This document shows positions 1 through 64,000 of a DNA stretch of 64,000 nt, one piece after another; within the stretch, counting starts at the first letter, position 1; every line of letters begins with the position of its first letter. Position numbers and translations under genes: made by a program. Under the pieces are notes generated by a model that searched no databases, had not been told where the DNA came from, and saw only the letters and a list, made by a program, of their open reading frames with translations. Origin of the DNA: Kiritimatiellia bacterium (GTDB taxonomy: Bacteria; Verrucomicrobiota; Kiritimatiellia; RFP12; UBA1067). The DNA is taken from NCBI GenBank assembly GCA_017454745.1, contig JAFTCL010000029.1, positions 23,968 to 87,967 on the forward strand, in the 5' to 3' direction.

Positions 1-48
1 CGCGAACTCGAATGGGACTATCCGCAGCGGCGGCGGGGGCAGCTGGCG

Positions 49-1458
49 GTGGGCTTCATGTGTGACGATTCGTTCGGCACGGAGACCGCGAAGCTTGTGC
101 AGAGGCTTGTCACCGAAGGCGAGTTTGACGTTATTCCGCTTAACAAGGCGCAAATCGAGGAAGGTTTCCTGCGGCGTGTCGATGCCGTGCTCGCGCCGTC
201 CGGAGCGGGGTCGGTGAAACCCGCGGTCGGGCTGTATGACGGAAATACGGCTCGGACGAAAGAGTTCCTTTCCCGCGGCGGGCGTGTCTTTGCGTGGGGC
301 CGGGCGGCTGAGGCGGCGAAAGGGTTGGAATCCGGTGTCACATGCGTTGAGGACGCGGAGGACGCGCTGGTGGCGCTTCGCAAGTTCGCGGCGGAGCCGG
401 TTGCCGATACGGTAGCCATTCCGGCCAAGATTGGAAAGCCCGTGCGCGTGGGCATCTATCAGGACGAAAACAACTCCAACATTCCGATCGCAAGGGCGCT
501 CGCGCTCGCGCCGGAATACGATTTGACTTTCCTTGCCCCGGCGGACTACGTGAACGGCGGACTTGAGAAGCTCGATCTTGTGATCCAGCCGGGCGGCAGC
601 TGCACTGCGCAGTATAAGGCGTTGGGCGACAAGGGTGCTGACGCGCTAAAGCGGTTCGTGTTGGATGGCGGTAAGTACTACGGCGTGTGCGCGGGTGCGT
701 TTCTTGCGTTGCAGCAATCGCGTCCCGACCGGCCGCGCCTCGGCCTCGTGCCGTTCAAGGGCGACGACCCCAGCCATTACCGCGGTTCGGCACCGATAAA
801 GGTGACGCTTACGAACGACGGAAAGAATGTCTTCGCTGGTTCGGCTGCGAACCGCAACGTGCTCTATTACGGCGGTCCGGTGCTAGTGCCTGGCAGCCCG
901 GTTGAGGACTCTGACGTTAAAGTTCTCGCGCGTTACGCGGGGCGTATCGTCAACACTTGCCAGCCGGAGTCGGTCGAAGAGATGGTTGGCAAGGCCGCGT
1001 TTGTCGGCGGCAGGGTGGGCAAAGGCAAGGTGTTCCTCTCGTGCCCGCATCCGGAAAAGGCGGAGAACAACTTCGACTTGGTACGGAGCGGGATAAAGTT
1101 CCTTACGGGAGTGGCGCCGACGCCGGTGAACCTCGACAGAAGGCGCGGGACGGTATCAGTGAGATACCGTTCATCTGACAAGGCATCCGCCCAGTTTCTG
1201 TTCAACACTCTTCTTCGCGACAAGCGCGTAGACGTGTGGCCGGGCAAGGATTTGAACGACCTTCCGCATATCGATACGGTGGTTCTCACGGACAAGGTGT
1301 CCGATACAGATGCGAAGCGTCTGAACGGCTACATTGCGCGCGGCGGCAGGGTGGTGGTAGTGGTGGACGCGGAGACAAAACGCGAAACTGCCGCGAAACT
1401 GAATGGAGCCATTACCGTGGATTCTTATGACAAGGTGGTGGACGCCATCCTGAAATGA
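49..1458 (+). CDS. Class I glutamine amidotransferase-like (DJ-1/PfpI or BPL_N type) multi-domain protein. The frame is open back to position 1, so the gene may be 5'-partial.
   Basis: 469-aa ORF. Central LVIQPGG...KYYGVCAGAFLA segment resembles the nucleophile-elbow region of GATase1-like/DJ-1 folds. Repeated alpha/beta segments. No stop codon between position 1 and 49 in this frame. Confidence 0.4.
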   Translation: MGFMCDDSFGTETAKLVQRLVTEGEFDVIPLNKAQIEEGFLRRVDAVLAPSGAGSVKPAVGLYDGNTARTKEFLSRGGRVFAWGRAAEAAKGLESGVTCVEDAEDALVALRKFAAEPVADTVAIPAKIGKPVRVGIYQDENNSNIPIARALALAPEYDLTFLAPADYVNGGLEKLDLVIQPGGSCTAQYKALGDKGADALKRFVLDGGKYYGVCAGAFLALQQSRPDRPRLGLVPFKGDDPSHYRGSAPIKVTLTNDGKNVFAGSAANRNVLYYGGPVLVPGSPVEDSDVKVLARYAGRIVNTCQPESVEEMVGKAAFVGGRVGKGKVFLSCPHPEKAENNFDLVRSGIKFLTGVAPTPVNLDRRRGTVSVRYRSSDKASAQFLFNTLLRDKRVDVWPGKDLNDLPHIDTVVLTDKVSDTDAKRLNGYIARGGRVVVVVDAETKRETAAKLNGAITVDSYDKVVDAILK

Positions 1459-1690
1459 CACTTAACATCCATATTAAGGTATGAAACACGAAAAAGCGGT
1501 CAAGTATTCCGGGTGGGTCGCGGTTGCCGCGCTTTGCGTATGGTGTCAAGCGATCATCTGCCGTACCTGCTGCAAAACATACGGCTGGTAATTCATCGAT
1601 TATGAATAGTGACCGCCGCGAATACGAGTGTCCCGATCAGAATTGGTGTCCGCCGAATTGCGTAAAAACGCTACTTGGAGTGGGTTAGCG

Positions 1691-1719
1691 TTGACTAACC
1701 TGGGGGCGGGTGATACAAT
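1691..1719 (+). promoter_or_regulatory. Sigma70-like promoter for the 1757..5827 gene.
   Basis: TTGACT (1691-1696), 17-nt spacer, TACAAT (1714-1719), read directly from the sequence about 40-80 nt upstream of the candidate starts. Confidence 0.45.
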
Positions 1720-1756
1720 ATAAAAAAAGTTGGAGTTGCCGCTGGAGCGATAGGCG

Positions 1757-4700
1757 GTGGGCCGGCTTTGGAAAGGACAGGGCACTGTGGACGATAATAT
1801 GGCCAAATCGGTTCTTAATGGATTTGATGTGTGTAACGCCACATTGGCGAAGCCGGGGGCGCGACACTATCGAACGTTGACGGCGGGATGTTGTCTGGCG
1901 CTTGGAATCATTGCTGTTGGAAACGCCGTGGCGGCACCGGAAAACGGCAGGTATATCCATGTGCGCCTTGAGCGTATCCCAGCGATATTGTCGATTGCGG
2001 AACTTGAGGCGTTCGCCGGCGGAGATAATGTGGCCAAGGGACGTCCCGCGTTCCAGAGTACGGTGGGTTACGGCGGCGTTCCGGCGCGGGCGGTGGACGG
2101 CAACACCAATCCCGACTGGGGCAGCGAGACCATAACGCACACCGACGAGGGGCGCAAGAACAGCCCGCAGTGGTGGGAGGTGGATCTTGGAAAAAACGTC
2201 GAGGTGTCCAAGATCGTGCTGCATAACCGAAAGGGGTACAGCCACCGTTCCGACGGCGTGCAGGTGTTGCTGCTTGACGAGCGCCGACGCGTGGTGCGCG
2301 GCAAGACGTTCGCCGACGCGGGACCGCTGGTTCTGGAGATGGATCTTGCGACGGAAGCGTGCGCGGAATGTGCCGGAGAGGAAATCGAAGACGTGACCGT
2401 GCCGCCAGCCACGCCGGCAGAGATACGCGCCGCATACGAAAAACGGGCCACATGGGTTGATTCCGTTGCGGCAACGGCGGCAAAGCTGCGCCGGTACCAG
2501 ACGCTGCTGCCGCTTATCGACCGGTTGGTGGAGGACTTCCCGGACCATGCGGAGGAGATAGTGGGGAATCTCGGTTCCGGGAATTTCTCGAAAGCCGAGC
2601 TGATGAAGGGCGCACCGAAGCTTGCGTCCACATCCGACGAGTCCAAATTGCTTGCGCTTGAGACGCTGAAGTGGTTCAACGCCGCCGCGATGGAACGCGC
2701 CATCCGCGCTTACTCCGCCAAATACCCTAGTGCATACGGTGATCCTGCCGCGTTGCTGGCAAGGCTTGCGGAGGTTAAGAAGTCTATTGAGGGTGCGGCG
2801 AACGAAGAGACGAGACTTAATGCTGCGGCGGCCCTTATGAAGTTACAGGACGATTTGTTCCTGCGCCATCCCGCCGTTGATTTCACGCATTTTTTGATGG
2901 TCAAGCGCAGTCGAAAATCACATTCAGGTCTGCCGCACAATTGGCAGGGCAACTCATCTGTGCCGTTGGAGGGGTATTTGAACGCCATTGTTTCATTGCC
3001 GATTCGCCGTGGCACGGGAGAGCGAGGGCGTACCATTGCCGCGTCGAATTATTTTCTTGGGGACGTCGATCTGGACTTCGATGCGGACAAGATCGCCTAT
3101 TCTGGCGGTCTCGACAGCGAAAAACGATGGTGCGTACTTGAAACGCGCCTTGATAAGCCTCTTGTCAAGACGCTCAAAACGCCTTCCGGTATGAACGACA
3201 TCGATTGTTACGACCCTTGCTATCTTCCCGACGGCCGCATGCTGTTCGTCTCCACCAGCGGCTTTCACGGCGTGCCGTGCGTTACCGGTTCCGACTATGT
3301 GGGCAACACGCATCTTCTTGAAAAGGATGGCGGGGTGAAACGCCTGGTGTTCGATCAGGACAACAGCTGGTGTCCCGTGGTGATGAACAACGGCCGTGTT
3401 CTCTATTTGAGATGGGAATACACCGACAGCGCACATTACTTCTCCCGCGTTATGATGACCATGAACGTGGACGGCTCCGACCAAAAGGCGTTCTACGGGT
3501 CGAACTCTTACTGGCCGAACTCGCTGTTTTACGCACGGCCGCTGCCGGGATCCGTCACGAAATTTTGCGGGATAGCTTCCGGCCACCACGGTTGTGCGCG
3601 CGAGGGAGAACTGGTACTCTTCGACGTGATGAAAGGGAGGAACGAAACGGAAGGTGTGATCCAGCGTATACCGGGATGGGGTAAGCCCGTTGCGAACAAG
3701 GCGCGCGACCAATTGGTGAACGGTTCGAGTCCGCGTTTCCTCCACCCGTATCCGCTGGCCGACGAGCTTTTCCTGACATCCGTCCACCGCGGCAACGGCG
3801 ACCCGTTCATCGTGGCCTTCGCGGACATTTATGACAACATCGTTCCCGTGTGCGTCTCTGCCGACTGGAACTGTCTGGAGCCGTTGCCGATAAAGAAACG
3901 CAGTCGTCCGCAGATGTCCGTGGACAGGCGCAACGACGCTGTTGACACCTGCACCGTCTATCTTCAGAATGTTAATTTCGGCGCGGGTCTGAAGGGCGTT
4001 CCGAACAATGTGGCCAAAAAACTCCGCCTGTTCTCCTACAGTTATTCGCCGCGCAACGTGGGCGGCCACTACAACATTGGTTTCGAGGGACCGTGGGACA
4101 TTCGCAACATCCTTGGCGAGGTGGAACTGGAAAAGGACGGCAGCGCGATCTTCACCGTCCCCGCCAATACGCCGTTCGCCATCCAACCGTTGGACTCAAA
4201 CGGATGCAAGCTTCAGGAGATGCGCTCGTGGTTTGTGGGCGTTCCCGGAGAGGTGATTTCCTGCACGGGATGCCACGAGAACCAGAACGAGGCACCGCCC
4301 GCGGCCAACTCCATCGCGGCGCGGAAGCGTCCGCAAACACCCGCGCCGTGGTACGGTCCGCGCCGCAACTATGCGTTTTTGCGCGAGGTGCAGCCGGTGC
4401 TCGACCGGAAATGCGTTGGATGCCACAACCCGAACAGCGGGCTAAAGACGCGGATGGGTGCGCCGTTGCCGGACTTCGACGGCAGCAAGATGGAGGGACA
4501 CTACTCCAGGGCCTATGTCAATTTGATGCCTTACGTGCGGAGGAACGGTCCCGAGGGCGACTACCATCTGCTTACGCCGCTGGAGTTTCACGTGTCAACG
4601 TCCGAACTGTACCAACGGCTTGAAAAGGGGCATCACAATGTGAAGCTCACCGCCGAAGAGTGGTCGAGAATCGTCACCTGGATGGATCTTAACGTTCCTT

Positions 4701-5827
4701 TCTGGGGCACTTGGACCGAGGAGACCGGCGGGAACCAGCGTACCCAGATGAATTTGGCCCGCAGAAAAGAGATGGCGTTGAAATGGGCCGGCGACAAGTA
4801 TGACCCCGAGAAGATCGGGAATCCATACGTTCCCGGCACGGAGCGTTTCGAGGCGCCGCCCGCAGGGGAGAAGTCGAATAAAGAGATTAAAGTCGAAGGC
4901 TGGCCGTTCGCCGCCACGCGGGCGAAAGAGATGCAGGGCGAAAATAAGCCTCGCACGTTAGACATCGGGAGCGGCGAGCAGTTGGAGTTCGCGTACATCC
5001 CCGCCGGCTCTTTCGCGATGGGTTCAAACGAACTTACGCCCGCCGAGCGCCCGGTGTGCAAAGCCACGATCGGCAAAGGATTCTGGATGGCGACGAAAGA
5101 GATCACACAGGGGCAGTTCCGTCTAATGGACCCGAATTTCGACAACGGAGTGTACGACAAACATTACAAAGACCAGGTGAATCGCGGTTACTACATGGGC
5201 GGTCGGGATCCGGATTTCGCCCAGCCCGGCAACGAGAAGTTCCCCGCCATCCGCGTGAGCTGGGACATGGCGCAGCAGTATTGCGCGTGGCTCTCGAAGC
5301 GGCTTGGCAGGAAGGTCCGCCTGCCCACCGAGGCCGAATGGGAGTGGGCCTGCCGCGCCGGAACGGACACCGAATTCAACTACGGTACAAAAGACGATGA
5401 CTTCTCCAAGCATGAGAACATGGCCGACTATATGTTTATCGAGCTGGCCGTGGTTGGGGTGAATCCGCAGCCGTTTGCCCGCGGCGATGATCCGCAGCCG
5501 AAAAATCTGCCGCCCGCGCTGTGGGATTACGAGTTGCGTGACCGCCGCTTCAACGACCATGTGCTTCATCTTGCGAAGGTTGGCAGCTACGCGCCCAACG
5601 TCTGGGGGCTTTACGATATGCACGGAAACGTAGCGGAGTGGACATCAAGCCCGTGGCGGTCTTACCCTTATGACGAGAAAACTGCTGACGGCGATCTTAA
5701 AGTAGTGCGCGGCGGATCGTGGTACCGGCGTCCGGTGGTTAGCTCAAGCGCCTGGCGTTGGCGCTATCCGTCATGGATGCGTCCGTTCGATGTTGGATTC
5801 CGCGTGGTCGTAGAGGATCTGCCATGA
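1757..5827 (+). CDS. Large secreted multi-domain protein: N-terminal F5/8 type C (discoidin) domain, central Planctomycete-cytochrome-like region with two CxxCH haem motifs, and a C-terminal formylglycine-generating-enzyme (SUMF1/FGE) family domain.
   Basis: 1356-aa ORF. Signal-peptide-like TAGCCLALGIIAVGNAVAA; an alternative start at MAKS (1799) is possible. Discoidin-like block AVDGNTNPDWGSE...WWEVDLGK. Motifs CTGCHENQ and CVGCHNPNSG. FGE hallmarks RVSWDMAQQYCAWL, LPTEAEWEWACRAG, NVWGLYDMHGNVAEWTSS and VVRGGSWY. Confidence 0.7.
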   Translation: MGRLWKGQGTVDDNMAKSVLNGFDVCNATLAKPGARHYRTLTAGCCLALGIIAVGNAVAAPENGRYIHVRLERIPAILSIAELEAFAGGDNVAKGRPAFQSTVGYGGVPARAVDGNTNPDWGSETITHTDEGRKNSPQWWEVDLGKNVEVSKIVLHNRKGYSHRSDGVQVLLLDERRRVVRGKTFADAGPLVLEMDLATEACAECAGEEIEDVTVPPATPAEIRAAYEKRATWVDSVAATAAKLRRYQTLLPLIDRLVEDFPDHAEEIVGNLGSGNFSKAELMKGAPKLASTSDESKLLALETLKWFNAAAMERAIRAYSAKYPSAYGDPAALLARLAEVKKSIEGAANEETRLNAAAALMKLQDDLFLRHPAVDFTHFLMVKRSRKSHSGLPHNWQGNSSVPLEGYLNAIVSLPIRRGTGERGRTIAASNYFLGDVDLDFDADKIAYSGGLDSEKRWCVLETRLDKPLVKTLKTPSGMNDIDCYDPCYLPDGRMLFVSTSGFHGVPCVTGSDYVGNTHLLEKDGGVKRLVFDQDNSWCPVVMNNGRVLYLRWEYTDSAHYFSRVMMTMNVDGSDQKAFYGSNSYWPNSLFYARPLPGSVTKFCGIASGHHGCAREGELVLFDVMKGRNETEGVIQRIPGWGKPVANKARDQLVNGSSPRFLHPYPLADELFLTSVHRGNGDPFIVAFADIYDNIVPVCVSADWNCLEPLPIKKRSRPQMSVDRRNDAVDTCTVYLQNVNFGAGLKGVPNNVAKKLRLFSYSYSPRNVGGHYNIGFEGPWDIRNILGEVELEKDGSAIFTVPANTPFAIQPLDSNGCKLQEMRSWFVGVPGEVISCTGCHENQNEAPPAANSIAARKRPQTPAPWYGPRRNYAFLREVQPVLDRKCVGCHNPNSGLKTRMGAPLPDFDGSKMEGHYSRAYVNLMPYVRRNGPEGDYHLLTPLEFHVSTSELYQRLEKGHHNVKLTAEEWSRIVTWMDLNVPFWGTWTEETGGNQRTQMNLARRKEMALKWAGDKYDPEKIGNPYVPGTERFEAPPAGEKSNKEIKVEGWPFAATRAKEMQGENKPRTLDIGSGEQLEFAYIPAGSFAMGSNELTPAERPVCKATIGKGFWMATKEITQGQFRLMDPNFDNGVYDKHYKDQVNRGYYMGGRDPDFAQPGNEKFPAIRVSWDMAQQYCAWLSKRLGRKVRLPTEAEWEWACRAGTDTEFNYGTKDDDFSKHENMADYMFIELAVVGVNPQPFARGDDPQPKNLPPALWDYELRDRRFNDHVLHLAKVGSYAPNVWGLYDMHGNVAEWTSSPWRSYPYDEKTADGDLKVVRGGSWYRRPVVSSSAWRWRYPSWMRPFDVGFRVVVEDLP

Positions 5828-8607
5828 GTGGAAGCTCCGCTATTAAAGGGGAGATGGGGCGGCTGGCGTGGGGCACAGACGCAGGGTTCTACCGTATCCT
5901 GCCAGAAGAGGTGCTGATGCCGGCTGACGAGGAGGACGTGCGGAGCATCTTGGGGCGTGCCCGCCGCGAGGGTAAGAGCGTCACGTTCCGGTCGGCGGGG
6001 ACTTCGCTTTCGGGGCAGGCGATTACCGACTCGCTGCTTGTCGTGTGCGGCAAGAAGTGGGAAAAATTTGAGGTGCTTGACAGCGGCGCGAGAATCCGTC
6101 TCCAGCCCGGCATTGTGGGCGGCAGAGTGAATGAGGTGTTGAAACCCTACGGGCGCAGATTCACGCCCGACCCCGCTTCGGTCAACAGCGCGATGGTGGG
6201 TGGCATCGTGATGAACAACGCCTCCGGCATGAGTTGCGGTACGCACGCGAACAGTTACCGCATGATCGATTCCGTGCGGATCGTTCTCGCGGACGGCACT
6301 ACGCTCGACACCGGAGATGCCGAGAGCCGCGCCGCGTTTACGGTTTCGCACCGCGACTTTATAAAGCGGATTCAGGAGTTGCGCGACGGTGTGCGCACCA
6401 ACGCCGCCCTTGCGGAGCGTATCCGCCGCAAGTATGCCATCAAGAACGTTACGGGGCTTACGATTCTCCCGTTCGTGGAGTTTGACGACCCGTTTGAGAT
6501 TATCGCGCATTTGATTCCGGGAAGCGAGGGAACGCTGGCGTTCCTTTCCGAGGTCACGTTCAGAACTGGCAAGATTGTGCCGCTTTCGGAGTCCGCGCTT
6601 CTGCTCTTTCCTTCCTCCCGCATGGCCTGCGAGGCCGTGGTGGCAATCAAGGCGACCGGGGTGGCGGTGGCGGCGGAGTTTTTCGACCGTCGTGCCATGA
6701 GGGCCGTGGAGAAGGACTTTCCGGAGCTTTCCGGTCTGCCGGACGAAGCCGGGGCGTTGCTTGTGAAAACGAAGGCTGAGGACGGGGTGCAACTCACCGC
6801 TCACCGTGCCGCGATACTTACCGCGCTTGGGCCGTTTACGCTCGCCGCGCCGGCCGCGTTCACGTCCGCCCCCGCCGAAGTCGCCAGATTTTGGGCGATG
6901 CGCAGCGGAATATTTCCCGCCGTCGGCGGCACCAGAGAAATCGGCACCACCTGTCTCATTGAAGACATTGCCGTGCCGATTGAGTGCCTTGCCGAGGCAA
7001 CGGAAGATCTGCAACGGCTTTTTGTGGCGCACAACTATCCCGATGCCGTCATCTATGGGCACGCTCTCGACGGCAACTGGCACTTCATTCTAAACCAGCG
7101 CTTCGACACGCAGGAGGCCGTGGCGCAATATGACTCGATGATGCGCGATGTTGTGTCGCTCGTCACCGAGAAATACTGCGGATCGCTCAAGGCCGAGCAT
7201 GGCACGGGACGTAACATGGCACCGTTTGTGCGTCGCGAATGGGGCGATGACGCTTATTTGCTCATGAAGGAAGTGAAGTCGCTTTTCGACCCGGAAGGGA
7301 TTCTGAACCCAGGCGTGATTTTTAACGAAGACGAATCGGCTTACGTGAGCAACTTGAAACCGTTGCCGCGTCTCGATCCGATTGTTGACAGATGTATTGA
7401 ATGCGGCTTCTGCGAGGTAAAGTGCGTTGCTCACGGGTACGCGCTTTCATCGCGCCAACGGATTGTGGTGCAACGCGAGATTGCGCGGCTTAACGCTTTG
7501 AACGACCCGGCGGAGTGGAGAAGGGCGAAGCGGCTTGTACGCGAATTCCGAAGCGCGGGGCGAGATCTTTGCGCAGGCGACGGACTTTGTTCCACGGCGT
7601 GCCCGGTGGGGATTAACACAGGTGAGCTGATTCATGTGATACGCGGGCGCGAGATGTCCTTGCTCGCGAAAAGAGCCGGGGGCTTTGCGGCGGATCACTT
7701 TGCTTTTGTGGCGGGACTCGCGGCAGCAATGTTGCGTTTGGCATCGTTTGGACGAAGCGTTTTGGGTACGCGGCTGATGGCGTCGGTTTGCAGGGCGTTG
7801 CACAAAGGGACGTTCGGGATGGTTCCGTTGTGGACTCCCGCGACACCCGGCGCGGCGAACGCCGTGAAAACGCGTAAATGCGCAATGGCGGCAGCGGGGC
7901 GTTCCGGGAAAGTGGTGTATTTCCCTTCGTGCATCAACCAACGCATGGGCGCGTTACCGGGAGAACGACCCGTTGTTGAGGAGACGGTTGAACTTCTGGG
8001 CAAGGCGGGGTACGAAGTGGTGTTTCCCGGGGGAATGGAGAAGCTGTGTTGCGGCATGATATGGGAGTCGAAGGGGATGCCGGACATTGCCGACCGCAAG
8101 ACGGCGGAACTTGAAACCGCCCTCCGCAGCGCATCGGAGAACGGCAGATGGCCGATTCTTTGCGACCAAAGCCCATGTCTGCACCGGATGCGCGAGAAGA
8201 TTAACGGGCTTAATCTCTACGAACCAGCCGGGTTTATTGATAAGTTTGTGTTGGACAAAGTGCGTATCAAGCCTTTGCCGAAGGACTGGTGCGTGGCGGT
8301 ACACATCACCTGTTCCACGCGGCGGATGGGACTTGCGGATACTATGGTGCGAGTTGCCCGCGCCTGTGCGAAAAACGTGTTTGTGCCGGAGGAGGTGGGG
8401 TGTTGCGCGTTCGCCGGTGACAAAGGTTTCACGCATCCGGAGTTGAACGCTTGGGCGCTGCGCAAGTTGCGTCAGCAGATTGAACACGCCGGGGCCGTAC
8501 ACGGTTACAGTAATTCGCGTACCTGCGAAATCGGCCTTGCGACCCATTCCGACATCCCGTACTCCAACATCGTCCATCTCGTAAACCGCGTAGCCACCGC
8601 AAAGTAA
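5825..8607 (+). CDS. FAD-binding and Fe-S-binding oxidoreductase (YdiJ/D-lactate dehydrogenase-like; FAD PCMH domain fused to a 4Fe-4S dicluster and CCG domains).
   Basis: N-terminal FAD-linked oxidase motifs (RSAGTSLSGQA, GGIVMNNASG). C-terminal CIECGFCEVKC and CAGDGLCSTACP ferredoxin-like cysteine clusters, plus CCG-type cysteines (LCCGM, CCAFAGD). The start at 5825 (MSGSSAIKGE) overlaps the upstream stop by ATGA; the ORF-track start at 5758 would overlap 70 nt. Confidence 0.75.
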
Positions 8608-8624
8608 TGTCGGTATAAAACGGC

Positions 8625-9527
8625 ATGCTGAGTGGTGTTAAAAGAAAAGAGGTAATTTTGAAAATGAACAATAGTAGACGGAGGTTTGGAGCTAGTTTTA
8701 TGTCGGACGCACCGGTGATTAAAGTCGAGGATATGTGTTTCCTGCGCGGAGATCAGGAGATCCTGCACAACGTGTCGTTTCAGATCGCGCCAAATTCGCT
8801 GGTGGCGGTGGTGGGACCCAACGGCGGCGGCAAGACCACGCTGCTGAAGATTCTGTTGGGCGAACTGTCGCCGCAATACGGCAAAGTCCAGGTGTTGGGC
8901 GGCACCCCGGCGGCGGCGCGTCCGCGCATCGGTTATGTGCCGCAGCTGATTCCGTTCGATCCCCGGTTTCCGGTGTCGGTGATGGAGGTGGCGTTGATGG
9001 GAAGGGTGTCGCGCTGCCGGTTCGGCTGTTACGGCGCGAGCGACCGCGAGGCCGCCGCTGCCGCGCTGGAGCGGGTGGGGCTGGCCGGTTTTGCCGACCG
9101 TCCGTTCGCGAAACTTTCCGGCGGGGAACGGCAGCGGGTGATGATCGCGCAGGCGTTGGCAGGCGGTTCGGAGCTGTTGCTGCTTGATGAACCGGTGGCG
9201 AATGTCGATCCAGAACACGCCAGTCGGCTTTACGATCTTTTCAGCGGGTTGACTTCCTCCATGACGGTGCTGATGGTTTCTCACAACCTCAGCGTGGTAA
9301 CCGGCAACGCCACCCATGTGCTATGCGTAAACCGGGGCGCCGGGCTGCACGCCATCGGCGAGGTGGCCTCCGCGACCTTCCGGGAATCCTTTGGCGGGAT
9401 GCTGACCGAGATCCGCCACGGTTGCGACTGCCAGGTCTCCGATCCCGCCGCCGGTTTGCGCGGTCCGCACCACGGGCAGTGTCATTGCGCTGGGGAATGC
9501 GCGTATTCCGAGACCGGTGTTTTATAG
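8625..9527 (+). CDS. ABC transporter ATP-binding protein, ZnuC/metal-type, with a His/Cys-rich C-terminal tail.
   Basis: Walker A VAVVGPNGGGKTTLLKIL, signature LSGGERQRVMIAQAL, Walker B LLLDEPVANVD. Tail HGCDCQVSD...HHGQCHCAGEC. The true start may be the internal M at about 8700. Confidence 0.8.
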   Translation: MLSGVKRKEVILKMNNSRRRFGASFMSDAPVIKVEDMCFLRGDQEILHNVSFQIAPNSLVAVVGPNGGGKTTLLKILLGELSPQYGKVQVLGGTPAAARPRIGYVPQLIPFDPRFPVSVMEVALMGRVSRCRFGCYGASDREAAAAALERVGLAGFADRPFAKLSGGERQRVMIAQALAGGSELLLLDEPVANVDPEHASRLYDLFSGLTSSMTVLMVSHNLSVVTGNATHVLCVNRGAGLHAIGEVASATFRESFGGMLTEIRHGCDCQVSDPAAGLRGPHHGQCHCAGECAYSETGVL

Positions 9528-10510
9528 CGGGCGCCGGGGAGGTCGGCCACAAAGCGCGGCATGGCCAGTCCGCCCAGCCGGGCGGCGAGTTCCCGTTCGA
9601 TCTGCCGGGCGCGTGAAGCCGGAACGCGGAACGGCGCGATACCAGCCACCGGGTCGCAGACGAAAACGTAGTAAGGGCGCACCCGGTTGCGCTGGAGCTT
9701 GGCGCACAGCTCGAACATTGTGTCCGCCGAGTCGTTCACCCCTTTCAGCAGCACCGATTGGTTCGACACCGGAATGCCGGCATCCGCCAGCAGGGCGCAG
9801 GCGGATGCCGCTTCGGGGGTAATCTCGCGGGGATGGTTGAACTGGGTGTTGACCCACACTTTGCGAAATCTTCCGAGCGCAGCCGCCAACGTCGGGGTGA
9901 TGCGCATCGGCAGCGTTGAGAGTGTCCGGGTGCCGATACGGACGGCGTCAATCTGCGGCAACGCGGCAAACGCCTTAACCGTCTCGATCAGTTTGCGGTC
10001 GGAGAGCAGCAGCGGATCACCGCCGGAAATCAGAACTTCGCGCACTTTAGGATGTTGTCGCACCCAATCAACGGCGGCGGCCAATTGTTCCAGCGAGTTC
10101 ACCGTTTCGGCGGAGCCAAGCAGGTTTTTGCGGGTGCAGTGTCGACAGTTCATCGCGCAACGGGCGGAAGCCATTAGTAACACCCGGTCGGGGAAGCGCT
10201 GTTTCAATCCCCGGCAGCGGGCGGCTCGTCCGCTCTCGGCGAAAGGGTCCGGCCCGATGCCCGGTTCAGCCTTGAGTTCATCGGGGTGCGGCAGCATCTG
10301 AAGGTTGATCGGGTCCGCCGGGGCGGAGGGCGTCAACTGCGAAAGCGCGTACGGGGTGAGAAAAACCGGGTAACGGGCTTGCACCGTCCGGGTCGCCGGG
10401 AGGTTCAGCCCGTAAACCGCGCAGAACACCTCGTCAATGTCGGTCAGCGCGTGGCGAAGCTGCCAACGCCAGTCCGACCAGGCCGAAACTTTTTTTCTTT
10501 TGGTTGTCAT
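9482..10510 (-). CDS. KamA-family radical SAM protein (lysine 2,3-aminomutase / EpmB-like).
   Basis: 342 aa. N-terminal DWRWQLRHALTDIDEV typical of the KamA family. Radical-SAM cluster CAMNCRHCTRK (CxxxCxxC). Confidence 0.75.
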   Translation of the reverse strand: MTTKRKKVSAWSDWRWQLRHALTDIDEVFCAVYGLNLPATRTVQARYPVFLTPYALSQLTPSAPADPINLQMLPHPDELKAEPGIGPDPFAESGRAARCRGLKQRFPDRVLLMASARCAMNCRHCTRKNLLGSAETVNSLEQLAAAVDWVRQHPKVREVLISGGDPLLLSDRKLIETVKAFAALPQIDAVRIGTRTLSTLPMRITPTLAAALGRFRKVWVNTQFNHPREITPEAASACALLADAGIPVSNQSVLLKGVNDSADTMFELCAKLQRNRVRPYYVFVCDPVAGIAPFRVPASRARQIERELAARLGGLAMPRFVADLPGARYKTPVSEYAHSPAQ

Positions 10511-11247
10511 CGGTGGGGATTGATGTTATGGGCGATAAGCCAAACCGTAAGGTTGGCCGCATTGAAAACCATGTGCATGACAATGGGCGTGACGATGGAT
10601 TTTGATTCACGGTAACCAATGCACAGAATCACGCCGAGCAGGGTGAGGGGGACAAACGCGGCGGCGTTGCAGTGCACCAGCGCGAAAAGCGTTCCGCTTA
10701 TCCAAGCCGCCGACCAGAAATTCTTCCGCCACGCGAACAGCGCGGGAAAGGCCAGTCCCCGGAAAACCAGTTCCTCGTAAACCGGGGCGAGCGCGATAAT
10801 GAAAAATATCACCAGCATTTCCGCCCATTTCGGCAACCCGCCGTCATCAAGGTATCCGAAGATCGGTTGCTGTTCCAGATTCAGACCAATCCGGTTTGCC
10901 AGTATCGCCAACAGTCCGGACGCGACCATCAGCAACGGGGTGGTGGCGATGCCGAAGTTAAGGCCTTTTAATACAGCCAGGGCGGGCGTGCGCTTTAATC
11001 CGAACGCGGTACCGAATGGCAGCCGCGCGATCCGCAGCGTCAAAACAACAAGGACGAACGAGAATACGGCGAAATACAACAGGCTCAAGGTGATGGCGGC
11101 GGCACTTGGCGCGGCGGTCGGTTCGCTGGACAAAGCGGTGGCCACGGCGGGGGAAAACAGCACTGCCAGCAACATGAAAAATACGGCGGCGGCGGATGTC
11201 GGAAGGGCGATAGGAAAATCCGTCGGCTGAGGGTCAGTCTCGTCCAT
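10507..11247 (-). CDS. CPBP (CAAX) family intramembrane metalloprotease.
   Basis: Hydrophobic protein with EELVFRG, FALVHCN and HMVFN motifs (Abi/CAAX protease signature). Start trimmed to MDETDPQ (11247) to avoid a 107-nt overlap with the upstream gene. Its stop overlaps the KamA start by 4 nt. Confidence 0.7.
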   Translation of the reverse strand: MDETDPQPTDFPIALPTSAAAVFFMLLAVLFSPAVATALSSEPTAAPSAAAITLSLLYFAVFSFVLVVLTLRIARLPFGTAFGLKRTPALAVLKGLNFGIATTPLLMVASGLLAILANRIGLNLEQQPIFGYLDDGGLPKWAEMLVIFFIIALAPVYEELVFRGLAFPALFAWRKNFWSAAWISGTLFALVHCNAAAFVPLTLLGVILCIGYRESKSIVTPIVMHMVFNAANLTVWLIAHNINPHR

Positions 11248-11878
11248 GCTGGGACTCCGTGGTGTCAGTGGAGGACGGGTACCGGCGGTGAATCCATAGT
11301 AGTAGCCGCACCGACCACATCGCCAGCAAGGCATAGCCAAAAAGTTCCAGCCCCTCCTCCGCCACGTGTTTCGCCATGCGGTTGCCGGGAGCGAAATACC
11401 GCCAAACGGAAGACATTCCGGCCAAACGGGAGAAAAACAGGAGAATACTCATTGCCAGTGCCAGAACGGATACGCCAGGATCTTCCGCGATTGCCGACAG
11501 GCCAGCCACGATGGTGCGGCGGCGGTACGCCGCCAGCGCGACAAAGGTCGAAGCCACCGCGACGGCGAAGGGCAGCCATGCCCCGTGGTAGAGCATTTTG
11601 TCAAACAGATAGTCCAACTCGCGGCAGAACATGGTGGCAAGAAATCCGGTGGCCAGCAGCATCCCGCCGGAGAGTTGGCGGAACCGCGCCGAGATGAATA
11701 CCAGAACCGCCGCGGTTCCGCCCAGCAGAACCAGTTGCGAATTTTCAATCAGTGATCCGTCGAATGCGTCCTGGGGAAAATGTTTGATGTTGAGGTAGAT
11801 CAGCAGCAAAACTGCAGATTCCGCCCCGACAAAAGAGAAAAAAATGCCGACGCATTTCAATAACGGTGACTTTAGCAT
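11234..11878 (-). CDS. Hypothetical integral membrane protein.
   Basis: 214 aa with 5-6 predicted hydrophobic helices. Operon-like 14-nt overlap with the CPBP protease gene. Confidence 0.5.
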   Translation of the reverse strand: MLKSPLLKCVGIFFSFVGAESAVLLLIYLNIKHFPQDAFDGSLIENSQLVLLGGTAAVLVFISARFRQLSGGMLLATGFLATMFCRELDYLFDKMLYHGAWLPFAVAVASTFVALAAYRRRTIVAGLSAIAEDPGVSVLALAMSILLFFSRLAGMSSVWRYFAPGNRMAKHVAEEGLELFGYALLAMWSVRLLLWIHRRYPSSTDTTESQHGRD

Positions 11879-11990
11879 TATGCATTCCTTTAGGGCGGTA
11901 ACCCGCCTAGACCGTAAAACGAAATCATTTTACCATTTCCGATGTTCAAAATTCAATACAAAATGGCTGACTTTTCCCGTTAGCCCGGGA

Positions 11991-12019
11991 TAGACATTTT
12001 GACCCGGACGTGTTATAAT
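11991..12019 (+). promoter_or_regulatory. Sigma70-like promoter upstream of the GH78 gene.
   Basis: TAGACA (11991-11996), 17 nt, TATAAT (12014-12019). Divergent intergenic region with a T-rich tract. Confidence 0.4.
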
Positions 12020-12132
12020 TTCAACTTGTTTTGGTGGGGTTGGGCTTTTTTTTTTCGCGGGCTTTTTGCCGGGCTTGGCGTCGGCGCGGCCTTTGAACCA
12101 TGGTTTTATTACCGTCACACGGGGCAGATGTT

Positions 12133-14490
12133 ATGAGATTGCAGATTAAGCTTTGGGGTGTTTTGGCGTTTATGGCGGCGGCAGCCGTCGCGGACGGGGT
12201 GTCTTTCCGGAAAGCCCAACCGGTCTGGCCGGAGGGACGCGAGCGGGAGAAAAACCTTTTCGTGGGGTTTTACGCCAAGCTGACCGCGCCGGAACTGGAT
12301 CGGGCGGTGTTAAGGATTACCGGGTCGTCGGTTTACCGGATTTACCTCAACGGCGAGTTCTTGGGGTACGGTCCGGCGCGCGGGCCGCACGGCTGGGACC
12401 GGGTTGACGAATGGCCGTTAAAGCCTCTGGCCCGCGCCGGGGAGAACCATCTGGCGATCGAGGTGGCGGGATACAATGTAAACAGCTTCTACCTTATCGA
12501 CGAGCCGGCCTATTTGCAGGCCGAGGTGGTTCGCGGCGGGGAGGTGGTGGCTGCCACCTCCCCGGCAACGGCGGAATTTTCGGCGCGGCTGCTGCCCCGC
12601 GAGCAAAAGGTTCCCCGTTACAGTTTCCAGCGGCCGTTCGGCGAAGCGTACCATTTGGACGCGGATTCTAAACAGTGGCGGGTCGGGAAGTCCGCCGCCG
12701 CCCCGTTGAAACTGGCGGCGCAGCCGCAGCAAAAGCTGCTTGACCGAATCGCGCCCTATCCGGACTTCAAGAAAAACACCGGATGGAAAGCGCTCACCAC
12801 CGGCGACATCAAGGTCAATCCGGAAAAGCGACTGTGGGCCGATCGCGCCATCAAGAATATCGGTCCGAAACTGGGCGGTTTCCCGGAGCGCGAACTTACC
12901 TCCGTGCCGATCTACGAGGTGCAGAAGATGGAGAGCGCCAATTCCTCGCCTTGTTCCTCGCAGCGGCTGGAATTGTCCGACCGGCGTTATTATGTGGTGG
13001 ATTGGGGACTGAACGACACTGGGTTCATCGGCGGCAAGTTCCGTTGCACCAAGCCCGGAAAACTGTATGTGACTTTTGACGAGTTGCTGTCCGGCAATGA
13101 CGTCAGCCCGGTCCGCATGAGTTGCAGCAACGTCGTGGTTTGGGAATTGAAGACTCCTGGGGAATACGATCTGGAGTCGTTTGAACCCTACACCATGCGC
13201 TATTCGAAAATCATCTCCGACGGCGCGGCGGGGGAATTCGCCGACCTTTATCTGCGCACCTACAAAAATTCCGCTACCGGAAGGGCGACGTTCCACAGCA
13301 GCGATCCGGATTTGGACAAAATCTTCGAGGCCGCCCGCGAGACGTTCGTCCAAAACGCGGTGGACGTGTTTACCGACTGCCCGTCACGGGAGCGCGCCGG
13401 CTGGCTGTGTGACAGCTATTTCACCAGTCGCGCCAGCCAGGTGCTTTGCGGCAACACCGACATGGAGCGGCTGTTCCTGCAAAATTTCGTGCTTCCCGAC
13501 CAGTTCAAGTCCCTTCCCAAGGGCGTGTTTGCGATGTGCTATCCCAGCGACCATCCGGACGGCACGTTCATTCCCAACTGGGCGATGTGGTTGGTGGTGG
13601 AGCTGGACGAGTATGCCCGCCGCAGCGGCGACCGTGAACTGGTGGAGCAGTTCCGTCCGAAAGTGCTGGCGCTGATTGATTTCCTGAAGAAGTACCAAAA
13701 CAGCGACGGCTTGCTCGAAAAACTGCCGTCGTGGGTGTTTGTCGAATGGTCGCGGGCGAACTCGCTGGTGCAGGACGTGAACTATCCGTCGAACATGACC
13801 TTCGCGTGGGTGCTTTCCTGCGCGGCGCGGATGTACAACCTGCCGGAACTTGAGCGCGAAGCCGAGGCAATCCGCGCCACTATCCGCAAGCAATCTTGGG
13901 ACGGCACGTTCTTCATCGACAATGCGGTCCGCCAGCCGGACGGCAAATTGAAACTGAGCGGCGAGCGCACCGAAACCTGCCAGTATTATGCGTTCTTCTT
14001 CCGGACCGCCACGCCGGAGACCCATCCGGAACTGTGGGCGAAGTTGCGCGACGATTTCGGCCCGGCGCGGTCGAAGACCAAGAAGTTCCCGGAGATTCAT
14101 CCGTCGAACGCTTTTATCGGCAATTTCCTGCGGCTGGAGATTCTGTCCCGCGCCGGTTTGTCCGCGCAGATTCTGGACGAGACCAAGGGGTACTTCCTGT
14201 ATATGGCGGAACGCACCGGGACGTTGTGGGAGAATATCACCCCGAACGCCAGCTGCAACCACGGTTTCGCCAGCCATGTGGCGGTGATGCTTTTCCGCGA
14301 CGTGCTGGGAGTTCGCGAGCTTGACCCGCTGGCCAAGACGGTCAAGATAGAGGTGGCGAATCTGCCGCTGGAAAGTTGCGAGGGCACCGTGCCGGTTCTT
14401 GACGGCGAGGTTAAGGTGTCATGGCGGAAAGTGAACGGACGGCCCGAGTTGAATGTTTCAACCCCGCCCGGTTGGAAGGTTGTTAAGTGA
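12133..14490 (+). CDS. Alpha-L-rhamnosidase, glycoside hydrolase family 78.
   Basis: Signal peptide MRLQIKLWGVLAFMAAAAVADG. Diagnostic GH78 six-hairpin motif FTDCPSRERAGWLCDSY (DCPxRER.GW.GD). Confidence 0.8.
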   Translation: MRLQIKLWGVLAFMAAAAVADGVSFRKAQPVWPEGREREKNLFVGFYAKLTAPELDRAVLRITGSSVYRIYLNGEFLGYGPARGPHGWDRVDEWPLKPLARAGENHLAIEVAGYNVNSFYLIDEPAYLQAEVVRGGEVVAATSPATAEFSARLLPREQKVPRYSFQRPFGEAYHLDADSKQWRVGKSAAAPLKLAAQPQQKLLDRIAPYPDFKKNTGWKALTTGDIKVNPEKRLWADRAIKNIGPKLGGFPERELTSVPIYEVQKMESANSSPCSSQRLELSDRRYYVVDWGLNDTGFIGGKFRCTKPGKLYVTFDELLSGNDVSPVRMSCSNVVVWELKTPGEYDLESFEPYTMRYSKIISDGAAGEFADLYLRTYKNSATGRATFHSSDPDLDKIFEAARETFVQNAVDVFTDCPSRERAGWLCDSYFTSRASQVLCGNTDMERLFLQNFVLPDQFKSLPKGVFAMCYPSDHPDGTFIPNWAMWLVVELDEYARRSGDRELVEQFRPKVLALIDFLKKYQNSDGLLEKLPSWVFVEWSRANSLVQDVNYPSNMTFAWVLSCAARMYNLPELEREAEAIRATIRKQSWDGTFFIDNAVRQPDGKLKLSGERTETCQYYAFFFRTATPETHPELWAKLRDDFGPARSKTKKFPEIHPSNAFIGNFLRLEILSRAGLSAQILDETKGYFLYMAERTGTLWENITPNASCNHGFASHVAVMLFRDVLGVRELDPLAKTVKIEVANLPLESCEGTVPVLDGEVKVSWRKVNGRPELNVSTPPGWKVVK

Positions 14491-14500
14491 GGTTTTCAAA

Positions 14501-15553
14501 ATGTTGCGCACGGTTTTAATCACAGGCGGCAGCGGTTTTCTCGGCATCAATCTGGTGCGCAAGTTGCGCGAAAAGGGGGTGGAGAAAATCCGGGTGCTGG
14601 ATATCGCGGATTTCGATTATCCCGAGAAGGATGCCCCGTGGCTGGAGTTCACCAAGGGCGATGTCCGCGACTTGGCGGCGGTGGAAAAGTGCGTGTCGGG
14701 TTGCGATGCGGTGGTAAATACCGCTGCGGCGCTGCCGCTTTACTCGCCGGAAGACATCCGCACTACCGAGGTGGACGGAATTAGAAACGTGTTGGCGGCG
14801 GCGAAGAAATTCCAGGTTTTGCGCATTGTGCAAATCTCGTCCACCGCCGTTTACGGGGTGCCGAAAAAACATCCGATTTACGAAACCGACGAGCTGATTG
14901 GGGTTGGCCCCTACGGTCACGCCAAAATCGAGGCCGAGGCGGTGTGCCGCGATGCGCGGCAGAATGACGGGCAGGTGGTGTGCGTAATTCGGCCCAAGAG
15001 TTTCATCGGCCCGGAGCGGCTGGGCGTGTTTGCGCTTTTCTACGACTGGGCGTACACCGGGCACGGTTTCCCGATGATCGGCAGCGGCAACAACCGTTAT
15101 CAGCTGATGGATGTGGAAGACCTGTGCGACGCATTGTGGAATTCGCTCACTTATCCCGATGCGGCGGTGAACAGCGAATTCAACATCGGGGCGAAAGAGT
15201 TCACCACGATGAAGGAAGACTATCAGGCGGTGTTGGACCGCGCCGGCCACGGCAAAAAAATCCGCGGTCTGCCGGTCAAGCCGATCGTACTGATTTTGCG
15301 GGTGCTGGAGAAACTGCACCTTTCACCGCTTTACCCTTGGGTTTACGAAACCGCATCGACCGACAGTTTCGTTTCGGTGGAGAAAGCGGAAAAGATGTTG
15401 GACTTCAAGCCGAGGTTTTCCAACAAAGACGCGCTGATCCGCAACTACGATTGGTACGTGGCGCACTTGGACGAATTCAAGGGCAAAACCGGGGTGTCGC
15501 ACCGGGTCCCGTGGAAACAGGGGTTGTTGGCGGTTGCGAAGTGGTTTTTCTAA
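14501..15553 (+). CDS. NAD-dependent epimerase/dehydratase (SDR superfamily, 3-beta-HSD-like).
   Basis: N-terminal VLITGGSGFLGINLVRKL Rossmann motif. Catalytic YGHAK (YxxxK). Confidence 0.8.
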   Translation: MLRTVLITGGSGFLGINLVRKLREKGVEKIRVLDIADFDYPEKDAPWLEFTKGDVRDLAAVEKCVSGCDAVVNTAAALPLYSPEDIRTTEVDGIRNVLAAAKKFQVLRIVQISSTAVYGVPKKHPIYETDELIGVGPYGHAKIEAEAVCRDARQNDGQVVCVIRPKSFIGPERLGVFALFYDWAYTGHGFPMIGSGNNRYQLMDVEDLCDALWNSLTYPDAAVNSEFNIGAKEFTTMKEDYQAVLDRAGHGKKIRGLPVKPIVLILRVLEKLHLSPLYPWVYETASTDSFVSVEKAEKMLDFKPRFSNKDALIRNYDWYVAHLDEFKGKTGVSHRVPWKQGLLAVAKWFF

Positions 15554-15566
15554 ACGGGATTGGCCG

Positions 15567-16379
15567 ATGGGACTTGAATTGCGTTTTTTGGGGACGGGAA
15601 CCTCGGTGGGCGTACCGATGATCGGGTGCGACTGTCCGGTCTGCACCAGCCCCGACCCCCGCAACCGCCGCCGCCGGAGTTGCCTTTTCGTCAAGCACGG
15701 CGACGGTTCGTTCGTGGTGGACACGCCGCCAGACTTCCGGGAGCAGATGCTGGAAGAGCGGATCCGGCGGGTGGACGCGGTGTTCTTCACCCATGTCCAT
15801 GCCGACCACATTTTCGGGTTTGACGACATACGCCGGTTCAATACCATCCAGAATTCGGTCATCCCCGCGTACGGCGCTCCGGAGATTCTCCGTCGCATCC
15901 ATGAGATATTCGACTACATCGGCGAAATCCCCGGAGACAACGGGTTGTTCCGTCCGCTGATCCGTTTTTGCCCGATGACCGAACCGGTGGAGGTCGATGG
16001 GGTGCGGATGACGCTTTTGCCGGTCGAGCACGGCGGTGCGCCGTGTTACGGTTATCTGATGGAGGCGGACGGAGTGCGGGTCGGGTACATCTCGGACTGT
16101 TCGCGTATTCCGGAGTCCACGCTGGCGGTACTCGGCGATTTGGACGTGATGGTGCTGGATGCGTTGCGGTACCGTCCGCACCCTTCGCACATGTGCGTTG
16201 CGGAATCGGTGGCTTGTCTGGAAAAGATCGGGGCGAAACGCTCCTACCTGATCCATCTATGCCACGATTTGGATCACGGGAAACTTTCCGGGGAACTACC
16301 GGAGAATATGTTTGTTACTTACGACGGTTTACGGGTAACGGTAGATCGCGATGGAAAATCGGCAGGAGAAGAGCAATGA
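15567..16379 (+). CDS. MBL-fold metallo-hydrolase (PhnP-like phosphodiesterase).
   Basis: LRFLGTGTSVGVP, Zn-ribbon-like CDCPVC, HxHxDH motif HVHADHIFG. Confidence 0.75.
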   Translation: MGLELRFLGTGTSVGVPMIGCDCPVCTSPDPRNRRRRSCLFVKHGDGSFVVDTPPDFREQMLEERIRRVDAVFFTHVHADHIFGFDDIRRFNTIQNSVIPAYGAPEILRRIHEIFDYIGEIPGDNGLFRPLIRFCPMTEPVEVDGVRMTLLPVEHGGAPCYGYLMEADGVRVGYISDCSRIPESTLAVLGDLDVMVLDALRYRPHPSHMCVAESVACLEKIGAKRSYLIHLCHDLDHGKLSGELPENMFVTYDGLRVTVDRDGKSAGEEQ

Positions 16380-17194
16380 TTAAAAAATGTTTGGCTTTGG
16401 CGTTGGTTTTGGCGGCTGGACGGCTTTGCGCGCAACAGTTCCCGATTAAACTGGAGTTGGCGTATAACGCCTTTGTGGTGGGGGAGCCGGTGCTGGTGCA
16501 GATTACGCTGGAAAATGACGACCGGCAGGACATCGTGATCGACGAGAAGAGCCGTGACCGGATCTTTTTCGAGCTGACCACCGAAGACCGTTACAACTAC
16601 ATTAAGCAGTACCGCGAAGGACTGGTGGCGGGCGCGTTCACCGTTTCGCCGCGCCAAAACGCCCAGCGCAGACTGGAGCTGGACAAATGGCATTCGCTGA
16701 TGAGCGAGGGCAAATATTTCGTGCAGGCGGTGTTCCTCCACAACGGGCAACGCTATGTAAGCCAGCTAAAAACTTTTGACATCGTGCCCGGCTTGAAATT
16801 GAAGGAAGGCATCCAGATGTTTGTCAAACCCGCCAACCTGAAGCGGACCTTTACCTTGTCCTATTGGCATCGCAACGAGGTGGACCGGCTCTTCCTGCGG
16901 GCGGTGGACGAACCGAGCGGCCTAATGTGGGACACTGTTGATCTAGGGACTTTCTCGCGCGCCTATCCCGCCAAGCTCGACATCGCTCCGGACGGAGTAG
17001 TCTCTGTGGTGCACAAGTCGAATCAGGACGTCTTCTTCCGGACGGTACTGTGGTCATTGCCCGAAAGTCTTGAAGTGGTGGAACGCAACAAACTGTTGGA
17101 TCCGGAGGTGGCGGCATCGCAGAACGCCAAATCGCTTTATAACGAATCCGGGGATAAAAAATCGGCAAAGAAGCCCTGGTGGAAGCTATGGTAG
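16376..17194 (+). CDS. Hypothetical secreted protein.
   Basis: Start MIKKCLALALVLAAGRLCAQQ (signal peptide) overlaps the MBL stop (ATGA). No recognisable domain. Confidence 0.5.
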   Translation: MIKKCLALALVLAAGRLCAQQFPIKLELAYNAFVVGEPVLVQITLENDDRQDIVIDEKSRDRIFFELTTEDRYNYIKQYREGLVAGAFTVSPRQNAQRRLELDKWHSLMSEGKYFVQAVFLHNGQRYVSQLKTFDIVPGLKLKEGIQMFVKPANLKRTFTLSYWHRNEVDRLFLRAVDEPSGLMWDTVDLGTFSRAYPAKLDIAPDGVVSVVHKSNQDVFFRTVLWSLPESLEVVERNKLLDPEVAASQNAKSLYNESGDKKSAKKPWWKLW

Positions 17195-18480
17195 AAAAGT
17201 CGTCAATCACCACTATCCTGATCGTTATGCTTGCCGCCGCGTTTTTGGGCGCGGCGGGATGCCGTACTGTTCCTTCCGCTTCCGCGCCGGATGACGCGGT
17301 TGCCGCCGGAATCGGTGAGACCGAAGCCGATGAGGATCTGAAAAACCTGATGATGCTGTCCGAGGCGCTGAAGCTGGCGCAACGGTCGCATGTTGACGAG
17401 CACAGTTACCGGGACCTGGTCTATTCCGCCGCTGATCTGATGTTGCACTCGCTCGATCCGCACAGTGCCTTCTTGCCGCCGGAACCGCTGGAATCGCTGG
17501 TCGAGGAAACCAGCGGCAAATTCGGCGGTATCGGCTTGAGCGTGGAGTCGGTTGGCAACGGGGTGAGAGTGATGGCTCCGGTGGCGGACTCTCCGGCCGC
17601 CAAAGCCGGAATCAAGGCCGGCGACACGATCGTGGCGGTTGACGGGCAGTCGTTGCAGGGCGTGTCGTTGAATGACGCGGTGAAATCGATGCGCGGCGAG
17701 GCAGGAACCGAGGTTAAGGTCACGGTGCGGCGACCCTCCGGCGAAGAGGTGCAGGTGCCGATCAAGCGGGATGAAATCAAAGTCACCAGCGTCAAGGGCG
17801 CGGAACAGCTGGGCGATGATTTGGGGTATGTGCGGATTGTGCAATTCAGTAAGAGTGTGCCAAGTGATTTTGCCAAAGCTTTGGCGCAGTTCCGCCGTAA
17901 GAAGGTAAAGGGGCTGATTGTCGATCTCCGCAACAATCCGGGCGGATTGCTGGAGTCAGCCGTCGGGGTGGCCGAACAGGTGCTGCCGCAGGGTAGCGAG
18001 ATTGTCTCCGTGCGCGGTCGCCAAAGCGACGGCAAGCCGAATAAATTCACCGCCGGTTGGTGCCAGGGACGCGACACCGGATTGCCGTTGGCGGTGTTGG
18101 TCAACGGAGCCAGCGCCAGCGCTTCGGAAGTTTTGGCGGGGGCGCTAAAAGACCATCACCGTGCGGTGCTGGTGGGCGAGACCACCTACGGCAAGGCGTC
18201 GGTTCAGAGCGTGATTCCGCTTAAGACGAATCCAGACTGCGCGGTGCGGCTGACCACGGCCTATTACTTTACTCCGTCGGGGCATCAAATCCACGGGCGG
18301 GGCATCGAACCGGATGAGAAGGTCGCGGTCGACGAAGCCGAACGCCAGCGGATTTACCGCCAGCAGGTGGCGCGGGAGCGTGGCGGCGGGGTAAATCTTT
18401 CGCAGATCGGGGACCGCCAGTTGGAACGGGCGTGCGAGATATTGCGCGGCGGCGCGCAACCGGAACAGGGCAAAGAGTGA
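17179..18480 (+). CDS. C-terminal processing peptidase, family S41 (Ctp/Prc), with a PDZ domain.
   Basis: Lipoprotein-like N-terminus. PDZ segment GIGLSVE...GDTIVAVDG. S41 motifs LIVDLRNNPGG and TYGKASVQS. Confidence 0.85.
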   Translation: MEAMVEKSSITTILIVMLAAAFLGAAGCRTVPSASAPDDAVAAGIGETEADEDLKNLMMLSEALKLAQRSHVDEHSYRDLVYSAADLMLHSLDPHSAFLPPEPLESLVEETSGKFGGIGLSVESVGNGVRVMAPVADSPAAKAGIKAGDTIVAVDGQSLQGVSLNDAVKSMRGEAGTEVKVTVRRPSGEEVQVPIKRDEIKVTSVKGAEQLGDDLGYVRIVQFSKSVPSDFAKALAQFRRKKVKGLIVDLRNNPGGLLESAVGVAEQVLPQGSEIVSVRGRQSDGKPNKFTAGWCQGRDTGLPLAVLVNGASASASEVLAGALKDHHRAVLVGETTYGKASVQSVIPLKTNPDCAVRLTTAYYFTPSGHQIHGRGIEPDEKVAVDEAERQRIYRQQVARERGGGVNLSQIGDRQLERACEILRGGAQPEQGKE

Positions 18481-18484
18481 GCTT

Positions 18485-19570
18485 ATGGTTGTTTTAGGAA
18501 TTGAATCTTCATGTGACGAAACGGCGGCGGCAGTGGTGGAAAACGGCCGCAAGGTGCTGTCCAGCGTGGTGGCCACCCAGATTGCGCTCCACCGTCCCTA
18601 CGGTGGCGTGGTGCCGGAAATCGCCTCCCGCAGCCATGTCGAGAAAATCGGCGGCGTGATTCGCGAGGCGGTGGCGGAGGCTTTCGGCGGAAACGGCGAG
18701 GCTGAGTGCGATCCGAGCTGGTGGCACAATATCGATGCCATCGCGGTGACCTTCGGTCCGGGGTTGGCGAGTTCGCTGATGGTCGGACTGTCGGCGGCAA
18801 AGGGGCTGGCCTTAAGTTTGGGAAAACCGTTGATCGGCATCAACCACATCGAGGCGCATTTGCATTCGGTGTTTCTCGACCCGTCCGCGCCCGATCCGCG
18901 TTCGCTCGGCCGTTGTTTGGGATTGGCGGTTTCCGGCGGGCACTCCAGTTGGGTTGACATGCCGGAATTCGGTAAATACTCCATCATCGGCCAGACGCTT
19001 GACGACGCGGCCGGAGAAGCGTTTGACAAAGCCGCCAAGCTGCTGGGGCTTGGTTATCCCGGCGGACCGATTATTGACCGCGTGGCGCGAACCGCGTCGC
19101 GCCGGGATGCGGTGAAATTCCCTCGCGGCCGGCCTAAAGAGGGTACTCCCGCGCTGGGCGGGCTCCGGGCGGAACTTTGCGTGAGTTTCAGCGGATTAAA
19201 AACCGCGCTGATGTACCATTTGCGCAACCATCCGCCGGCCGATGACCGCGAGAAGGCAGAGATCTCGGCCGCGTATCAGGAAGCGATCGTTGGAGCGTTG
19301 GCCGACCGGACTATCACCGCGCTCCATTCCAGACGCTACGAAGCTTTGGTGGTTGGCGGCGGGGTGTCGTTGAACAGCAGTTTGCGCGAACGGTTGTCTG
19401 AGGTGGCATCCGCCGCCAGAGTGCCGTTTCTGGCGGCGTTGCCGCAATATTGCGGTGACAACGCGGCGATGGTGGCCGGGCTGGCCGGGATGGGTGTCGG
19501 GGTGACCGGCGATGCGGCAATGCGGTTGGATGTAATGCCTTCTTTGGAGGCGGGGGATATTGTGGTTTGA
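18485..19570 (+). CDS. tsaD: tRNA N6-adenosine threonylcarbamoyltransferase TsaD.
   Basis: Canonical N-terminus MVVLGIESSCDETAAAVV. Kae1/Gcp family motifs throughout. Confidence 0.9.
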   Translation: MVVLGIESSCDETAAAVVENGRKVLSSVVATQIALHRPYGGVVPEIASRSHVEKIGGVIREAVAEAFGGNGEAECDPSWWHNIDAIAVTFGPGLASSLMVGLSAAKGLALSLGKPLIGINHIEAHLHSVFLDPSAPDPRSLGRCLGLAVSGGHSSWVDMPEFGKYSIIGQTLDDAAGEAFDKAAKLLGLGYPGGPIIDRVARTASRRDAVKFPRGRPKEGTPALGGLRAELCVSFSGLKTALMYHLRNHPPADDREKAEISAAYQEAIVGALADRTITALHSRRYEALVVGGGVSLNSSLRERLSEVASAARVPFLAALPQYCGDNAAMVAGLAGMGVGVTGDAAMRLDVMPSLEAGDIVV

Positions 19571-19622
19571 TTTTTTGTGGCGGTTTGCCACCGGTGCGAT
19601 TAGTTACGAAAGAGGATAAGTT

Positions 19623-22600
19623 ATGCGATTGATGTTTGGTGTGATGGCGACCGCTTTGGCGGTGTTGGCTTTGCGGGCAGAGGGAGGAAAAACGTTGCCG
19701 TTTTCGGATCGTATTTACCTGGGGTCGCGGCCTACGGTCAGCAGCGACGGCAAACAGTTCGTGTTCGAGTGGAACGAGACTTTGTGGCTGGCTTCCACTG
19801 ACGGCGGCGAGGCGGAGATTTTGTTGCCGGAAGGCATCAAAAACATCTGGCCGGTCTTCTCACCCGACAATCGGCAGGTGGCTTTTCTAAGCGACCGTGA
19901 CGGCGGCAACCGGATCTACGTGATGGAACTACAGAACCGCGGGTTGCGCCAGATCACCTATCACACCGAAGAAATCGTGCCTTACGCATGGCGTGGTAAC
20001 GAATTGCTTACGCTCTCCTACGCCAATATCGCGCACGGAAAGCAGTCCGCCCGAGTGGCGATGGTCTCGCTGGACAAACGCGCCGCCCCGCAGTTGGTGT
20101 TTGACGCGGCGGCCGGGGAGCCGTCGCTGTCGCCGGATGGTAACCGGGTATTGTTCACCCGGCGCGGCAACAACCTTTACCGAAAAGGCGTAAAATCCTC
20201 CAGCGCAGCGCAAGTGTGGCTGTTTGACAAGCCCAGCGCCAAGTTCATCCCGGTGGTGCAGCGCGACAATGAATCCCGTACCCCGTTGTGGCGCAACGAC
20301 GGCAAGAGTTTCTACTATGTTTCGGGACAGGACGGCTGCATGAACGTGTGGCTTCGGGATTTGGAGAGCGGCAAGGAACAGCAGATCACCTTTTTCAAGG
20401 ATGACTCGGTGATTCACCCGACGTTGTCGGCGGACGGAAAAACCATGGTGTTCCGGTGCGGTTTTGATTTTTACAAAATCGATCCGCGCAGTCCGGCCAA
20501 GAATCCGTATCGGATTGTGTTGACCCCGAACGTAAAATCCCAGCGCCCAGATTCGCGCCGCCGTTTCTATACCGAATGTTGGAACAACGACTCGGACGGG
20601 GACGTGACCTTCTGCGACAACGGAATGCAGATCGCCTTCACTACCGGCGGTGATCTGTTCGTGATGGACACCCAGATCCGTCAGCCGCGTTTGGTGCAGG
20701 GCGACACGCGCACCCAAGAGCGCGAATGTTTCTTCTCGCGAGACGGGAAAACGCTGTATTACCTTTCCGACCGGGGCGACGGCATTGATCTGTGGAAAGC
20801 CGAGCGCGCCGACCCGAAATTGCAGTGGTGGGAAAACTTCGAGTTCAAGAAAACCCGGTTGACCAATGACGACCAGTGCCGCGAAAATCTGCACCTCAGT
20901 CCCGACGGTACCCGTTTGGCGTGGCAGGACGAAACCGGAACCATCCGGGTCGCGGACACCAACGGTGTTGAGATCGCCCGCGGGCCCAAAGCTTCTGGCG
21001 CGGGGCAGTTCTCTTGGTCGCCGGACAACAATTGGATGGCCGCCGCCATCAATGACGCATACGGCAACAGCGATATTTGGATCTTCCCGTTGGACAAGTC
21101 GCGGGAGCCGTACAACCTTTCGCGCTGTTTCAAGGGCGATCACGCGCCCTGCTGGTCGCCGGATGGCAAGATCATCGCTTTTTGCGGGGCGCGTCCCGAC
21201 AATCCCAACCAGCACAACATTTTCTACGTTTGGCTGGATCCCAAGGAAGAGTCCAAGGAATACGCTCCGGTCAAGCGCCGGATTGCCGCGCACCGCGCAG
21301 TTTTGGAGAGTGCCGGGGAGAACAAAAACAAACCGGAGGAAAAGAAAGAAGAGCCGAAAGAAGAATCCACCGCTACCCGCGTGGTTTCCGACTCCGGATT
21401 TGTGATTGACTTCGACAATCTCTGGAAACGGGTGCATAGAATCAAAAACCGCTCGGGGGTCGATCCGTTTTTCTCGTACAACAGCCGCACCCTGTTCTTC
21501 ATCTCGGATGACGGCACCTACAAGGTAGGTATCCCAGATGCGCTCACCCCGCAGAAGCTGACCGACAAAAAAGGCCGGTTCTGCGATTTCATCAAGAAGG
21601 GCGATCGTTTGCTCTGGGTTGTGGACAACGTGCCGGCGCACTTGAACCAGAAGTTCCCGTTTGAAGCCCGTCAGGTGACCGATCTGCGCGACTATCAGGA
21701 GTTGGCTTTCTTAACCGGCTGGCGCAGGCTCCGCGATTACTTCTACGACCCGAACCTGCATGGCGCGGATTGGAACGCGGTGAAGAACAAGTACCGCGAG
21801 GCCGCCCGTTTCGCGCCGTCGATTTCGGTGTTCAGCCGCGTTATGCAGATGATGCTGGGCGAGTTGAACGCCTCGCATCTGGGGTATTATACCGGTACCT
21901 ACTACGGCAAAGAGTGGGAAAAACGCCAATCATTCCAGTCCTGGCCGATTGAGACCGGGCATCTGGGGTTGGAGTTTGACAACGCCAACATCGGAGAGGG
22001 GTGGCTGGTCAAGAGCGTCATTCCCGGCAGTCCAGCAGACCGTGACGAAGCCGACATCGCTCCGGCCGACTGTATCCTTGAGATCGATGGGCGGACGGTG
22101 CGTCCGACTGACGACCCGACGCTGTTCTTGAACGGGGCGTCCGGTCACGAGGTAATGCTTACCGTCCGTTCGCCGAATGGAAAAATCAAGCAGGTGGCGG
22201 TAAAAACCATTTCTTATTCTGCGGCGCGTAATCTCGCCAAAAAGGCGTATTCCGACGAGATGCGTCGCCGGGTACATGAAGCGTCGGACGGCAAGCTCGG
22301 CTATCTGAATGTCGAGCAGATGGATTTGAACAGCTATTACCTCTTTGAAGAGGAAATTTTCTCCGAAGGTTTTGACAAGGAGGGGATGATCATCGATGTG
22401 CGGAGCAATCCCGGCGGGTTTACCGCCGACCGGTTGATCCGGGTTCTTTGCGGCGGACGCCACTCCTACGCTGCCTACCGTAACAGCGATGCCGCCTACC
22501 TTGGCGGTTATTGGGGTGAACTGCCCGTGTTCAATAAACCGATCGTGGTGATGTGCAATGAAAACACCGGCAGCAACGGCGAGATATTTTCGCACGCGAT

Positions 22601-22907
22601 AAAAGCGTTAAAGCGCGGCAAGCTGGTCGGCGAAACTACCGGTGGTGCCGTGATTGCCACCAGTGAGCGGCGGCTGCTGGATTACGGGATGATGCGCAAC
22701 CCGCACCGCGGCTGGTTCACCATCGAGGGATTGGATATGGAAGAGTACGGCGCGGAGCCGGATGTCCGGGTACAGGACGATCCCAATTTTGAGGTGCAGG
22801 ATGTTGATGTGCAGTTGAACGTCGCGATCAAAACGCTGATGGAGGAGGTGGAGGCTTACCGTAAGGCGAATCCGCCGGTTAAGCTCCAATATTTCAACCG
22901 CAAGTAG
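19623..22907 (+). CDS. Tricorn-like protease: WD40/TolB-like beta-propellers followed by PDZ and S41 peptidase domains.
   Basis: 1094 aa with a signal peptide. Repeated propeller-blade motifs (PVFSPDNRQVAF, LSPDGTRLAW, WSPDGKIIAF). C-terminal S41 motifs DVRSNPGG and GETTGGAVIAT. Confidence 0.8.
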   Translation: MRLMFGVMATALAVLALRAEGGKTLPFSDRIYLGSRPTVSSDGKQFVFEWNETLWLASTDGGEAEILLPEGIKNIWPVFSPDNRQVAFLSDRDGGNRIYVMELQNRGLRQITYHTEEIVPYAWRGNELLTLSYANIAHGKQSARVAMVSLDKRAAPQLVFDAAAGEPSLSPDGNRVLFTRRGNNLYRKGVKSSSAAQVWLFDKPSAKFIPVVQRDNESRTPLWRNDGKSFYYVSGQDGCMNVWLRDLESGKEQQITFFKDDSVIHPTLSADGKTMVFRCGFDFYKIDPRSPAKNPYRIVLTPNVKSQRPDSRRRFYTECWNNDSDGDVTFCDNGMQIAFTTGGDLFVMDTQIRQPRLVQGDTRTQERECFFSRDGKTLYYLSDRGDGIDLWKAERADPKLQWWENFEFKKTRLTNDDQCRENLHLSPDGTRLAWQDETGTIRVADTNGVEIARGPKASGAGQFSWSPDNNWMAAAINDAYGNSDIWIFPLDKSREPYNLSRCFKGDHAPCWSPDGKIIAFCGARPDNPNQHNIFYVWLDPKEESKEYAPVKRRIAAHRAVLESAGENKNKPEEKKEEPKEESTATRVVSDSGFVIDFDNLWKRVHRIKNRSGVDPFFSYNSRTLFFISDDGTYKVGIPDALTPQKLTDKKGRFCDFIKKGDRLLWVVDNVPAHLNQKFPFEARQVTDLRDYQELAFLTGWRRLRDYFYDPNLHGADWNAVKNKYREAARFAPSISVFSRVMQMMLGELNASHLGYYTGTYYGKEWEKRQSFQSWPIETGHLGLEFDNANIGEGWLVKSVIPGSPADRDEADIAPADCILEIDGRTVRPTDDPTLFLNGASGHEVMLTVRSPNGKIKQVAVKTISYSAARNLAKKAYSDEMRRRVHEASDGKLGYLNVEQMDLNSYYLFEEEIFSEGFDKEGMIIDVRSNPGGFTADRLIRVLCGGRHSYAAYRNSDAAYLGGYWGELPVFNKPIVVMCNENTGSNGEIFSHAIKALKRGKLVGETTGGAVIATSERRLLDYGMMRNPHRGWFTIEGLDMEEYGAEPDVRVQDDPNFEVQDVDVQLNVAIKTLMEEVEAYRKANPPVKLQYFNRK

Positions 22908-22917
22908 TACGCCATCG

Positions 22918-22967
22918 GCCGTCCGTTTTATAAAGTGTTGACACTTTAGTATAAACGGACGGCCGTT
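22918..22967. terminator. Long hairpin between convergent genes (bidirectional terminator).
   Basis: Near-perfect inverted repeat CGGCCGTCCGTTTTATAAAGTG...CACTTTAGTATAAACGGACGGCCG, followed by TTTGTTCATTTTA. Confidence 0.6.
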
Positions 22968-22975
22968 TGTTCATT

Positions 22976-25900
22976 TTAGTCGCGGCGCAAGCGGTAGAAT
23001 CCGCTTGGTGCCATGTGCGGGATGACTAGAGTTTGCAACCCGGCGGGGAATTTCCCGCTTTCCAGTTCCCGCCATTCCGCGTCCGGCGATTCTGCGCTCT
23101 CCAGATGATAGAGAACGCCCGGCTGCGCCTCAAAAATTAGGTAGCCGTTGTCGCCGTCCGACCGGAAGCCGAGGATGGCGAGCGAAACGCTGTCCTCCGT
23201 GTCGGCGCTGAAAAAGGTCCAGTCCAGCCGGAGGCAGGGTTTCCCCGGATCGTTGGTCATAAATTCCAGCGTGACCGTTTCTGCGGGGGCTGAAAGGTTC
23301 GCCGGGTAACCGGTGAAACCAAAGGTTTGCGTTTCTCCGGGATTCAACCCGATCCCGTTGCCGCCGGAGTCTTGCCGTACTAGGCCGTTGTCGGGCATGG
23401 GGGCAAGACGGACGTTGTCGATGTACCAGCCTTCCGGATCGGAGTTGTTGTCTCCGCCCATCACAAAACGGAACACCACGCTCTTGCCGGCGAAACCGTT
23501 TTCTTCCGGGTAAAGTTCGGACAAGTCAAACGTCGCGGTCCGCCAGCCTTCCGTGCCGTCGCCGGAGAAACACGGGGTGCCGTCCTCCCATGGCGACGCC
23601 ATGCGGGTGCCGGAATACCACCAGCCGTAAATGGTGTGGGTGTAAGGTCCGCGCAGCTGCTTAAATGTTTCTCCGCCGTCGAGCGAATATTCAACAATCC
23701 CGCCGTCAAAGGTTCGGCTTGGGTCTTCGCTGTCGGGTTCGCCTTGAATCCAGTAATCGAACGAAAGCACCGTTCCGGGTTCCAGTTTTTCCGCATGGTG
23801 GGTGATGGAACCGTGGACACCCGCGCCGTATAAGAAATAGCGCGCGCTGTTGAGCTGGCAGTGCAGCGCGTAGGGGGCCGAGACAAAACGGTTGGTGCTG
23901 ATTTGCCACGTTTGTTTGGGTTCGTAGGAGTTCCAATCCCATTCGGCGTGGCGATCGGCGGTGATGGGGTCGAACCGCACCAGAGCCACCGTGCCGGTCA
24001 ACGCGACGTTACCGTCATTGCTGATAACGCGCTGGAACGGGATTGGCAGAGTGTCGGCGGCGGACAGGGTGGCGCGGCAGCTGAATTCATCGGCGTTCAA
24101 CAGCGGATAAACCAACCGGGTTTCGTATTCGTCCGACACCGCGCACAGACCAGAGGGGTTTTGGGCGGTGATGTAGTAACGAAGTGTCGCGCCCGGACCG
24201 AAGCCTTCGCCGAAAACGGCGGTGAAGGTGCGGCGCAAGGCGGCACTGGCGGACATCGGGGTTTCGCGCCACTCGTCTTCGTCCTTGTTACGCCAGTGCA
24301 GGGTTGGCGATACTACCGCGTGGGGATCGGTGATAAGGGCGGTTAAGGTAAGCGGGGGCGGAACGCCGCACTCGGCATCGAGCGGGCTGACGGTTATCGT
24401 CGGCGGTCCGGGAATCGCGGCGGCATCGGTCGGGTCGCAGCGGAACCCGTACTCCGTTGCCAGCGAAAAACCGTCGCCGTCAAAATCGGCTTCGGGGTCA
24501 TTCCCGGTCGACCCCAAATACCGTAACTCGTACCAGTCGGGAATCCCGTTCCCGTCCGCGTCCAGTTCTTCCGGCATATATTCCGCCACCAGACAGTGAG
24601 GAGAGTCGGCCGGGAGCGGGCCGGGGGCGGGATTGCAACCGCCGGGAGCGGCGGGAAAACGCTGTCCGTCAAGCCGCCATTCGTAAAAGCGGTAACAAGC
24701 GGAGTTGGTGGCGACGGGGTCGGGAATCTCTTCCGGAGTAAAGAGTCCCCCCGCCTCGCTCCATTGGGTCCAATCATCGAACAACGCGTCGTGGGTGCTG
24801 ACCGTCAACCGGTATTCGGTGTCCGACTGCCATTGGACGGAGGAATGGGTATCGAGCCGGAAGGTGAATTCGGCTTCGCTGCCGGATGGGGCGGAACCGA
24901 TTCCGAAATGGTTGGTGTAGGTATGTCGGGTGTCGTCGGCGGTGTAAACCACACCCGCGCTGCGCACGGAGAACACGGTGCCGGACGGTGCTTCGTGGGA
25001 ACCGTAATCCGGCACCGGCGAGCCAAGTTCGTACGGCGATCCGGTGACCGTCAGCGTCATCCGTTCGCCCGACCAGAAAACGCATTCGCCTTCGGACGGG
25101 AATGCGGCGGCGAGTCCAGAGATGGTGGCGGCGGTGATGCGGTAGCGGATTTCGGTATGCGCGGGCTGGGCGGGGATGGCGGCTTCGAATAACGCGCTGC
25201 CGGGATGATTGGTCATGGCCAAACTATGCACGCCATCGCCTGCGTCCCACTCCAGCCGTACCGTGTCGGGAGCGTACAGTCCGCACGGGCCGAGGGTGCA
25301 AACCACAGGATATTCCGCCACATCGTCAAACTGGTTGGGTAGCGGGGTGTGGCTGATAACGGTCGGGGTGAGGTTGATCGCCGGGAAAAGCGGGGTGGCG
25401 GGGTCGCCGAACAGCGTGAGTTCGAGATACACCCACCGCCAGTAGTTGAAAACGTTGCAGTTGCCGAGGATTTTCCGGCGGGAACATTCGTTAGCCTCGC
25501 CGATGGTGGCGGCTTCGCCATCGAATATTTTTTCCCAGAACACGCGTTGTGTGTAGGGCGACGGTCCGCCGAGCGAGTTGCTGAAAAACCAGCCGTTGCG
25601 GGTATTCATCACGGCGGCAAAGGCGGCGTTGGTGGCGGACACCAGTTGTTCGGCGTAGCAATGCGGGTTGTCGAACGCGCCGGAATTGCAGGCGATGGAA
25701 TAGACCAAGAACGGCAGGGAGTTGGTCAGCGTTTGGAAGGGATTGTTTGCGCCGTTGCTTTGCACGGAGATTTTCATCGCGCTGTACAGCGAGCCGTGAC
25801 CGAAGTTGTTGACCGCCGCCGGGCTTTGGTTGAGCAAGTTTTGGGTATCCTCCGCCGTGAATAAACCGTTGGTGCCGTCGTACAGCGTGACCGTGTCGAA

Positions 25901-27142
25901 TATGTCGCGGTAGCGGCCGCCGATGAACCCGCTGGTAGTGTAGCTCTGTTCCGATCCGCCCAGCCGCAGCAATTCCATAAACCCGTCGGAATAGGTGAAG
26001 CTGCCGGCGTCGATCTTTTCTCCGATGAACGCCGCGCCACGTAGTGCCTCCGCGGCGGCGGACTCGTAGGCAAGCGTCTTGCGCACCATCAGCGCGAATC
26101 CGTCGGCATCCGCCACCGGGAACCGTCCTACGAACAATTCCGACAACAGGTCAATGTCGCCGCCGTCTGGGCCGTCGTTAAGTTCGCCGTACACGCCGTT
26201 GCCGTTACCGTCCATAGAGCCGTCGAGACATCCGTAGTAAATCTGGTCGGATGGGATCTGGGCGGAACTGGTGGTGGTCATGACGGTGAAAGACAAAGGG
26301 AATTTTGGCGTCGGAATCCAATCGTGGTTGCCGACCAGCAGCAGGTAACGCGGCTGCCAGTGGTCGCGGGCGTCTTTGAGGAAATTCCTGATTTTGGTCG
26401 GCTGACCGATGCCGTTATAGTTGCCGGAAATCCATTCGGTGGTGACGGTTTTGGCGCGGTGGCCTTGGCGTTCGCGGGCGGCGATTAAGGTTTGCAACGG
26501 TACGGCGGCGGATTCCGATTCCAAAATCGCGCTTGGCCCGATCAACAGATAGTCGAATGTGTCCGTCTCCAGCGGTGACGCGGCGGCATCCAGTTTAACC
26601 GCGTGGTGCGGGCGGCTTTGCAGGGTAAGGGTTACCTTCCACGTTTCCGATCCGGTTATGCAGCGTTGAAGCGGCAGGTAACGGACCGGGTGCAATCGCA
26701 CCGTGGCCAGATTGCGTTCGCCGTCGCGGTCGGTTCGGAATGTCGCAATTGGGGTAGGGGGCCATGGTCGGTCGGACGTTTCGATTTCCGGACGCATTTC
26801 GACGGCGGCCGGCGCGGAATCGCCGGGGCGCACTGCGGGTTGGCCGCAGACGGGCGGCGCGGACAACGCCGCCACGTATGGCGCAAGCGGTTCTGCCGTG
26901 GCGGCAACCGCCACCGTGCCGGAGGGGATTTCGATCTGCACGCTGGCGGCGGGAAGCAATGGTTCGCCGGGCGCGGCGTCATTTGGGCAACAGGGTAAAT
27001 CGATTGCCGTATTGCCGTTGGCGGTTACGGTTAAGCGCGGGCGCGGGAAAGATACGGTTTTACTGACGCAAAAAGTTGCCTCGGCGGCATTGAGTGTTAC
27101 CGCCGAGGTCAGTAAAAATATGCAAACGCGCCACGGCATCAC
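22976..27142 (-). CDS. Secreted peptidase C25 (gingipain-like, clan CD) family protein with a long C-terminal extension.
   Basis: Signal peptide MMPWRVCIFLLTSAVTLNA. His and Cys catalytic contexts NFGHGSLYS and YSIACNSGAF matching the C25 dyad environment. 1388 aa. Confidence 0.6.
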   Translation of the reverse strand: MMPWRVCIFLLTSAVTLNAAEATFCVSKTVSFPRPRLTVTANGNTAIDLPCCPNDAAPGEPLLPAASVQIEIPSGTVAVAATAEPLAPYVAALSAPPVCGQPAVRPGDSAPAAVEMRPEIETSDRPWPPTPIATFRTDRDGERNLATVRLHPVRYLPLQRCITGSETWKVTLTLQSRPHHAVKLDAAASPLETDTFDYLLIGPSAILESESAAVPLQTLIAARERQGHRAKTVTTEWISGNYNGIGQPTKIRNFLKDARDHWQPRYLLLVGNHDWIPTPKFPLSFTVMTTTSSAQIPSDQIYYGCLDGSMDGNGNGVYGELNDGPDGGDIDLLSELFVGRFPVADADGFALMVRKTLAYESAAAEALRGAAFIGEKIDAGSFTYSDGFMELLRLGGSEQSYTTSGFIGGRYRDIFDTVTLYDGTNGLFTAEDTQNLLNQSPAAVNNFGHGSLYSAMKISVQSNGANNPFQTLTNSLPFLVYSIACNSGAFDNPHCYAEQLVSATNAAFAAVMNTRNGWFFSNSLGGPSPYTQRVFWEKIFDGEAATIGEANECSRRKILGNCNVFNYWRWVYLELTLFGDPATPLFPAINLTPTVISHTPLPNQFDDVAEYPVVCTLGPCGLYAPDTVRLEWDAGDGVHSLAMTNHPGSALFEAAIPAQPAHTEIRYRITAATISGLAAAFPSEGECVFWSGERMTLTVTGSPYELGSPVPDYGSHEAPSGTVFSVRSAGVVYTADDTRHTYTNHFGIGSAPSGSEAEFTFRLDTHSSVQWQSDTEYRLTVSTHDALFDDWTQWSEAGGLFTPEEIPDPVATNSACYRFYEWRLDGQRFPAAPGGCNPAPGPLPADSPHCLVAEYMPEELDADGNGIPDWYELRYLGSTGNDPEADFDGDGFSLATEYGFRCDPTDAAAIPGPPTITVSPLDAECGVPPPLTLTALITDPHAVVSPTLHWRNKDEDEWRETPMSASAALRRTFTAVFGEGFGPGATLRYYITAQNPSGLCAVSDEYETRLVYPLLNADEFSCRATLSAADTLPIPFQRVISNDGNVALTGTVALVRFDPITADRHAEWDWNSYEPKQTWQISTNRFVSAPYALHCQLNSARYFLYGAGVHGSITHHAEKLEPGTVLSFDYWIQGEPDSEDPSRTFDGGIVEYSLDGGETFKQLRGPYTHTIYGWWYSGTRMASPWEDGTPCFSGDGTEGWRTATFDLSELYPEENGFAGKSVVFRFVMGGDNNSDPEGWYIDNVRLAPMPDNGLVRQDSGGNGIGLNPGETQTFGFTGYPANLSAPAETVTLEFMTNDPGKPCLRLDWTFFSADTEDSVSLAILGFRSDGDNGYLIFEAQPGVLYHLESAESPDAEWRELESGKFPAGLQTLVIPHMAPSGFYRLRRD

Positions 27143-27144
27143 CG

Positions 27145-30100
27145 TTACCTGATGAGGAACTTCGTCCCGGAGTCAAAGTAGATGCCGTCGTCACGCACCA
27201 TTAGGAAGTATCCGCGGCGGCGCATGGCGGCCGAATTTACGAAATTGACCCCCTCCGGTTTTTCCGCCCACTTGTAAAGGCAGGAAGTGGTAAATTCGGT
27301 ACGGTCACCAATATCCACCGTCACGGTAGCGCCTTCGAAGAAGGTGATCGTTTGGCCTTCACTTTCATCGAAGGTTTCGGTGAATTGCGACAGATCCAAC
27401 ATCGGTTCGAGGTGGTTCTCGTCGCCCAGTTGCACCAAAGGACGCAGGTTGAATCCATCTTCGCTTTCGGATTCCAACGGCGGGGTATAGCTGTCGAACA
27501 CCACAATCGGCGAGGGCGATGCGTTAAGTTCACGGAACTTTGATCCGGGGTGGAATGTCAGCGATTTGACCGGCGACAGGATTCCGGTGTTTTGCCAGTA
27601 ACGACCGTAAACCTCCACAACGCAATTGCTCGCCGACGGTTTGGAGATGTGGGTCTGGAACCAGCCGTTCGTAGCAATGACGATTTTCCCTTCGCCGTAG
27701 TAAGACATGTTGCCGGCGAAGATGCGGGCATCGCCATTGCCATCGTATGTAACAGTGTTTCCGCCCATCGTCATGGTGTTTGCGCTGTAGTTGTAGAAAA
27801 ACATACCCATGTTGCCGCCGGCATACACCGTGGCATTCGTGGCGAGTGTCACGTTGCGCAGGAACGACGTACCGGTGTTTTGCGCATACGCCGTGGCCAC
27901 GTTGATTTCCGCGGTACTGATAAGTGCGCCCGTATCGTCCGGACCCGTGCCCGAAATGGTGTAGTCGTAGTCGTGGTACGTGCGTCCGTTGAGGTCGAAC
28001 TGCGCACCTTCCTCCACCACGATGCGCGAATACGCCTCACCGCATGTCGCGCCGGACGCTTTCTTAACCAAGCCGTCCTCCACCACCATTGAGGTGATGC
28101 CGTTTCCGCCAAAAGTGTTCACCTTCGACATCGTAAGCACGCCCTTGCCTGTTTTGTGTATCCGGAGACCCATGCCGTCAAAGAAATAGTTTTGGGTGCT
28201 ACCTAGTACAATGTTGGAAATGTCGCAATCTTCACCTTCGGGAACGTCAATCGTCAAATGGCTTTCCGGGCTGACTGTAGCTTCGTCAACCAAAATCCAG
28301 GCATAGTATCGGCCAAAAATGAAAGAGTGGGTTCCGGCATTTAGTGTTTTTTGGTAGATCGGCGACGAATTACCCTGTGGGTAAGGTTTTACATCAAGAT
28401 GTTTTACAACGCTATTGGCTGAGTCGATTCCACAATCCACCCCATATTCCGCATAATTGGAATCGTACTTCGCATACCTGAATCTGATGTAGCAGACACC
28501 AGTGCGTGCGACCGTGAACAGGGTGGTTGCGCCGGCGGTGTCATTCGGAGATCCGATTACGCACCAGTGGTTCCCGGCAAATGGCTTGTCCTTGCATGTG
28601 TTTGCCGTCACGCCATTTCCGTTGGCCGTGACCGTCTCGTTGCCGGAACCGAATGCCCATCCTGTACTGCCATTCTCAAAACCGCCGTTTGCAATGAGAT
28701 TACCTGCGGTGATGCGTCCGGTTCCCTGCGGTTTGTGGATCTTGAGGTTCCAACCCATAAGGTATATTGTTTTGCCGTTCATGTCGAAGTCGATTGCTCG
28801 CCAGTCCGCGTCGCCAGAAAGCGTTATGTCGTTTTGCAGCAAGACAATCGCATTGGCGGCGGCGATTTCATCGGTGTGTTGTGCGAGAGCCTGAAACTCG
28901 GCGTTATCCGCGAAGAGCACCTTCATGTAGTCCATTCCAAGTGTCCACTCGCCTACGTATGGGTTCAATTCTTCGTCGTAGAACTTCCATCCGTCGCTTG
29001 CGATGTCATATTTGACGAACGAAGGCACCTTGCCGGGAAGCACGTAAAGGCCTTCGGGTTTTGCCCACAGACCAAGCCGATCCTTGTTGGCACCGTCAAT
29101 GACAAACGTTGCAGTGGACATTTCCGGCCAAGCCACCAACAGGGTACTGCCCGCAAATTCGCGTGTTCCAAGATTGACCGTAATGGTGGATCCGGCATAA
29201 AACGTCGTATTCGAACCGTCGAAGACATCGCTTAATTGCGAGAGGTCGAACTCCGCCTCAAGGTGAGTGGCATCGCAGAGCTGGACCGGTTGGGTGGTCA
29301 GGGTGCAGGTGCCGTTAGCCTCGCATAGGACAGCGGGTTTATATTTTCCGGTAATAACCGTCGTGGGTATGCTGCCGGAACCGGCGGTGTCGGACAAAAC
29401 GAGTTGCGCCCCCTCCTCGAACATCAGCGACTTAATGGTGGAAAAGCCGCCATTGTCCATGGTAAGACGTCCAAAAATCGTCACATCGCTGTCGGGGGCG
29501 GACGAATTGTGGCCGTAGAACGAAAAGTCCGTGCCTTTGGGTATTACGACGTTGCCTGCGCCACTGTAGGTGACGTTGCCGGCATAAACCGTCGGGGCGG
29601 AGTATGTCAACGTATGGCTGTTCAACGTCGTCGTGGTTGCGGCCCAGTTTCCGTTCTTTAGGTTGAGCGGTTGGGAACCTCCGATTACGGCGTTCGTGGC
29701 AAACGTGATGTTCCGCACGGCGAACGCCGCATTAGCCACATCAGGCACTTCCGTGTTGTTCACGATCGCGCCGAGTCCGTCTGGACCCGAACCGGCGATG
29801 TTGAAATCGTAGCTCGCGCTGCTGTCCGTCCCGCCGACATCGAACTGCGCGCCATCATTCACGACAATGCGCGAATTCTGTCCGCCGGCAGTCATGCCGG
29901 GGGCTTTCATTACAAGACCCTCTTCAACCACAAGGGATATCGCGCCGTCCGCCTGGGTAGCCATCGTCCACGCCTTGTTCAGGAGAAGCGTACCTTTGCC
30001 AGTCTTGTGGATTTCCAAGCCAAGACCGTAGTCGCCTTCGTAAGTCGATGTGGACGCACCGCCGAAACTCAAACTTGAAGTATCGACCTCCTCGCCCTCT

Positions 30101-30885
30101 GGAACGTCGAACGTCAAATGGCTCTCGGGGCTAATCGTCACAAAGCCGATCATCGAATAGCCGTTGTTGCGCCTGACCATGGCCTGAATTTGCGTCCCCC
30201 CCGTTACGGCTTTTGTCCACGGCCCCCGCCATACTTCACTCGCGTACGGCCCGGTATATGTGTAGTTCATGTAAACCGTCCCGCCGACAGAAAAGTAAAT
30301 GTACTGTTCATAGGTACTGCTGCCGTACTTCTTCGTCTTGCAGGCGATGTAGATATTGCGCGACTTTGGCGGCGTGAAGTCCCACCAGAGAGCGTTACTT
30401 TTGCTCGAGGTTCCAACATTCCACCAGCCGCCTCCCGCGCTCCATGTCGCGCTGCCGTTGCCGGATGGGGTAAGCGGATTGATCAGGTTGCCCGCCGAGA
30501 AACGTCCGTTCACCGGCTTGTGGACTTTCAGGTCGTAACCCTGTAACGTGACCGCCTTGCCGTTCATATTAAAGTCAATTGCGCTCCAGTCGGTATCTGC
30601 CGTGAGCGTGATGTCGTTCTGCAACGCAACCGTTACGTCGTCGAAAGCGCCCGGATTATCCTCGGCGTATTGGACAAGCGACTGAAATTCTAAATCGCTC
30701 GCGAAAAGCACCGTACAGCCCCCAAGCCCGGTTTCCGGGGCTTCGACGGCGTTTTCGCATGAAATGTCATCGTAGTAAACGAAGTTTTGCCCGACCAATT
30801 TCGCGAAAAACGTGTCGGCCGCCGCATTAAACGAAACTATAGCCGCTGCCGTTGCGGCGGTAAATAATCCTGCTGTTCTGCGCAT
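27145..30885 (-). CDS. Large secreted beta-helix surface protein with autotransporter-associated (PATR-like) repeats. It is internally duplicated.
   Basis: 1246 aa with a signal peptide. Two homologous halves (FQSLVQYAEDNPGAFDDVTVALQNDITLTADTDWSAIDFNMNGKAVTL versus FQALAQHTDEIAAANAIVLLQNDITLSGDADWRAIDFDMNGKTIYL). KTGKGTLLL-type repeats. Ends 2 nt upstream of the C25 gene. Confidence 0.65.
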   Translation of the reverse strand: MRRTAGLFTAATAAAIVSFNAAADTFFAKLVGQNFVYYDDISCENAVEAPETGLGGCTVLFASDLEFQSLVQYAEDNPGAFDDVTVALQNDITLTADTDWSAIDFNMNGKAVTLQGYDLKVHKPVNGRFSAGNLINPLTPSGNGSATWSAGGGWWNVGTSSKSNALWWDFTPPKSRNIYIACKTKKYGSSTYEQYIYFSVGGTVYMNYTYTGPYASEVWRGPWTKAVTGGTQIQAMVRRNNGYSMIGFVTISPESHLTFDVPEGEEVDTSSLSFGGASTSTYEGDYGLGLEIHKTGKGTLLLNKAWTMATQADGAISLVVEEGLVMKAPGMTAGGQNSRIVVNDGAQFDVGGTDSSASYDFNIAGSGPDGLGAIVNNTEVPDVANAAFAVRNITFATNAVIGGSQPLNLKNGNWAATTTTLNSHTLTYSAPTVYAGNVTYSGAGNVVIPKGTDFSFYGHNSSAPDSDVTIFGRLTMDNGGFSTIKSLMFEEGAQLVLSDTAGSGSIPTTVITGKYKPAVLCEANGTCTLTTQPVQLCDATHLEAEFDLSQLSDVFDGSNTTFYAGSTITVNLGTREFAGSTLLVAWPEMSTATFVIDGANKDRLGLWAKPEGLYVLPGKVPSFVKYDIASDGWKFYDEELNPYVGEWTLGMDYMKVLFADNAEFQALAQHTDEIAAANAIVLLQNDITLSGDADWRAIDFDMNGKTIYLMGWNLKIHKPQGTGRITAGNLIANGGFENGSTGWAFGSGNETVTANGNGVTANTCKDKPFAGNHWCVIGSPNDTAGATTLFTVARTGVCYIRFRYAKYDSNYAEYGVDCGIDSANSVVKHLDVKPYPQGNSSPIYQKTLNAGTHSFIFGRYYAWILVDEATVSPESHLTIDVPEGEDCDISNIVLGSTQNYFFDGMGLRIHKTGKGVLTMSKVNTFGGNGITSMVVEDGLVKKASGATCGEAYSRIVVEEGAQFDLNGRTYHDYDYTISGTGPDDTGALISTAEINVATAYAQNTGTSFLRNVTLATNATVYAGGNMGMFFYNYSANTMTMGGNTVTYDGNGDARIFAGNMSYYGEGKIVIATNGWFQTHISKPSASNCVVEVYGRYWQNTGILSPVKSLTFHPGSKFRELNASPSPIVVFDSYTPPLESESEDGFNLRPLVQLGDENHLEPMLDLSQFTETFDESEGQTITFFEGATVTVDIGDRTEFTTSCLYKWAEKPEGVNFVNSAAMRRRGYFLMVRDDGIYFDSGTKFLIR

Positions 30886-31302
30886 TAGTTACTCCTTTCA
30901 TTTGACCAAAAGTATAATATAAATGCATAACACCGTCAATAACGATTATTATATGTTTTGTTTTTCTACGGGACACCAGCCTGCCTATAAGCAGATTTTT
31001 CCGTTCTCTGCCGGGATGCATTGTTCAATATATGGAAGTAAGGAGGCCTGCGTCAAGCATATATAACTTGAAACCGTTGTTTGTGTATGATCCAAGCGGA
31101 TCACGGGGTACTGCCACCCGTCGGTTCAAGCCGATCGGCCCGGCATCTTCAAGCCAGGCGGTAGGAGTCGTAAGTCGCTTGGGTCTGGATGTCTTATGTC
31201 CTAGGTCTGAAGTCCTATGACTAGATTAACTAGACCAACAAGATCGACTAGCGACTAAATAAACCGTCAAATCCCCAAAACAAATTTTTCTGTTTTTGCC
31301 GG

Positions 31303-31344
31303 TTGACATTTGGTGGGCGGTGTGATAAAATTAGACTTGTCTAA
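31303..31344 (+). promoter_or_regulatory. Near-consensus sigma70 promoter with an overlapping palindromic operator upstream of the OMP-feo locus.
   Basis: TTGACA (31303-31308), 17 nt, TAAAAT (31326-31331), immediately followed by the perfect palindrome TTAGAC-TT-GTCTAA (31331-31344). Confidence 0.5.
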
Positions 31345-31386
31345 TTTCAAAAGACGTGGAAGGTTCTTAAGAAAGGTTCAAATGGC

Positions 31387-32283
31387 ATGAATGCAAAGCT
31401 TATGATGGCGTTGGTCGCCAGTGCGATGGCTTTTGGCGCGTTCGCGCAGGAAGCCAAGGCTCCGCAGGGAGTCAAAGAGAAAGAGGATGATTCTTTCATC
31501 TCGACTGAATTCGGTTTGGGTTTCGATTCCAAATTCATGAGTTACGGTCTCGTTGACAACAACGACCCGATCGTCACTCCGTCTGCATCGATGACGCTCT
31601 GGGAGCATTTCACGTTCAGCGTTGAGGCGTTGTTCGACACGACCAAATACGGCCGTGAGCGTCGCGGCGGTTACGGTAACCGCGCCGGTAAGTATTTTGA
31701 GCTGGATCCGGGTGCTTCAATCGACTGGTCTTTCTCGAAAGACGATTACGACTGGCTGCCCACTAAGTTCGACGTTTCGCTCGGATACGGTTACGAGTAC
31801 CATCCGCGCTCCATGGGCGGCGGAACCGGCGAACCCGGCGATGACACCCAGTTCATCACGCTCGACATCGAGTGCCCGGACCTTTGGCTGGAGCCGACGC
31901 TGAGTTTCGAGCGCGACATTGATCGTGACAACGGCACCTACGTCAATTTGGAGATCGGCCACACCATCGGTTTGGTCGGCGATGACGACGACCCCACGTT
32001 GGCGCTCAAGCCCTCGATCGCGCAGGGCATCGGCAACACGCAGCGTACCCGCGGTTACGGCATCGCGGAAGATCACGGCGGATTTATGGACACCACGCTC
32101 AAAGTCGAGCTGACTTGGAAGATCAAGGAATTTCTTGAACTTTCCGGTTATGTGGCCTACTACGACTACATCTTCGACTCCACCCTACGCGAAGGCGCCC
32201 GGGAATACACCGGCAAGTCCAAGCGCGGCAGCGATGAGAGTTACCACTTTGTTGGTGGCGTGGCGTTGAAGGCGAGCTTCTAA
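31387..32283 (+). CDS. Putative outer-membrane beta-barrel (porin-like) protein.
   Basis: Signal peptide MNAKLMMALVASAMAFGAFAQEA. Alternating amphipathic beta-strand patterns, Gly/Asp-rich loops, C-terminal aromatic residue (…VALKASF). Confidence 0.45.
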   Translation: MNAKLMMALVASAMAFGAFAQEAKAPQGVKEKEDDSFISTEFGLGFDSKFMSYGLVDNNDPIVTPSASMTLWEHFTFSVEALFDTTKYGRERRGGYGNRAGKYFELDPGASIDWSFSKDDYDWLPTKFDVSLGYGYEYHPRSMGGGTGEPGDDTQFITLDIECPDLWLEPTLSFERDIDRDNGTYVNLEIGHTIGLVGDDDDPTLALKPSIAQGIGNTQRTRGYGIAEDHGGFMDTTLKVELTWKIKEFLELSGYVAYYDYIFDSTLREGAREYTGKSKRGSDESYHFVGGVALKASF

Positions 32284-32299
32284 CCTTTCTGTTCTGATA

Positions 32300-32334
32300 G
32301 CGGGCGGAGGGCCTTTGGGTGCCCTCCTGCCCGC
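32300..32334 (+). terminator. GC-rich hairpin downstream of the OMP gene (terminator or attenuator).
   Basis: GCGGGCGGAGGGC, 9-nt loop, CCCTCCTGCCCGC. No immediate T-run, although a T9 tract lies about 55 nt downstream. Confidence 0.35.
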
Positions 32335-32442
32335 ACTATGGAAGAATTCGCGGTCTCAGGAGTGAGCCGCGGTGAGTAGGGGAAAGAAGCGATTTTTTTT
32401 TGCACTCATTGTTAGTTTGGGCTAACTTTTGTCTGGCCGCCG

Positions 32443-32685
32443 ATGGCGGAAGGAGTGATGAAGATGCCTCTGGCATTAATTAGGGAAGGCGATCGGGCTA
32501 GGGTAAAAGCCATCACCGGTTCGGATGCGGTGAGGAAGCACCTCGGCTCGCTGGGGTTTGTGTCTGGCGCGTTGATTACGGTGATCCAGATTTCGGCAGG
32601 AAACATGATACTCGGCATTCACGACAGCCGCGTCGCGCTCAACCGCGACACTGCGGCCCGGGTGATGGTGGATCCGGTGGTTTGA
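32443..32685 (+). CDS. feoA: Ferrous iron transport protein A (FeoA domain).
   Basis: 80-aa SH3-like FeoA sequence (ARVKAITGSDAVRKHLGSLGFVSGALITV). The start may be MKMP at 32461. Confidence 0.75.
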   Translation: MAEGVMKMPLALIREGDRARVKAITGSDAVRKHLGSLGFVSGALITVIQISAGNMILGIHDSRVALNRDTAARVMVDPVV

Positions 32686-32701
32686 TCGAATTGGAAAGGA
32701 A

Positions 32702-32932
32702 TTGATCGTTATGAAAACGTTGAATGAGGTTGAGGTCGGTAAATCCGTCAAGGTGGTGCGGCTTACCGGCGAGGGCGCGGTCAAACGCAGGATTATGGAT
32801 ATGGGACTGACCCGCGGAACCGAGGTGACGGTCCGGAAGGTTGCCCCGCTCGGCGACCCGATTGAGCTTACGGTGCGCGGCTACGAGCTGTCGATCCGCA
32901 AGGACGAGGCCGCCAAGATAGAGGTCGAATAA
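32702..32932 (+). CDS. feoA: Second FeoA-domain protein.
   Basis: 76 aa: VKVVRLTGEGAVKRRIMDMGLTRGTEVTVRKVAPLGDPIEL. Confidence 0.75.
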   Translation: MIVMKTLNEVEVGKSVKVVRLTGEGAVKRRIMDMGLTRGTEVTVRKVAPLGDPIELTVRGYELSIRKDEAAKIEVE

Positions 32933-32961
32933 CCAGAGTAGTTTACGGAGAAGAAACAGCC

Positions 32962-35598
32962 ATGACTATCAAAATTGCCCTTGCGGGCAACCCAAATTCC
33001 GGGAAAACCACATTGTTCAATGCGTTGACCGGATCCAACCAGTATGTCGGCAACTGGCCCGGTGTGACCGTAGAGAAGAAAGACGGCCGTCTGAAAGACC
33101 GGAAAGACGTGATAATTCAGGACCTTCCCGGCATTTATTCGCTATCTCCATATTCGCTTGAAGAGGTGGTGGCGCGTACCTATCTAGTTGACGAGAAGCC
33201 GAACGCGATTTTGAACATTGTCGATGGCACGAACATCGAGCGCAATCTTTACCTGTCCACCCAGCTGTCCGAGTTGGGCATCCCGATGGTGATGGCCGTA
33301 AACATGATGGATGTCGTGGATAAGCGCGGGGACAAAATAGATTTCGCCAGGATCGGGAAATCGCTCGGTTGCCAGGTCATCGGCATCAGCGCCGCCATGG
33401 GGAAGGGGTGCGACGAAGTGGCGGCTGCCGCCATCGCCGCCGCCGACAAGAAGACCGGCGAGGCCCCGCACGTGTTTACCGGATCGGTTGAACACGCCAT
33501 CGCCCACATCGAAGAATCGCTGCAGGGCAAGGTGTTCGACTCCGCGATCCGCTATTTCGCAATCAAGGTGTTTGAGCGCGACCAGAAAATTATCGATTCG
33601 ATTGGCCTTGATGCCGACACGCTTGAACACATCGAGGAGCACATTAAGGACTGCGAGAAAGAGTTGGACGATGACTCGGAATCGATCATCACCAACCAGC
33701 GTTACGAGTTCATCAAGAACTTGATGGACAAGTCGCTTACCAAGAGCGAAAAACGCCGGGGCCGTGTCACTCTGTCGGACAAGATCGACCGCATTGTCAC
33801 GAACCGTATTTTGGCGCTCCCGATTTTTATCCTTTCGCTCTGTATCATGTGGTGGCTTGCGGTCGCGGAGAATGGCCCGGGCACGATTCTAACCGATTGG
33901 GCCAATGACGGCTTCCTTGGCGACGGTTGGCACCTGCCGTTCACTACCCACGAATGTAAAGCGGACGGCAAGTACAAGGGCATGGAGTTTGAAGAAGCGC
34001 AGGGCGAGTTCGCCAAGCAGGAAGCCTCGGTGTCCGCTTGGCAGGATGCCTACAAAGAGGCGTATAACGCCAAAAACGGAGAGGATTCTTACGACAAGGC
34101 GCTCGAAGCGTTCAACGAGAAGGCGAAGGCTGACTTCAAGCCGGAAAACAATGATGACGGGTTTGAAGCGTCCGAGTTCGAAGTGCTTGACGAGTCAATC
34201 GCCGCATCGGTGGTAGCGAAGGGTGTTTTCGTCGAAGACGAAGAAACCGGAGAACCGGTGGCGAAAGAGTGCGATTGCGAGAAATGCGCCAAGGGCGGCG
34301 AGGAATGTGATGGTTGCGGCTGCGGTTGCGGCGAGCCAGACCTTTGGGATGTCGATTACGCGGCATATAAGGCGGCAAGCGAGTGGGAGGAGCCGGATCC
34401 GTCTAAATTCGGCGTGTGGGTGCCGGGAATCGGCGCTTTAATCGGCGAAGCCCTTGAAAAGGCCGGCGTTAGTGATACGGTGGCGAGTTTGGTCAACGAT
34501 GGCGCCTGGGGTGGCGTTGCAACGGTGCTTGGCTTCGTTCCGGTCATTTTTATCGTGTTCTTGTTCCTCGCCTTTCTTGAGGATTGCGGATACATGGCGC
34601 GCGTTGCGTTTATCATGGACCGCCTATTCCGGAAATTCGGTCTGTCCGGAAAGTCTTTCATCCCGATGATCGTCGGCAAGGGTTGCGGGGTCCCGGCGGT
34701 GATGGCCGCCCGTACCATTGAGAACGAACGCGACCGGCGCATGACGATCATTCTCGCCACGTTCATACCGTGCGGCGCGAAGACGGTGATTATCGCCATG
34801 TTCTCCGCGCTGTTCTTCCGCGAGCAGTGGTACATCGCCGCGCTCATGGATGTAGTCGGTATCGCAATCATCGTCCTTGGCGGTATCGCGCTCAAGAAAA
34901 CGCGCGCTTTCGCCGGAGAGGCGGCTCCGTTTGTAATGGAGCTTCCCGCGTACCACATGCCGACAGTCGGCGGCATCTGGCACCACACATGGAACCGCCT
35001 GAAGGCCTATATGCTAAAGGCCGGCCTCATCATCTTCCCGGCGTGCGTGTTTCTGTGGTTTATCATGCACTTCGACTGGTCGTTCACGCTCCTGACGGAT
35101 GAAGAAATCGAGCGGTCGATCCTGCACGACATGGGCAGCTGGATCGCGTGGATCTTCGCTCCGCTCGGCTTTGGCACCTGGCAGGGTGCTGCGGCGTCCG
35201 TCTCGGCGGAAATCGCAAAAGAGCAGGCGACTGCAACCTTGGGGCTGGTTGCGGCAAACATGGAAGGTGTCTCCACGGCGGCGCGGATCCAGAACCTGTT
35301 CGCGTCGATGAGCAGCTTCCCGAAACTTGCGGCGCTTTCGTTCATGCTCTTCAACCTCTTCGTTCCGCCGTGCATGGTCGCGATCGCGGTCACTTTCCGC
35401 GAGATGGGGTCGAAGGCGTGGGGCTGGTTCGCGGTCGGTTTCCAGCTGTTTGTCGGCTACGCGCTCGCCTTGAGCGTCTATCAGATCGGCATGCTTTCCG
35501 CCGCCGGCGGATTCGGCTTCTGGACCGTAGTCGCCATTCTCGTCGATCTGTTCTGCCTGTGGGCGATTTTCCGTCCGGCGTCGAAAGGAGCGGAATAG
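32962..35598 (+). CDS. feoB: Ferrous iron transporter FeoB with an unusual acidic, Cys-rich insertion between transmembrane helices.
   Basis: G-domain IALAGNPNSGKTTLFNALTG and DLPGIYSL. FeoB membrane core including gate motifs. 878 aa against a typical 700-780 aa. About 200-aa Asp/Glu-rich loop containing CDCEKCAKGGEECDGCGCGCGE. Confidence 0.9.
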   Translation: MTIKIALAGNPNSGKTTLFNALTGSNQYVGNWPGVTVEKKDGRLKDRKDVIIQDLPGIYSLSPYSLEEVVARTYLVDEKPNAILNIVDGTNIERNLYLSTQLSELGIPMVMAVNMMDVVDKRGDKIDFARIGKSLGCQVIGISAAMGKGCDEVAAAAIAAADKKTGEAPHVFTGSVEHAIAHIEESLQGKVFDSAIRYFAIKVFERDQKIIDSIGLDADTLEHIEEHIKDCEKELDDDSESIITNQRYEFIKNLMDKSLTKSEKRRGRVTLSDKIDRIVTNRILALPIFILSLCIMWWLAVAENGPGTILTDWANDGFLGDGWHLPFTTHECKADGKYKGMEFEEAQGEFAKQEASVSAWQDAYKEAYNAKNGEDSYDKALEAFNEKAKADFKPENNDDGFEASEFEVLDESIAASVVAKGVFVEDEETGEPVAKECDCEKCAKGGEECDGCGCGCGEPDLWDVDYAAYKAASEWEEPDPSKFGVWVPGIGALIGEALEKAGVSDTVASLVNDGAWGGVATVLGFVPVIFIVFLFLAFLEDCGYMARVAFIMDRLFRKFGLSGKSFIPMIVGKGCGVPAVMAARTIENERDRRMTIILATFIPCGAKTVIIAMFSALFFREQWYIAALMDVVGIAIIVLGGIALKKTRAFAGEAAPFVMELPAYHMPTVGGIWHHTWNRLKAYMLKAGLIIFPACVFLWFIMHFDWSFTLLTDEEIERSILHDMGSWIAWIFAPLGFGTWQGAAASVSAEIAKEQATATLGLVAANMEGVSTAARIQNLFASMSSFPKLAALSFMLFNLFVPPCMVAIAVTFREMGSKAWGWFAVGFQLFVGYALALSVYQIGMLSAAGGFGFWTVVAILVDLFCLWAIFRPASKGAE

Positions 35599-35599
35599 C

Positions 35600-35767
35600 A
35601 TGAATCTGGCATCCGTTCTGGTTATCGCGTTGATTGTCGCGTTTGCCGCGCTGTCGGTGTGGCGCTGTCTTAAAAAAGGCGCGCCCTGTTCCTGCGGATG
35701 CGACGGGGAAGAGTGCGCCTGCTGCCACGGCGGTAAAGGATGTTCCTGCCACGGCGATGATAAATAG
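35600..35767 (+). CDS. FeoB-associated Cys-rich small membrane protein (55 aa). It is not in the supplied ORF track.
   Basis: ATG 2 nt after the feoB stop. Translation MNLASVLVIALIVAFAALSVWRCLKKGAPCSCGCDGEECACCHGGKGCSCHGDDK: one TM helix followed by a Cys/His-rich tail. Confidence 0.65.
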   Translation: MNLASVLVIALIVAFAALSVWRCLKKGAPCSCGCDGEECACCHGGKGCSCHGDDK

Positions 35768-35789
35768 TTGGACTATGAGATAGACCGTG

Positions 35790-35925
35790 TGGAATGTTGC
35801 CAGTGTTACCAGTGTTGCCAGTTGCCAACGCCAATGTTGCCAATTTTGGGATTGGTAATTGGTACTGGCAACATTTTCACATTGGCAATATTTTCACATT
35901 GGCAACATTTCCGCACCGCCGCAGT
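35790..35925. repeat. Dyad array of TTGCCA/TGGCAA heptamer-like half-sites.
   Basis: Left half carries about four GTTGCCA(G/A) units; right half carries the reverse complement TGGCAAC three times, including a tandem 17-bp repeat (C/T)ATTTTCACATTGGCAA twice. Confidence 0.6.
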
Positions 35926-36105
35926 TATTTTAAAATCTGTTTGCCTTTTTGCCGGATAAATGCTAAATTAATTTTGTCAGCCTAAAGGCGTGGTGTGTTT
36001 TTTGCTTGTCTGGCGTATGTGCCGGACGCGGCGGGCGTTTCATTCCGTCGTGATAATGAAGACGGGATTTTGGCGGCGGTTTCGCGATAAAAGAAAGGAA
36101 AAAGT

Positions 36106-36924
36106 ATGGATAGGAGAAGTTTTTTGGGTGAATTTTTAGGAACGTTTATTTTGACGCTTTTTGGCTGTTCCTCTGTGGCTTGCGCCGTGCTTTTCGGCGA
36201 GTACGGCAGTATCTTCCAGATCGGTTTGGTGTGGGGATTAGGCGTGTCGCTGGCGGTTTACATGACGCGTTACCTTTCCTGCGCGCATCTCAATCCGGCG
36301 GTTTCGGTGGCGATGGTGCTGGCGGGCCGGATGAAGGCGAAAAAGCTTCCGTGTTATTTGGTGGCGCAGCTCTTGGGCGCGTTGGTGGCGGGACTCGCGC
36401 TTTACGGGCTTTTCTCGGCTTCGATCGCGCATTACGAGCAGATTCACAATATAGTGCGCGGGACGGCGGCCAGCGTGGATACGGCGCGAATGTTCGGCGA
36501 GTTCTATCCCAATCCCGGCGATTCGGCGGCGGTTGTATCGATGCCGCTGGCCATCGCTGCCGAGGCGTTCGGAACTTTCCTGCTGGTGCTGATCATCTTC
36601 TTCCTGACGGAAGGTTGCAACGTGGGCCGGCCGAGCGAGCCGTTGCAGCCGCTATTCGTCGGGTTGACGGTCGCCTCGATTATCTTCTTCATCGCGCCGT
36701 TGACGCAGGCCGGCCTCAATCCCGCCCGCGACTTCGGACCGCGCGCGGTGGCGTATTTTTGCGGCTGGGGCAAAGCGGCTTTACCGGATACCGTCGGCGG
36801 CTGGTTCTGGGTTTATGTGCTGGGACCGATCGGCGGCGGTGTGGTGGCTGCCGGAGTCTTCCGGTTTATTGTCGAGCCGGTGTTGGTCGCGAAGAACAAA
36901 GCGGACGGATGCTGCTGCAAATAG
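36106..36924 (+). CDS. MIP-family aquaporin / glycerol-uptake-facilitator-like channel.
   Basis: Two NPA motifs (HLNPAVS and LNPARDFGPR). Six hydrophobic helices. C-terminal Cys-rich tail KADGCCCK. Confidence 0.85.
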   Translation: MDRRSFLGEFLGTFILTLFGCSSVACAVLFGEYGSIFQIGLVWGLGVSLAVYMTRYLSCAHLNPAVSVAMVLAGRMKAKKLPCYLVAQLLGALVAGLALYGLFSASIAHYEQIHNIVRGTAASVDTARMFGEFYPNPGDSAAVVSMPLAIAAEAFGTFLLVLIIFFLTEGCNVGRPSEPLQPLFVGLTVASIIFFIAPLTQAGLNPARDFGPRAVAYFCGWGKAALPDTVGGWFWVYVLGPIGGGVVAAGVFRFIVEPVLVAKNKADGCCCK

Positions 36925-36989
36925 CGGCCGTTTACCGTCGGGTTTTTCAGTAAGGTTTCGGGGGGTGGAAATAAAGAAAGGACAAACGG

Positions 36990-38084
36990 ATGAATCAAAC
37001 GCAGCTTATTTTAGTCGGCGGATTTCTTGGCGCGGGTAAGACCACGCTGATCGAGCGCGTGGCGCGGCGGTTGGCGGAACAGGGAAAGCGCATCGGGTTG
37101 ATCACCAATGACCAGGCGACCGGACTTGTCGACAGCCAGTTGCTCCGGCAGGGGGCTTGGACGGTGGCCGAGGTCGCCGGAAGTTGTTTCTGCTGTAATT
37201 TCAACGGTTTCATCGACGCGGTAAAGAAAGTGGGGGGTGAGAATCGGGCGGATGTCATCTTGGCGGAACCGGTGGGCAGCTGCGCCGATCTTTCGGCGAC
37301 GATTCTCCAGCCGCTGAAACAGTATTGGAAGAGTGAGGTGCGGGTGTCACCTTTTACGGTGTTGGCCGATCCCGCGCGGCTTGCGGCGATCCTGAAGGGT
37401 GAAAACGGCGGACTGCACGAGGACGCGGCATATATTTATCGTAAACAGCTGGAGGAGAGCGACCTTATTCTCATCACGAAAATCGACACCCTTACGCCCG
37501 AGGCATTGGAAAACCTGAAGGCGGTGACCGTTGCGGCCTTTCCGGCGAGCCGGGTAATGGCCGTCAGCGCGCTTCAGAATGTGGGGATTGACGCTTGGTT
37601 GGACGATCTCGCGGAACATACCGATGCGGGAACGCGGCTACTGATGATTGATTACGACCGTTACGCGCACGGCGAGGCGGTCCTGGGATGGTTGAACGGC
37701 GCCATCCGTCTGCAGGGCGCGGAATGCGATGGAAACGCGTTGCTGGCCGAGCTGATGAACGCGCTTCAGGACCGCATTGCGGCGGGGAATTTCCGTGTCG
37801 GCCATGTGAAGGCGATTGTCGAAAACGGCGTTCAGTATGCAGTCGGGAATATCACGGGAACCATCGGGGCGCTCACCTTCCGCGGGGATGCAGGGACGGG
37901 TGACGACCTGCGCTTGACGATCAACGCCCGGGTAGAGTGTTCGCCCGAACGGCTCGACGAGTTGGTTCGCAGTGCGCTGGACGCGGCCATCGCCGACAAG
38001 CACGCTTTCGATATCCTCGAATGGCGTTATCTGCAACCCGGACGCCCCAATCCCACTTACCGTTTCGATCAGGTCGTGGGTTGA
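36990..38084 (+). CDS. COG0523 (CobW/ZigA/YeiR-like) G3E-family P-loop GTPase, a putative metallochaperone.
   Basis: Walker A LVGGFLGAGKTTL. Metal-binding GSCFCC (GCxCC) motif. LITKID G4-like motif. Confidence 0.8.
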   Translation: MNQTQLILVGGFLGAGKTTLIERVARRLAEQGKRIGLITNDQATGLVDSQLLRQGAWTVAEVAGSCFCCNFNGFIDAVKKVGGENRADVILAEPVGSCADLSATILQPLKQYWKSEVRVSPFTVLADPARLAAILKGENGGLHEDAAYIYRKQLEESDLILITKIDTLTPEALENLKAVTVAAFPASRVMAVSALQNVGIDAWLDDLAEHTDAGTRLLMIDYDRYAHGEAVLGWLNGAIRLQGAECDGNALLAELMNALQDRIAAGNFRVGHVKAIVENGVQYAVGNITGTIGALTFRGDAGTGDDLRLTINARVECSPERLDELVRSALDAAIADKHAFDILEWRYLQPGRPNPTYRFDQVVG

Positions 38085-38136
38085 AAAGTGCCAAGAACGA
38101 GGCATATATGCCGCATAAATAGGAGGACTAGACACA

Positions 38137-39023
38137 TGAACACCAGCCGCCGTGGCTTCTGCGGACTCGGCCTTGCCGCTTCCGCCTACTTTGCAACACG
38201 TAGCGATCTTCTGGCCGAAGTCGCCAAGTGCCGTTCCGAATACAACGGCATTAAGGTCGGGTGCATCACCTATTCGTATCGCTCGTATGCGCCGGCGATT
38301 ACGCCGCAGGACATCATCCGCTACGCGACCGAGAGCGGACTCGGCACGCTGGAGCTGAAGGGCGAGACCATAGAGCCCTTCGTCGGAAAAGGCAAGGACT
38401 TCAGTCCCGCGAAGCTCAAGGAGCTGAGGCGGATGTTCGACGACGCGGGCATCGCTATCCACATTTGCAAGATGGGCGGTCCTGACGGCTACCGCGCGGA
38501 AATCGCACACGGGCTTGGCGCAACGTGCATCACGGGGGAGGTCCCGGATCCGACGAAGCCAGACGAACAGAAGCGCGTCGGCGAGCGCCTTGCGAAGGCG
38601 TGCGAGAAGTATGACCACTACTTCGCCTTCCACAACCACACCCAGATCGACGCGCTCACCTACGACGGCGAATGGTTTAAGGCGTCTGACCGCCTGAAGA
38701 TCAACTTCGACATTGGACACTACGTCGCGGCGATGACCGACGACGCGAAGCGCTTCATCTCGCCGCTTGATTTCGTGGAGAAGTACCACGACAGGGTATT
38801 CTCGATCCACCTCAAGGACAGGACGACCAAGGCGCATGGCGCGAAGAACCTGCCGTTCGGCACGGGCGACACCCCGCTCAAGGAGCTGTTCCCGTTTCTG
38901 CAGAAGAAGGGTTACCGTCCCTACTGTGACATCGAACTAGAATACCGCGTCCCGAAGGACTCCACCGCCGCCCGCGAGGTGGGGATATGCAACGCGTACT
39001 GCCGCGCCGCATGCGGATGCTAG
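38137..39023 (+). CDS. Sugar phosphate isomerase/epimerase (xylose-isomerase-like TIM barrel) with a Tat signal peptide.
   Basis: MNTSRRGFCGLGLAASAYFA twin-arginine motif. TIM-barrel AP-endonuclease-2-like segments (FAFHNH, IHLKD, DIELE). Confidence 0.65.
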
Positions 39024-39127
39024 TCTGTTCGCATTCCATTTTAGCTCTTGGATTTGTTCGAGGTTAACGCCGCTCACATCGCGAGTGGCGTGGTCACAGC
39101 CGTTTGTCCATTCCCTCCGGAAACGGG

Positions 39128-42100
39128 TCACTTCACGGATTCGACGGCACCGAACCGGATGGTTACCGGGCCGATCAAACCGGAATCGATTAACGGGTCG
39201 CCTTTGATCCAGTGCTTCCAGGTTGAGAACGCGCGCCGATGCGTGGGCGACTGACTGCCATGTTTCGACCACTCCGGCAACTGTTTAATCCGGTATTTAT
39301 CACTGTTCGCGAATATCCATTCGCAGTCGTCGGGGTGCAATATCTCGTCGCCTAGGAAGCGGTTGGGCCAGAGATTGGTCACTTCCACCTCCAGATCGAA
39401 CGATTCAGCCCCTGGTTCAATCGCATCAGTGACATCAACGGCGAACGGCGGTTTCCAGAGCGTTTTGATGGCTTTGCCGTTTATCTTGACTACCGCGAAA
39501 TCCCTCACCTCGCCCAAATCCACCGCGATGCGCATTTTTACCGCGTTTCCTGGCAAGGTAATCCGTTTGGAATATGCCGCCGTGCCGGAGTAGAATTTGA
39601 TGCTGGCGTCGGTATGGCGGTTCCATCGGACAAGCTGCGGGAATTCGGTCGATTCCGGCGCGCCGCGCCCGCTGACGAATTTTACCTTCCATGGCCCGGA
39701 GACCTCCATCGGCGGGAGTGTCGCGATTTCTTTATGCAACGTTTTACCGTTGCTGTATTCGCAATCGGCATTGACCGGGTTCCATGCCACGAGTGCGCCG
39801 TTTTTCCATTCCCAATCCGGCGCGTAATCGTCCGCCGCGGTATCGGGCAACCGCAATACCATGTGTTCCATGAAATCTTCCGTGCGTTGAACACCGTTCA
39901 CTGCATAGGTGAGACGCAAAAACTTCACATCTAAAAGGGCGGGATCATCGCCGAACAGTTCGTTGCGCACGGCAAACTCAAGTCGTCCGTTTTTGATCAG
40001 ACCCCTCACGGTTTCGGTTACCTCCTTGGCACCCGCGGCGAAATCCGCACCCTCTGACCCGCCGGCGGATTTTTTGTATGCGCCGTAAACGGCTTTGATC
40101 ACCTCAACCCGTGCGGCGGACCGGTTAAGGTTGAGATTGATCCGTGTCGATTCGGGGAAATCTTCCGTATGGGTTTCGCCGTCGATTTTATAAGTTACGC
40201 GGCAAGTCTTGACTTTCCCGTACGCGGGATCGCCTTTAAAGGTCTCGTTGCCCGATGTTAAGGAGATTTTTCCTCGGTGCATTGCGTCGCGTAGAATCTT
40301 GGTAACATCCGCTGCCCCCGGCAGGAAAACTTTGTTTTCAAGGGCTCCGTAACGGGCTTCGATGATGCTGCCAGTGATTCGGGTAGCAGAGGCCGGTTCG
40401 TCCTTTGTCTTAACTGTTGCGCGGGTTAGGTGTGCCGTCCCAGTCTCGGTCCGACGGAAAACGACAAAAGTTGATCCTTTCGGCGGCAGATCGATGCTGA
40501 CAACGGTTCGACCGTTCTCGATGCGCCACACCGCCGCGTCGGTGCGCTCGCCGGTCTCGGCGTTCCACAGTTCCGGCACGCGACCGTTCTGCCGGAACGA
40601 CGCTTCAAATCGCAGCGGGTCTGCATTGCCCGCCGAAACGAAATAGATGTCGGCGTCAGCGCTGGCCCGGTGAATCCACGCCACCGGCGCGCCCAGCGAC
40701 TGATGGTCGAAGTCTGGCGTTAGCCCGATTTGTTTTAGCGCGTTGGCGGTCGTTCCGGAAATAACACCTTTTGCCCAGATCCGGTCGGCCAGCGCGGCAA
40801 CTTTCGTGTCAGCTTCCGGCCAACCGACCAAACCGGAATGGCGGTTGGGTTTTCTAATCGCGCAGACCTTCGCCCCTTGGTCGATCAATTCGCCAATGCG
40901 GATTAGCGCCGCCTCGCTCATGGTGGCGGTGTTCGGCAGTGCCAGCAGCGCGTACTCCGTTCCTCCGGGTACCGCCACCTTCCCGTTTTTGACGGTAAGG
41001 CGCATCAGGGCGCGGGTGGAGGCGATGTCCCAGTCGTAACCGGACGGCACGCCTACGCCCCACCACGAATTTTCATTCGGCACCTGCTCGCCGGTCCACT
41101 GCAGGACATCCGCTTGGAAGACACCCTGCTGCAACATCCATTGGCAACGCGCCTGGTAGGTTAGCCAAGTATCGACATGCCGCCACCAGGTTTGTTTGCG
41201 GTCAAAGTGCATTCCCCAACGGCCCATCGTCATGCCGGGCGCGAAATCGTCTCCCGGCCAAGGTTGGTGGGTGAAGCGGTGGTAGATGATGCGGTTTATG
41301 CCTTGGGCGAAGGCTTGGTCGCCGAGCCATTTGATTTTCCACGGGGTTTCGAGCCAGCGGCTGTGGTCTGGAAACGGGCTGCCGGTGAACGATTCGGTGC
41401 CGGCGTATTTGCGTCCCCAGACGTGCGCCAGACTGGCGGCGAGCTTGGCGTTGCCGGGATCTCCCATGTGGCTCCAGAACTCGCCCATCGGGATGTCCAC
41501 CGCCTCGCCGTAATCGAGATCGTCGCAGGTGCAGTTGCCGTAAGGCTCTATGGAAAGCTGAAGCCCGTGCCGGTGGCACAGCTCCGCCATCCGCCCGGAG
41601 TAGTTCTTCGCGAACAGTTCGCCGATAAGCCGGCGGAAGTCCTCCAGAAAACGTTCGCTCTCCTCGACCGATCCAACCACGCGGCCCGCGAAAACCGGCA
41701 GGTACTTCAGCAGCGAGTAGCCGAAACGGCGTTCGAACGCCTGGTCGAAACCTTGCGTCCAGTTTTGGCACTGCACCTCGTAGCTGTCCACCAGAATGTT
41801 GTTGAAACCGAGCGCGTTGTCGGTCGCAGAAGAAACGCCGAGATCGCGGCAGAGCCGCGAAACGTACTGCTCGAAATGGAAATCCAACGCCGGGGCGGAG
41901 AGCTTGTCCACCTCCAGACCGCGTCCGAAATCCGAGGCCGGGCCGTTGCACTGACCATTGCAGCGGTAGCCGATGCGCAGGATCGTCCACTCTCCGGCGG
42001 GTACGTTCCAGTTCAGCGAACCGTCCTTACGCATGGACTTGGTGAGGTCAATCTCTTTGGCCGCATCGACCAGTTGGTCGGCGGGATATGTCTTTTTTGA

Positions 42101-42703
42101 GGTGGGGTCGAAGAAATTTTGGTCGCGGTTGTGCATGAGACCGGCGATCTGGCGCCAGCGGAAGATTTTCTTTTCGAGGTTTTCGAGTTTCGCTCCCGCT
42201 TTGGGCGTGGGGTAGGCCAACACCGCAATGTCCTCGTAGAAGCCGTGGTCATCCTTGGTCCGCGGCAGTTTGCCGTCAAACACGGACGGCCCCTTAACCG
42301 CAGTTTCGGTGAAAACCACGTTTTTCATGGCATTTTCCGGTTTGTTCCACGGTCCGCCGTAACTTGACCAGCCGGAGCAGTTCGGGATACATATTTCAAG
42401 TCCGAGCCGTTTGGCCTCTTTCTGGGCGTGGCGGAAGAGGTCGAACCACTCGTCGGAGTTGAATTTGACCGGTCCGGGCGGCACGTTGCACCCGGCATCA
42501 AACATCTGCACGCCACCGATGCCGGCCTTGGCCAGCGCCTCGAAGTCGGCGGTGATGCCGGCCTTGGTGACGTTGCCGTTCATCATGTGGTACCAAGTGT
42601 GCGGTTTCGCCTCGTGCGGCGGGGTCGAAAATCCCTCTTCAAGCGTTTGCGCCGTTGCGCCGGCAGCCACCAATACCAATGTCATGGCAATCATTTTGTT
42701 CAT
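39128..42703 (-). CDS. Large secreted glycoside hydrolase, probably GH106-like alpha-L-rhamnosidase, with a C-terminal galactose-binding-like domain.
   Basis: Signal peptide MNKMIAMTLVLVAAGATAQT. N-terminal PHTWYHMMNGNVTKAGITADFEALAKAGIGGVQMFD block reminiscent of Glyco_hydro_106. C-terminal sugar-binding-like domain. The family assignment is tentative. Confidence 0.45.
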   Translation of the reverse strand: MNKMIAMTLVLVAAGATAQTLEEGFSTPPHEAKPHTWYHMMNGNVTKAGITADFEALAKAGIGGVQMFDAGCNVPPGPVKFNSDEWFDLFRHAQKEAKRLGLEICIPNCSGWSSYGGPWNKPENAMKNVVFTETAVKGPSVFDGKLPRTKDDHGFYEDIAVLAYPTPKAGAKLENLEKKIFRWRQIAGLMHNRDQNFFDPTSKKTYPADQLVDAAKEIDLTKSMRKDGSLNWNVPAGEWTILRIGYRCNGQCNGPASDFGRGLEVDKLSAPALDFHFEQYVSRLCRDLGVSSATDNALGFNNILVDSYEVQCQNWTQGFDQAFERRFGYSLLKYLPVFAGRVVGSVEESERFLEDFRRLIGELFAKNYSGRMAELCHRHGLQLSIEPYGNCTCDDLDYGEAVDIPMGEFWSHMGDPGNAKLAASLAHVWGRKYAGTESFTGSPFPDHSRWLETPWKIKWLGDQAFAQGINRIIYHRFTHQPWPGDDFAPGMTMGRWGMHFDRKQTWWRHVDTWLTYQARCQWMLQQGVFQADVLQWTGEQVPNENSWWGVGVPSGYDWDIASTRALMRLTVKNGKVAVPGGTEYALLALPNTATMSEAALIRIGELIDQGAKVCAIRKPNRHSGLVGWPEADTKVAALADRIWAKGVISGTTANALKQIGLTPDFDHQSLGAPVAWIHRASADADIYFVSAGNADPLRFEASFRQNGRVPELWNAETGERTDAAVWRIENGRTVVSIDLPPKGSTFVVFRRTETGTAHLTRATVKTKDEPASATRITGSIIEARYGALENKVFLPGAADVTKILRDAMHRGKISLTSGNETFKGDPAYGKVKTCRVTYKIDGETHTEDFPESTRINLNLNRSAARVEVIKAVYGAYKKSAGGSEGADFAAGAKEVTETVRGLIKNGRLEFAVRNELFGDDPALLDVKFLRLTYAVNGVQRTEDFMEHMVLRLPDTAADDYAPDWEWKNGALVAWNPVNADCEYSNGKTLHKEIATLPPMEVSGPWKVKFVSGRGAPESTEFPQLVRWNRHTDASIKFYSGTAAYSKRITLPGNAVKMRIAVDLGEVRDFAVVKINGKAIKTLWKPPFAVDVTDAIEPGAESFDLEVEVTNLWPNRFLGDEILHPDDCEWIFANSDKYRIKQLPEWSKHGSQSPTHRRAFSTWKHWIKGDPLIDSGLIGPVTIRFGAVESVK

Positions 42704-42739
42704 GGTAACAAATCCTTTTTTTACACAGTAGACAATTAC

Positions 42740-44179
42740 TCAGTACGATCCAAGTAGTTTCGCAAACGGAATTATTGCGTCGAAATACCCGTCGGCCTCC
42801 ACAATCGGGGCGAGATGCCCTTCATACACGAGTGCGGTGCGCACGGAGATACCGGCGCGGCGAGGAAGCCGTTTCGTTTTCTCCACCATTTCATCGATCA
42901 CTTCGCGTCCAATATCCCTGCGGCGCTTAATCTCGACAATACACATCGATCTTCTAGTCTGTATGAGCAGGTCGATCTGCACACCACTCTTGGAACCGTC
43001 ACGTGATGCCGCGCGTCTGTAAGGTGCGGCGGAGATAATCTGCGCATTGCCCATCCCAAGCATACTTACGAGGCCGCCGAGGTTCGCCAGCACTAAGTTC
43101 TCAAACTGAAGACCCATTGTGGAATCCCAGCCGTCGAGACTGTCGAGCGAACCGAAGGCGAAAGCATTGCGGTCGATGACGTCTTTCACCGGTTCAATGT
43201 ACTTGAGGTAGAACCGCGAGTAGTTGTCGTTAAGCCTGTAGCGCGACTCCCTGACATTCCTTCCGCTCTGCGGATTCACGCCGCCGTCGTTGACGACAAG
43301 CCCGCACTCTGCAAGTTGCTCTAGAGAATCGGAAATGCGCCCGCCTCGTTCCATCCCAATTTCTCGGGCGATTTCGCTTACGCTACGCGGTGCACCCTTG
43401 AGGCATCGGAGAACAGATGCCGTAAACTGCGGTTGCCGCGTTACGACATCCGAGAACATTTCATCGAAATCCTCCCGTAGCGGACTCTTTGGGAGGAAAC
43501 ACAGCCTTCGAATGTTCTCATTCGCCGATTCGGACGTATCAATCTCCTCAAGGTAGCGGGGAATTCCGCCCGTCACTGAAAGCACGTCGATAATTTCTCT
43601 AGGATCAAGCCTTGCCGCAGCCTTTCCCCAGAACTTTGCACATTCGCACACGGGAAGTTCGGGAACCACGATGTCGAGCGAACGCCTGCCGTAGAAACTC
43701 CCGTCCTCAAGTATGTTGTCCCTTATCCATGACGAAACACTTCCGCATAACACGAACACGAGCCTTGGATGCTTCTTGAAATGGTCATCCCATACTCCCT
43801 TCAGCGTACCGGCGAACAAGGGATCGTAATGCGCCATCCACGATATTTCGTCGAGAAGGACAACCGTCTTTTCGTTGTCGCGGATCTGCCCGTTCAGTCG
43901 AAGGAATGCGTTGAGCCAGTTGTTCGGAACGGAGGAGTCGCATCTGGTCTGGGCGGCAAGCTTCACCGCAAAGTTCTCAAGCTCCATGCTATTGTTTAAC
44001 TTCGCTCTAGGTTTTATCCCCTCGATCTTGATGAATCGTGCACCTGCTCTTTCGGCAAATTTCTCGATCAGGGTCGATTTGCCCACCCTTCGCCTTCCTC
44101 TGCAGGTGACGAACGAGGAAGTCCTCTTCCTAAAAAGGGAATCCAACCGTCCAATGAGTTCTTCGCGTCCAAAAAACAT
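42740..44179 (-). CDS. AAA-family ATP-binding protein of the DUF234/archaeal-ATPase type.
   Basis: FFGREELIGRLDS...VTCRGRRRVGKSTLIEKF Walker A. Walker B VVLLDEISW. C-terminal DUF234-like region. Local GC about 50% against about 62% in the flanks. Confidence 0.7.
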   Translation of the reverse strand: MFFGREELIGRLDSLFRKRTSSFVTCRGRRRVGKSTLIEKFAERAGARFIKIEGIKPRAKLNNSMELENFAVKLAAQTRCDSSVPNNWLNAFLRLNGQIRDNEKTVVLLDEISWMAHYDPLFAGTLKGVWDDHFKKHPRLVFVLCGSVSSWIRDNILEDGSFYGRRSLDIVVPELPVCECAKFWGKAAARLDPREIIDVLSVTGGIPRYLEEIDTSESANENIRRLCFLPKSPLREDFDEMFSDVVTRQPQFTASVLRCLKGAPRSVSEIAREIGMERGGRISDSLEQLAECGLVVNDGGVNPQSGRNVRESRYRLNDNYSRFYLKYIEPVKDVIDRNAFAFGSLDSLDGWDSTMGLQFENLVLANLGGLVSMLGMGNAQIISAAPYRRAASRDGSKSGVQIDLLIQTRRSMCIVEIKRRRDIGREVIDEMVEKTKRLPRRAGISVRTALVYEGHLAPIVEADGYFDAIIPFAKLLGSY

Positions 44180-44249
44180 TTCAAAACCTCATAAGTGATT
44201 CTTGGTTGAAAAATTTATCATAATCTTTCCGATTCTGTCAATAACACTT

Positions 44250-44339
44250 TGTCACATTATTTAATTTTTCTCAATAATGTGACAAAAATTACACTGCAAA
44301 AATCTGTCACATTATTGAGTTATACCTAATAATGTGACA
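44250..44339. promoter_or_regulatory. Two copies of a 12-bp inverted repeat with an 11-bp spacer (operator-like) in the AT-rich region upstream of the ATPase gene.
   Basis: TGTCACATTATT (44250-44261), 11 nt, AATAATGTGACA (44273-44284). Then TGTCACATTATT (44305-44316), 11 nt, AATAATGTGACA (44328-44339). Arms are perfect and identical in both copies. Confidence 0.6.
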
Positions 44340-44975
44340 TTTCTGATCTTACCCCGCCCACGATCGTTTACGGGAAGGTCCGTTTGTCCGTTCGCGTCAA
44401 GCAAGCCGAGAGGCGCCATTTCTGTGATACATCCCTCGCATATGCGCTCATAAAGCTCATTTCGGAGCCTGCACCCCAAAGGCGGCGGACGGGAGATCGG
44501 GTGTTTGAGTGCGAGTCACCATCGGGGAATGCAGTTTGGCGAACTTTCCTCTTGATGGAGGTTACTGGAATATGGTATATTTTAATTACCGTAATTGAGG
44601 GGAGTCTCAATCGCGGATGCTCTTTAACTTCGGTGGGTGCAGCAGATGGCCCACCACCGGGCCGAAACCTGTGTCGCGACGGTGTTTCGCTGTAGCGAAT
44701 AGGCCAAGGCCAAGAACCTCGGTTAACTTGCAATTGTAGAACGGACGGCTTGCCAGTTTCCGAATAGATTGTGATATGCCGGGGAGCCAGTGATCCCAAA
44801 AGGGCTCTGGAATCTTCTCCTTTGCTACGCAAGTGGCTAAGGAGGTAACGTACGCAACTGCGTAAAGTAACTTCGTAGAAAAGACCGCTAATCTTACGAT
44901 GGGGTGAAATACGGTGGTGCGTCGCGTGATGTTCACGCGGCGTGCTTTCCTATTCATGTTCCATCAAAGGCTTTT

Positions 44976-45029
44976 AGCGGCGCCTTCTACGAGACTTGAA
45001 TTTCGAGAGTGCGCCGCTCTTCTTTTTTT
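44976..45029 (+). terminator. Rho-independent terminator on the + strand.
   Basis: AGCGGCGC stem, loop, GCGCCGCT, followed by CTTCTTTTTTT. Confidence 0.65.
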
Positions 45030-45034
45030 GCTGA

Positions 45035-45067
45035 GGACACATTCTCAACACTGACGGAATTGTGTCC
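45035..45067. promoter_or_regulatory. 7-bp inverted repeat GGACACA-N19-TGTGTCC between the terminator and the first secreted-protein gene.
   Basis: Read directly from the sequence. About 50 nt upstream of the ATG at 45117; RBS-like AAGGGA at -12. Confidence 0.3.
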
Positions 45068-45116
45068 CCTACTTTTCCTGATGTGAACAAAACGCAAGGG
45101 GAAAGGGATTAAATAG

Positions 45117-46193
45117 ATGAGAAGGTTGTTGATCATGGCACTTGTTGTTGCATGTGCTGTTGGATACGCCATAGGTGCCGATGGCGAGGAGGACGCTCCT
45201 TCGGGAACGCAGAAGGTGATGCTTAAGATTGCGACCGTGGAAACGCCAGATACCCGTACCGCGAAGACATGGAATCCACCGGCCACACCGATGACCCTTC
45301 AGGAGCTACCACATACCGAGGCGGATATCGCCAATGCAACGCCGGAGGAAGCTAGGCAGATGGCAAAGGAGAACCGCGTCAAAAAACTGGCTAACCAGGG
45401 GATTCAGGCCGCCATCGCAACGGATGCCTATTTGAAGGCCCAACAGCACTTCGAGGGTGTAAGGAAAAAACTTGAGGGAACCGTGTTTGGCAAGCAGGTA
45501 ATTCTCGCTGTCGATAAGTTTGCCGGAATAGCCGGTGAATGTTTCGATCCTGATTGCATTGAGTTCTTCCACCGTATGGACAATGACGAGGGCGACAAGG
45601 AGCAGTTCTTACAGGATATGAAGAGTACGGATACGCTTTGCGCACCGTATTTCATAAAGCTCATCTTCGACAATCCTCGCCATGAATCTGGAAAAGTCGT
45701 TATGAACGGGCAGGAGATTAAGCGCTCGAAGACAACCATCACCATCACATATCAGGTACAGGCGCTTAATGGCCGTATGATCACGTCAGGCATGGTGAAG
45801 GAAGAGAAAATGACCAAGACATCCAATGCCGTACAGCGGTCAGGAACAGATGAAGGTGTTCTCATAGACACTATTGAGGAAGCGCTTCGAAAAGTGGCCA
45901 AGCGCATCAATGATCATTTCGTCGCGAAAGTTACGATTAAGGCCGTTTCGGCTGGCGGCAAGAAGGATGAGGATTTCGATGCCGAAGCCGCAACCGTTGA
46001 GCTTGACGGTGAATCTGCGGAGATTGACACCGAGATATCCATCATGAAAGGCAAGCACACCATCGTTATCGATCTTGATGAGTACAAGCAAAGAGGGTCC
46101 ACGTCTTTCAATATCAGAAAGTCTGGTCCGATCAAGATTGTTCTCAAAAAGAAGGAAGCTCCGCCGAAGAAGGAAGCCAAGGATGACGAGTAA
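45117..46193 (+). CDS. Secreted hypothetical protein (island gene A), distantly CsgG/LpoB-like.
   Basis: Signal peptide MRRLLIMALVVACAVGYAIGA. No known catalytic motif. GC about 50%. Confidence 0.55.
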   Translation: MRRLLIMALVVACAVGYAIGADGEEDAPSGTQKVMLKIATVETPDTRTAKTWNPPATPMTLQELPHTEADIANATPEEARQMAKENRVKKLANQGIQAAIATDAYLKAQQHFEGVRKKLEGTVFGKQVILAVDKFAGIAGECFDPDCIEFFHRMDNDEGDKEQFLQDMKSTDTLCAPYFIKLIFDNPRHESGKVVMNGQEIKRSKTTITITYQVQALNGRMITSGMVKEEKMTKTSNAVQRSGTDEGVLIDTIEEALRKVAKRINDHFVAKVTIKAVSAGGKKDEDFDAEAATVELDGESAEIDTEISIMKGKHTIVIDLDEYKQRGSTSFNIRKSGPIKIVLKKKEAPPKKEAKDDE

Positions 46194-46230
46194 TGTGTTT
46201 GTAAACTTCACACACCAGAAAGGATTGATC

Positions 46231-47217
46231 ATGAATAAGAGTATGTTTGCAGCAGTTGTCGTAGTCGCGTTGTCGTTTACGGGTTGTGTTTCGTACAAAG
46301 GTATCGCCGAGAAGGGAGACGATTTAGTGGATGAGGCCAACCAGCCTTATGCCAGCGCGGCGCAAACGGCATTTGAGGCGCGTGTGAAAGCGCCGCCGCG
46401 TCCGGTAGTAATCAATGAGGCTCCAGGTTTGAACCAGTTTCTTGCACCGACGGCTGCCGGGCATCCGCTTTGCCGGAATCTTGACGTTCGGAAGGAACTT
46501 GTATTGGCATTCAAGGGGCAACTTCGCGAAAAAGTCGCTGGAATCAAGGATTTCAAGCTTCTTGATGAGAATACGCCCATGGTGGAGGTCGTGGCCGAAG
46601 GAGATGCCGCTCCGCCCCAGAACTACTTGATGACTTACAACATCATCAGCATCGAATTGCGCGAAAACGCGGGAGGCAGTCTTGCTACTGGACTTGCAGG
46701 CGGAAAAGTTGCTGCCCAGAAATTCTGGGACGCGATTGCGAAGGTCGAGGTTCGCCTGTTCAAGCCAAACGGCACCGACTGTATTTTCTCATTTACTGGT
46801 GACGGCCTCTACAGAAAGATGGTTGACGAGAATAATCCATTGACGAAAGATTTGCTTCTTGGAGCAGTAAAAGATGCCGTCGATAAAGCGATGGCCGGGT
46901 ACGCGGAAAAGTTTGGCCCGCCAATCTTTGTTACTGACACCTGCCAGAACGGCCGGTTTGCCCGTCTTTCTGTTGGGTCAAAGTTCGGTGTTCAGGCTGC
47001 GCAGAAAGTGGAGTTCTTTTTCAATAAGGTGCGCAAGGGCGTGTCTGGCGAGGACGAGGTGGCTCGTCAGGTCGTGGGGTCTGGAGTTATCGGCGGAGGT
47101 AAGGCTCCTGTCGAGGATGACGGTGCTTGGGTGAAGGTTGATGACTATAATGCGGATAAGCGTACGGTACTCCGTTGGACATCCGCTCGAATCCTGCCTG
47201 TTGAGAAGAAGAAGTGA
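46231..47217 (+). CDS. Lipoprotein with a CsgG/LpoB-like fold (island gene B).
   Basis: Lipobox ALSFTGC. CsgG-family-like pattern LDVRKELVLAFKGQLREKVAGIKDFKLLDEN and NYLMTYNIISIELRE. RBS AGGA 8 nt upstream. Confidence 0.55.
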   Translation: MNKSMFAAVVVVALSFTGCVSYKGIAEKGDDLVDEANQPYASAAQTAFEARVKAPPRPVVINEAPGLNQFLAPTAAGHPLCRNLDVRKELVLAFKGQLREKVAGIKDFKLLDENTPMVEVVAEGDAAPPQNYLMTYNIISIELRENAGGSLATGLAGGKVAAQKFWDAIAKVEVRLFKPNGTDCIFSFTGDGLYRKMVDENNPLTKDLLLGAVKDAVDKAMAGYAEKFGPPIFVTDTCQNGRFARLSVGSKFGVQAAQKVEFFFNKVRKGVSGEDEVARQVVGSGVIGGGKAPVEDDGAWVKVDDYNADKRTVLRWTSARILPVEKKK

Positions 47218-47225
47218 GGTGCATT

Positions 47226-48173
47226 ATGAAGGTATTCAAATTAATGTTGTGTGTCGCCGCAGTTTCGGCGATGATTTTGCCTGTCCGGGCTGACGATGAC
47301 GAAGAGGGCGAAGATACGCGCCCATATGTCTCGATAAACAAGGAGGATGTTGTCAACAAAACTGACAACAAAACCGCCAATTTCAGGGCGCTGATAGATC
47401 GACTGAACAACGATCTCGTTGAGACGGGCCTTTATCGCGTCATGAGTATGGAGGATGCCATCAAGGCTGTCAAGAAAGCCGATCAGATGAGTGTTGTCGG
47501 GGATGATGGAGGCGGTGGAACGAAAATAACGACACCCGCGTTTTTCGTTGGCATGACTATTACGACATACGGCGTGACTACCGCGCGCAGTCAGAACGCG
47601 CTCACAAATGTGAAAATCGGTACGGAAGTTGCCAAGGTCGAGCTGATTCTCAAGGTTGTGGACGCTCGTTCTGCGGAAACGATCAAGTCAAAGAATATCG
47701 ATGCTTCGGCCTTTGGGCAACTTACCGGTGCGGCGGGCAATCTGCGCGAGCAGGTGCTCCAGAGTGCTGCAAAGAAGGCCTGCGAGAAGATTGTGTACGA
47801 ACTTATCAAGCTTACGCCGTTTGGCATCCTTGATGTTGAGAATGGAGTTGTAACGCTTGATGTACCCGGTTCGCTTAAGATTATGGGCAAACCGGTACAG
47901 ACAGGGACACAATTCGTTGTGTCGAAATTAGGAAAGGGTAAGAAGAGTAGGCGAACCGGCAAGGTGACACGCTCCGAAACGCAAGTTGCCGTGGTGAGCG
48001 TCACGTCTGTAGGAGAGGATTCATGCACGGCCAAGATCGTCAACGGTAAGATTGAGCCTATCGGAGATGATGAGGATACGCAGTATGATCCATACATCGT
48101 AAAAATCAATGAGGGTGCTGCCGGCACGCCTCCGCCGCCTCCGCCACCAGAAGATAACGGTGCGCCGTTCTAA
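47226..48173 (+). CDS. Secreted CsgG/LpoB-like protein with a poly-Pro C-terminal tail (island gene C).
   Basis: Signal peptide MKVFKLMLCVAAVSAMILPVRA. CsgG-like FRALIDRLNNDLVETGLYRVMSMEDAIKAVKK and KITTPAFFVGMTITTYGV. C-terminal PPPPPPPE. RBS GAGGTG. Confidence 0.55.
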   Translation: MKVFKLMLCVAAVSAMILPVRADDDEEGEDTRPYVSINKEDVVNKTDNKTANFRALIDRLNNDLVETGLYRVMSMEDAIKAVKKADQMSVVGDDGGGGTKITTPAFFVGMTITTYGVTTARSQNALTNVKIGTEVAKVELILKVVDARSAETIKSKNIDASAFGQLTGAAGNLREQVLQSAAKKACEKIVYELIKLTPFGILDVENGVVTLDVPGSLKIMGKPVQTGTQFVVSKLGKGKKSRRTGKVTRSETQVAVVSVTSVGEDSCTAKIVNGKIEPIGDDEDTQYDPYIVKINEGAAGTPPPPPPPEDNGAPF

Positions 48174-48203
48174 TGACGGATTCCGGACTGTTTGGAATCG
48201 GAC

Positions 48204-48232
48204 GGAGCTTCACCATTTGCCGGTGAAGCTCC
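48204..48232 (+). other. Perfect 11-bp stem hairpin between island genes C and D.
   Basis: GGAGCTTCACC, loop atttgcc, GGTGAAGCTCC. No T-run follows, so a classical terminator is uncertain. Confidence 0.35.
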
Positions 48233-48259
48233 GTTACTAGAAAGATGGAGAACTAATAT

Positions 48260-49045
48260 ATGAGAAGTGTGTGCTTTGTTTTCGCGGTGTTCGCGACCTT
48301 TTTAGTGGCTGTAGCCGAAACGCCGCTTGTTTCGGTCAATGTGATTGTTGCCACCAATACGGTGGGTGATGCCGATGCTGCGGCAAAGGCTGTGGCCGAA
48401 GTCGCAGAACGGACCGCACGGGCTGATGCGGCTCGGAAAAGAAGTTCCGTTGTGGTCAGTCAGTTGATTGCGGATATGAAACCTGTTCCGGGGCGGGTTT
48501 ACCTTCTCGGGCGTACGGAGGTCACTGCGGAGCAGTGGCATTCCGTCATGAAACCGGACGTTCCGTTTGTCGGCAAGGCTGATCTTCCGGTTTCTGGCGT
48601 AAGCTGGGACGATTGCCAGGATTTCATCAAGCGACTAAATGAACGTAGTGAGACAAGCGCTGAAGGATTGTCTTTCCGCCTTCCGACGGTCAAGGAATGG
48701 CGGCATGCGTGTCTGGCTGGCGCAAAGGGCAAATGGGGGCTTGTAACCGCAAAAACCGTGGGACAACTTGATTCCGTGGGATGGTATGCGGGAAACAGCG
48801 GAAGTCGAAAATCAGCCATCGCGCAGAAGACGCCTAATGTCTGGGGTTTCTATGATATGCACGGAAATGTTTTTGAATGGTGTTCCGATACGAGTCCGGA
48901 ATACGGCGGAGATTTCCGAATGCGAGTCGGTGGAAGTTTCAGATCACCATCCGAACAATGTGCGGCATCGTTTGCGAATAGTGCGAATAGGCAGTTTTCG
49001 CGATATGATGACCAGGGGGTTCGACTTATTTGTGAACGGCATTAA
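48260..49045 (+). CDS. Secreted formylglycine-generating-enzyme (SUMF1/FGE, DUF323) family protein (island gene D).
   Basis: Signal peptide. FGE hallmarks VSGVSWDDCQDF, LPTVKEWRHACLAG, NVWGFYDMHGNVFEWCSD and RVGGSF. Confidence 0.7.
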   Translation: MRSVCFVFAVFATFLVAVAETPLVSVNVIVATNTVGDADAAAKAVAEVAERTARADAARKRSSVVVSQLIADMKPVPGRVYLLGRTEVTAEQWHSVMKPDVPFVGKADLPVSGVSWDDCQDFIKRLNERSETSAEGLSFRLPTVKEWRHACLAGAKGKWGLVTAKTVGQLDSVGWYAGNSGSRKSAIAQKTPNVWGFYDMHGNVFEWCSDTSPEYGGDFRMRVGGSFRSPSEQCAASFANSANRQFSRYDDQGVRLICERH

Positions 49046-49084
49046 TTTTATGGAAGAGCCGCCAGCAAATTTCCAGTGCAACGC

Positions 49085-51685
49085 TCACTGCACTAGCCGA
49101 AGTTCGGCGAATTCCACTTCGGCACCGATTTCGCTTCCCGGATCGATACGGATCGAGTCAATCCGTCCGCGCCATGCCTTGTGCCCGGAGACCGGGAAAC
49201 GGTAGTCGTGCCATTTGCCGTCGGCTATGATTTCGCGGTGCATGGACGACTTTTCTGAGATTGGACCCGCGCTGCCACCCCAAAAGAGCTGAAGCGTCCC
49301 GGCGGCGTCGCGCGTACGCATCCGTACAATGACAGTGCCGAATTCCTTCGCCCGGATGCGTTGGGCCGAGACGGATACTGCAGGGTCGCGGCTGGTGGTG
49401 GAATAGGCGACACCCTCGCCGGTGGACCGTGCGCTGGAAAGGCCCATAAACGCATTCCAACCTTTCGGTTCGCCGTCCTTGCAGCTCCATGAGGTCTTCT
49501 TCTCTTGTGGCGGAGGTGGCGGGATGTCGTATGGCCCGAGGCCGACATCTTTCGGACCGTAGTTCTGCGGCCAGCCGGCGGCGGGTTTTTCACAGAAGGT
49601 TTCGCGCACCGCCTCGTAGAATCCGAAGCCGTGTTCGGAGTTCGGCTCGGCGTAGGATCCTTCGCCCCATTCGTTGAGCGGGGCGATGCAGAGGCGTTTT
49701 ACGCCAGTCTCGTCGGCGAACCGCTTTGCGGCCTGGCAGATGCTTCGGAAGTCGGCGGCGTTCTTGCCGTAGATTTCGCAGTGGTCGTTCCATGGGCGGT
49801 CGTCCCAGCCGGTGGATAGGTTGGGGAGGTACGGCAGGATGCCGGTCCGTTCAAGCGCGCGCCAATTTTCGACATTCGCTTCCGCAACCTGCGAGTAGGG
49901 GAATCTGCGGTACGTATTGGAGCGTCCGCCGTGGTCCATGAAATGGTAGATGCTCGTCATGTCGAAACCCAAATCGCGGATTCTGCTTACGACCTCCGGC
50001 GTGCAGACCGCCTCTGGCCACTTCATCGAGATGAACCAGATGCCCCTGAATCCGGCTGCGCGCGCCATCTCGCGCGAGACTTCGAGCAGCCGCCGGCATC
50101 CTCCGTTACCCGCCATGTCGCGTTCTATGTTCTCCGGCGACCATATCCACACCACGGGCATACCGTCAATCTGCAGGTATTCGGGCGTGTTGAAGTAGTT
50201 CTCGATCCAGAACTTGGTTACCGCGCGCTGGTCTGCCTCGGAGTGGGTGCCTGGGGCGTTGTGGTTAGCCCACATCATGGCCCATTTCATGCGGTTACGG
50301 TACTTCGCGCGGTAGAACGCCTTCACCCAATGGTCAAGGTGCTGGCTGCCGGCACTCCAGTACCAGTCCACATAGAGCGTACAGATGCCGTTTTCGACGA
50401 GCCACTTGATCTGCCAATCGACGATTTCGGGGTTTGCCTCGTCGTACCATCCCAAGACCGGCTTACGCTCCGGACAGGTGTTGCGCACGCGCTCCCAGCT
50501 TCTATAGGTGTTCCAGCCGGGGAAGTAGAGGGCGGCGATGTCGTATGTCGTGCGAACGGGCTTCGGTTCCGGCACGTAGCTTGCTTTTACGAGATCGAGT
50601 GATGGGGCGGCTTTTAGAACGACCTTTGTCGTGACGGGTGCAATGCCATCGGCCTTCAGTTCGACGGGAATCTCGTAGTTGCCGGGACGTACCGCCCGGA
50701 TCTCAACGGAGAATGTGGCTGTTTCGCCGTCCGCCACTGTGCGCGCCGCGCTGCGTCCGCCGCCGCTGATGCCGTCGGGTAATGCGGGGACGGATATTGA
50801 GGCGTTTTCGGCGGGCGCACCGCCGAGGTTCTCCACCACCAGCTCCACGGGTATAGGCTGCCCGGTGCGCGGAATAGCCTCGGCAGCTCGCGCGCTTTTT
50901 ACAATGAGGTCGGCGGGAATGTCACCGTCGTCACTGAACGTGCGGAAGTCTTTCGTTTCGAGCGGTTCGCCGGTTCGCGAATTCGTGAACTCCCACCATA
51001 CGATATTAACGTCTCTTCCGTTTTCGCCGGCCATATCGAGGGATATGGTGTGGGCGCGTCCGTCGCCGGGTACGGAGAACTTTCGGAAATGGCTGCCCGG
51101 AGCGTTGTCCGCGGCCCAGGCGAAGAGACCGGTCGCAGGAGTGTCGCCGTCAACGACGAATCTTACGCCCAGCGCGTTGGAAAGGGAGATGGGCTTCTGT
51201 GTAACTGCGGTTTCCACGCGCACTTCCGAGAGGGCGCATTCGCCGGCGTTGGCGGCGTTCGCCGGGAAATCGATGCGGACACAGCGGATGTCGCCTTCGC
51301 CATGCCAGAAGGGCCTCACGCGGTATTCGTGCCATTCTCCGTCGCCGATCCACTTGAAAGCCGCGCTGTGTTTTTGGTCCGGGCCTTTCATCTTGGTCGT
51401 TGTCCAGAAGATCTCGCCTTTGCCTTCCACGGGTGATTTGGCGCGGAACACGAGTTCTTGGGCGGGGGAGGCTGCGAAGGGTTTAACGTTGCCGCTGAAG
51501 AAGGAGTCGGGGCCGGCCGGTTTGCCGGTCAGGACTCCGTCTGCGAGCGCCGTTTCGCGCATCTGGTTCGCGCCGTGTTGCCAGGCATCGAGGTCGTTAC
51601 CACGCCAAACGGGTCCGCTGGCGGGTTCATCCGCTGCGATCGCAACGGTAACCGCCAGTGCAATAGCCGCAATCGTTTTAATCAT
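49085..51685 (-). CDS. Secreted glycoside hydrolase (GH99-like/WbsX-like catalytic domain) with N- and C-terminal beta-sandwich domains.
   Basis: Signal peptide MIKTIAAIALAVTVAIA. Central region with GWYDEANPEIVDWQIKW and PLNEWGEGSY (clan GH-A-like NEW motif). The family call is tentative. Confidence 0.45.
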   Translation of the reverse strand: MIKTIAAIALAVTVAIAADEPASGPVWRGNDLDAWQHGANQMRETALADGVLTGKPAGPDSFFSGNVKPFAASPAQELVFRAKSPVEGKGEIFWTTTKMKGPDQKHSAAFKWIGDGEWHEYRVRPFWHGEGDIRCVRIDFPANAANAGECALSEVRVETAVTQKPISLSNALGVRFVVDGDTPATGLFAWAADNAPGSHFRKFSVPGDGRAHTISLDMAGENGRDVNIVWWEFTNSRTGEPLETKDFRTFSDDGDIPADLIVKSARAAEAIPRTGQPIPVELVVENLGGAPAENASISVPALPDGISGGGRSAARTVADGETATFSVEIRAVRPGNYEIPVELKADGIAPVTTKVVLKAAPSLDLVKASYVPEPKPVRTTYDIAALYFPGWNTYRSWERVRNTCPERKPVLGWYDEANPEIVDWQIKWLVENGICTLYVDWYWSAGSQHLDHWVKAFYRAKYRNRMKWAMMWANHNAPGTHSEADQRAVTKFWIENYFNTPEYLQIDGMPVVWIWSPENIERDMAGNGGCRRLLEVSREMARAAGFRGIWFISMKWPEAVCTPEVVSRIRDLGFDMTSIYHFMDHGGRSNTYRRFPYSQVAEANVENWRALERTGILPYLPNLSTGWDDRPWNDHCEIYGKNAADFRSICQAAKRFADETGVKRLCIAPLNEWGEGSYAEPNSEHGFGFYEAVRETFCEKPAAGWPQNYGPKDVGLGPYDIPPPPPQEKKTSWSCKDGEPKGWNAFMGLSSARSTGEGVAYSTTSRDPAVSVSAQRIRAKEFGTVIVRMRTRDAAGTLQLFWGGSAGPISEKSSMHREIIADGKWHDYRFPVSGHKAWRGRIDSIRIDPGSEIGAEVEFAELRLVQ

Positions 51686-51718
51686 GGTCTCGATTCCGTC
51701 TTTGGTACCCGCCGTTAG

Positions 51719-54700
51719 TTATTTGAGGATGATTATCAAACCCTTAAGGACGTATATGCCGTCGTTGGCGATCTTGAGGTTGCAGCGGGACGCAAGCCTG
51801 CTCTCCTCGTCCAGCACGAACTTAACGTTGTTCGGCGGCGTTTCCCATGCGACCAGCCGTTCGCCGCTGTGCACCTCCCGACCCACGAGGTGGATGGTGA
51901 TGGTGGCATCGTCGGCGTAGGTGGTGGAACCGCAACCCCAAACATCCGGACTACGCGCCTGAAGCTCTCCCTCGCATTGCGAAAGATCGAGCACCGCGCC
52001 GTCGTGAAGCAGACAGCCGTATAGGCCGTCGCTTTGCCCTTGCGGCTGATACTGCCCAAGCACGTCGACCGGATATATGCCGCGGCTGATTTTCTCGGTT
52101 TCGCCGTCCATTGAGAATTCGTCCACGGTAAAGCTAGCTCCAAGCCACAATGCTACGCCGCCGGAAAGATGCAGATTCACCGTTGGCATGTCGAAATTAT
52201 TGAGCTGGTACGGGCGTACCCAGCCGCCGGAAACCACCTCCACCGTGCCGTTCTTGAACAATTCGCCGATCCAGAATGTCTTGTCGGAACCAAGGTGAAC
52301 GGTAAGCGTGTGGCCGTTGAGATCAATAACCTTGTCCGGAGTGTAAAACGTGGTCGAGCACGGTAGGTCAAACGTGGCGTCGGCGGTAAATTTGACATTC
52401 CCGATACCGCCGTAGTTGGTGTTCGTCTGATCAGGCCCCGAGTTGGCGAGCGTACCCCCGTTCATCACAATATTGTGTACCCGGAATGCATACTGCCCGC
52501 AAATGTCGAATACCGCATCCTGCTCAATGGTCAGTTCGGTGTTTTCGCCGCCCCAATAGTATTGCGCCTCGTAATAGGTGAGATTGTCCTTGATGGCGGT
52601 GCGCGCGCGAGCCGTACCGCATGCGATAACCGTGCCGCCGCCGTAAGTCTGCCCCGCGCAGCTGCCCACCAACGTGCCTTCACCCTCCTTGACCAGCTTG
52701 AGGTTGCCTAGCAGCGAAGTTGCGGTATTGTCGCAGATTTCGCCATCCGGCACCGTCACGTGAAGCTCACCCGGATTGTGTCCGTACGAATTTATCGTTT
52801 TCTCACCCTCAGTAAAGCCGGTGGATGTGTTGCTCATAAAGAACGTGTAATTGGTCGTTTCGAGAAGACCGATCGCTCCGTCGGCAAGTCGGCGGGCCGG
52901 CAGGAATTCGCGCATCAGCGTGCCGCTGGGGTTATACACCCGGAAGTGATGGAACCTGCCGGTGAAGTAGTTGGCCACACCATTGCCGGGTGCCTTACCA
53001 TGCGAGGCAAACAGGACAAACGCGCTTCCGGGCGTGAAATCGCCGGCTTTCATCGTCACGCGGTTGCCGCCGTTTATTGTCGCTTCTAGCGTTTTCCCGT
53101 CGGCAATCACCTCGTAATCGGTCGAGGCGTTGAGGGTCAGCGAAGCGGTAACGTTACCGTCATCGCGGTCAAACCGGAACTTATTGGTGATCATAAATGC
53201 CGAGAAGGATTTCTTGTAGTTTGTCGTACGGGAGCAGTATAAGCACTTGTTGGCATCGGTGTGCGCCGGACGTATTTTCATCACCACCCGGTCGTTGCAT
53301 GATGGCGTGTAACCGGTGTTCACCCATGCGCCGGAGGCAATGTTGACATAGTCGAGAATCTCGTACTCCGTTGTCGAGTCCAGGATTGTGACGTCGCCGC
53401 CGAGGTTGGTCACGTAGAGCTTGTGCCCGCGCAGGTCAATCGTGTTGCCGCTGCAACGCGAGAAGTCAAGCCCGCGCCAGTCGCAGTCCGCAGTGAGTAC
53501 GCAATTGTCCAGTTCGATGCGCGAATACGGGATGGATGTCGAGACCGGAATCTGCAACGAGACGTTGCCGGAAATCCGCACAACGGCGCCGGAATGCGGC
53601 ATGCCGTTCGGCACTGCCGTTCCCGCCGCGTCCGCGCAAGACCAGTTGGCGGGATTGGACACATCGCCATCGCCGGCGGCTCCGGTCCAGGTCGCGATTT
53701 CCACCACTCCGGCGGACCCGTAGAACAACCCGGTCTCTCCTGCGGTTGGGGCGATTCCGGCGGCAGCCGTCGCCTCGTCGAATGCGAAGGTCACATTTTC
53801 CGGTTTTCGCGGCCAACTTATGATCATGTCGCCTGCGTTAAAGGTTCGCCCGTGCACATCCAGCGTCACCATTGCGCCGTCTTCAAAGGAGACCAATCCG
53901 GGTTCGGTGAAGTCGCGCGGATTGCCGGATCCCGCCACCGCCGGCAACCCCTCCACGCTCCAAACGGAGCTCTCGCCGGAAAGATCCAGCGTGGAGCCGT
54001 CGCACATGGTAAGCGCCGGGTACATCGCGCCGGGACGGAATGTTCCGTGTACGGCCAAGGTGTATGCCAGGGTGTTCAGTTGCCAAGATGCGCCATCGTA
54101 TATGAAGTCACCGACATCGAACGGCCCTTTGTAGCCTTTGATAATCGCGCCGCCCTTGAATTCGACCGCAGACGACGCCGGGCCGTACCCGTAAGTCGTC
54201 TCGAACCGGGCACCTTCATTGCCTTTCAGCACGAGTTTTCCACCGGTCCCGTTATCGCGCCACGCGCCAATGTAAGTAAAACCGTTCGCCTCCACCGTCA
54301 GGGTGTGCCCGTTAAGCGCCAACAGTGAGGGCGAGGCGGCAATGTTTAGGAAGGCGAAAGTGTCGTCTCGGCCAACAATCGTGGTGTCGCCCGAAAGCGA
54401 GATGTTTCCGAAGATCCGCTGGGTCGTGGCGTTGGTGGCTATGACCGTGCCGGCAAGATCCAGATTGTACATCCCGTACGAATAGTTGACGCCTGAACCA
54501 AGGTCGAGCGTGGCTCCGGCACCCAGGGTAATCTTGTTGCGGCCGAGCGGCGCGTCGCTGGTGCCGAACCGCACAAAGCCGCCGGAAATCTGCGTCCCCA
54601 TATTGTATGTTTGGCGGGTCTTCAAGGCTATGAACGAACCGTCGCCGGTTTTTTCGACCCGGACGTTGCCGTCGATTAAGACGCGGTTGTTCATGATTTC

Positions 54701-57406
54701 TTCGCCGGCCGGCACATCGATCTGCAATGTGCCGAACCCGATTTCGGCAAGACCGTACTCAAGCTGCACCAGCTCCATGTATCCGTCCGCCGGGACCATT
54801 GCCTTGGTGATGAAAATTCTGTAGTGCCGGTATGGCGTGGAGTTTTCAAAGGTGAAGGTGCGGCATTCCCAGCCCAGCCATCCTTTGACATCTTCCCGCT
54901 CGTCAAGAAGCACCCATTCATCTCCGTCGGCGGACCCGAGGAACTGCCACGACGAAGGAGCCCGGTTACCTTGTTCGTAGGTCTCGCCTTGGGGGCCGAT
55001 GTGGATCTTGTACGCCGTAATGAGGGTGTCCTCGCCAAAATCATAATCCACCACGCACGGAAGATTCGCGTTGGTGCAGATGATGCGGTGTGCGGCGTCA
55101 ACCTGACGTTCGAAGTTGTTGCTGAAGAGGTTCGATGCCTCACCGCGATATAATGTTGTGGTGGTGCTGGCCCGGTCCGGCTCCGGCAACGTGAGATCGA
55201 ACGGCGAGGTGATGGCGCCGTCGCCTTCAAGCCCCGCCACGCGCAGGGTCTTGCCGTTGAGGTCTATCGTGCCGGAAATGTTCAGCGTCCCAAGCCCGCG
55301 CCAGTCGCAATCCGCAGTAAGGCGGCAGTCCCCGAAGACGATTCTGGAACTTGGGATGCTCGTCTCCGCCGGCACGTTGAGCGAAACATCGCCTTCGATG
55401 GTCACGTCGGTGGTTTCGGCGGGCAGCGCGTCGGCGACTGCGGTGCCGTCCGCGTTGACGCAAGACCAGTTTTCCGGGTTGTTCAAATCTCCGTCGCCGG
55501 CGGCGCCGGTCCACGTCGCCCGGGCCACCGAAGCGGGCGTTCCGGCGGTTCCGTAGTATAGACCGCTTTCGGCCACTACCGGCTCTACTCCGAGCACGGC
55601 GGTTTCCCCGTCAAACGCGAAACCGACCGTATCGTCGGGTTTCGTGTTCCAGCGCATGATGCACATTCCTTCGGAAAGCTCGCGTCCTTGCAGGTTCACC
55701 GTCACCGTGGCTTCGGGGGCAAAGGTTATCGTGGTCATCGCGGTTGTGGTGCCGGTGTTCTTGCCGGTGGTGTGGAATATCCCGGTACGTCCGCTCAGGT
55801 CGAGCGTCGAACCGTCCTGCATTTCGCACCCGTGGAAGTAATCGGTGTTCGGCCGCAGGGTGCCGTAAACGCGGATTCCGCCATTAAAAGAGTGGGCGGC
55901 TTCGGCGTTGGGGGTGTTGAAAACGCAGTTTCCAACGCTAATGTAACCGCAGTTGGAGTTTACGTGCAGCCAGCCGTTGACGACCAGATCGCTTGCCCGG
56001 AAATCCGACGGCGAACGGTAAAATTCGTAAGTACCGTTTAGAACAAGCGTTCCGGCCGTCGAAACGGTGTTGGCGAAATAGAAGACCGGTCCGTTGTTGA
56101 CGGTCAGCGTGTGGCCGTCGAGGTCGAGTGTCGCTGTAGTGTAGCTGCTGTTTATAATGCCGTATGTCTTGTCGCCAAAATCGAAGGTGGAATCCGCGCC
56201 GACCCGAACGTTGGATATCATCGCTTTTGTCCATGCGCTTGCCGGCGTCACGGAGCTGGTAAGTGTGCTGCCGTCCAGGACAAACGTATATTTGACGTAG
56301 GCGACATTGCCATGCATATCGATAGTGGCTCCCGCGCCCACGCGCACCTCGCCGCCTTCCGCGCCAAACGCTAAATTCACCCCGTTAGTGGTTGCCAACA
56401 GTTTGCCTTCGCGAATCTCCAGCCCCCCGGTGAAGGTTTGCTGGTTATGCGCGGCGGAATAGGTTCCGGTTCCCTCTTTCACCACCTTTATGTTGCCCAG
56501 AATACCAACCAAGGCATCGGACGCATCTTCGGCGTTGTCCAGCAGGAGTTCGCTGACGGTTGCGGAGGAGTTGGTGATGGTGGCCGGGGCGTCGAACGCG
56601 TGAAGCCGCAGATTGTGTCCGTTCAGGTCGATGACCATTCCGTGGCGGGCTGCCGTAATGCCGTCCCATTCCTCATTCGCTTCCAGCTTGACGTTGTTTT
56701 TGTGGCCGAGCGGCGAGAATGGCTTGGAACCCAGATTGGGGTGGAAGGTGCCGGTCTGGGTTTCGAAAAGACCGCATTGGGAAACTGTGTTTGCCTCTTG
56801 GGTGTCAATGGCGGGGAGGAACTCGCGCACCAGCTTGCCGCTTTGATTGTACACCCGGAAGGAGTAGAAGCGGTACTTGGCCCAGTTGTCCATTGCGGAT
56901 TTTTCGTTGAGCGACATCCCGGAGGTGTGAGAAGCGAAAAGCGAGATCGGGCTGGCCGGCCAGAAATCGCTGGCGTTCGACAGGGTTCCGGCTTCTTCGC
57001 CGTTGACGGTGTATTTGCGCGTGTATCCATCGGCCACAATGGTATAGTCCAACTCCGCCTCAATGTTAAACTCGGAAAGTGCGCCTGTGTTGAGTCCGTA
57101 ATCGAAACGCAACGATGTGCCGTTTATCAAGAAACTAGTGAACGTCGCGGTAGTGGTATTGATGCCGCGGGAACAGAAAAAACATTGGGTAGCGGTAGAA
57201 TCTTTCAACTGGACCGAAATCTCGAATCGGTCGGTGCATAGAGGGGTGTAGTCGGTGAAGACCCACTGCGATCCGTTCGCCTCAACCCAATCCAACGGCA
57301 CGTAACGATTCGGGAGGTCCGTCCCGCGCGCCGCAAAGCCAAAGGCGCACGCGAACACCAGCACGCTCAAAATATGACCGGCAAAACCACGCTGCTCATG
57401 CTTCAT
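51719..57406 (-). CDS. Giant secreted beta-helix surface protein (1895 aa) with PATR-like repeats and internally repeated modules.
   Basis: Signal peptide MKHEQRGFAGHILSVLVFACAFGFAA. Repeated lectin/LamG-like module (…YRFYSFRVYNQSGKLVREFLPA and …GRFHHFRVYNPSGTLMREFLPA). Repeated TWTGAAGDGD..NP.NWSC..A.GTAV module. Repeats of the type GTGTYSAAHNQQTFTGGLEIREGKL. Confidence 0.7.
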   Translation of the reverse strand: MKHEQRGFAGHILSVLVFACAFGFAARGTDLPNRYVPLDWVEANGSQWVFTDYTPLCTDRFEISVQLKDSTATQCFFCSRGINTTTATFTSFLINGTSLRFDYGLNTGALSEFNIEAELDYTIVADGYTRKYTVNGEEAGTLSNASDFWPASPISLFASHTSGMSLNEKSAMDNWAKYRFYSFRVYNQSGKLVREFLPAIDTQEANTVSQCGLFETQTGTFHPNLGSKPFSPLGHKNNVKLEANEEWDGITAARHGMVIDLNGHNLRLHAFDAPATITNSSATVSELLLDNAEDASDALVGILGNIKVVKEGTGTYSAAHNQQTFTGGLEIREGKLLATTNGVNLAFGAEGGEVRVGAGATIDMHGNVAYVKYTFVLDGSTLTSSVTPASAWTKAMISNVRVGADSTFDFGDKTYGIINSSYTTATLDLDGHTLTVNNGPVFYFANTVSTAGTLVLNGTYEFYRSPSDFRASDLVVNGWLHVNSNCGYISVGNCVFNTPNAEAAHSFNGGIRVYGTLRPNTDYFHGCEMQDGSTLDLSGRTGIFHTTGKNTGTTTAMTTITFAPEATVTVNLQGRELSEGMCIMRWNTKPDDTVGFAFDGETAVLGVEPVVAESGLYYGTAGTPASVARATWTGAAGDGDLNNPENWSCVNADGTAVADALPAETTDVTIEGDVSLNVPAETSIPSSRIVFGDCRLTADCDWRGLGTLNISGTIDLNGKTLRVAGLEGDGAITSPFDLTLPEPDRASTTTTLYRGEASNLFSNNFERQVDAAHRIICTNANLPCVVDYDFGEDTLITAYKIHIGPQGETYEQGNRAPSSWQFLGSADGDEWVLLDEREDVKGWLGWECRTFTFENSTPYRHYRIFITKAMVPADGYMELVQLEYGLAEIGFGTLQIDVPAGEEIMNNRVLIDGNVRVEKTGDGSFIALKTRQTYNMGTQISGGFVRFGTSDAPLGRNKITLGAGATLDLGSGVNYSYGMYNLDLAGTVIATNATTQRIFGNISLSGDTTIVGRDDTFAFLNIAASPSLLALNGHTLTVEANGFTYIGAWRDNGTGGKLVLKGNEGARFETTYGYGPASSAVEFKGGAIIKGYKGPFDVGDFIYDGASWQLNTLAYTLAVHGTFRPGAMYPALTMCDGSTLDLSGESSVWSVEGLPAVAGSGNPRDFTEPGLVSFEDGAMVTLDVHGRTFNAGDMIISWPRKPENVTFAFDEATAAAGIAPTAGETGLFYGSAGVVEIATWTGAAGDGDVSNPANWSCADAAGTAVPNGMPHSGAVVRISGNVSLQIPVSTSIPYSRIELDNCVLTADCDWRGLDFSRCSGNTIDLRGHKLYVTNLGGDVTILDSTTEYEILDYVNIASGAWVNTGYTPSCNDRVVMKIRPAHTDANKCLYCSRTTNYKKSFSAFMITNKFRFDRDDGNVTASLTLNASTDYEVIADGKTLEATINGGNRVTMKAGDFTPGSAFVLFASHGKAPGNGVANYFTGRFHHFRVYNPSGTLMREFLPARRLADGAIGLLETTNYTFFMSNTSTGFTEGEKTINSYGHNPGELHVTVPDGEICDNTATSLLGNLKLVKEGEGTLVGSCAGQTYGGGTVIACGTARARTAIKDNLTYYEAQYYWGGENTELTIEQDAVFDICGQYAFRVHNIVMNGGTLANSGPDQTNTNYGGIGNVKFTADATFDLPCSTTFYTPDKVIDLNGHTLTVHLGSDKTFWIGELFKNGTVEVVSGGWVRPYQLNNFDMPTVNLHLSGGVALWLGASFTVDEFSMDGETEKISRGIYPVDVLGQYQPQGQSDGLYGCLLHDGAVLDLSQCEGELQARSPDVWGCGSTTYADDATITIHLVGREVHSGERLVAWETPPNNVKFVLDEESRLASRCNLKIANDGIYVLKGLIIILK

Positions 57407-57581
57407 AACTTACCTCCAACTCAAAGTGTCACACAAAAACGCAACTAACCTTATGAAATAACACCAAAACACGTTTTTAAAAAACGCCCATCTTTGAACG
57501 GTGGGGACATCTTATCAAAATTCCGCCCGATTTTTCAAGCGGAAACGCGTTTTTGGAGGCTAATAACTTTTTCGGCGGCTT

Positions 57582-60314
57582 TTAACGGGAAACGCCGGGC
57601 TTTGCGCCATCGGGCGCCGCAACGATGGCCGGCCCCAAGGGATAGCGTCCGAAACGCGGGCCATATACGGCCAGGCCGGCATCCGACGCCAGTCTTATCA
57701 CGACCTTGCCATCCTTCGCCGCTTCCGGCGGTATCGCCGTTTCTACGAGATAACCGTAACTTCCCGCCTCGCGCAGCCGTCCGTCATGCGGCTGGGCGAG
57801 CCAGGAAAGTATGCCGCGGTGGTCTGCGGGGTCGTCCGCCAGCACACAAGTCATCGTCTCCTTGCCGTTTACGAAAACGGTGAGGTTGGCCGGGAACTTT
57901 TCGACGCTCGTCTGCGGATAGCTGTTTGAATTTTTCGACCGCTCCATCGACCGTTTGCCGGTCATGTAATTGATCTGCCTATCCTCGTTCTTGCGGTCTT
58001 TCCAGTTTTTGCGCTTCGCCGAAAGTTCCGCACGGAACACGCCGCCTTCCTTCGGCACGGGCAACTCGTATTCGAAAAATCCCTTTCCGAACCCGTTCAG
58101 TTTCAGGCCGCCCAAAACCTCGGCCGTACCTTCTGACCACTCCGCTGCCATAGGCTTTGCCATCTCAGCGCTATTTTCCATAGTCGAGAACGACCAGAAA
58201 TTACGCGCGACGGGCTTCCCGTCTGCCATAAGGCTAAACTCTATGCAGCCGCACGCGGGGCCGTCCGGCATGACGAACCCGGCGTCCCAAAGTTTCTCGC
58301 ACTGCCAGCTCTTAGCGACAAACTCGCCGCCAACTGGCACGGCGTTTGCCACGCGTTTTATTCCTCGCCCGTCGAACCACCACGCGCTTTTCGAAAGCGT
58401 CAGCTTCTTTCCCGAGAACTCGTCCGTGATGAACGACACGCCAACCGGGATGCTGACCTCCGCGCCGGGCTTAACCGCCTCGCCGATTTCGCGCCCACGC
58501 GTCCCGAGGAGCGTGACCGCCGCCTTGCCGTGAAGATCCGCCAACCTCATGCCCGCAAGCTCCTCAAGCCCCGTCTCCTTCCAAGTGCGGTCGGCCCGGA
58601 CATATCCGTTCCACTCCACGATTACGTCGTGGTGTTCCGTGTAGATCCATCCGGAACACTTTAAGTGGCTGCGGAAGGCGTTGATCATGGCGTGGTAATC
58701 CCAAGTGAAATCGCAGTCGCCCGTGGAACCTGAATACCCCCATACATTCCCGCACTCCGTGTTCATCATCGGTACGCCGTTTTGCGCGTATCCGGGTACG
58801 TAGTTACAGGCGGAACCCGCGTATGTATTGGTGCAGACCCGTTCAAGCTTGTCGAACCATCTGTAGGCCGGGCAATACCGATGCCAGGAGTTTACGTCCG
58901 AGACCAAATGGTCGCGGTTGCAAGCGGAATTGTCGTCCACGATTCGCGTCGCGTCGAGCTTCTTCGCTTTACGGTAGGCTTCCGCAACTTGCCGCTTTGC
59001 CGTATCGTCGTACCCGCCCCCTTCGCCGAAGCGCTTCGAAAGGAGCCCCCACGTTTCGTTGAAAAGCGTCCACTGGTAAATCGAGGGATGGTTGAAGTCG
59101 CGCTTCACCATCTCCTCAAAGCATTTCCAATGCTCATCGAACATCGCGTCGCTGGCCTTGCCCCAGGCATTGGGAACGTCGGCTTGAACGAGAAGGCCGA
59201 GTTTGTCTGCCCAATACAGTTTGCGCGGAACCTCCGCCTTGATGTGGACGCGGTTGCCGGATAGCGCAAGTTGTTTTGATATGAGGATTTCGTTCTTCAT
59301 GAACTCATCGGTGGGGAAAGTGTAGTAGCCTTCCGGATGATAGCTCTGGTCCAAGCACATCTGCAGGTAAATGGGTTTCCCGTTCAGCGTCACATAGGGA
59401 TCGCCGTTCGGATTGATGCCCGTGCCGATCTCCCTGAAGCCGAAATACGTGCGGACTTCGTCCTGCGGCAGCCGGATGACGACATCGTAGAGGTAGGGGT
59501 TCTCAAGATTCCACAGCTTCGGTGACGCGATGGCTATCTCTGCGGACTTTTCGACTTTGCCTTTCGCGAACCGGACCTCGGAGGTCCTTCCGTCAAGCGC
59601 CACCTGCGCCACGATTGGCGCGTCAGCCGGTCCGCCAAGGCGCAAGTCCACCCGGACTGACGACTTGGCAATGGTCGGCGTAAAGCGCGCGCATTCGAAG
59701 TAGGTTTGCCCGCGAGCCTCCAGGTAAACAGTCTGCCAGATGCCGCGAACATTGCCGTAACCCTGTTTCCCGAAAAGGTAATGGCCGTCGCGTGCGGCAA
59801 AAAAGTCCGGATCCCATATTTTGAATTCGGCGGTTTGCTCCTCGCCCCACTTCACCCGGTCGGTTATCTCGAACTCAAACGGCGTGTAACCGCCCACATG
59901 CCGGCCAAGAGGTTTGCCGTCGAACGAAAACTCCGTGTCATGGTCCGCCGCGCCCACGATAATGAACACGCGTTTACCCTTCCATTCCTGAGGGACTTTG
60001 ATTTTGCGACGGTAATAGCCCGTATCTTTTCCCTTGATGTCCTTGACGCCGGAAAGGGCAGACCCCCAGCCGAACGGAACGGTAATCGTACTGTCGTACG
60101 TTCCTTCCTCCAGACCAAAGTCCCACTGCCCGTTCAGGTTGACCCATTCCGGTCGGTTCCAGTCCGGTCTGGGGTGTTCAGGCAGCGGAATGTCCGCGTA
60201 TGCGCAAAACGCCCAGAACACCGCAAATAGGGCGGGGGAGGCGTTTTTAAGCGCACCAACGCGTGTATTATGCGGGCGGGCTTTTCGCCCGCAATCGGTC
60301 TGAATGTTTCCCAT
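57582..60314 (-). CDS. Glycoside hydrolase family 2 protein.
   Basis: N-terminal GH2 sugar-binding domain (WQTVYLEARG, RVFIIVGAADHDTEFSFDGKPLGRHVGGYTPFEFEITD) followed by a TIM-barrel region with ...HYNETW-like blocks. The start is uncertain; a GTG upstream of the signal-like h-region ALFAVFWAFCAYA is possible. Confidence 0.65.
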   Translation of the reverse strand: MGNIQTDCGRKARPHNTRVGALKNASPALFAVFWAFCAYADIPLPEHPRPDWNRPEWVNLNGQWDFGLEEGTYDSTITVPFGWGSALSGVKDIKGKDTGYYRRKIKVPQEWKGKRVFIIVGAADHDTEFSFDGKPLGRHVGGYTPFEFEITDRVKWGEEQTAEFKIWDPDFFAARDGHYLFGKQGYGNVRGIWQTVYLEARGQTYFECARFTPTIAKSSVRVDLRLGGPADAPIVAQVALDGRTSEVRFAKGKVEKSAEIAIASPKLWNLENPYLYDVVIRLPQDEVRTYFGFREIGTGINPNGDPYVTLNGKPIYLQMCLDQSYHPEGYYTFPTDEFMKNEILISKQLALSGNRVHIKAEVPRKLYWADKLGLLVQADVPNAWGKASDAMFDEHWKCFEEMVKRDFNHPSIYQWTLFNETWGLLSKRFGEGGGYDDTAKRQVAEAYRKAKKLDATRIVDDNSACNRDHLVSDVNSWHRYCPAYRWFDKLERVCTNTYAGSACNYVPGYAQNGVPMMNTECGNVWGYSGSTGDCDFTWDYHAMINAFRSHLKCSGWIYTEHHDVIVEWNGYVRADRTWKETGLEELAGMRLADLHGKAAVTLLGTRGREIGEAVKPGAEVSIPVGVSFITDEFSGKKLTLSKSAWWFDGRGIKRVANAVPVGGEFVAKSWQCEKLWDAGFVMPDGPACGCIEFSLMADGKPVARNFWSFSTMENSAEMAKPMAAEWSEGTAEVLGGLKLNGFGKGFFEYELPVPKEGGVFRAELSAKRKNWKDRKNEDRQINYMTGKRSMERSKNSNSYPQTSVEKFPANLTVFVNGKETMTCVLADDPADHRGILSWLAQPHDGRLREAGSYGYLVETAIPPEAAKDGKVVIRLASDAGLAVYGPRFGRYPLGPAIVAAPDGAKPGVSR

Positions 60315-60324
60315 TTGCTTCTCC

Positions 60325-62742
60325 TTATCGAACTAAAATCACCGTTCCGCCTACGTAAATCAACTGCAATCCGGTTTGATCGGGTTTGATAACGAAGTGG
60401 TTGTCCTTCGTGGCTTCATCCAAAACAAACGTCACGTCCGACGGCTCGGCCTCCCATTTGATAAGGTATGGGTTTCCGGAGCTGGACAGAAAACGGGATC
60501 CGTTTCCGGCCAGATCGACCATGATTGTCGCTTGCGGCGCAAATGCCAGCGTGTTGCTTCCGGTGGTGGACAACGAGAGCGTGGCGGTCCGCTCCGAAAA
60601 GTCGATCGAGACCCCGTCCAGCAGCGTACAGCCGTAGAAGCAATCGGTGGTTGGCGCAAATGTGCCGCTCACCGTCATTTCCGCCGTACCGGAATTGGAG
60701 TTACCGGTGTAGGTTGCCTTATAATCGCGCAGTGAGACGTCGTTAATGATGTTTAGCGCGCAACCGGCATGGAGGTCGAGGTTCGTCGCCGCCACATATC
60801 CGCCGTCAACGCCGAGGTACAACGTTCCCGCTCCGGAAGTGGTGATGGTTCCGTTGAGGATTGCGGTTTTAAAAAGACGGTGGAATATTCCCGAGGGGAT
60901 CCCTATCGAAAGGTTGTGCCCGCCCAGATCAATAATTGCGCCGCCTTCGTCAGCCCCCATTCCCGAATGGTTGACGACACCCATAGTCGAGTCCGCCGTC
61001 AAAAACAGATACTTCAGAACGGTCGGTCCCGGATTATACAGCATCCCGCCGGCCAGGATAAACTGGCAGTCCGCATGTTTCGACTTATAGTCAAAATCAA
61101 TCGTTCCGCTCTCGTTAACCGTCACATCCACCATGGGGAGGAGTATAACGTCGTCGAGCATCGTGATTCGGGTGCCGTTGCCGGGAGTTTGGCGGAATTC
61201 CAAAATGTAATCCCCCGCTTCGGGTAGGACCAGAGTGGTCTCGAAACCCGTCCGGCCCGTATCCGACGCCACGACAGACCCGGCGGTTATCACGTCATCC
61301 CCGTGGAGGATGTTAGCCTTCACCGTCGATCCTCTGGTATTGGAATAGAGGTAGCAGGCGATATACGAGAATCGCAACTGATAGATCCCCGGCTTGGCGA
61401 CGCTGAACGCCTGGCGGATATACACTTCGCTGCCGTTTGCAGTGGTTCTCAGAACTGCCGCGTATTTGCCAACCGGCGTCGATGGGGCGATGTATCCGCC
61501 GGCACCGTTGGGTATAAGACCGGCGTAAGAGCTGTCATCACCTCCGGACGCCGTCCAGTACGGGTTTGCCGTCCATTCCGGTGACGTGGCCCATACGGTG
61601 CTTCCCGGCGATCCGACATCCGCCTCGTCAAACGTCCCGTTCCGGATCAGGTTGCGGTCAGACACCTGTTCCAAGACGATGTCATCGAATCCGGTTACCT
61701 GAATTTTGTCGCTGCCCTTCTGGGAGAAACGCAGGGCATAGGTTCCGGCTTTGGCTATCGTTATCATTGGTACGTCGATCGCGGTCTTGACGGTGCAGCC
61801 GGCCGTATAGGTAAAGGTGAAAATTCCGGCGTTGCTGACAGTGTCGGTCAGAGTAACGGTGACGGATGCGCCCCTGCGCGCGGACAAGCTCGGTGGGATG
61901 CTCACAAAACCCAGCCGGTAGATTCCCGGTATGAAACAGGTTATCGTTTGCTCGAACCATCCGTCCCCGAAATCAGTTGTTCCGTTATTCCCGGTTCGCA
62001 GATAAGCGGCGTATGTTCCGACATCGATACCGCTCTCAAACATGGTGTTCGAGTTTTTGCCCTTGTCAAGCCCGGCGTTCACGCCGTCGCATGTCCACCC
62101 CGGGTTGACCGGCCAGTCGGCGCCGGTCGTGTATGCGTATCTCCCCGAGATGGACGCGCTTTCAAAATCCCCGTTCATTACGAGATTCGCGCCGCCGGCC
62201 TGTCCGAGCGAACCGGAGGAATTGTACTTGAAAACGCCGCCGTCGATTTCCGTCCCGCCGGTATAGCCCTGATAATTCCGCGCCGCCGTGAAGGTTCCGT
62301 TCCCGGTTTTTACCAACCGAAGGTTGCCGAACAGCCCCACCGAATCGTTGGTCAGGTCGGAATCGGAATCGATGCAAAGGATGCCGGTGTCGCCGCTCGT
62401 GCAGACGATCGCGCCGTTCCCGGCTATGCCCCGCACCGTGAGCGTATGGCCGTTAAGATCCACCGTCACGCCGTCATCCACCGTCAGGGTGCCGTCAACC
62501 GTCCAGTCGCTGTTCAGCACCGCATTCTCGCTGACCGTCTCGTTCATTGCAAAAACGCCGAACCGCATAAAGATGAAGGCGGTGGCAATCGACAAACCCT
62601 TCCACACGCCATGTGAGCGTGTGACGCGTTTAAAAAATGTGTGGCCAATCCTCGTCATTTTCGCATTCTTCATAACCGAATCTCCTTTCAACGAGATAAA
62701 TAATACCACAAATCGCGGGAAAAGGAAATAATCTTTTCGCAA
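60325..62742 (-). CDS. Secreted PATR-repeat beta-helix protein (805 aa).
   Basis: VKTGNGTFTAARNYQGYTGGTEIDGGVF PATR-type repeat. Signal-like segment GLSIATAFIFMRFGVFA. The start codon is ambiguous (MRKD, MKNAK or MTRIG). Confidence 0.6.
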   Translation of the reverse strand: MRKDYFLFPRFVVLFISLKGDSVMKNAKMTRIGHTFFKRVTRSHGVWKGLSIATAFIFMRFGVFAMNETVSENAVLNSDWTVDGTLTVDDGVTVDLNGHTLTVRGIAGNGAIVCTSGDTGILCIDSDSDLTNDSVGLFGNLRLVKTGNGTFTAARNYQGYTGGTEIDGGVFKYNSSGSLGQAGGANLVMNGDFESASISGRYAYTTGADWPVNPGWTCDGVNAGLDKGKNSNTMFESGIDVGTYAAYLRTGNNGTTDFGDGWFEQTITCFIPGIYRLGFVSIPPSLSARRGASVTVTLTDTVSNAGIFTFTYTAGCTVKTAIDVPMITIAKAGTYALRFSQKGSDKIQVTGFDDIVLEQVSDRNLIRNGTFDEADVGSPGSTVWATSPEWTANPYWTASGGDDSSYAGLIPNGAGGYIAPSTPVGKYAAVLRTTANGSEVYIRQAFSVAKPGIYQLRFSYIACYLYSNTRGSTVKANILHGDDVITAGSVVASDTGRTGFETTLVLPEAGDYILEFRQTPGNGTRITMLDDVILLPMVDVTVNESGTIDFDYKSKHADCQFILAGGMLYNPGPTVLKYLFLTADSTMGVVNHSGMGADEGGAIIDLGGHNLSIGIPSGIFHRLFKTAILNGTITTSGAGTLYLGVDGGYVAATNLDLHAGCALNIINDVSLRDYKATYTGNSNSGTAEMTVSGTFAPTTDCFYGCTLLDGVSIDFSERTATLSLSTTGSNTLAFAPQATIMVDLAGNGSRFLSSSGNPYLIKWEAEPSDVTFVLDEATKDNHFVIKPDQTGLQLIYVGGTVILVR

Positions 62743-63109
62743 AAAAAAAGTTATATTTTCGCTAAAATTCGAATATTTGCGGTTTTTGGGGGGTAAAATG
62801 TGGCTCTAGCGGGTGCATCGCGACCGCGATTTGCCATATTTTTCTGATGATGGCTGCAATCGAAATATGGTATATAGCCCGTTACCGCAATTGATCGACT
62901 GGCGACTGAATCAACCGCCCAACGGTCCAACTTATATGAATGAAAATGCGGCTTTACTTCACCGGTTGTTTTGTGTTATGCTTTTTATGTTTTCAAGGAA
63001 ATGTCTGTCGGCGGCGATTGGGTTGCTTGAGCCGCTTTTGCAATCGTGGCGGGCGGCCGGTTTCCGCGGAAATCCGTAGTTTTTAATCTTGTTTGAAAGG
63101 AATTAACGC

Positions 63110-64000
63110 ATGAATAAGTTGATTGGTTTGACCGTGGCGGCAGCGGGGCTGATGGTGGTCGGCGAGTCATTGGCTTACGCTCCGGCGGAGAACCCGCTGA
63201 TGACGGTTTGGGGTGAGAAGATAACCCCGGAAACGGCGTGGACGGAGTATCCGCGGCCGAACCTGGTGCGCGAGAACTGGCAGAATCTGAACGGTTTGTG
63301 GCAGTACAGCATCAACAAGCGCGAAGACGGGGTTCCGGAAGAGTGGCAGGGCGAGATTCTGGTGCCGTTCTGCGTGGAATCCGCGCTTTCTGGCGTGAAG
63401 CATTTGATGGAAACGCCGGAGCAGCTTTGGTACAAGCGGTCGTTCGACGCCAAGTTCGATTCCTCGAAGGAAAGACTGTTGCTGCACTTTGGCGCGGTCG
63501 ATTACCGGACGCAGGTGTTCGTCAACGGCATTGAGGTCACCGATGCCCCGCACACCGGCGGCAACCAGCCCTTTACGATTGACATTACCGATGCGGCGGT
63601 GCAGGGCGCGAACGAACTGGTGGTGGCGGTTTGGGACCCGACCAACAGTGACGGACGTTTCACCCAGAGCATGGGCAAGCAGCACTGCAAGCCGGGCGGA
63701 TGCATGTACACCCGCGTTTCCGGCATTTGGCAGACCGTTTGGACCGAAGTGGTCCCGGCCACCTACATCACCGGTTACAAGGTGGTCACGGATATCGATG
63801 CCGGAACGGTGGCAGTTACCGTCCAGGCAGAGGGCGACCTCTCCAACGCCAAGGTCAGCCTGAAGGTGAAATACGGCGACAAGGTGGTCTCCAGCGGCAA
63901 AGTTAAAAGCTGGGGGAAACCGGTGGTGCTGCCGGTGAAGGACGCGCAGTTGTGGTCGCCCGCCAATCCTAACCTTTACGGTCTGGAGATTAAGCTGGAG
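63110..64000 (+). CDS. Glycoside hydrolase family 2 protein, 3'-truncated by the window end.
   Basis: ATG at 63110. Signal peptide MNKLIGLTVAAAGLMVVGESLAYA. GH2 N-terminal sugar-binding motifs (WQTVWTEVVPATYI, HFGAVDYRTQVFVNGIEV, paralogous to 57582..60314). The frame is open to position 64000. Confidence 0.7.
   Translation, partial: MNKLIGLTVAAAGLMVVGESLAYAPAENPLMTVWGEKITPETAWTEYPRPNLVRENWQNLNGLWQYSINKREDGVPEEWQGEILVPFCVESALSGVKHLMETPEQLWYKRSFDAKFDSSKERLLLHFGAVDYRTQVFVNGIEVTDAPHTGGNQPFTIDITDAAVQGANELVVAVWDPTNSDGRFTQSMGKQHCKPGGCMYTRVSGIWQTVWTEVVPATYITGYKVVTDIDAGTVAVTVQAEGDLSNAKVSLKVKYGDKVVSSGKVKSWGKPVVLPVKDAQLWSPANPNLYGLEIKLE

Follow-up and report, generated by a model that had tools for sequence, protein, structure and literature searches.

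A fucolectin-bearing homologue of hydrazine synthase alpha fused to a cysteine-less FGE-fold domain: a probably exported dihaem protein of a Kiritimatiellia bacterium

The gene described here, from a Kiritimatiellia MAG, lies in a window of 64,000 nucleotides (the whole stretch of DNA that was analysed) and belongs to a large protein family, so far unstudied, of glycan-degrading bacteria. Its product, of about 1,300 aa, is best explained as an exported protein of five parts, namely a Sec-type signal peptide, an F-type lectin, a helical domain, a homologue of the alpha subunit of hydrazine synthase (HZS) and a Cys-less domain with the fold of formylglycine-generating enzyme (FGE), an account to which, taken as a whole, we give an even chance of being right. 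At the functional level, the sequence is best read as that of a glycan-tethered extracytoplasmic haem oxidoreductase that would be neither an FGE nor a hydrazine synthase, a reading put forward with middling confidence. The longest open reading frame at the locus starts with GTG, and the encoded protein is identical to P0001, a protein predicted on a contig of an ENA metagenome. The start codon is ambiguous among three candidates; MBQ9431025.1 (NCBI, same 90% cluster, 1346 aa) fits GTG 1787, and residues are numbered here from ATG 1799 (1342 aa). The frame, both CxxCH motifs and three recognisable domains were confirmed where a preliminary description of this DNA had placed them. The features, in coordinates of the window, are:

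1691..1719, + strand: sigma-70-like promoter match, TTGACT, 17-nt spacer, TACAAT, with TG extension (10/12 matches)
1757..5827, + strand: whole open reading frame; GTG 1757 gives 1356 aa, with GTG 1787 and ATG 1799 as other possible starts
1799..1933, + strand: probable Sec signal peptide, residues 1-45, hydrophobic core about 25-42 (hydropathy profile)
1946..2368, + strand: F-type lectin domain (fucolectin; F5/8-C superfamily), triad His114/Arg144/Arg150 (Pfam, phmmer, Foldseek)
2414..2860, + strand: all-helical domain, residues about 206-354, helices predicted confidently (pLDDT about 80-96)
2969..3973, + strand: beta-propeller of the HZS-alpha-like module, residues about 391-725 (strand pattern; alignment with 5C2V_A)
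3413..3517, + strand: most conserved stretch, RWEYTDSAHYFSR...GSNSYWPNS, residues 539-573, inside the propeller (run of invariant columns)
4013..4279, + strand: HZS_alpha middle domain with haem-1 motif CTGCH at its end, nt 4262-4276 (PF18582; alignment with 5C2V_A)
4361..4798, + strand: helical cytochrome domain at the C-terminal end of the HZS-alpha-like module; haem-2 motif CVGCH at nt 4412-4426, His945 (invariant) at nt 4631-4633 (alignment, helical model)
4994..5809, + strand: FGE-fold domain lacking the two catalytic Cys (PF03781, E 1e-44)
5824..8607, + strand: downstream gene with FAD-linked oxidase, 4Fe-4S and CCG domains, its ATG overlapping the stop codon (ATGA)

The haem region had been described as PSCyt-like, a label that gives way to a full-length HZS-alpha homologue at residues 380-1045. 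Foldseek was run on an AF2 model of these residues (pLDDT 78), and its top match, chain A of hydrazine synthase from Kuenenia stuttgartiensis (HzsA, 5C2V_A; E 9.5e-24, TM 0.60/0.53, 750 aligned columns), surpasses generic propellers by about 18 orders of magnitude, the next matches being propellers of the TolB and LRP types. At the sequence level, the Pfam HZS_alpha middle domain is recognised at residues 739-827 with 94.5 bits (cut-off 26.6; E 6e-27), and no PSCyt family was found at E <= 1 in a Pfam search of the protein. The likeness to HzsA extends over the propeller, the middle CxxCH domain and the helical C-terminal CxxCH domain, but the identity is only about 16%, and the NCBIfam hydrazine_alpha equivalog reaches 44.9 bits, far short of its cut-off of 800. 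HzsA is devoid of the lectin, the helical domain and the FGE-like domain, all three of which are present here, and, unlike HzsA, this family is found in non-anammox, glycan-degrading bacteria. Inside the propeller, two segments with pLDDT below 50 (model residues 160-176 and 188-194) both fall within the most conserved stretch; invariant polar and aromatic residues of the propeller are found in RWEY, HYF, GHHG, GGHY and EGPWD.

The haem motifs, quoted correctly in the preliminary description, are located at residues 822-826 (CTGCH) and 872-876 (CVGCH). Two CxxCH motifs were obtained in 0/20,000 shuffles of the protein, and no other reading frame of at least 100 aa in the 64-kb window contains a CxxCH. 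CTGCH aligns with CSGCH, the haem alpha-I motif of 5C2V_A, and the CVGCH region with FRRDIQPILDAKCAMCH, that of haem alpha-II (E 7e-11). The conservation among orthologues on which the haem assignment had been staked proved complete in every alignment, with both motifs fully conserved across 35 homologues of 43-82% identity and in 39/39 representatives from separate 50%-identity clusters; exactly two CxxCH are present in 119 of 120 homologues. His945 is invariant in the same 39 diverse representatives, and haem 2 is probably a bis-His haem ligated by His876 and His945. As for haem 1, Tyr591 of HZS, which ligates haem alpha-I and lies four residues after the CxxCH histidine, has Asn as its equivalent in this protein, and the residues that follow the motif (E827, Q829 and N830), at least 90% conserved in close homologues, include no Tyr.

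On the N-terminal side, the protein is probably exported via a Sec-type signal, as judged from a hydrophobic stretch at about residues 25-45 that ends AVA|AP. A hydrophobic N-terminus is present in 102/120 homologues, in which a conserved GRY(V/I)xV motif marks the start of the mature protein. With the frame and domains confirmed as well, the earlier view of a real multidomain protein, probably exported, is upheld. The domain that follows had been assigned to F5/8-C (discoidin); the superfamily fold was right, and on sequence and fold matches the domain is more precisely an F-type fucolectin. Pfam places F5_F8_type_C / NedA-like at residues 88-160 with a score above the gathering threshold, phmmer aligns the domain, triad residues included, with the lectin domain of lectinolysin (3LE0, E 5e-17), and Foldseek matches it to fucose- and Lewis-antigen-bound modules (TMt 0.67-0.74). 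Its likeness to lectinolysin (3LE0/3LEI) and to the Streptococcus pneumoniae 2J1R-2J1V modules amounts to 31-37% identity, with a His and two Arg aligned to the fucose-binding triad, but the arginine spacing is 5 residues here versus 7 in the aligned lectinolysin lectin sequence. Each triad position keeps its residue in 23-25 of 35 homologues. Here the lectin is borne by a haem protein and not by a toxin or a glycoside hydrolase. The helical domain has no significant PDB match by Foldseek and no Pfam match, and is confined to the Kiritimatiellia-type subfamily.

The FGE fold attributed earlier to the C-terminal domain holds, Pfam FGE-sulfatase covering residues 1066-1337 with 153 bits; the domain shares with SUMF1/FGE its fold, its Pfam family and the conserved LPTEAEWE(W/Y)ACRAG and GNVxEW motifs. 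In FGE, the catalytic, Cu(I)-binding cysteines follow a GGS(W/Y) motif. Unlike SUMF1/FGE, this domain is devoid of the pair: the last Cys of the protein is C1185, alignments to FGE structures stop at GGSW, just short of the catalytic-Cys loop, and two Cys after GGS[WFY] were found in 0/120 homologues. Since the Cys pair is absent, the domain is not an FGE, and the copper- and O2-dependent chemistry from which a redox coupling with the haems had been drawn cannot be inferred. The closest structures by sequence are PvdO, PorK and FGE. The best matches, PvdO (5HHA) and PorK/GldK (9MZU, 9OTS), with E 1e-17 to 1e-28, are extracytoplasmic and likewise devoid of the Cys pair after the GGS/GND motif in the aligned stretch. 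The corresponding NCBIfam equivalogs score far under their cut-offs (PvdO 86.9 vs 500; GldK 80.9 vs 350), and, unlike PvdO and PorK, this domain has no pyoverdine context, no T9SS context, a family-specific conserved insert, GVYDxHYKDQVxRGY (residues 1117-1131), and a fusion to a dihaem module. Relatives carry the JGI annotation 'formylglycine-generating enzyme required for sulfatase activity', and the labelling of this family in databases as sulfatase-maturing enzymes is probably wrong.

The domain combination, previously regarded as unusual, is that of a large family. The HZS-alpha-like module matches about 4,700 50%-identity clusters, the closest of which (Kiritimatiellia, Planctomycetota, Verrucomicrobiota and Bacteroidales) are mostly FGE-fused and bear interchangeable N-terminal glycan-binding modules. 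Among the 39 diverse representatives, 34 have the FGE-like domain, and the recognised N-terminal modules are all glycan-binding or glycan-active (F5/8C, NPCBM, Laminin_G_3, SASA). No paper describing the fusion was found in the literature. Non-anammox HZS alpha and beta-gamma homologues (clades I-IV) have been described by Hagglund et al. 2025 (PMC12758564) as distant HZS-alpha-like proteins of Planctomycetota and other phyla, often near a fused beta-gamma gene, without key HZS residues and without known function. One Opitutales 'SUMF1/EgtB/PvdO family' protein appears in the supplementary hit table of that study, and its main text makes no mention of the FGE-like fusion or of N-terminal glycan-binding modules; it covers a few taxa, whereas this family comprises thousands of clusters.

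In 7 of 31 related loci, from Verrucomicrobiota (Opitutaceae, Kiritimatiellia), Planctomycetota and Bacteroidales, a gene for a propeller plus a CCP/MauG-type dihaem domain is found within 0-5.5 kb on the same strand. In the PDB, the sequence of this partner is matched best by HZS-beta (E 9e-21) and next by HZS-gamma (E 3e-18), which by sequence identify it as a fused beta-gamma homologue; in one of these loci (L019) it directly adjoins a second, FGE-less alpha-like paralogue. Such a gene is present in 0/8 loci of the lectin-bearing Kiritimatiellia subfamily, and, unlike HzsA, the copy studied here has no beta or gamma genes beside it, the 10 kb upstream and the 58 kb downstream containing no beta-gamma-like gene or other cytochrome. 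Carbohydrate-related genes often neighbour the homologues, such as fucose isomerase and alpha-L-fucosidase at L002, or a fucosidase and a sugar transporter at L033. No family-wide conserved neighbour was found across loci, so that context gives no substrate.

Architecture, conservation and family distribution come from the results of these tools, and from them we infer the following mechanism. The protein would be located on the extracytoplasmic side, the site of c-type haem attachment, and its lectin would tether it to a fucose-containing glycan, either a substrate or the cell's own envelope; the lectin might also serve as an anchor alone, without bearing on the substrate. Once tethered, the protein would work as a haem oxidoreductase in which haem 2 relays electrons and haem 1, presumably ligated by His826 in the ordinary way and not by an HZS-type tyrosine, is the reactive site, placed, by homology to 5C2V alone, where the propeller meets the middle domain. 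The FGE-like domain would make no formylglycine and may, like that of PvdO or PorK, act as a substrate- or partner-binding module. For a sizeable minority of the relatives, an HZS-like four-haem system formed by the protein and the fused beta-gamma homologue is probable.

Other readings of the same architecture have to be weighed against that of a tethered haem oxidoreductase. That the protein is a true FGE whose copper/O2-type reaction draws electrons from the haems or passes them on to these, as the preliminary description implied, is suggested by the strong Pfam match, by the JGI annotation of relatives and by the richness in sulfatases of the carrier lineages (PMC6388578), but it is hardly credible given that the Cys pair is absent here and in 120/120 homologues, that PvdO and PorK, without FGE activity, are closer, and that the N-terminal modules bind glycans and not sulfatase polypeptides. 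The host also argues against it: cultured Kiritimatiellia are strict anaerobes, and their many PF03781 genes were called paradoxical by the authors who reported them (PMC6388578). The full-length fold and motif homology to HZS-alpha, together with the beta-gamma-like partners of some relatives, would fit nitrogen chemistry of the HZS type, in which NO, hydroxylamine or ammonium is condensed or redox-converted at haem 1. This is nonetheless very unlikely in view of the Asn at the Tyr591 position, the conserved non-Tyr residues after the motif, the low equivalog score and the lack of beta or gamma genes near this copy; key residues are missing in non-anammox homologues (PMC12758564), and the glycan-binding modules and FGE-like domain have no role there.

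A mainly non-catalytic protein deserves more consideration and is a minor but real possibility. It would be a glycan-anchored electron-transfer or scaffold protein whose FGE-like domain plays a structural part, as it does in the PorK/GldK ring, and whose haems only pass electrons on, to a further enzyme or to an external acceptor. The structural protein PorK is among the nearest FGE-fold domains by sequence, haem 2 resembles a bis-His relay haem and no substrate site is identifiable, but the invariant polar and aromatic residues of the propeller exceed the usual needs of a scaffold, the equivalent position in HZS-alpha is an active site, enzymes are the usual companions of CBM-type modules and T9SS context is absent. 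Finally, the FGE-like domain might hold a polypeptide while the haems oxidise a side chain, with the MauG-like beta-gamma partner where present. The substrates of FGE, EgtB/OvoA and PvdO are in every case amino acids or peptides, and the partner of the relatives belongs to the CCP/MauG/RoxA superfamily, of which MauG oxidises a protein substrate. Such a haem-dependent modifier is improbable, however, since the surroundings offer neither a candidate substrate gene nor a conserved neighbour, the N-terminal modules indicate glycans and the FGE-like domain has no known catalytic residues.

The flanks of the gene add two minor observations. Adjacency to the downstream FAD-linked oxidase gene is absent from every other locus examined, including that of a homologue at 80% identity, and is probably incidental. 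Upstream, the gap 3' of the preceding gene, which ends at 1458, measures 298 bp to GTG 1757 and 340 bp to ATG 1799 and holds the match that had been described as the gene's own near-consensus promoter. The consensus match stands, and a promoter there is plausible; its distinctiveness does not, comparable matches numbering 3 in the region against 2.4 +/- 1.6 in shuffled sequence.

The longest reading frame at the locus (1757..5827, forward strand) encodes a protein identical to P0001, whose gene lies on an ENA metagenome scaffold of 175 kb; the window belongs to a Kiritimatiellia MAG. Residues are counted from the ATG at 1799, which gives 1342 aa. The Pfam domains of the focal protein are the following:

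Residues 88-160, F5/8-C / NedA-like domain (significant Pfam match)
Residues 739-827, HZS_alpha middle domain, PF18582 (Pfam E 6e-27; 94.5 bits against a cut-off of 26.6)
Residues 1066-1337, FGE-sulfatase domain, PF03781 (Pfam E 1.4e-44; profile positions 7-254 of 255)

The reading frame and both CxxCH motifs quoted in the preliminary description are present as given, the motifs lying at residues 822-826 (CTGCH) and 872-876 (CVGCH). Shuffling the protein 20,000 times never gave two such motifs, and among window frames of at least 100 aa the focal one alone contains any. The start is uncertain among GTG 1757, which is preceded by GGAG, GTG 1787 and ATG 1799. The N-terminal hydrophobic segment ends in AVA followed by AP and comes before the point where the conserved mature sequence begins, and a hydrophobic N-terminus is found in 102 of the 120 homologues examined (best 120 of 668 relatives). 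With conserved CxxCH motifs in such a protein, as in c-type cytochromes, we infer from the sequence that it leaves the cytoplasm with two haems of the c type. Regarding the near-consensus promoter proposed for the gene, a consensus match does exist, but such matches are no commoner there than in shuffled sequence; an Rfam search of the window gave nothing above the gathering score.

The haem region had been likened to a PSCyt module, a label that turned out to be wrong. None of the PSCyt1/2/3 Pfam models matched the focal protein at E <=1, no PSCyt family appeared among its Pfam matches with E <=1, and the PSCyt identity was rejected in favour of HZS-alpha, which the module does match. For a model of residues 380-1045 built from an alignment of 35 sequences (pLDDT 78), the top Foldseek match was 5C2V_A, that is, HzsA, the alpha subunit of hydrazine synthase (HZS) from Kuenenia stuttgartiensis (E 9.5e-24, TM 0.60/0.53, 750 aligned columns), the next matches, at E ~1e-5, being generic propellers of TolB and LRP type. 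The model comprises the propeller, middle domain and C-terminal haem domain of the HzsA fold. In the phmmer alignment, CTGCH pairs with CSGCH (haem alpha-I) of 5C2V_A and FLREVQPVLDRKCVGCH with FRRDIQPILDAKCAMCH (haem alpha-II), which places one CxxCH motif at the alpha-I and the other at the alpha-II position. Because of this top structural match and the alignment of both motifs, the haem region is a complete HZS-alpha homologue and not a PSCyt module. Only the short helix with its CxxCH at haem 2, VQPVLDRKCVGCH, may resemble PSCyt1.

Conservation of the motifs, to which the preliminary description had tied its reading, was borne out. Both are invariant in 35 homologues at 43-82% identity, exactly two CxxCH are present in 119/120 homologues (best 120 of 668 relatives), and both motifs together with His945 (in KGHH) are invariant across 39 diverse representatives. 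Haem 2 may take His945 as its sixth ligand. Conservation in the focal protein is highest in the stretch RWEYTDSAHYFSR...GSNSYWPNS (window 3413-3517, residues 539-573), which lies in the propeller, in the part that AF2 models worst (pLDDT <50); this loop might stay disordered unless a cofactor, haem or partner is present.

At the N-terminus, the best PDB sequence matches, from E 5e-17 (3LE0) to 1e-14, are the lectin domain of lectinolysin and pneumococcal fucose-binding modules, and the AF2 model of residues 46-400 (pLDDT 86) resembles fucose- and Lewis-antigen-bound structures (TMt 0.67-0.74, 31-37% identity). The match to 3LE0 and the structural similarity to fucose-bound modules identify this domain as an F-type lectin. 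H114, R144 and R150 match, in the alignment, the three residues (H, R and R) that form the fucose-binding triad of the lectinolysin lectin, each being kept in 23-25 of 35 homologues; the two arginines are separated by 5 residues in the focal protein and by 7 in the aligned lectinolysin sequence. The lectin probably directs the protein to a fucose-containing glycan. It is followed by a confidently predicted all-helical domain (residues ~206-354) with no relative in Pfam and no fold match in the PDB.

The domain combination, initially regarded as unusual, belongs in fact to a large family. A word-indexed search yielded 668 relatives from 8,000 scored candidates. Most of the best 120, which were examined, have the same three Pfam domains, and in a minority no F5/8-C domain is recognised; they originate in Kiritimatiellae, Phycisphaerae, other Planctomycetota and Verrucomicrobiota, and their source names, where given, are FGE-family labels. 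A HMMER scan with the HZS-alpha-like module alone retrieved 4,746 sequences, each standing for one 50%-identity cluster, at E <=1e-3; at E <=1e-30 there were still 1,153. In the 39 diverse representatives, HZS_alpha is present in 39/39 and FGE-sulfatase in 34/39, and the recognised N-terminal modules, F5/8-C (6), NPCBM (3), Laminin_G_3 (2) and SASA esterase (1), are every one glycan-binding or glycan-active. Across species-representative genomes, the HZS-alpha-like plus FGE-like core was located at 30 loci, in Kiritimatiellia, Limisphaerales, Opitutaceae, several planctomycete families and Phycisphaerae, and also in MAGs labelled Tannerellaceae/Bacteroidales, Nitrospiraceae and Armatimonadia. 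Some genomes hold two copies. A second HZS-alpha-like paralogue (25-46% identity) lies less than 10 kb from the first in five of the relatives' loci (L013, L014, L015, L019, L030); that of L013 is also fused to FGE and that of L019 has no FGE domain.

The immediate neighbours of the focal gene are a BPL_N/GATase-like protein upstream and, downstream, the following gene:

Window 5824-8607, FAD-linked oxidase + 4Fe-4S + CCG (GlcD/GlcF-like fusion), 927 aa, with its ATG overlapping the focal stop (ATGA)

The ATGA overlap is real, but this adjacency occurs in no other locus examined, including that of an 80%-identity homologue, and a functional tie to the gene was rejected. In a neighbour census by Pfam, which covered 96 flanking proteins at 28 loci, no family was common to more than three. 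Carbohydrate genes recur near relatives, as in L002 (L-fucose isomerase, alpha-L-fucosidase, GH28 and GH43) and in the Bacteroidales locus L033 (fucosidase, aldolases and a sugar transporter). The Bacteroidales loci also hold a protein of ~590 aa, formed by a propeller and a CCP/MauG-type dihaem part, whose best PDB sequence matches are HZS-beta (E 8.6e-21) and HZS-gamma (E 2.7e-18). This partner surfaced by targeted search alone and not by the neighbour census: tblastn with the ~590-aa protein located same-strand homologues 0-5.5 kb from the gene of the focal family (alpha-like-FGE) in 7/31 loci. These fused beta-gamma homologues (~560-630 aa) belong to Verrucomicrobiota (Opitutaceae, Kiritimatiellia), Planctomycetota and Bacteroidales:

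Beta-gamma-like genes on the same strand as alpha-like-FGE genes
L021:2189-4072, Planctomycetales, directly upstream of alpha-like-FGE
L027:4-1677, Opitutaceae, directly upstream of alpha-like-FGE
L029:6808-8376, Kiritimatiellia, directly downstream of alpha-like-FGE
L020:9881-11194, Phycisphaerae, one thioredoxin-like gene intervening
L023:1005-2780, Tannerellaceae/Bacteroidales, 1.8 kb upstream, followed by an FkbO/RidA-like gene
L033:2246-4012, Tannerellaceae/Bacteroidales, 5.5 kb upstream, followed by an FkbO/RidA-like gene
L019:17925-19814, Planctomycetes, adjoining the second, FGE-less alpha-like paralogue

The gene intervening in L020 (L020:8926-9636) is thioredoxin/AhpC-TSA-like and may be a ResA/CcmG-type apocytochrome reductase; as a pointer to cytochrome c maturation it is only suggestive. 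By tblastn, a beta-gamma-like gene is missing from the window, from the 10 kb upstream of it (L001) and from the seven further loci of the Kiritimatiellia subfamily that bears the lectin, and the focal gene is not encoded together with beta and gamma.

The C-terminal domain had been described as FGE-type, with copper- and oxygen-dependent chemistry implied. It does have the FGE fold (PF03781), but the catalytic cysteine pair is missing in the focal protein and in 120/120 homologues, and the label of copper/O2 chemistry was mistaken. FGE requires oxygen, and its catalytic Cu(I)-binding pair, C336 and C341 in the human enzyme, lies after a GGS(W/Y/F) motif. In the focal protein the last cysteine is C1185, the C-terminal tail reading GGSWYRRPVVSSSAWRWRYPSWMRPFDVGFRVV (GGSWYRRPVVSSSAWRWRYP...), and alignments to FGE structures end at the GGS(W/Y) motif. 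In the best 120 of 668 relatives, there is no cysteine after GGS[WFY] in 111, one in 9 and two in none. A true FGE, a reading that has the fold in its favour, was rejected because the pair is missing, and we give it almost no credence. By sequence, the closest structures are PvdO and PorK/GldK, then FGE; the NCBIfam equivalogs are not reached for PvdO (86.9 against 500) or GldK (80.9 against 350), and the neighbouring genes are unrelated to pyoverdine or T9SS. The cysteine-less domain probably serves as a binding module. A haem-dependent modification of proteins, in which the FGE-like domain would bind the polypeptide that the haems oxidise, is improbable, the N-terminal modules being glycan-directed. 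The window encodes a second exported protein with an FGE-sulfatase domain (48260-49045, 261 aa), in which the pair is also missing and a single cysteine follows GGSF; its gene comes after three ORFs without Pfam matches (45117-48173), in a stretch where G+C is lower (0.49-0.51 against ~0.58).

The analyses directly show how the domains are arranged, that the haem motifs do not vary, that the FGE cysteines have been lost, that the glycan-binding N-terminal modules differ between members and that a beta-gamma-like neighbour recurs. We give an even chance to the proposal that the focal protein is a glycan-tethered extracytoplasmic haem oxidoreductase, which in relatives belongs to an HZS-like system of alpha and beta-gamma. 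In HzsA, alpha-Tyr591 (His+4) ligates the iron of haem alpha-I and the CxxCH histidine is diverted to zinc (PMC12758564, PMC12607021). The focal motif reads CTGCH-E-N-Q-N, with Asn830 at His+4, and the three commonest residues at this position in the 39 diverse relatives are N, S and D, Tyr not being among them. Haem 1 would then be the reactive centre with ordinary His826 ligation, because the HZS tyrosine is replaced by Asn830, and haem 2 would act as a bis-His relay (His876 and His945). HZS-like nitrogen chemistry, to which the shared fold and motif positions would lend themselves, is very improbable given this substitution, and the score for the NCBIfam HzsA equivalog NF052339 is 44.9 bits against 800. 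A non-catalytic relay or scaffold, consistent with a bis-His haem 2 and with the nearness of the FGE-like domain to the structural protein PorK, is rather unlikely. Beyond the oxidoreductase reading, it is conceivable, and quite doubtful, that the FGE-fused HZS-alpha-like proteins and their beta-gamma-like partners constitute a widespread non-anammox version of the four-haem HZS machine, recruited by lectins or CBMs to complex (fucosylated, sulfated) glycans. If so, they would define a new class of redox enzymes of anaerobic PVC bacteria and Bacteroidales, haem-dependent and oxygen-independent, with glycans or glycoconjugates as substrates, and the family would be the ancestral pool that gave rise to hydrazine synthase.

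The focal protein combines known kinds, an HZS-alpha-like cytochrome, a cysteine-less FGE-fold domain and a CBM, in a large and unstudied family. To our knowledge, hydrazine synthase was long believed to have no relatives. The HZS-alpha module is common beyond anammox bacteria, usually fused to FGE-like and glycan-binding modules and sometimes paired with a fused beta-gamma homologue; the family broadens the possible ancestors of hydrazine synthase and offers experimentally tractable relatives. If the focal protein is a glycan-targeted haem oxidoreductase, it would add an auxiliary redox activity of a new type to those of anaerobes that degrade polysaccharides. No description was found in the literature of an HZS_alpha-FGE fusion, nor of sulfatase-related domains joined to an F-type lectin. 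Outside anammox bacteria, distant homologues of HZS-alpha and beta-gamma have been reported, co-localised in four clades, with key residues missing and function unassigned (Hagglund et al. 2025, PMC12758564); the main text of that study makes no mention of FGE or sulfatase, and its supplementary hit table includes one 1110-aa 'SUMF1/EgtB/PvdO family' protein from Opitutales. The presence of 11-20 PF03781 genes in strictly anaerobic Kiritimatiellales was termed paradoxical (Van Vliet et al. 2019, PMC6388578), and cysteine-less proteins like the focal one offer a partial explanation of this abundance. Members of the family are named sulfatase maturases by JGI and carry a generic FGE-superfamily name at NCBI; they lack the catalytic cysteines and should not be counted as sulfatase maturases.

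The organism is a complex-glycan degrader, as marked by the glycoside hydrolase genes of the window, which are of rhamnosidase six-hairpin type, GH106 alpha-L-rhamnosidase and GH2 (12100-14490, 39128-42703, 57582-60314). Very large genes are located on the minus strand at 22976-30885 and 51719-57406, with products that include a 1388-aa Peptidase_C25 (gingipain-like) protein, an adjoining 1246-aa protein and a 1895-aa protein, the last two without a Pfam match. The G+C content of the window falls to 0.52-0.54 at 28-32 kb.

Follow-up and report, generated by a model that had tools for sequence, protein, structure and literature searches.

A feo operon in a gut/rumen Kiritimatiellia bacterium

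The window (the whole 64,000-nucleotide stretch of DNA that was analysed, from contig JAFTCL010000029.1) contains a feo operon for ferrous-iron uptake, belonging to a Kiritimatiellia bacterium of the gut or rumen. It comprises genes for a putative outer-membrane protein, two FeoA proteins, FeoB and a PF12669-type peptide, in that order. Its features are as follows:

31303..31347, + strand: promoter-like site, TTGACA-17-TAAAAT and an upstream TG (consensus scan, 11/12), then a palindrome, ATTAGAC-TT-GTCTAAT
31387..32283, + strand: 298-aa secreted protein, putative outer-membrane protein (GenBank MBQ9431040.1, 'hypothetical protein')
32443..32685, + strand: feoA copy 1, 80 aa (PF04023 FeoA, E = 4.7e-16)
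32702..32932, + strand: feoA copy 2, 76 aa (PF04023 FeoA, E = 5.7e-24)
32962..35598, + strand: feoB, 878 aa, with G domain, helical domain and 8-TM permease (GenBank MBQ9431043.1)
33871..34506, + strand: predicted first extracytoplasmic loop of FeoB, aa 304–515 (hydropathy, charge tally)
33928..34413, + strand: inserted acidic domain of FeoB, aa ~323–484 (delimited against the FeoBs of loci L074 and L076)
34270..34329, + strand: cysteine cassette of FeoB, aa 437–456, C-D-C-E-K-C-AKGGEE-C-D-G-C-G-C-G-C (from the sequence)
35585..35590, + strand: Shine-Dalgarno-like AAGGAG for the peptide gene, within the 3'-terminal part of feoB and 9 nt upstream of the peptide's ATG (35600)
35600..35767, + strand: 55-aa FeoB-associated Cys-rich membrane peptide (GenBank MBQ9431044.1)

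The site at 31303–31347 is a candidate promoter/operator of the operon; no classical Fur box was found in the window. Both genes immediately 5' of feoB matched the FeoA family, as a reading made earlier from the sequence alone (the 'sequence-only reading') had proposed. Nearly all related loci have kept the first copy 5' of feoB, and the second is 56–98% identical in most of them. Separately, a CobW/HypB/UreG-family GTPase is encoded at positions 36990–38084, two genes downstream; L019, a near-identical genome, is the only one to share it.

The feoB product matched four Pfam families, each with a score exceeding the gathering threshold (FeoB_N, E = 1.4e-63, 213.5 bits; Gate, 95.3 bits; FeoB_Cyto, 73 bits; FeoB_C, 64.3 bits). 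It scored 483.6 bits against the FeoB equivalog TIGR00437 (cut-off 315.65), the match falling in two stretches, the second of which pairs residues 499–814 with profile positions 291–594. Hydropathy identified eight hydrophobic spans, giving the combination of GTPase fold and polytopic permease that is expected of FeoB. No full-length FeoB structure was present in the copy of the PDB that was searched; the N-terminal domain of an AF2 model superposed on crystal structures of S. thermophilus NFeoB (E = 1e-19; target-normalised TM-score 0.9). The protein shares with canonical FeoB (E. coli, S. thermophilus and V. cholerae; TIGR00437, PF02421 with PF17910, PF07670 and PF07664) the G domain, helical domain, two Gate regions and FeoB_C region, as well as the feoA-feoB operon logic. 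It differs in a 212-residue loop between TM1 and TM2 (approximately 44 residues in the canonical protein), which carries an acidic domain predicted to be folded and a seven-cysteine cassette, and the operon differs from canonical Feo systems in having two feoA genes and no feoC.

An acidic domain inserted between TM1 and TM2 of FeoB

By hydropathy, TM1 of FeoB spans approximately residues 283–303 and the next helix approximately residues 516–540. The loop between them contains 49 Asp and Glu residues and 17 Lys and Arg residues (net charge about −32), together with eight cysteines (residues 332, 437, 439, 442, 449, 452, 454 and 456). The equivalent loop is 44 residues long in the short-loop FeoBs of L074 and L076 (703 and 718 aa), and the net insertion therefore amounts to approximately 162–169 residues. 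The sequence-only reading had described an acidic, cysteine-containing insertion of about 200 residues after TM1, in a protein 100–150 residues longer than canonical FeoB. The comparison with L074 and L076 indicates that this excess is about right, and the character of the loop was as described, including a cysteine string, CDCEKCAKGGEECDGCGCGCGE, located at residues 437–458 (nucleotides 34270–34335); the size of the insertion had been overestimated. Among the loci compared, long-loop relatives have loops of 126–318 residues, and the loop of a metagenome relative reaches 367.

When the loop alone was modelled with AF2, the insert was predicted to form a helical hairpin (residues 343–372 and 376–391) and a small beta-sheet, with pLDDT values of 85–97 in its core, suggesting that it is a folded domain. 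That fold had no match in the PDB, and the loop (216 residues queried) matched no Pfam family at E ≤ 10, including the bacterial metallothionein family PF02069. Inside the insert lies a turn, E425-D-E-E-T-G-E431; across 85 sequences four of its residues (D426, E427, T429 and G430) do not vary, and the other three (E425, E428 and E431) show conservation of 90% or more. The turn contains two overlapping ExxE motifs; over the loop as a whole such motifs number six, against 3.8 ± 1.7 expected from composition, and are not enriched.

A phmmer search with the insert core recovered only four relatives among 1.84 billion representatives, a rate of divergence that fits weak constraint on most of the core. 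Profile comparison showed the insert to be homologous to those of Gram-positive and Fusobacterium FeoBs (hhalign, 97.2%, E = 3.5e-11), and the insertion point and C-terminal half are common to FeoBs of Lentisphaeria, Clostridia, Fusobacterium and Atopobiaceae. Judged by these comparisons, the acidic insert of approximately 160 residues marks a long-loop FeoB subfamily found across several phyla and is not peculiar to this gene.

A seven-cysteine cassette in the inserted domain

The cassette conforms to the motif C-x-C-x2-C-x6-9-C-x2-C-x-C-x-C and is 20–25 residues long in the relatives that carry it. All seven positions are cysteine in 79 of 121 close relatives; from most of the others the cassette is cleanly missing, with AKE-DNED-EPD in its place. 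Its glycine and cysteine codons show synonymous variation and its neighbouring residues vary too, and seven cysteines within 20 residues were reached in none of 5000 shuffles of FeoB. These sequence comparisons support constraint on the cassette cysteines where the cassette occurs. The AF2 model places it, with low confidence (pLDDT 55–68), between two strands, at a hypervariable hairpin tip directly after the invariant EDEETGE turn.

About a third of close relatives have no cassette, and these are interspersed with cassette-bearing forms in a neighbour-joining tree built from the core without the loop; to judge by this distribution, the cassette is dispensable. Most loops of long-loop relatives across phyla contain zero to two cysteines. 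Of the outcome that the sequence-only reading had named as counting against it, a common lineage-wide linker without conserved cysteines, half was observed: the acidic loop is widespread, and the cassette is clade-specific and patchy. Sister clades carry other cysteine clusters elsewhere in the loop (type B after TTHE, type C in a duplicated insert), one protein having both types A and B (14 cysteines) and another having 17, and the differing positions of these clusters point to selection for loop cysteines as such. Of 121 sequences, 118 retain C332, and in 30 of these it is the only cysteine of the loop; with no partner available in those cassette-less loops, the residue is better read as a free periplasmic thiol than as one half of a disulfide. 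The metallothionein-like cassette is a new element, restricted to one Kiritimatiellia clade and patchy there, and no Feo precedent for a poly-cysteine segment on the periplasmic side was found in the literature searched.

From the gene identities, the boundaries and conservation of the insert and its predicted fold we infer, tentatively, that the domain captures cations in the periplasm and that thiolates provide it with an accessory metal site; the sidedness of the domain, its metal binding and its role in transport are all part of that inference. A rather unlikely alternative is that the cassette is nearly neutral or purely structural, either a (GGC-TGC)n-type low-complexity expansion or a zinc or disulfide knuckle at a permissive hairpin tip, playing no part in the capture or transport of iron, with the acidic insert acting as just a spacer or stabilising cap. 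Such an origin would suit the patchiness of the cassette among FeoBs that are 70–80% identical and its clean excision, the unrelated variable excursions that Gram-positive relatives carry at the same tip, the low pLDDT of the cassette and the fast evolution of the insert core; repeats coding for GCGCGCG are also prone to slippage and even seed chimeric metagenome contigs. It sits poorly, however, with seven cysteines and a spacing that never change across 79 sequence clusters in which adjacent residues and codons do, and with the conserved C332, which has no disulfide partner in cassette-less forms, and the independent cysteine clusters at other loop positions are hard to explain without selection for thiols.

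Resemblance to known metal-binding and sensory motifs

The cassette has several traits of bacterial metallothioneins (SmtA/BmtA, PF02069), being short, approximately 35% cysteine and spaced as C-x-C and C-x-x-C, but it is located in the loop of a membrane transporter rather than in a soluble cytoplasmic protein.

The neighbouring EDEETGE turn, as an acidic and presumably periplasmic motif with two overlapping ExxE sequences, resembles the acidic, Fe-binding ExxE motifs through which PmrB, BqsS and VgrS sense iron in the periplasm (PMC5231390). Those proteins are sensor kinases, however, and the number of ExxE motifs here is at the level of composition. A sensory role for the cassette itself, in which sulfide, the binding of a toxic thiophilic metal (Zn, Cd or Cu) or oxidation on exposure to O2 would shift the acidic cap and gate the FeoB pore so that uptake proceeds only under anoxic, Fe2+-rich conditions, strikes us as improbable. 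The cassette is missing from many close relatives in the same habitats and its seven cysteines exceed the needs of a redox switch, even though it lies at the tip of a (predicted) folded extracytoplasmic domain beside the invariant acidic turn, its hosts are strict anaerobes of the gut and rumen, and a metal-binding or redox-sensing function has been suggested for Cys-rich accessory elements of Feo such as FeoC, PF12669 peptides and C-terminal tails (PMC8749426).

HypB carries an N-terminal C-x-x-C-G-C motif (MCTTCGCGEG) that forms a picomolar Ni(II)/Zn(II) site with the terminal amine as a ligand (PMC12284835). The cassette contains the same motif (C449-D-G-C452-G-C454) and ends in C-(D/E)-G-C-G-C-G-C-G-E, that is, C-x-x-C-G-C followed by G...E, and both segments are disordered without metal. 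The cassette is nevertheless not homologous to HypB, is extracytoplasmic by prediction and has four additional cysteines, and its motif is internal rather than N-terminal, so that an amine ligand of the HypB type is unavailable. An altered or widened specificity, with the cassette capturing Ni2+, Co2+ or Zn2+ for a FeoB that serves other or several metals, seems to us decidedly improbable. The likeness of C-x-x-C-G-C-G-(C-G)-E to the high-affinity Ni site of HypB would fit it, as would the CobW/HypB/UreG-family gene downstream and the report that some Feo systems are Mn(II)-active (PMC8749426), but the GTPase gene is kept only in L019, the HypB site needs the free amine, and the Gate and FeoB_C regions are those of an ordinary FeoB.

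Membrane topology of the long loop

TM1 is a lone hydrophobic segment that follows the cytoplasmic G and helical domains; its mean Kyte-Doolittle value over a 19-residue window is 2.5 (threshold, 1.5), and it aligns with TM1 of all FeoBs. The helix after the loop ends in a basic stretch, FLEDCGYMARVAFIMDRLFRKFGLSGK, and the other loops alternate as expected from hydropathy and charge, giving eight TM helices and an inside C-terminus. For P. aeruginosa FeoB, a permease of 8–10 TM helices with four or five periplasmic loops and cytoplasmic G domains has been predicted (PMC10925246). By these hydropathy and charge rules the TM1–TM2 loop is almost certainly periplasmic, and the inserted domain would be positioned above the permease pore. 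That TM1 is no true membrane span and the long loop is cytoplasmic, its cassette a metal site inside the cell, comparable to the FeoB C-tail, is scarcely credible: Cys-rich motifs are commoner in the cytoplasm, but the hydrophobicity and alignment of TM1, the loop's strong negative charge, the charge pattern of the other loops and the alternation predicted for P. aeruginosa FeoB all argue against it.

A small cysteine-rich peptide encoded after feoB

The 55-aa ORF begins 2 nt past the feoB stop codon (TAG, 35596–35598; ATG at 35600), as the sequence-only reading had stated. Its product has the expected single TM helix and cysteine cluster, with a hydrophobic helix at residues 6–21, a basic flank (RCLKKG) and a 29-residue tail containing eight of its nine cysteines. 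[quoted passage not shown]

The peptide itself scored 14.3 bits (E = 0.052) against PF12669, below the gathering threshold of 27 bits, and matched nothing in NCBIfam at E ≤ 0.01. Its positional orthologs, 22–55% identical to it, hit PF12669 at E ≤ 1 in 28 of 34 cases (best E = 2.1e-13). Through this chain of homology to bona fide members, and by its GenBank name, the peptide is assigned to the PF12669 type. It shares with that class the short ORF after feoB, the N-terminal TM helix, the basic flank and the Cys-rich tail, and is set apart by its sub-threshold score and by a consensus with a Kiritimatiellia KKGAPCECGG of its own (MNxxSxxVLxVVxxLAALAxWRxxKKGAPCECGG). In each of the 34 Kiritimatiellia-type loci with downstream sequence the gene lies 3' of feoB, its start falling −7 to +173 nt from the stop codon of feoB. 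The peptide class, which earlier work described as prevalent in Firmicutes and Bacteroidetes (PMC8749426), is hereby extended to essentially all Kiritimatiellia feo loci. The proposed specific co-occurrence of loop cysteines and peptide did not hold, as the peptide accompanies FeoB in 34 of 34 loci whether the loop has cysteines or none, and is also found beside the short-loop FeoB of L076.

Translation of the peptide, its membrane insertion and its interaction with FeoB are putative, with indirect support from the Shine-Dalgarno-like sequence, the overlapping or abutting stop and start codons, and the codon differences from L019 (six synonymous, one nonsynonymous). R22, K25 and K26 follow the helix and the N-terminus is uncharged, which by the positive-inside rule makes it more likely that the cysteine tail is cytoplasmic, on the side of the membrane opposite to the FeoB loop. 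Capture of periplasmic metal by both clusters, as first suggested, is therefore unlikely for the peptide. In some species PF12669 is reported to be fused to the C-terminus of FeoB (PMC8749426); if that terminus is cytoplasmic, the fusion would place the tail outside, which counts against a cytoplasmic tail.

A possible route for ferrous iron

If the long loop does capture cations in the periplasm and offers them an additional thiolate site, the acidic domain could act as a vestibule that collects cations and so concentrates Fe2+ locally above the pore. In the anoxic, reducing periplasm of such strict anaerobes the cassette would add a soft, higher-affinity site for Fe2+ or for a competing thiophilic metal, and might pass the metal to conserved Gate-motif residues of the permease. 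The peptide would be a translationally coupled single-pass subunit, oriented N-out/C-in, which would put its Cys-rich tail at the cytoplasmic exit. There it could accept Fe2+, or sense redox state or iron, the kind of role suggested for FeoC or for the C-terminal, Cys-rich tail of FeoB in E. coli. The capacity of that cytoplasmic tail (CCAASTTGDCH) to ligate Fe(II), Mn(II) and Zn(II) has been examined, and the TM helices have been proposed to deliver Fe(II) to the tail (PMC10647171). Like FeoC, it is a short poly-cysteine segment on a Feo permease and by analogy a likely functional counterpart of the peptide tail; here, in contrast, the segment belongs to a separate single-pass subunit and the loop cassette lies on the opposite, probably periplasmic, side.

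A complete trans-envelope thiolate relay, in which the 298-aa protein admits Fe2+, the acidic domain collects it, the seven-cysteine cassette binds it above the pore and the PF12669 tail receives it inside, is a speculative extension that we consider doubtful; under it the cassette might possibly even draw iron out of the FeS species of sulfidic fluid in the gut or rumen, and a substrate-capture module on the periplasmic side would be defined for the first time in any FeoB.

The long-loop subfamily offers a tractable handle on the way in which FeoB acquires Fe2+ in the periplasm and moves it through the membrane, with an insert of approximately 160 residues that is predicted to fold separately and natural variants with and without the cassette, the patchy distribution of which provides ready-made, isogenic-like comparisons. 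The small peptide class was already known; a cassette in an acidic, outward-facing FeoB domain was hitherto undescribed. Should the cysteines turn out to have no function, what remains is a conventional feo operon, correctly annotated, whose FeoB has a decorated loop.

The analysis also flagged an unclassified family of feo-linked putative outer-membrane proteins. The 298-aa protein has a signal-peptide-like N-terminus and a C-terminal phenylalanine, and had no match in Pfam, NCBIfam or the PDB. None of the 545 matches that make up its family has a Pfam domain on record, and the named members are all called 'hypothetical protein'. In approximately 26 related loci, homologs of this protein adjoin feoA/feoB on the same strand.

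The feo operon and its gene products

The feo operon of the window comprises four genes that run in the same direction and abut one another, or nearly so:

32443-32685, + strand: feoA copy 1 (FeoA by both Pfam and NCBIfam)
32702-32932, + strand: feoA copy 2 (FeoA by both Pfam and NCBIfam)
32962-35598, + strand: feoB, 878 aa (FeoB_N, FeoB_Cyto, two Gate stretches and FeoB_C; TIGR00437)
35600-35767, + strand: small peptide ORF, 55 aa, directly 3' of feoB

The TIGR00437 match to the window FeoB (483.6 bits) comes in two pieces, of which aa 499-814 form the second. These proteins are present identically in GenBank, with FeoB entered as MBQ9431043.1, 'ferrous iron transporter B', and the small peptide as MBQ9431044.1. 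FeoB, FeoA and the small peptide, a FeoB-associated Cys-rich membrane peptide of the PF12669 family, are known types and are annotated correctly. A GTDB scan gave 'Verrucomicrobia bacterium UBA1200' as the nearest genome (95% identity), the remaining near relatives being Kiritimatiellae and Lentisphaerae MAGs from rumen and gut.

A long acidic loop defines a widespread FeoB subfamily

The sequence-only reading had described a long, acidic, cysteine-bearing insertion after the first transmembrane helix of FeoB, and this was borne out. By hydropathy, TM1 corresponds to aa 283-303 and the following span to aa 516-540, leaving a loop of 212 aa. It has 8 Cys, and its 49 Asp+Glu outnumber its 17 Lys+Arg. 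Seven of the eight cysteines are packed into aa 437-456 (CDCEKCAKGGEECDGCGCGC; hereafter the cassette), a density reached in 0 of 5000 shuffles of the window FeoB.

FeoB sequences were pulled from 79 related loci and aligned. The insertion point is identical throughout (TDW(A/T)ND.LFG(D/E), then the insert, then (W/I)VPG), and the alignment delimits the window insert to aa ~323-484, about 162 aa. The TM1-TM2 loop is 44 aa long in two short-loop Lachnospiraceae FeoBs (loci L074 and L076), 126-318 aa among Kiritimatiellia/Lentisphaeria relatives, and ~136-196 aa in FeoBs of Clostridia, Fusobacterium and many Atopobiaceae/Coriobacteriia. Strong acidity is common to all of the long loops; most contain 0-2 cysteines, and those of Atopobiaceae none. 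Profile-profile comparison matched the Kiritimatiellia insert to the Gram-positive/Fusobacterium insert with 97.2% probability (E 3.5e-11) across its C-terminal half (strand, acidic turn, helix and EEPDPSxFGVWVPG), with the acidic turn EDEETGE of Kiritimatiellia corresponding to DEDGN. Because the insert is homologous across these groups, the extra length is a widespread subfamily trait; the insertion is real, and the idea that it is peculiar to this gene does not hold.

Judged from sequence comparison, the insert core is diverging fast. A phmmer search with aa 323-485 against 1.84 billion representatives returned only 4 matches, so that the insert is untraceable by single-sequence search; a word-indexed search with the loop returned 7 fragmentary matches, and the loop had no Pfam match at E<=10.

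AlphaFold2 modeling of the whole window FeoB was mediocre (pLDDT 68.6), and modeling confined to the loop, from an alignment that included 20 relatives, gave a core pLDDT of 85-97. In the predicted fold, aa 343-372 and 376-391 pair as a long helical hairpin, accompanied by a short helix and a small sheet; the cassette departs from between two strands as an excursion modeled with low confidence (pLDDT 55-68). Rather than a linker, the insert is predicted to form a folded domain. In Foldseek searches the insert-only model had no PDB match at E<=10 and the full-length model matched only NFeoB/GTPase entries; the PDB copy searched holds no full-length FeoB structure.

Predicted sidedness of the insert and the peptide

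The G domain and helical domain of FeoB are cytoplasmic by definition, and a single strong hydrophobic span lies between them and the loop. The net charge of the loop is about -32, TM2 terminates in a basic stretch, and a tally of charges in the other loops agrees with an eight-span topology and a cytoplasmic C-terminus. For P. aeruginosa FeoB, published predictions place the G domains in the cytoplasm and give the permease 8-10 TM helices, with four or five loops on the periplasmic side (PMC10925246). Taken together, the single span, the loop charge, the charge tally and the P. aeruginosa predictions lead us to infer a periplasmic location for the insert and its cassette; a cytoplasmic long loop is unlikely.

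The peptide family has five uncharged N-terminal residues, and R/K-rich residues follow the helix throughout. By the positive-inside rule, this pattern would place the Cys tail of the peptide in the cytoplasm, opposite the FeoB loop, and we depart here from the sequence-only reading, which had suggested that both cysteine clusters may capture periplasmic or extracytoplasmic metal. In some species PF12669 has been reported as a domain at the C-terminus of FeoB (PMC8749426), a fusion that could imply the opposite peptide orientation.

Cysteine clusters of the loop vary, and the cassette is patchily distributed

An intact seven-cysteine cassette (C-x-C-x2-C-x6-9-C-x2-C-x-C-x-C) is present in 79 of 121 near relatives (70-80% identity) and cleanly missing in ~36 of them (...ETGEPVAKE-DNED-EPDLWDVDY...). 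Its glycine and cysteine codons show synonymous drift in a codon comparison, indicating that conservation acts on the peptide sequence. In a neighbor-joining tree of the non-loop part of FeoB, a crude tree, cassette-less proteins are scattered among cassette-bearing ones, and the distribution is clearly patchy. Such patchiness favors an alternative to a metal-binding role, in which the cassette would be a structural or low-complexity embellishment that can be dispensed with.

Sister clades carry other cysteine clusters at other positions of the same loop: type B, six cysteines immediately after TTHE, and type C, in which the insert is in tandem duplicate with CEH..C..CDDC..CEDC plus CGC-C. The window-type cluster (A) and type B occur together in one protein (P0045, 14 Cys), and one relative has 17 Cys in a loop of 367 aa. 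The cassette occupies the exact site of a variable excursion in Gram-positive inserts (profile-profile comparison), directly after the acidic turn, where D426, E427, T429 and G430 are invariant.

Outside the cassette, Cys332 is retained in 118 of the 121 sequences, including 30 with no other loop cysteine. A purely disulfide-structural role hardly fits this pattern, which suggests that free thiols are tolerated on the loop side of the membrane in these anaerobes.

Tandem duplication of the insert domain was observed in some Kiritimatiellia FeoBs, namely P0114 (1037 aa) and those of loci L064 and L068 (about 980 aa); their loops span 316-367 aa with 10-17 Cys, CEH..C..CDDC..CEDC linkers included.

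Three fragments from short metagenome contigs join parts of this system in unusual ways: in P0003 a PF12669-like TM and KKKGCGCGCG lead into the C-terminal part of the insert, in P0151 a zinc-ribbon-like N-terminus is joined to the cassette, and P0002 fuses part of the insert to a stretch that by eye resembles elongation factor LepA. We rejected domain shuffling or a split FeoB as explanations of P0003 and P0151, given the LepA-like fusion and the P0003 contig (L080, 787 nt), in which the 3' end of a methyltransferase lies upstream and one end is frameshifted. All three are probably assembly chimeras joined at or near a GGC-TGC repeat, and they call for caution when mining these cassettes from short contigs.

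Possible functions of the insert and cassette

The analysis establishes identity, anatomy, conservation and a predicted fold, and all that concerns function is inferred from these. In our preferred reading, the acidic domain would cap the permease on the periplasmic side and collect cations there, the cassette would add an accessory site of thiolate ligands for Fe2+ or some other thiophilic metal, and the PF12669 tail would be the cytoplasmic-side counterpart of the role proposed for the Cys-rich C-tail of E. coli FeoB, which has been studied as an Fe(II), Mn(II) and Zn(II) ligand (PMC10647171). ExxE motifs occur in the acidic turn, as they do in PmrB, BqsS and VgrS, which sense iron in the periplasm (PMC5231390); enrichment of ExxE in the loop beyond composition was not significant. 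The cassette also contains the C-x-x-C-G-C motif of HypB, where it forms a picomolar Ni(II) site that binds Zn(II) too (PMC12284835). Besides an embellishment, two further alternatives to the accessory thiolate site remain: a redox or toxic-metal gate, and a shift of FeoB specificity toward Ni/Co/Zn.

Searches of open-access full text turned up no account of a FeoB subfamily whose TM1-TM2 loop holds a folded acidic extracytoplasmic domain, of recurrent clade-specific Cys-rich cassettes within such a domain, or of any long acidic or Cys-bearing periplasmic FeoB loop, an absence that is no proof. On its sequence features, we consider the long-loop, cassette-bearing FeoB to be a new form of a known transporter.

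The small peptide is conserved independently of the cassette

The 55-aa ORF begins 2 nt past the feoB stop (TAG), as the sequence-only reading had it, with AAGGAG located 9 nt upstream of its start. It encodes a hydrophobic helix, then the basic flank RCLKKG and lastly a tail of 29 residues, 8 of them Cys. In every one of the 34 Kiritimatiellia-type loci whose sequence extends past feoB, an ortholog occupies the same position (consensus MNxxSxxVLxVVxxLAALAxWRxxKKGAPCECGG, then a variable Cys-rich tail). The window peptide scores 14.3 bits against PF12669, under the gathering threshold of 27 bits, and 28 of the 34 orthologs match at E<=1 (best 2.1e-13). Elsewhere among the compared loci, the peptide occurs in some Clostridia and in single loci of Fusobacterium and Atopobium; most Atopobiaceae lack it, as do L025 and L026, two Lentisphaeria MAGs that are more distant. 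Compared with its counterpart in the 95%-identical genome (L019), the gene differs by 6 synonymous and 1 nonsynonymous codon changes. The family, including whether it is translated, is discussed in PMC8749426.

Checking co-occurrence, as had been proposed from the sequence, revealed no specific link between cassette and peptide: the latter accompanies cassette-bearing, cassette-less and short-loop FeoBs, and we reject the association because the peptide is present whatever the loop.

A conserved upstream neighbor and its promoter-like region

Two features lie upstream of the feo genes:

31303-31347: strong promoter-like site, near-consensus and sigma-70-like (TTGACA-17-TAAAAT, upstream TG), upstream of the 298-aa gene
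31387-32283, + strand: 298-aa protein with a signal-peptide-like N-terminus and C-terminal ...ALKASF, directly upstream of the feo genes

The 298-aa protein has no Pfam, NCBIfam or PDB relative. Its homologs adjoin feoA/feoB in about 26 related loci, most Kiritimatiellia relatives included (L002, L004-L006, L008-L015, L018, L019, L027, L029, L033, L062, L064, L065, L068, L070, L073 and L075), either upstream or immediately downstream, just after the small peptide. None of the family's 545 database matches has a Pfam domain on record, and the named ones are all 'hypothetical protein'. It is a plausible candidate for a feo-linked outer-membrane partner or channel.

A perfect palindrome (ATTAGAC-TT-GTCTAAT) directly follows the promoter-like site, within 31303-31347. 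No classical Fur box with <=3 mismatches was found anywhere in the window, and Rfam (E<=0.1) had no match over 30500-37200.

Other neighboring features

AATGTTGCCA occurs six times in the intergenic region 35787-35916 beyond the peptide gene, first as three forward copies and then as three in reverse; the region includes three 17-nt tandem units (TGGCAACATTTTCACAT). At <=1 mismatch, AATGTTGCCA has 11 matches in the window (3.8 expected); four copies lie at the same place in L019 and one elsewhere in L018, with none in the other loci. These repeats may serve as an array of operators, fold into a large hairpin or act as a terminator.

Further neighbors of the operon are as follows:

36106-36924: MIP/aquaporin-family channel with a Cys-rich C-terminus (...KADGCCCK), downstream of feo
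36990-38084: CobW/HypB/UreG-family GTPase, after the aquaporin gene
27145-30885, - strand: 1246-aa ORF, no Pfam match at E<=1e-5
22976-27142, - strand: 1388-aa Peptidase_C25 (gingipain-family) protein

The best NCBIfam match of the CobW-like GTPase, below cut-off, is a 'CobW-related selenoprotein' model. The aquaporin and GTPase genes adjoin feo only in the window and the 95%-identical L019, and a functional tie to feo was rejected on that ground. The 1246-aa ORF adjoins the Peptidase_C25 protein, in an orientation divergent from the feo operon.

Follow-up and report, generated by a model that had tools for sequence, protein, structure and literature searches.

The window analyzed here (the whole 64-kb stretch of DNA) contains a block of low GC content at positions 42740-49050. 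It encodes a stand-alone P-loop ATPase on the minus strand and, on the plus strand, three exported proteins, designated A, B, and C, and a secreted protein with an FGE-sulfatase domain. In 500-nt windows, the GC fraction is 0.45-0.55 between 43750 and 49000, compared with ~0.58-0.62 in the flanks; the values for the block and the whole window are 0.512 and 0.574, respectively. The GC3 values of the five block genes (0.617, 0.579, 0.561, 0.566, and 0.496) are low relative to 24 other genes (mean, 0.719; standard deviation, 0.034; minimum, 0.616), so that the atypical composition noted in a preliminary description of this DNA is borne out. So is the position of the block between two minus-strand genes of the glycoside hydrolase type, GH106 on the left (39128-42703; Pfam ID PF17132, E value of 2e-181) and Glyco_tran_WbsX on the right (49085-51685; PF14307, E value of 5e-18, with a weak match also to GH99). 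The same description proposed that the whole block was horizontally acquired as a single unit. This part is not borne out: the block is not marked by an integrase, a tRNA, or direct repeats in its flanks, and the low GC content is a trait of the A-B-C operon, because in most other genomes, too, its GC is below that of its own flanks.

The ATPase gene (42740..44179, minus strand; 479 aa) encodes an ATPase_2 domain (PF01637, 42.7 bits with a cut-off of 33.2) with directly readable Walker A (GRRRVGKST) and Walker B (VVLLDE) motifs, followed by a winged helix (residues 254-298, weak HTH_5/ArsR-like matches) and a C-terminal part that is weakly nuclease-like (Hjc/YraN matches to residues 382-453). 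In its earlier assignment as a DUF234/Arch-ATPase, the DUF234 label is unconfirmed, since PF03008 is not listed at E values of ≤0.1. The protein also matches the PADLOC model PDLC04984 (PDC-S27) with an E value of 1e-73 across 418 residues (2-419). PDC-S27 is a single-gene defence candidate that was predicted by genomic embedding and is enriched in Archaea; for most candidates of this origin, validation is pending (PMC12988326). Judging from its sequence, we consider the ATPase a candidate phage-defence gene of the PDC-S27 type. A promoter-like site that probably serves this gene (44212..44241, minus strand; TTGACA, 18 nt, and TAAATT, with an upstream TG; 10/12 in a consensus scan) precedes the start codon at 44179 by ~30 nt.

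Next to this site are two perfect copies of an operator-like inverted repeat, as previously described. The 12-mer TGTCACATTATT has exactly four exact occurrences in the window (44250+, 44273-, 44305+, and 44328-), compared with an expected count of 0.1 and four copies in 0 of 100 shuffles. Palindrome 1 (44248..44286) consists of TTTGTCACATTATT and AATAATGTGACAAA, 14-nt arms that are 100% complementary, and palindrome 2 (44305..44339), 55 bp away, of TGTCACATTATT and AATAATGTGACA; the spacer is 11 nt in both. The arms of palindrome 1 can also be read as -35-like or -10-like hexamers on both strands. The 12-mer is absent from the rest of the window and from 141 other loci. The palindromes, which are tied to the ATPase by position alone, might serve as operators to which its winged-helix domain binds or might represent symmetric promoter elements.

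Genes A (45117..46193; 358 aa), B (46228..47217; 329 aa), and C (47226..48173; 315 aa) are all on the plus strand. Protein A combines a helical hairpin, a CsgG/LptE-type alpha/beta domain, and a C-terminal PEGA/transthyretin-like beta-sandwich; protein B has a FlgT-like architecture of a CsgG/LptE-type domain and a C-terminal beta-barrel; and protein C contains a CsgG/LpoB-type domain, a beta-barrel, a Pro-rich linker, and an invariant C-terminal Pro-Phe. Export of all three is well supported, by signal peptides ending in AIGA|DGEE (A) and VRA|DDDEE (C) and by the lipobox of B, in which G19 and C20 are invariant among 39 homologues. A, B, and C all fall short of the Pfam CsgG threshold. In fold comparisons, CsgG ranks with the top matches of both A and B, and in the C family, PF03783 is matched by 15 of the 34 members (best E value, 6.5e-6) and LpoB by 7; the distant relatives found with the C-family profile exceed the Pfam CsgG cut-off and touch FlgT_M/FlgT_C. 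The fold of A and B is of the CsgG/LptE/LpoB type, C is a member of the CsgG superfamily, and the alpha/beta domain of this type in A and C is the same, combined with the PEGA-like domain in A and with the beta-barrel in C. Neither BLASTP nor hhalign detects any pairwise sequence similarity among the three, so their description as three CsgG/LpoB-like proteins stands at the level of fold (A and B) or superfamily (C), and their resemblance to each other is at the fold level only.

Behind gene C, a perfect 13-bp hairpin without a U run (48202..48234, plus strand) precedes the gene for the FGE-domain protein (48260..49045, plus strand; 261 aa). This protein is indeed a secreted FGE/SUMF1-domain protein with a C-type-lectin-like fold (PF03781, 83 bits). 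The proposed resemblance to PorK/GldK is real (E value of 1e-7) but ranks after that to the best solved relative, TvpA of Treponema denticola (2y3c; E value of 1.5e-17), and the score against TIGR03525 (GldK), 40 bits, is far under the cut-off of 350. Since TvpA is the variable protein of a diversity-generating retroelement, the FGE-fold gene might likewise be the target of such an element. This appears extremely improbable: no part of the gene has a template-repeat-like copy within the 64-kb window, four independent samples have the protein in 100% identical form, and the changes relative to the L005 orthologue are scattered and not restricted to Asn-type codons.

In a tblastn survey of ~20 loci, A, B, and C are always adjacent and in the same order. 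The operon is conserved among gut and rumen Kiritimatiellia, the genes surrounding it differ from genome to genome, and A-C fusion proteins also occur (P0202, P0306, and the L146 gene at 7583-9583). Downstream of A-B-C, the FGE gene is present in six different neighbourhoods (the window, L005, L010, L143/144, L145, and L146), and it is the last gene of the operon in the clade of the window; L144 has an additional CsgG gene behind it. The suggested coherent set of envelope genes is therefore supported for A-B-C and, within one clade, for the FGE-fold gene. The ATPase is a different matter. It was found beside A-B-C in the window's own contig and at 0 of the ~20 other loci, and A, B, C, and the FGE protein are without a match among the PADLOC models. 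It could be argued that all five genes form one horizontally acquired module, with the ATPase controlling, through the twin palindromes, a set of secreted proteins that is periplasmic or defence-like, given the low GC3 common to all five, the defence-candidate match and winged helix of the ATPase, and the location of the palindromes between two divergent units. However, neither the ATPase nor the 12-mer accompanies A-B-C elsewhere, so that neither "governed by the ATPase" nor "defence-like accessory module" is tenable; the operon has a conserved promoter and leader of its own, 210 nt past the palindromes; and A-B-C is of low GC in other genomes as well. We consider a single module very improbable and treat the ATPase as a neighbour of the operon, not a member of it.

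Another possibility is that A-B-C constitute a CsgG-type outer-membrane secretion channel for an amyloid, a polysaccharide, or another polymer (cf. CsgG/E/F, HfaB, and PelC/PelB), with B or C forming the pore and the others serving as periplasmic or surface accessories. The CsgG fold matches of A and B, the grading of the C family into Pfam CsgG, and the further CsgG gene in L144 are consistent with this, as are the Gly/Ala-rich, low-confidence loops of B (residues 112-131 and 148-164), located where CsgG has its membrane hairpins. On the other hand, full-length B is much closer to FlgT (E value of 8e-12) than to CsgG (2e-5), C is not a lipoprotein, all three proteins are below the Pfam threshold, and the neighbourhoods examined have no conserved adjoining substrate gene, such as one for a curlin-like repeat protein or a polysaccharide synthase. 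A channel is therefore unlikely.

The region 44340-45116 contains no convincing open reading frame and had been described as a possible RNA locus ending in a terminator, which the following data substantiate. The predicted promoter of the leader RNA and the operon (44552..44581, plus strand) consists of TTGATG, 18 nt, and TATATT with an extended -10 (TGGTATATT); it aligns with TTG...TGGTATAAT promoters at 10 other loci, at the same distance from a conserved GATCTTTGACAT box. No other promoter-like site is seen on the plus strand between it and gene A, including the segment after the terminator. The predicted leader of ~440 nt (44588..45030, plus strand; 5' end placed from the promoter) comprises a variable 5' domain, in which conserved blocks and their hairpins covary across loci, and then a conserved 3' core. 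Its RNAfold energy is -175 kcal/mol (z = -4.8; the z-scores obtained were -4.5 and -4.8).

The core (44843..45038, plus strand; 205 bits with our model R1) is formed by the hairpin P0 (44851-44855/44860-44864) and a long stem of P1 (44874-44880 plus 44885-44891, paired with 44974-44980 plus 44985-44991), P2 (44898-44903/44960-44965), and P3 (44917-44929/44933-44945), giving a rod-like shape with large invariant internal loops; P0 to P3 are recovered in the minimum free energy fold of the window sequence alone. Model R1 finds 15 strong copies, plus L143/144 and L146 (115-207 bits), and diverged copies preceding gene A in L007, L013, L021, and L008, in which P0, P1, and P3 are rebuilt with different bases. 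In the 15-sequence alignment, 90.5% of the cells are paired, compared with 31-50% in slid controls; double changes affect 14 pairs, compared with 8.3±1.3 in shuffles (0 of 500 reach the observed value); and P2 is 100% paired, with compensatory changes in 5 of its 6 pairs. The core is conserved more than the proteins encoded downstream, as it is 85% identical in nucleotides to that of L011, where protein A has just 50% amino acid identity. No copy is detectable at eight A-B-C loci (L005, L145, L006, L016, L017, L018, L020, and L022), and neither the window leader nor six other copies have an Rfam match. By its sequence, the leader is an undescribed structured RNA.

It ends in an intrinsic-terminator-like hairpin (45005..45029, plus strand; hairpin at 45005-45021), GAGAGTG CGC CGCTCTT followed by CTTTTTTT, 87 nt upstream of gene A. 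RNAalifold predicts an alternative 13-bp pairing of 45005-45017 with 44937-44949, and the U run comes after both conformations. All variant positions of the alternative helix stay paired, but the changes are one-sided only, so a conformational switch is hypothetical. The strong promoter and good terminator in the window, the rod-like structure with its invariant loops, and the occurrence of several copies, including a pair on one contig in L015, would also fit an independent small RNA with a trans-acting or protein-titrating role, whose proximity to genes would be incidental. We find this doubtful: all strong copies are ~45-110 nt upstream of an open reading frame on the same strand, in ~15 distinct contexts; gene A has no visible promoter downstream of the terminator; the U runs are weak in many copies; and in L014, the core directly follows the promoter, without the 5' domain, as an ordinary 5' untranslated region.

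We therefore favor, with a probability of about 60%, the reading that the block places two independent units side by side, the ATPase and the leader-led A-B-C(-FGE) operon, together with the following proposals. The ATPase would be transcribed leftwards from its own promoter directly beside the palindromes, and rightward transcription from 44552-44581 would first yield the structured leader. This would act as a conditional attenuator, with the invariant loops sensing a ligand, protein, or RNA, and could coordinate A-B-C with other envelope-protein operons that bear the same leader, such as the one in L093, which encodes a bona fide Pfam CsgG protein (55 bits). Transcripts that presumably escape termination would encode A, B, C, and the FGE-fold protein, all four of them exported and B anchored to the membrane as a lipoprotein. 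A, B, and C may build an oligomeric, membrane-anchored periplasmic scaffold, a ring or disk analogous to those of FlgT/FlgP, TsaP, PelC, CsgG, or PorK/PorN. The Pro-rich tail and terminal Phe of C may dock into a partner, and the lectin-fold protein could serve as a ligand-binding or peripheral subunit. In all contexts seen, the genes adjoining the operon include none for a partner machine (flagellum or secretin).

Among known systems, B has a multidomain fold like that of FlgT, which, with FlgP and FlgO, belongs to the H ring of the Vibrio flagellum. However, the Pfam FlgT domains are not matched at the sequence level by A, B, or C, A carries a PEGA-like domain that FlgT lacks, no neighbourhood seen includes flagellar genes, and the domain orientations differ, since the TM-scores are only about 0.3. 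Unlike CsgG/HfaB (PF03783), LptE, PelC, and LpoB, the three proteins have extra C-terminal domains, there are no curli, Pel, or Lpt partner genes nearby, and a channel-forming barrel in A-B-C is hypothetical. The C-terminal beta-barrels of B and C resemble TsaP/FlgT_C-type domains (TsaP forms a ring around the type IV pilus secretin), but there is no LysM domain and no secretin genes are adjacent. The FGE-fold protein recalls the PorK/GldK-PorN rings of type IX secretion but is not a lipoprotein, has only 261 aa, and has no type IX secretion genes beside it. The leader differs from transcription-attenuating leaders and riboswitches in having no Rfam family, an unusual length, and a variable 5' domain. 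Like them, it is located 5' of the genes and on the same strand, contains invariant internal loops within a covarying core of several helices, has an intrinsic terminator with a predicted, mutually exclusive alternative pairing, and recurs before several functionally related operons.

The low-GC block at positions 42740 to 49050 lies between two minus-strand genes, a GH106 gene assigned by Pfam (39128 to 42703) and a WbsX/GH99-like gene (49085 to 51685). It begins with a stand-alone P-loop ATPase gene on the minus strand (42740 to 44179; Pfam). After a gap of 937 nt, this is followed on the plus strand by three tandem genes for exported proteins, A (45117 to 46193), B (46228 to 47217), and C (47226 to 48173), and by a gene for a secreted FGE-domain protein (48260 to 49045; Pfam). 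The window is contained in a 174-kb metagenome scaffold (ENA ERZ28653690, scaffold_235), and homologues of its proteins are found in gut and rumen metagenome-assembled genomes (MAGs) that carry the label Kiritimatiellia or Kiritimatiellae and in some cases Lentisphaeria or Verrucomicrobia. The Kiritimatiellia, most of which are uncultured, are abundant in guts and rumens, where they degrade polysaccharides; to our knowledge, hardly any work has dealt with their cell envelope.

The preliminary description took the five genes of the block for a single acquired module. We gathered about 20 loci encoding C homologues by exact-protein look-ups, a scan of GTDB genomes, and further look-ups, and searched them by tblastn with all seven window proteins. 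All of these loci have A, B, and C side by side in an unchanged order, which bears out a conserved neighbourhood for this part of the block. In three loci (L018 to L020) the first gene is too diverged for tblastn; on inspection, it encodes a signal-peptide protein of 439 aa in L019 and 356 aa in L020. The genes surrounding A-B-C differ from genome to genome (mfd/cutC, glutamine synthetase, a transposase, MlaD/TP_methylase, a racemase, and others), and tblastn and 12-mer searches of the other A-B-C loci left the window's own contig as the sole one in which the ATPase gene and its associated palindromic 12-mer accompany A-B-C. The five-gene module thus falls apart: an undescribed envelope module does exist, in the form of A-B-C(-FGE) and the leader RNA that precedes it, but the ATPase and its palindromes lie outside it as an unrelated neighbour. 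The FGE gene is found 3' of A-B-C in every locus of the closer clade, where C is at least 67% identical (the window, L005, L010, L143/144, L145, and L146), and is absent from this position in the clade with C at about 45 to 50% identity. Independent evidence that A and C work together comes from fusion proteins (P0202, P0306, P0190, and the product of L146 gene 7583 to 9583), which combine an A-like N-terminal part with a C-like C-terminal part behind a lipoprotein signal; the L146 fusion gene directly follows that locus's own A-B-C-x-FGE cluster. A close relative of the operon has a Pfam CsgG-family gene of 388 aa 3' of its FGE gene (L144:10192-11358). Two A-B-C-bearing contigs (L012 and L016) come from public MAGs named Barnesiella intestinihominis and Anaerovoracaceae, probably owing to mis-binning.

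The ATPase, previously labelled DUF234/Arch-ATPase, matches ATPase_2 (PF01637) at 42.7 bits (cut-off, 33.2) and contains a winged helix; the ATPase_2 assignment therefore stands, but DUF234 (PF03008) is absent from its Pfam matches at E ≤ 0.1. The PADLOC HMM for PDC-S27 matches it at E = 1e-73, which makes it a candidate defence gene of the PDC-S27 type. PDC-S27 is a single-gene defence candidate that was predicted from genomic embedding and is enriched in Archaea; most such embedding-predicted candidates await validation (PMC12988326). The possibility that the whole block is a defence-like module is not borne out, as A, B, C, and the FGE protein match no PADLOC model. Next to the ATPase promoter, four copies of the 12-mer TGTCACATTATT alternate in orientation at 44250 to 44339, with no copy elsewhere (expected number, 0.1), which confirms the twin palindromes noted earlier: the four copies form two inverted repeats with 11-nt spacers, 55 bp apart. 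Rfam returned only spurious miRNA-like matches for them; through these palindromes, the ATPase might regulate its own expression. The stretch of roughly 210 nt that separates the palindromes from the leader promoter (44340 to 44550) contains no ORF or repeat and matches no other locus.

The reported drop in GC content is real, with windows in the block down to 0.45 to 0.55 against flanks of about 0.60, and codon composition agrees: GC3 is 0.50 to 0.62 in the five block genes versus 0.72 ± 0.03 (minimum, 0.616) in 24 other large genes. However, A-B-C also falls below the GC content of its flanks in most other genomes (L005, 0.57 versus 0.68 and 0.63; L007, 0.62 versus 0.70; L014, 0.57 versus 0.65 and 0.63), so that low GC is a property of the A-B-C operon; it could stem from the codon usage of highly expressed envelope genes or from repeated relocation within the class. 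The Rfam search of the whole window turned up neither a tRNA or tmRNA nor any other known RNA, the borders of the block show no convincing repeats, and Pfam recognized no integrase among the block genes. The ATPase alone among the block elements has a clear accessory distribution. A compositional "island" can thus be a chance neighbourhood of unrelated units.

Proteins A, B, and C show no significant similarity to each other in BLASTP or profile-profile (hhalign) comparisons, and the suggested paralogy is therefore not seen in their sequences. Pfam, NCBIfam, and PADLOC gave nothing over threshold for any of the three; CsgG (PF03783; gathering score, 20.8 bits) did not match them at E ≤ 0.1, the LpoB (PF13036) cut-off was not reached, the FlgT Pfam domains did not match, and sequence profiles of A and B found no match in the PDB. 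In the family of C, weak PF03783 matches are present in 15 of 34 members (best E, 6.5e-6) and LpoB matches in 7. Searched with the C-family profile, 1.84 billion representatives yielded no more than 25 clusters at E ≤ 1e-30 and 79 at E ≤ 1e-10; 7 of 10 weaker matches (E from 5e-33 to 6e-9) proved to be bona fide CsgG proteins in Pfam searches, some of them also carrying LpoB, FlgT_M, or FlgT_C signals, the FlgT ones weak. AlphaFold monomer models built on 39-sequence alignments reached a pLDDT of 75 for A and 84 for B, and a CsgG-type alpha/beta fold was recognized. For B, Foldseek ranked FlgT first (PDB 3w1e and 8z5n; E = 8e-12, probability 1.0, 295 to 303 columns) and CsgG second (2e-5). Its model has the three-domain FlgT fold, with TM-scores to 3w1e/8z5n of only about 0.3, which indicates that the domain orientations differ. 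Given the Foldseek ranks and the matches within the C family, the term "CsgG/LpoB-like" applied to these proteins is valid at the fold or superfamily level, whereas by Pfam thresholds none of them belongs to CsgG or LpoB. We conclude that all three proteins are new variants within the FlgT/CsgG fold group, restricted to this lineage, and that the operon encodes a small lineage-restricted protein set.

All three proteins carry export signals. The lipobox cysteine of B is invariant, and A and C have cleavable signal peptides of the signal peptidase I type followed by an acidic run. Longer A homologues contain PEGA or CarboxypepD_reg domains. The C terminus of protein C consists of a Pro-rich linker and an invariant Pro-Phe. 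Several secreted proteins from other leader-linked operons (downstream proteins in L093 and L036) end in GGF, TAF, or DAF, and these ends and the Pro-Phe of C may represent a shared C-terminal docking or sorting signal.

The FGE domain of the fourth protein was correctly recognized (PF03781, residues 87 to 257; score, 83.1 bits; cut-off, 23.3). Of its solved relatives, the best is TvpA, a variable protein of a diversity-generating retroelement (DGR) (E = 1.5e-17), followed by PorK/GldK (1e-7), with CotH and PvdO also found; catalytic FGE is not among these solved relatives. Direct reading of the C-terminal segment (...GGSFRSPSEQCAASF...) reveals one Cys in the GGSF...R stretch. The PorK/GldK model TIGR03525 scores 40.5 bits against an equivalog cut-off of 350, and the protein has no lipobox, which places it outside that family. 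The TvpA match raises the question of a DGR target, an unlikely role for a protein that is identical in four samples and whose gene has no template-like repeat in the window. It is best described as a secreted lectin-fold protein, which in this clade would be a fourth subunit or an accessory. Gene C and the FGE gene are separated by a perfect 13-bp hairpin (48202 to 48234), which has a loop of 7 nt and no U run after it. Elsewhere in the window, 40 nt within a 1,356-aa ORF (1757 to 5827) are 82% identical to part of the FGE gene (5592 to 5631), which suggests a second FGE-type domain.

The 937-nt gap upstream of gene A, earlier suspected of holding an RNA locus, does contain a covarying RNA with a terminator at 45005 to 45029. 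When the gap was compared with the other loci by BLASTN, positions 44848 to 45030 proved 85% identical to sequence preceding gene A in L011, a locus in which protein A itself shows only 50% identity; L019 and L014 also matched. The set was enlarged to 15 copies by a pattern scan of metagenome contigs and then nhmmer; the pattern, GYGGCGYRCTTTCYTATT, was too degenerate, with real loci making up 11 of the 120 returned. Alignment by eye revealed a hairpin (P0), a long P1, P2, P3, and the terminator. A covariance model of the core built on P0 to P3, R1, scores the 15 copies at 115 to 207 bits. Strong copies that R1 detects in L143/144 and L146 also precede gene A, as do diverged ones in L007/L013/L021 (33 bits) and in L008; on the L015 contig, R1 detects a second copy before a lipoprotein gene. 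The two L015 copies (573 to 754 and 5650 to 5697), one before the 463-aa lipoprotein gene and a partial one before A-B-C, have a tyrosine integrase gene and a replication-like gene between them.

In the 15-sequence alignment, 90.5% of the cells are paired, versus only 31 to 50% in slid controls. Double-sided changes affect 14 of 42 pairs, compared with 8.3 ± 1.3 in shuffled alignments, none of 500 of which reached 14. P2 is 100% paired, with 5 of its 6 pairs compensatory, and P0, P1, and P3 are rebuilt from different bases in the diverged copies. The single window sequence folds as P0 to P3 plus terminator with z = -4.5 (-4.8 for a 445-nt version). In the MAFFT alignment as well as the covariance-model alignment, P1a is off by one column in 8 sequences, so that covariation of helix 2 is underestimated; RNAalifold on the MAFFT alignment missed P1 to P3 and returned an alternative fold. 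No Rfam 15 family reached its gathering score anywhere in the window, and at relaxed thresholds there was still no match to 44350 to 45150 (E ≤ 10) or to six further copies (E ≤ 1). Literature searches that paired Kiritimatiellia with riboswitch, noncoding RNA, or CsgG gave nothing relevant, and the P0 box was not found in the viral contigs scanned. The rod shape of the leader led us to consider a 6S-like RNA, a reading rejected in view of the lack of an Rfam 6S match, the presence of several copies per contig, and their location always just upstream of an ORF. A 116-aa minus-strand ORF called on the source contig (44607 to 44957) is antisense within the covarying leader and therefore probably an annotation artefact. 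Comparative analysis thus identifies the leader as a well-supported structured RNA absent from Rfam, and we consider it a new attenuator-type family of structured RNAs.

Most copies have, 5' of the core, a consensus promoter (TTG..., 17 to 18 nt, TGGTATAAT) as well as conserved blocks (GATCTTTGACAT and, after it, a covarying hairpin), with a variable insert between these and the core; L014 has the core only, directly behind the promoter. In the window, the consensus scan placed the promoter at 44552 to 44581 (TTGATG, 18 nt, TATATT), so the RNA would start near 44588 and, ending at the terminator, be about 440 nt long. Downstream of every strong copy, a same-strand ORF lies within about 110 nt. 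A-B-C is present in six of these contexts and other genes in about nine, mostly for lipoproteins and secreted proteins, with some zinc ribbons; one such operon (L093) encodes a true Pfam CsgG protein (55 bits) along with proteins ending in Phe. The conserved covarying structure therefore lies in a sense-strand 5' UTR, and the interval from the terminator to gene A contains no promoter-like site. The alternative fold from RNAalifold includes a 13-bp helix between the 3' strand of P3 (44937 to 44949) and the terminator region (45005 to 45017), which is paired in all sequences with one-sided changes only and no double changes. We therefore infer a cis-acting leader whose terminator is conditionally bypassed; it would attenuate transcription in response to an effector signal. 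The main rival is an independent small RNA with leaky termination. The leader links several envelope operons, and its covariance model, promoter, and terminator provide a handle on the regulon and the sensed signal.

A second hairpin (GGACACA...TGTGTCC), followed by a T-rich stretch, is located between the terminator and gene A (45033 to 45068). Other copies have a hairpin at the same place, and that of the L102/L099/L118 group overlaps both ribosome-binding site and start codon. Genes just upstream of the leader copies in L103, L099, L107, and L118 are often of toxin-antitoxin or defence type, judging by sequence reading (a nucleotidyltransferase with HEPN, PIN-like proteins, and a RhuM-like protein); in the window, this place is taken by the PDC-S27-type ATPase. 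The region before the leader promoter may be a preferred landing site for accessory genes.

Gene order, export signals, folds, and fusions were observed, as were the conserved promoter, the covarying RNA, and the terminator. The most far-reaching reading goes beyond these observations and is tentative, with a probability of roughly 40%. It holds that the 196-nt core (44843 to 45038) and its 5' domain constitute a new regulatory RNA class, either a riboswitch or a protein-responsive attenuator, which controls a set of operons for envelope proteins in Kiritimatiellia of guts and rumens. This regulon would include an undescribed machine of the FlgT/CsgG fold (A-B-C-FGE) in the shape of a periplasmic ring or disk. 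In other bacteria, the FlgT/CsgG-type fold serves rings around flagella, pili, and secretion pores; being built from this ring-forming fold, A, B, and C point to an undescribed envelope structure. By analogy, the three proteins and the lectin-fold protein would form an anchored periplasmic oligomer. We know of no flagella in the bacteria carrying A-B-C-FGE. No flagellar or secretin genes are linked to the A-B-C operon, and flagellar families were not found among its neighbours in the contexts examined. The proposed oligomer may be compared with the TsaP, PelC, CsgG, and PorK/N rings and with the H ring of Vibrio, which contains 26 FlgT subunits per ring and in which the Phe-terminated tail of the lipoprotein FlgP docks into FlgT (bioRxiv 10.64898/2025.12.04.692373).
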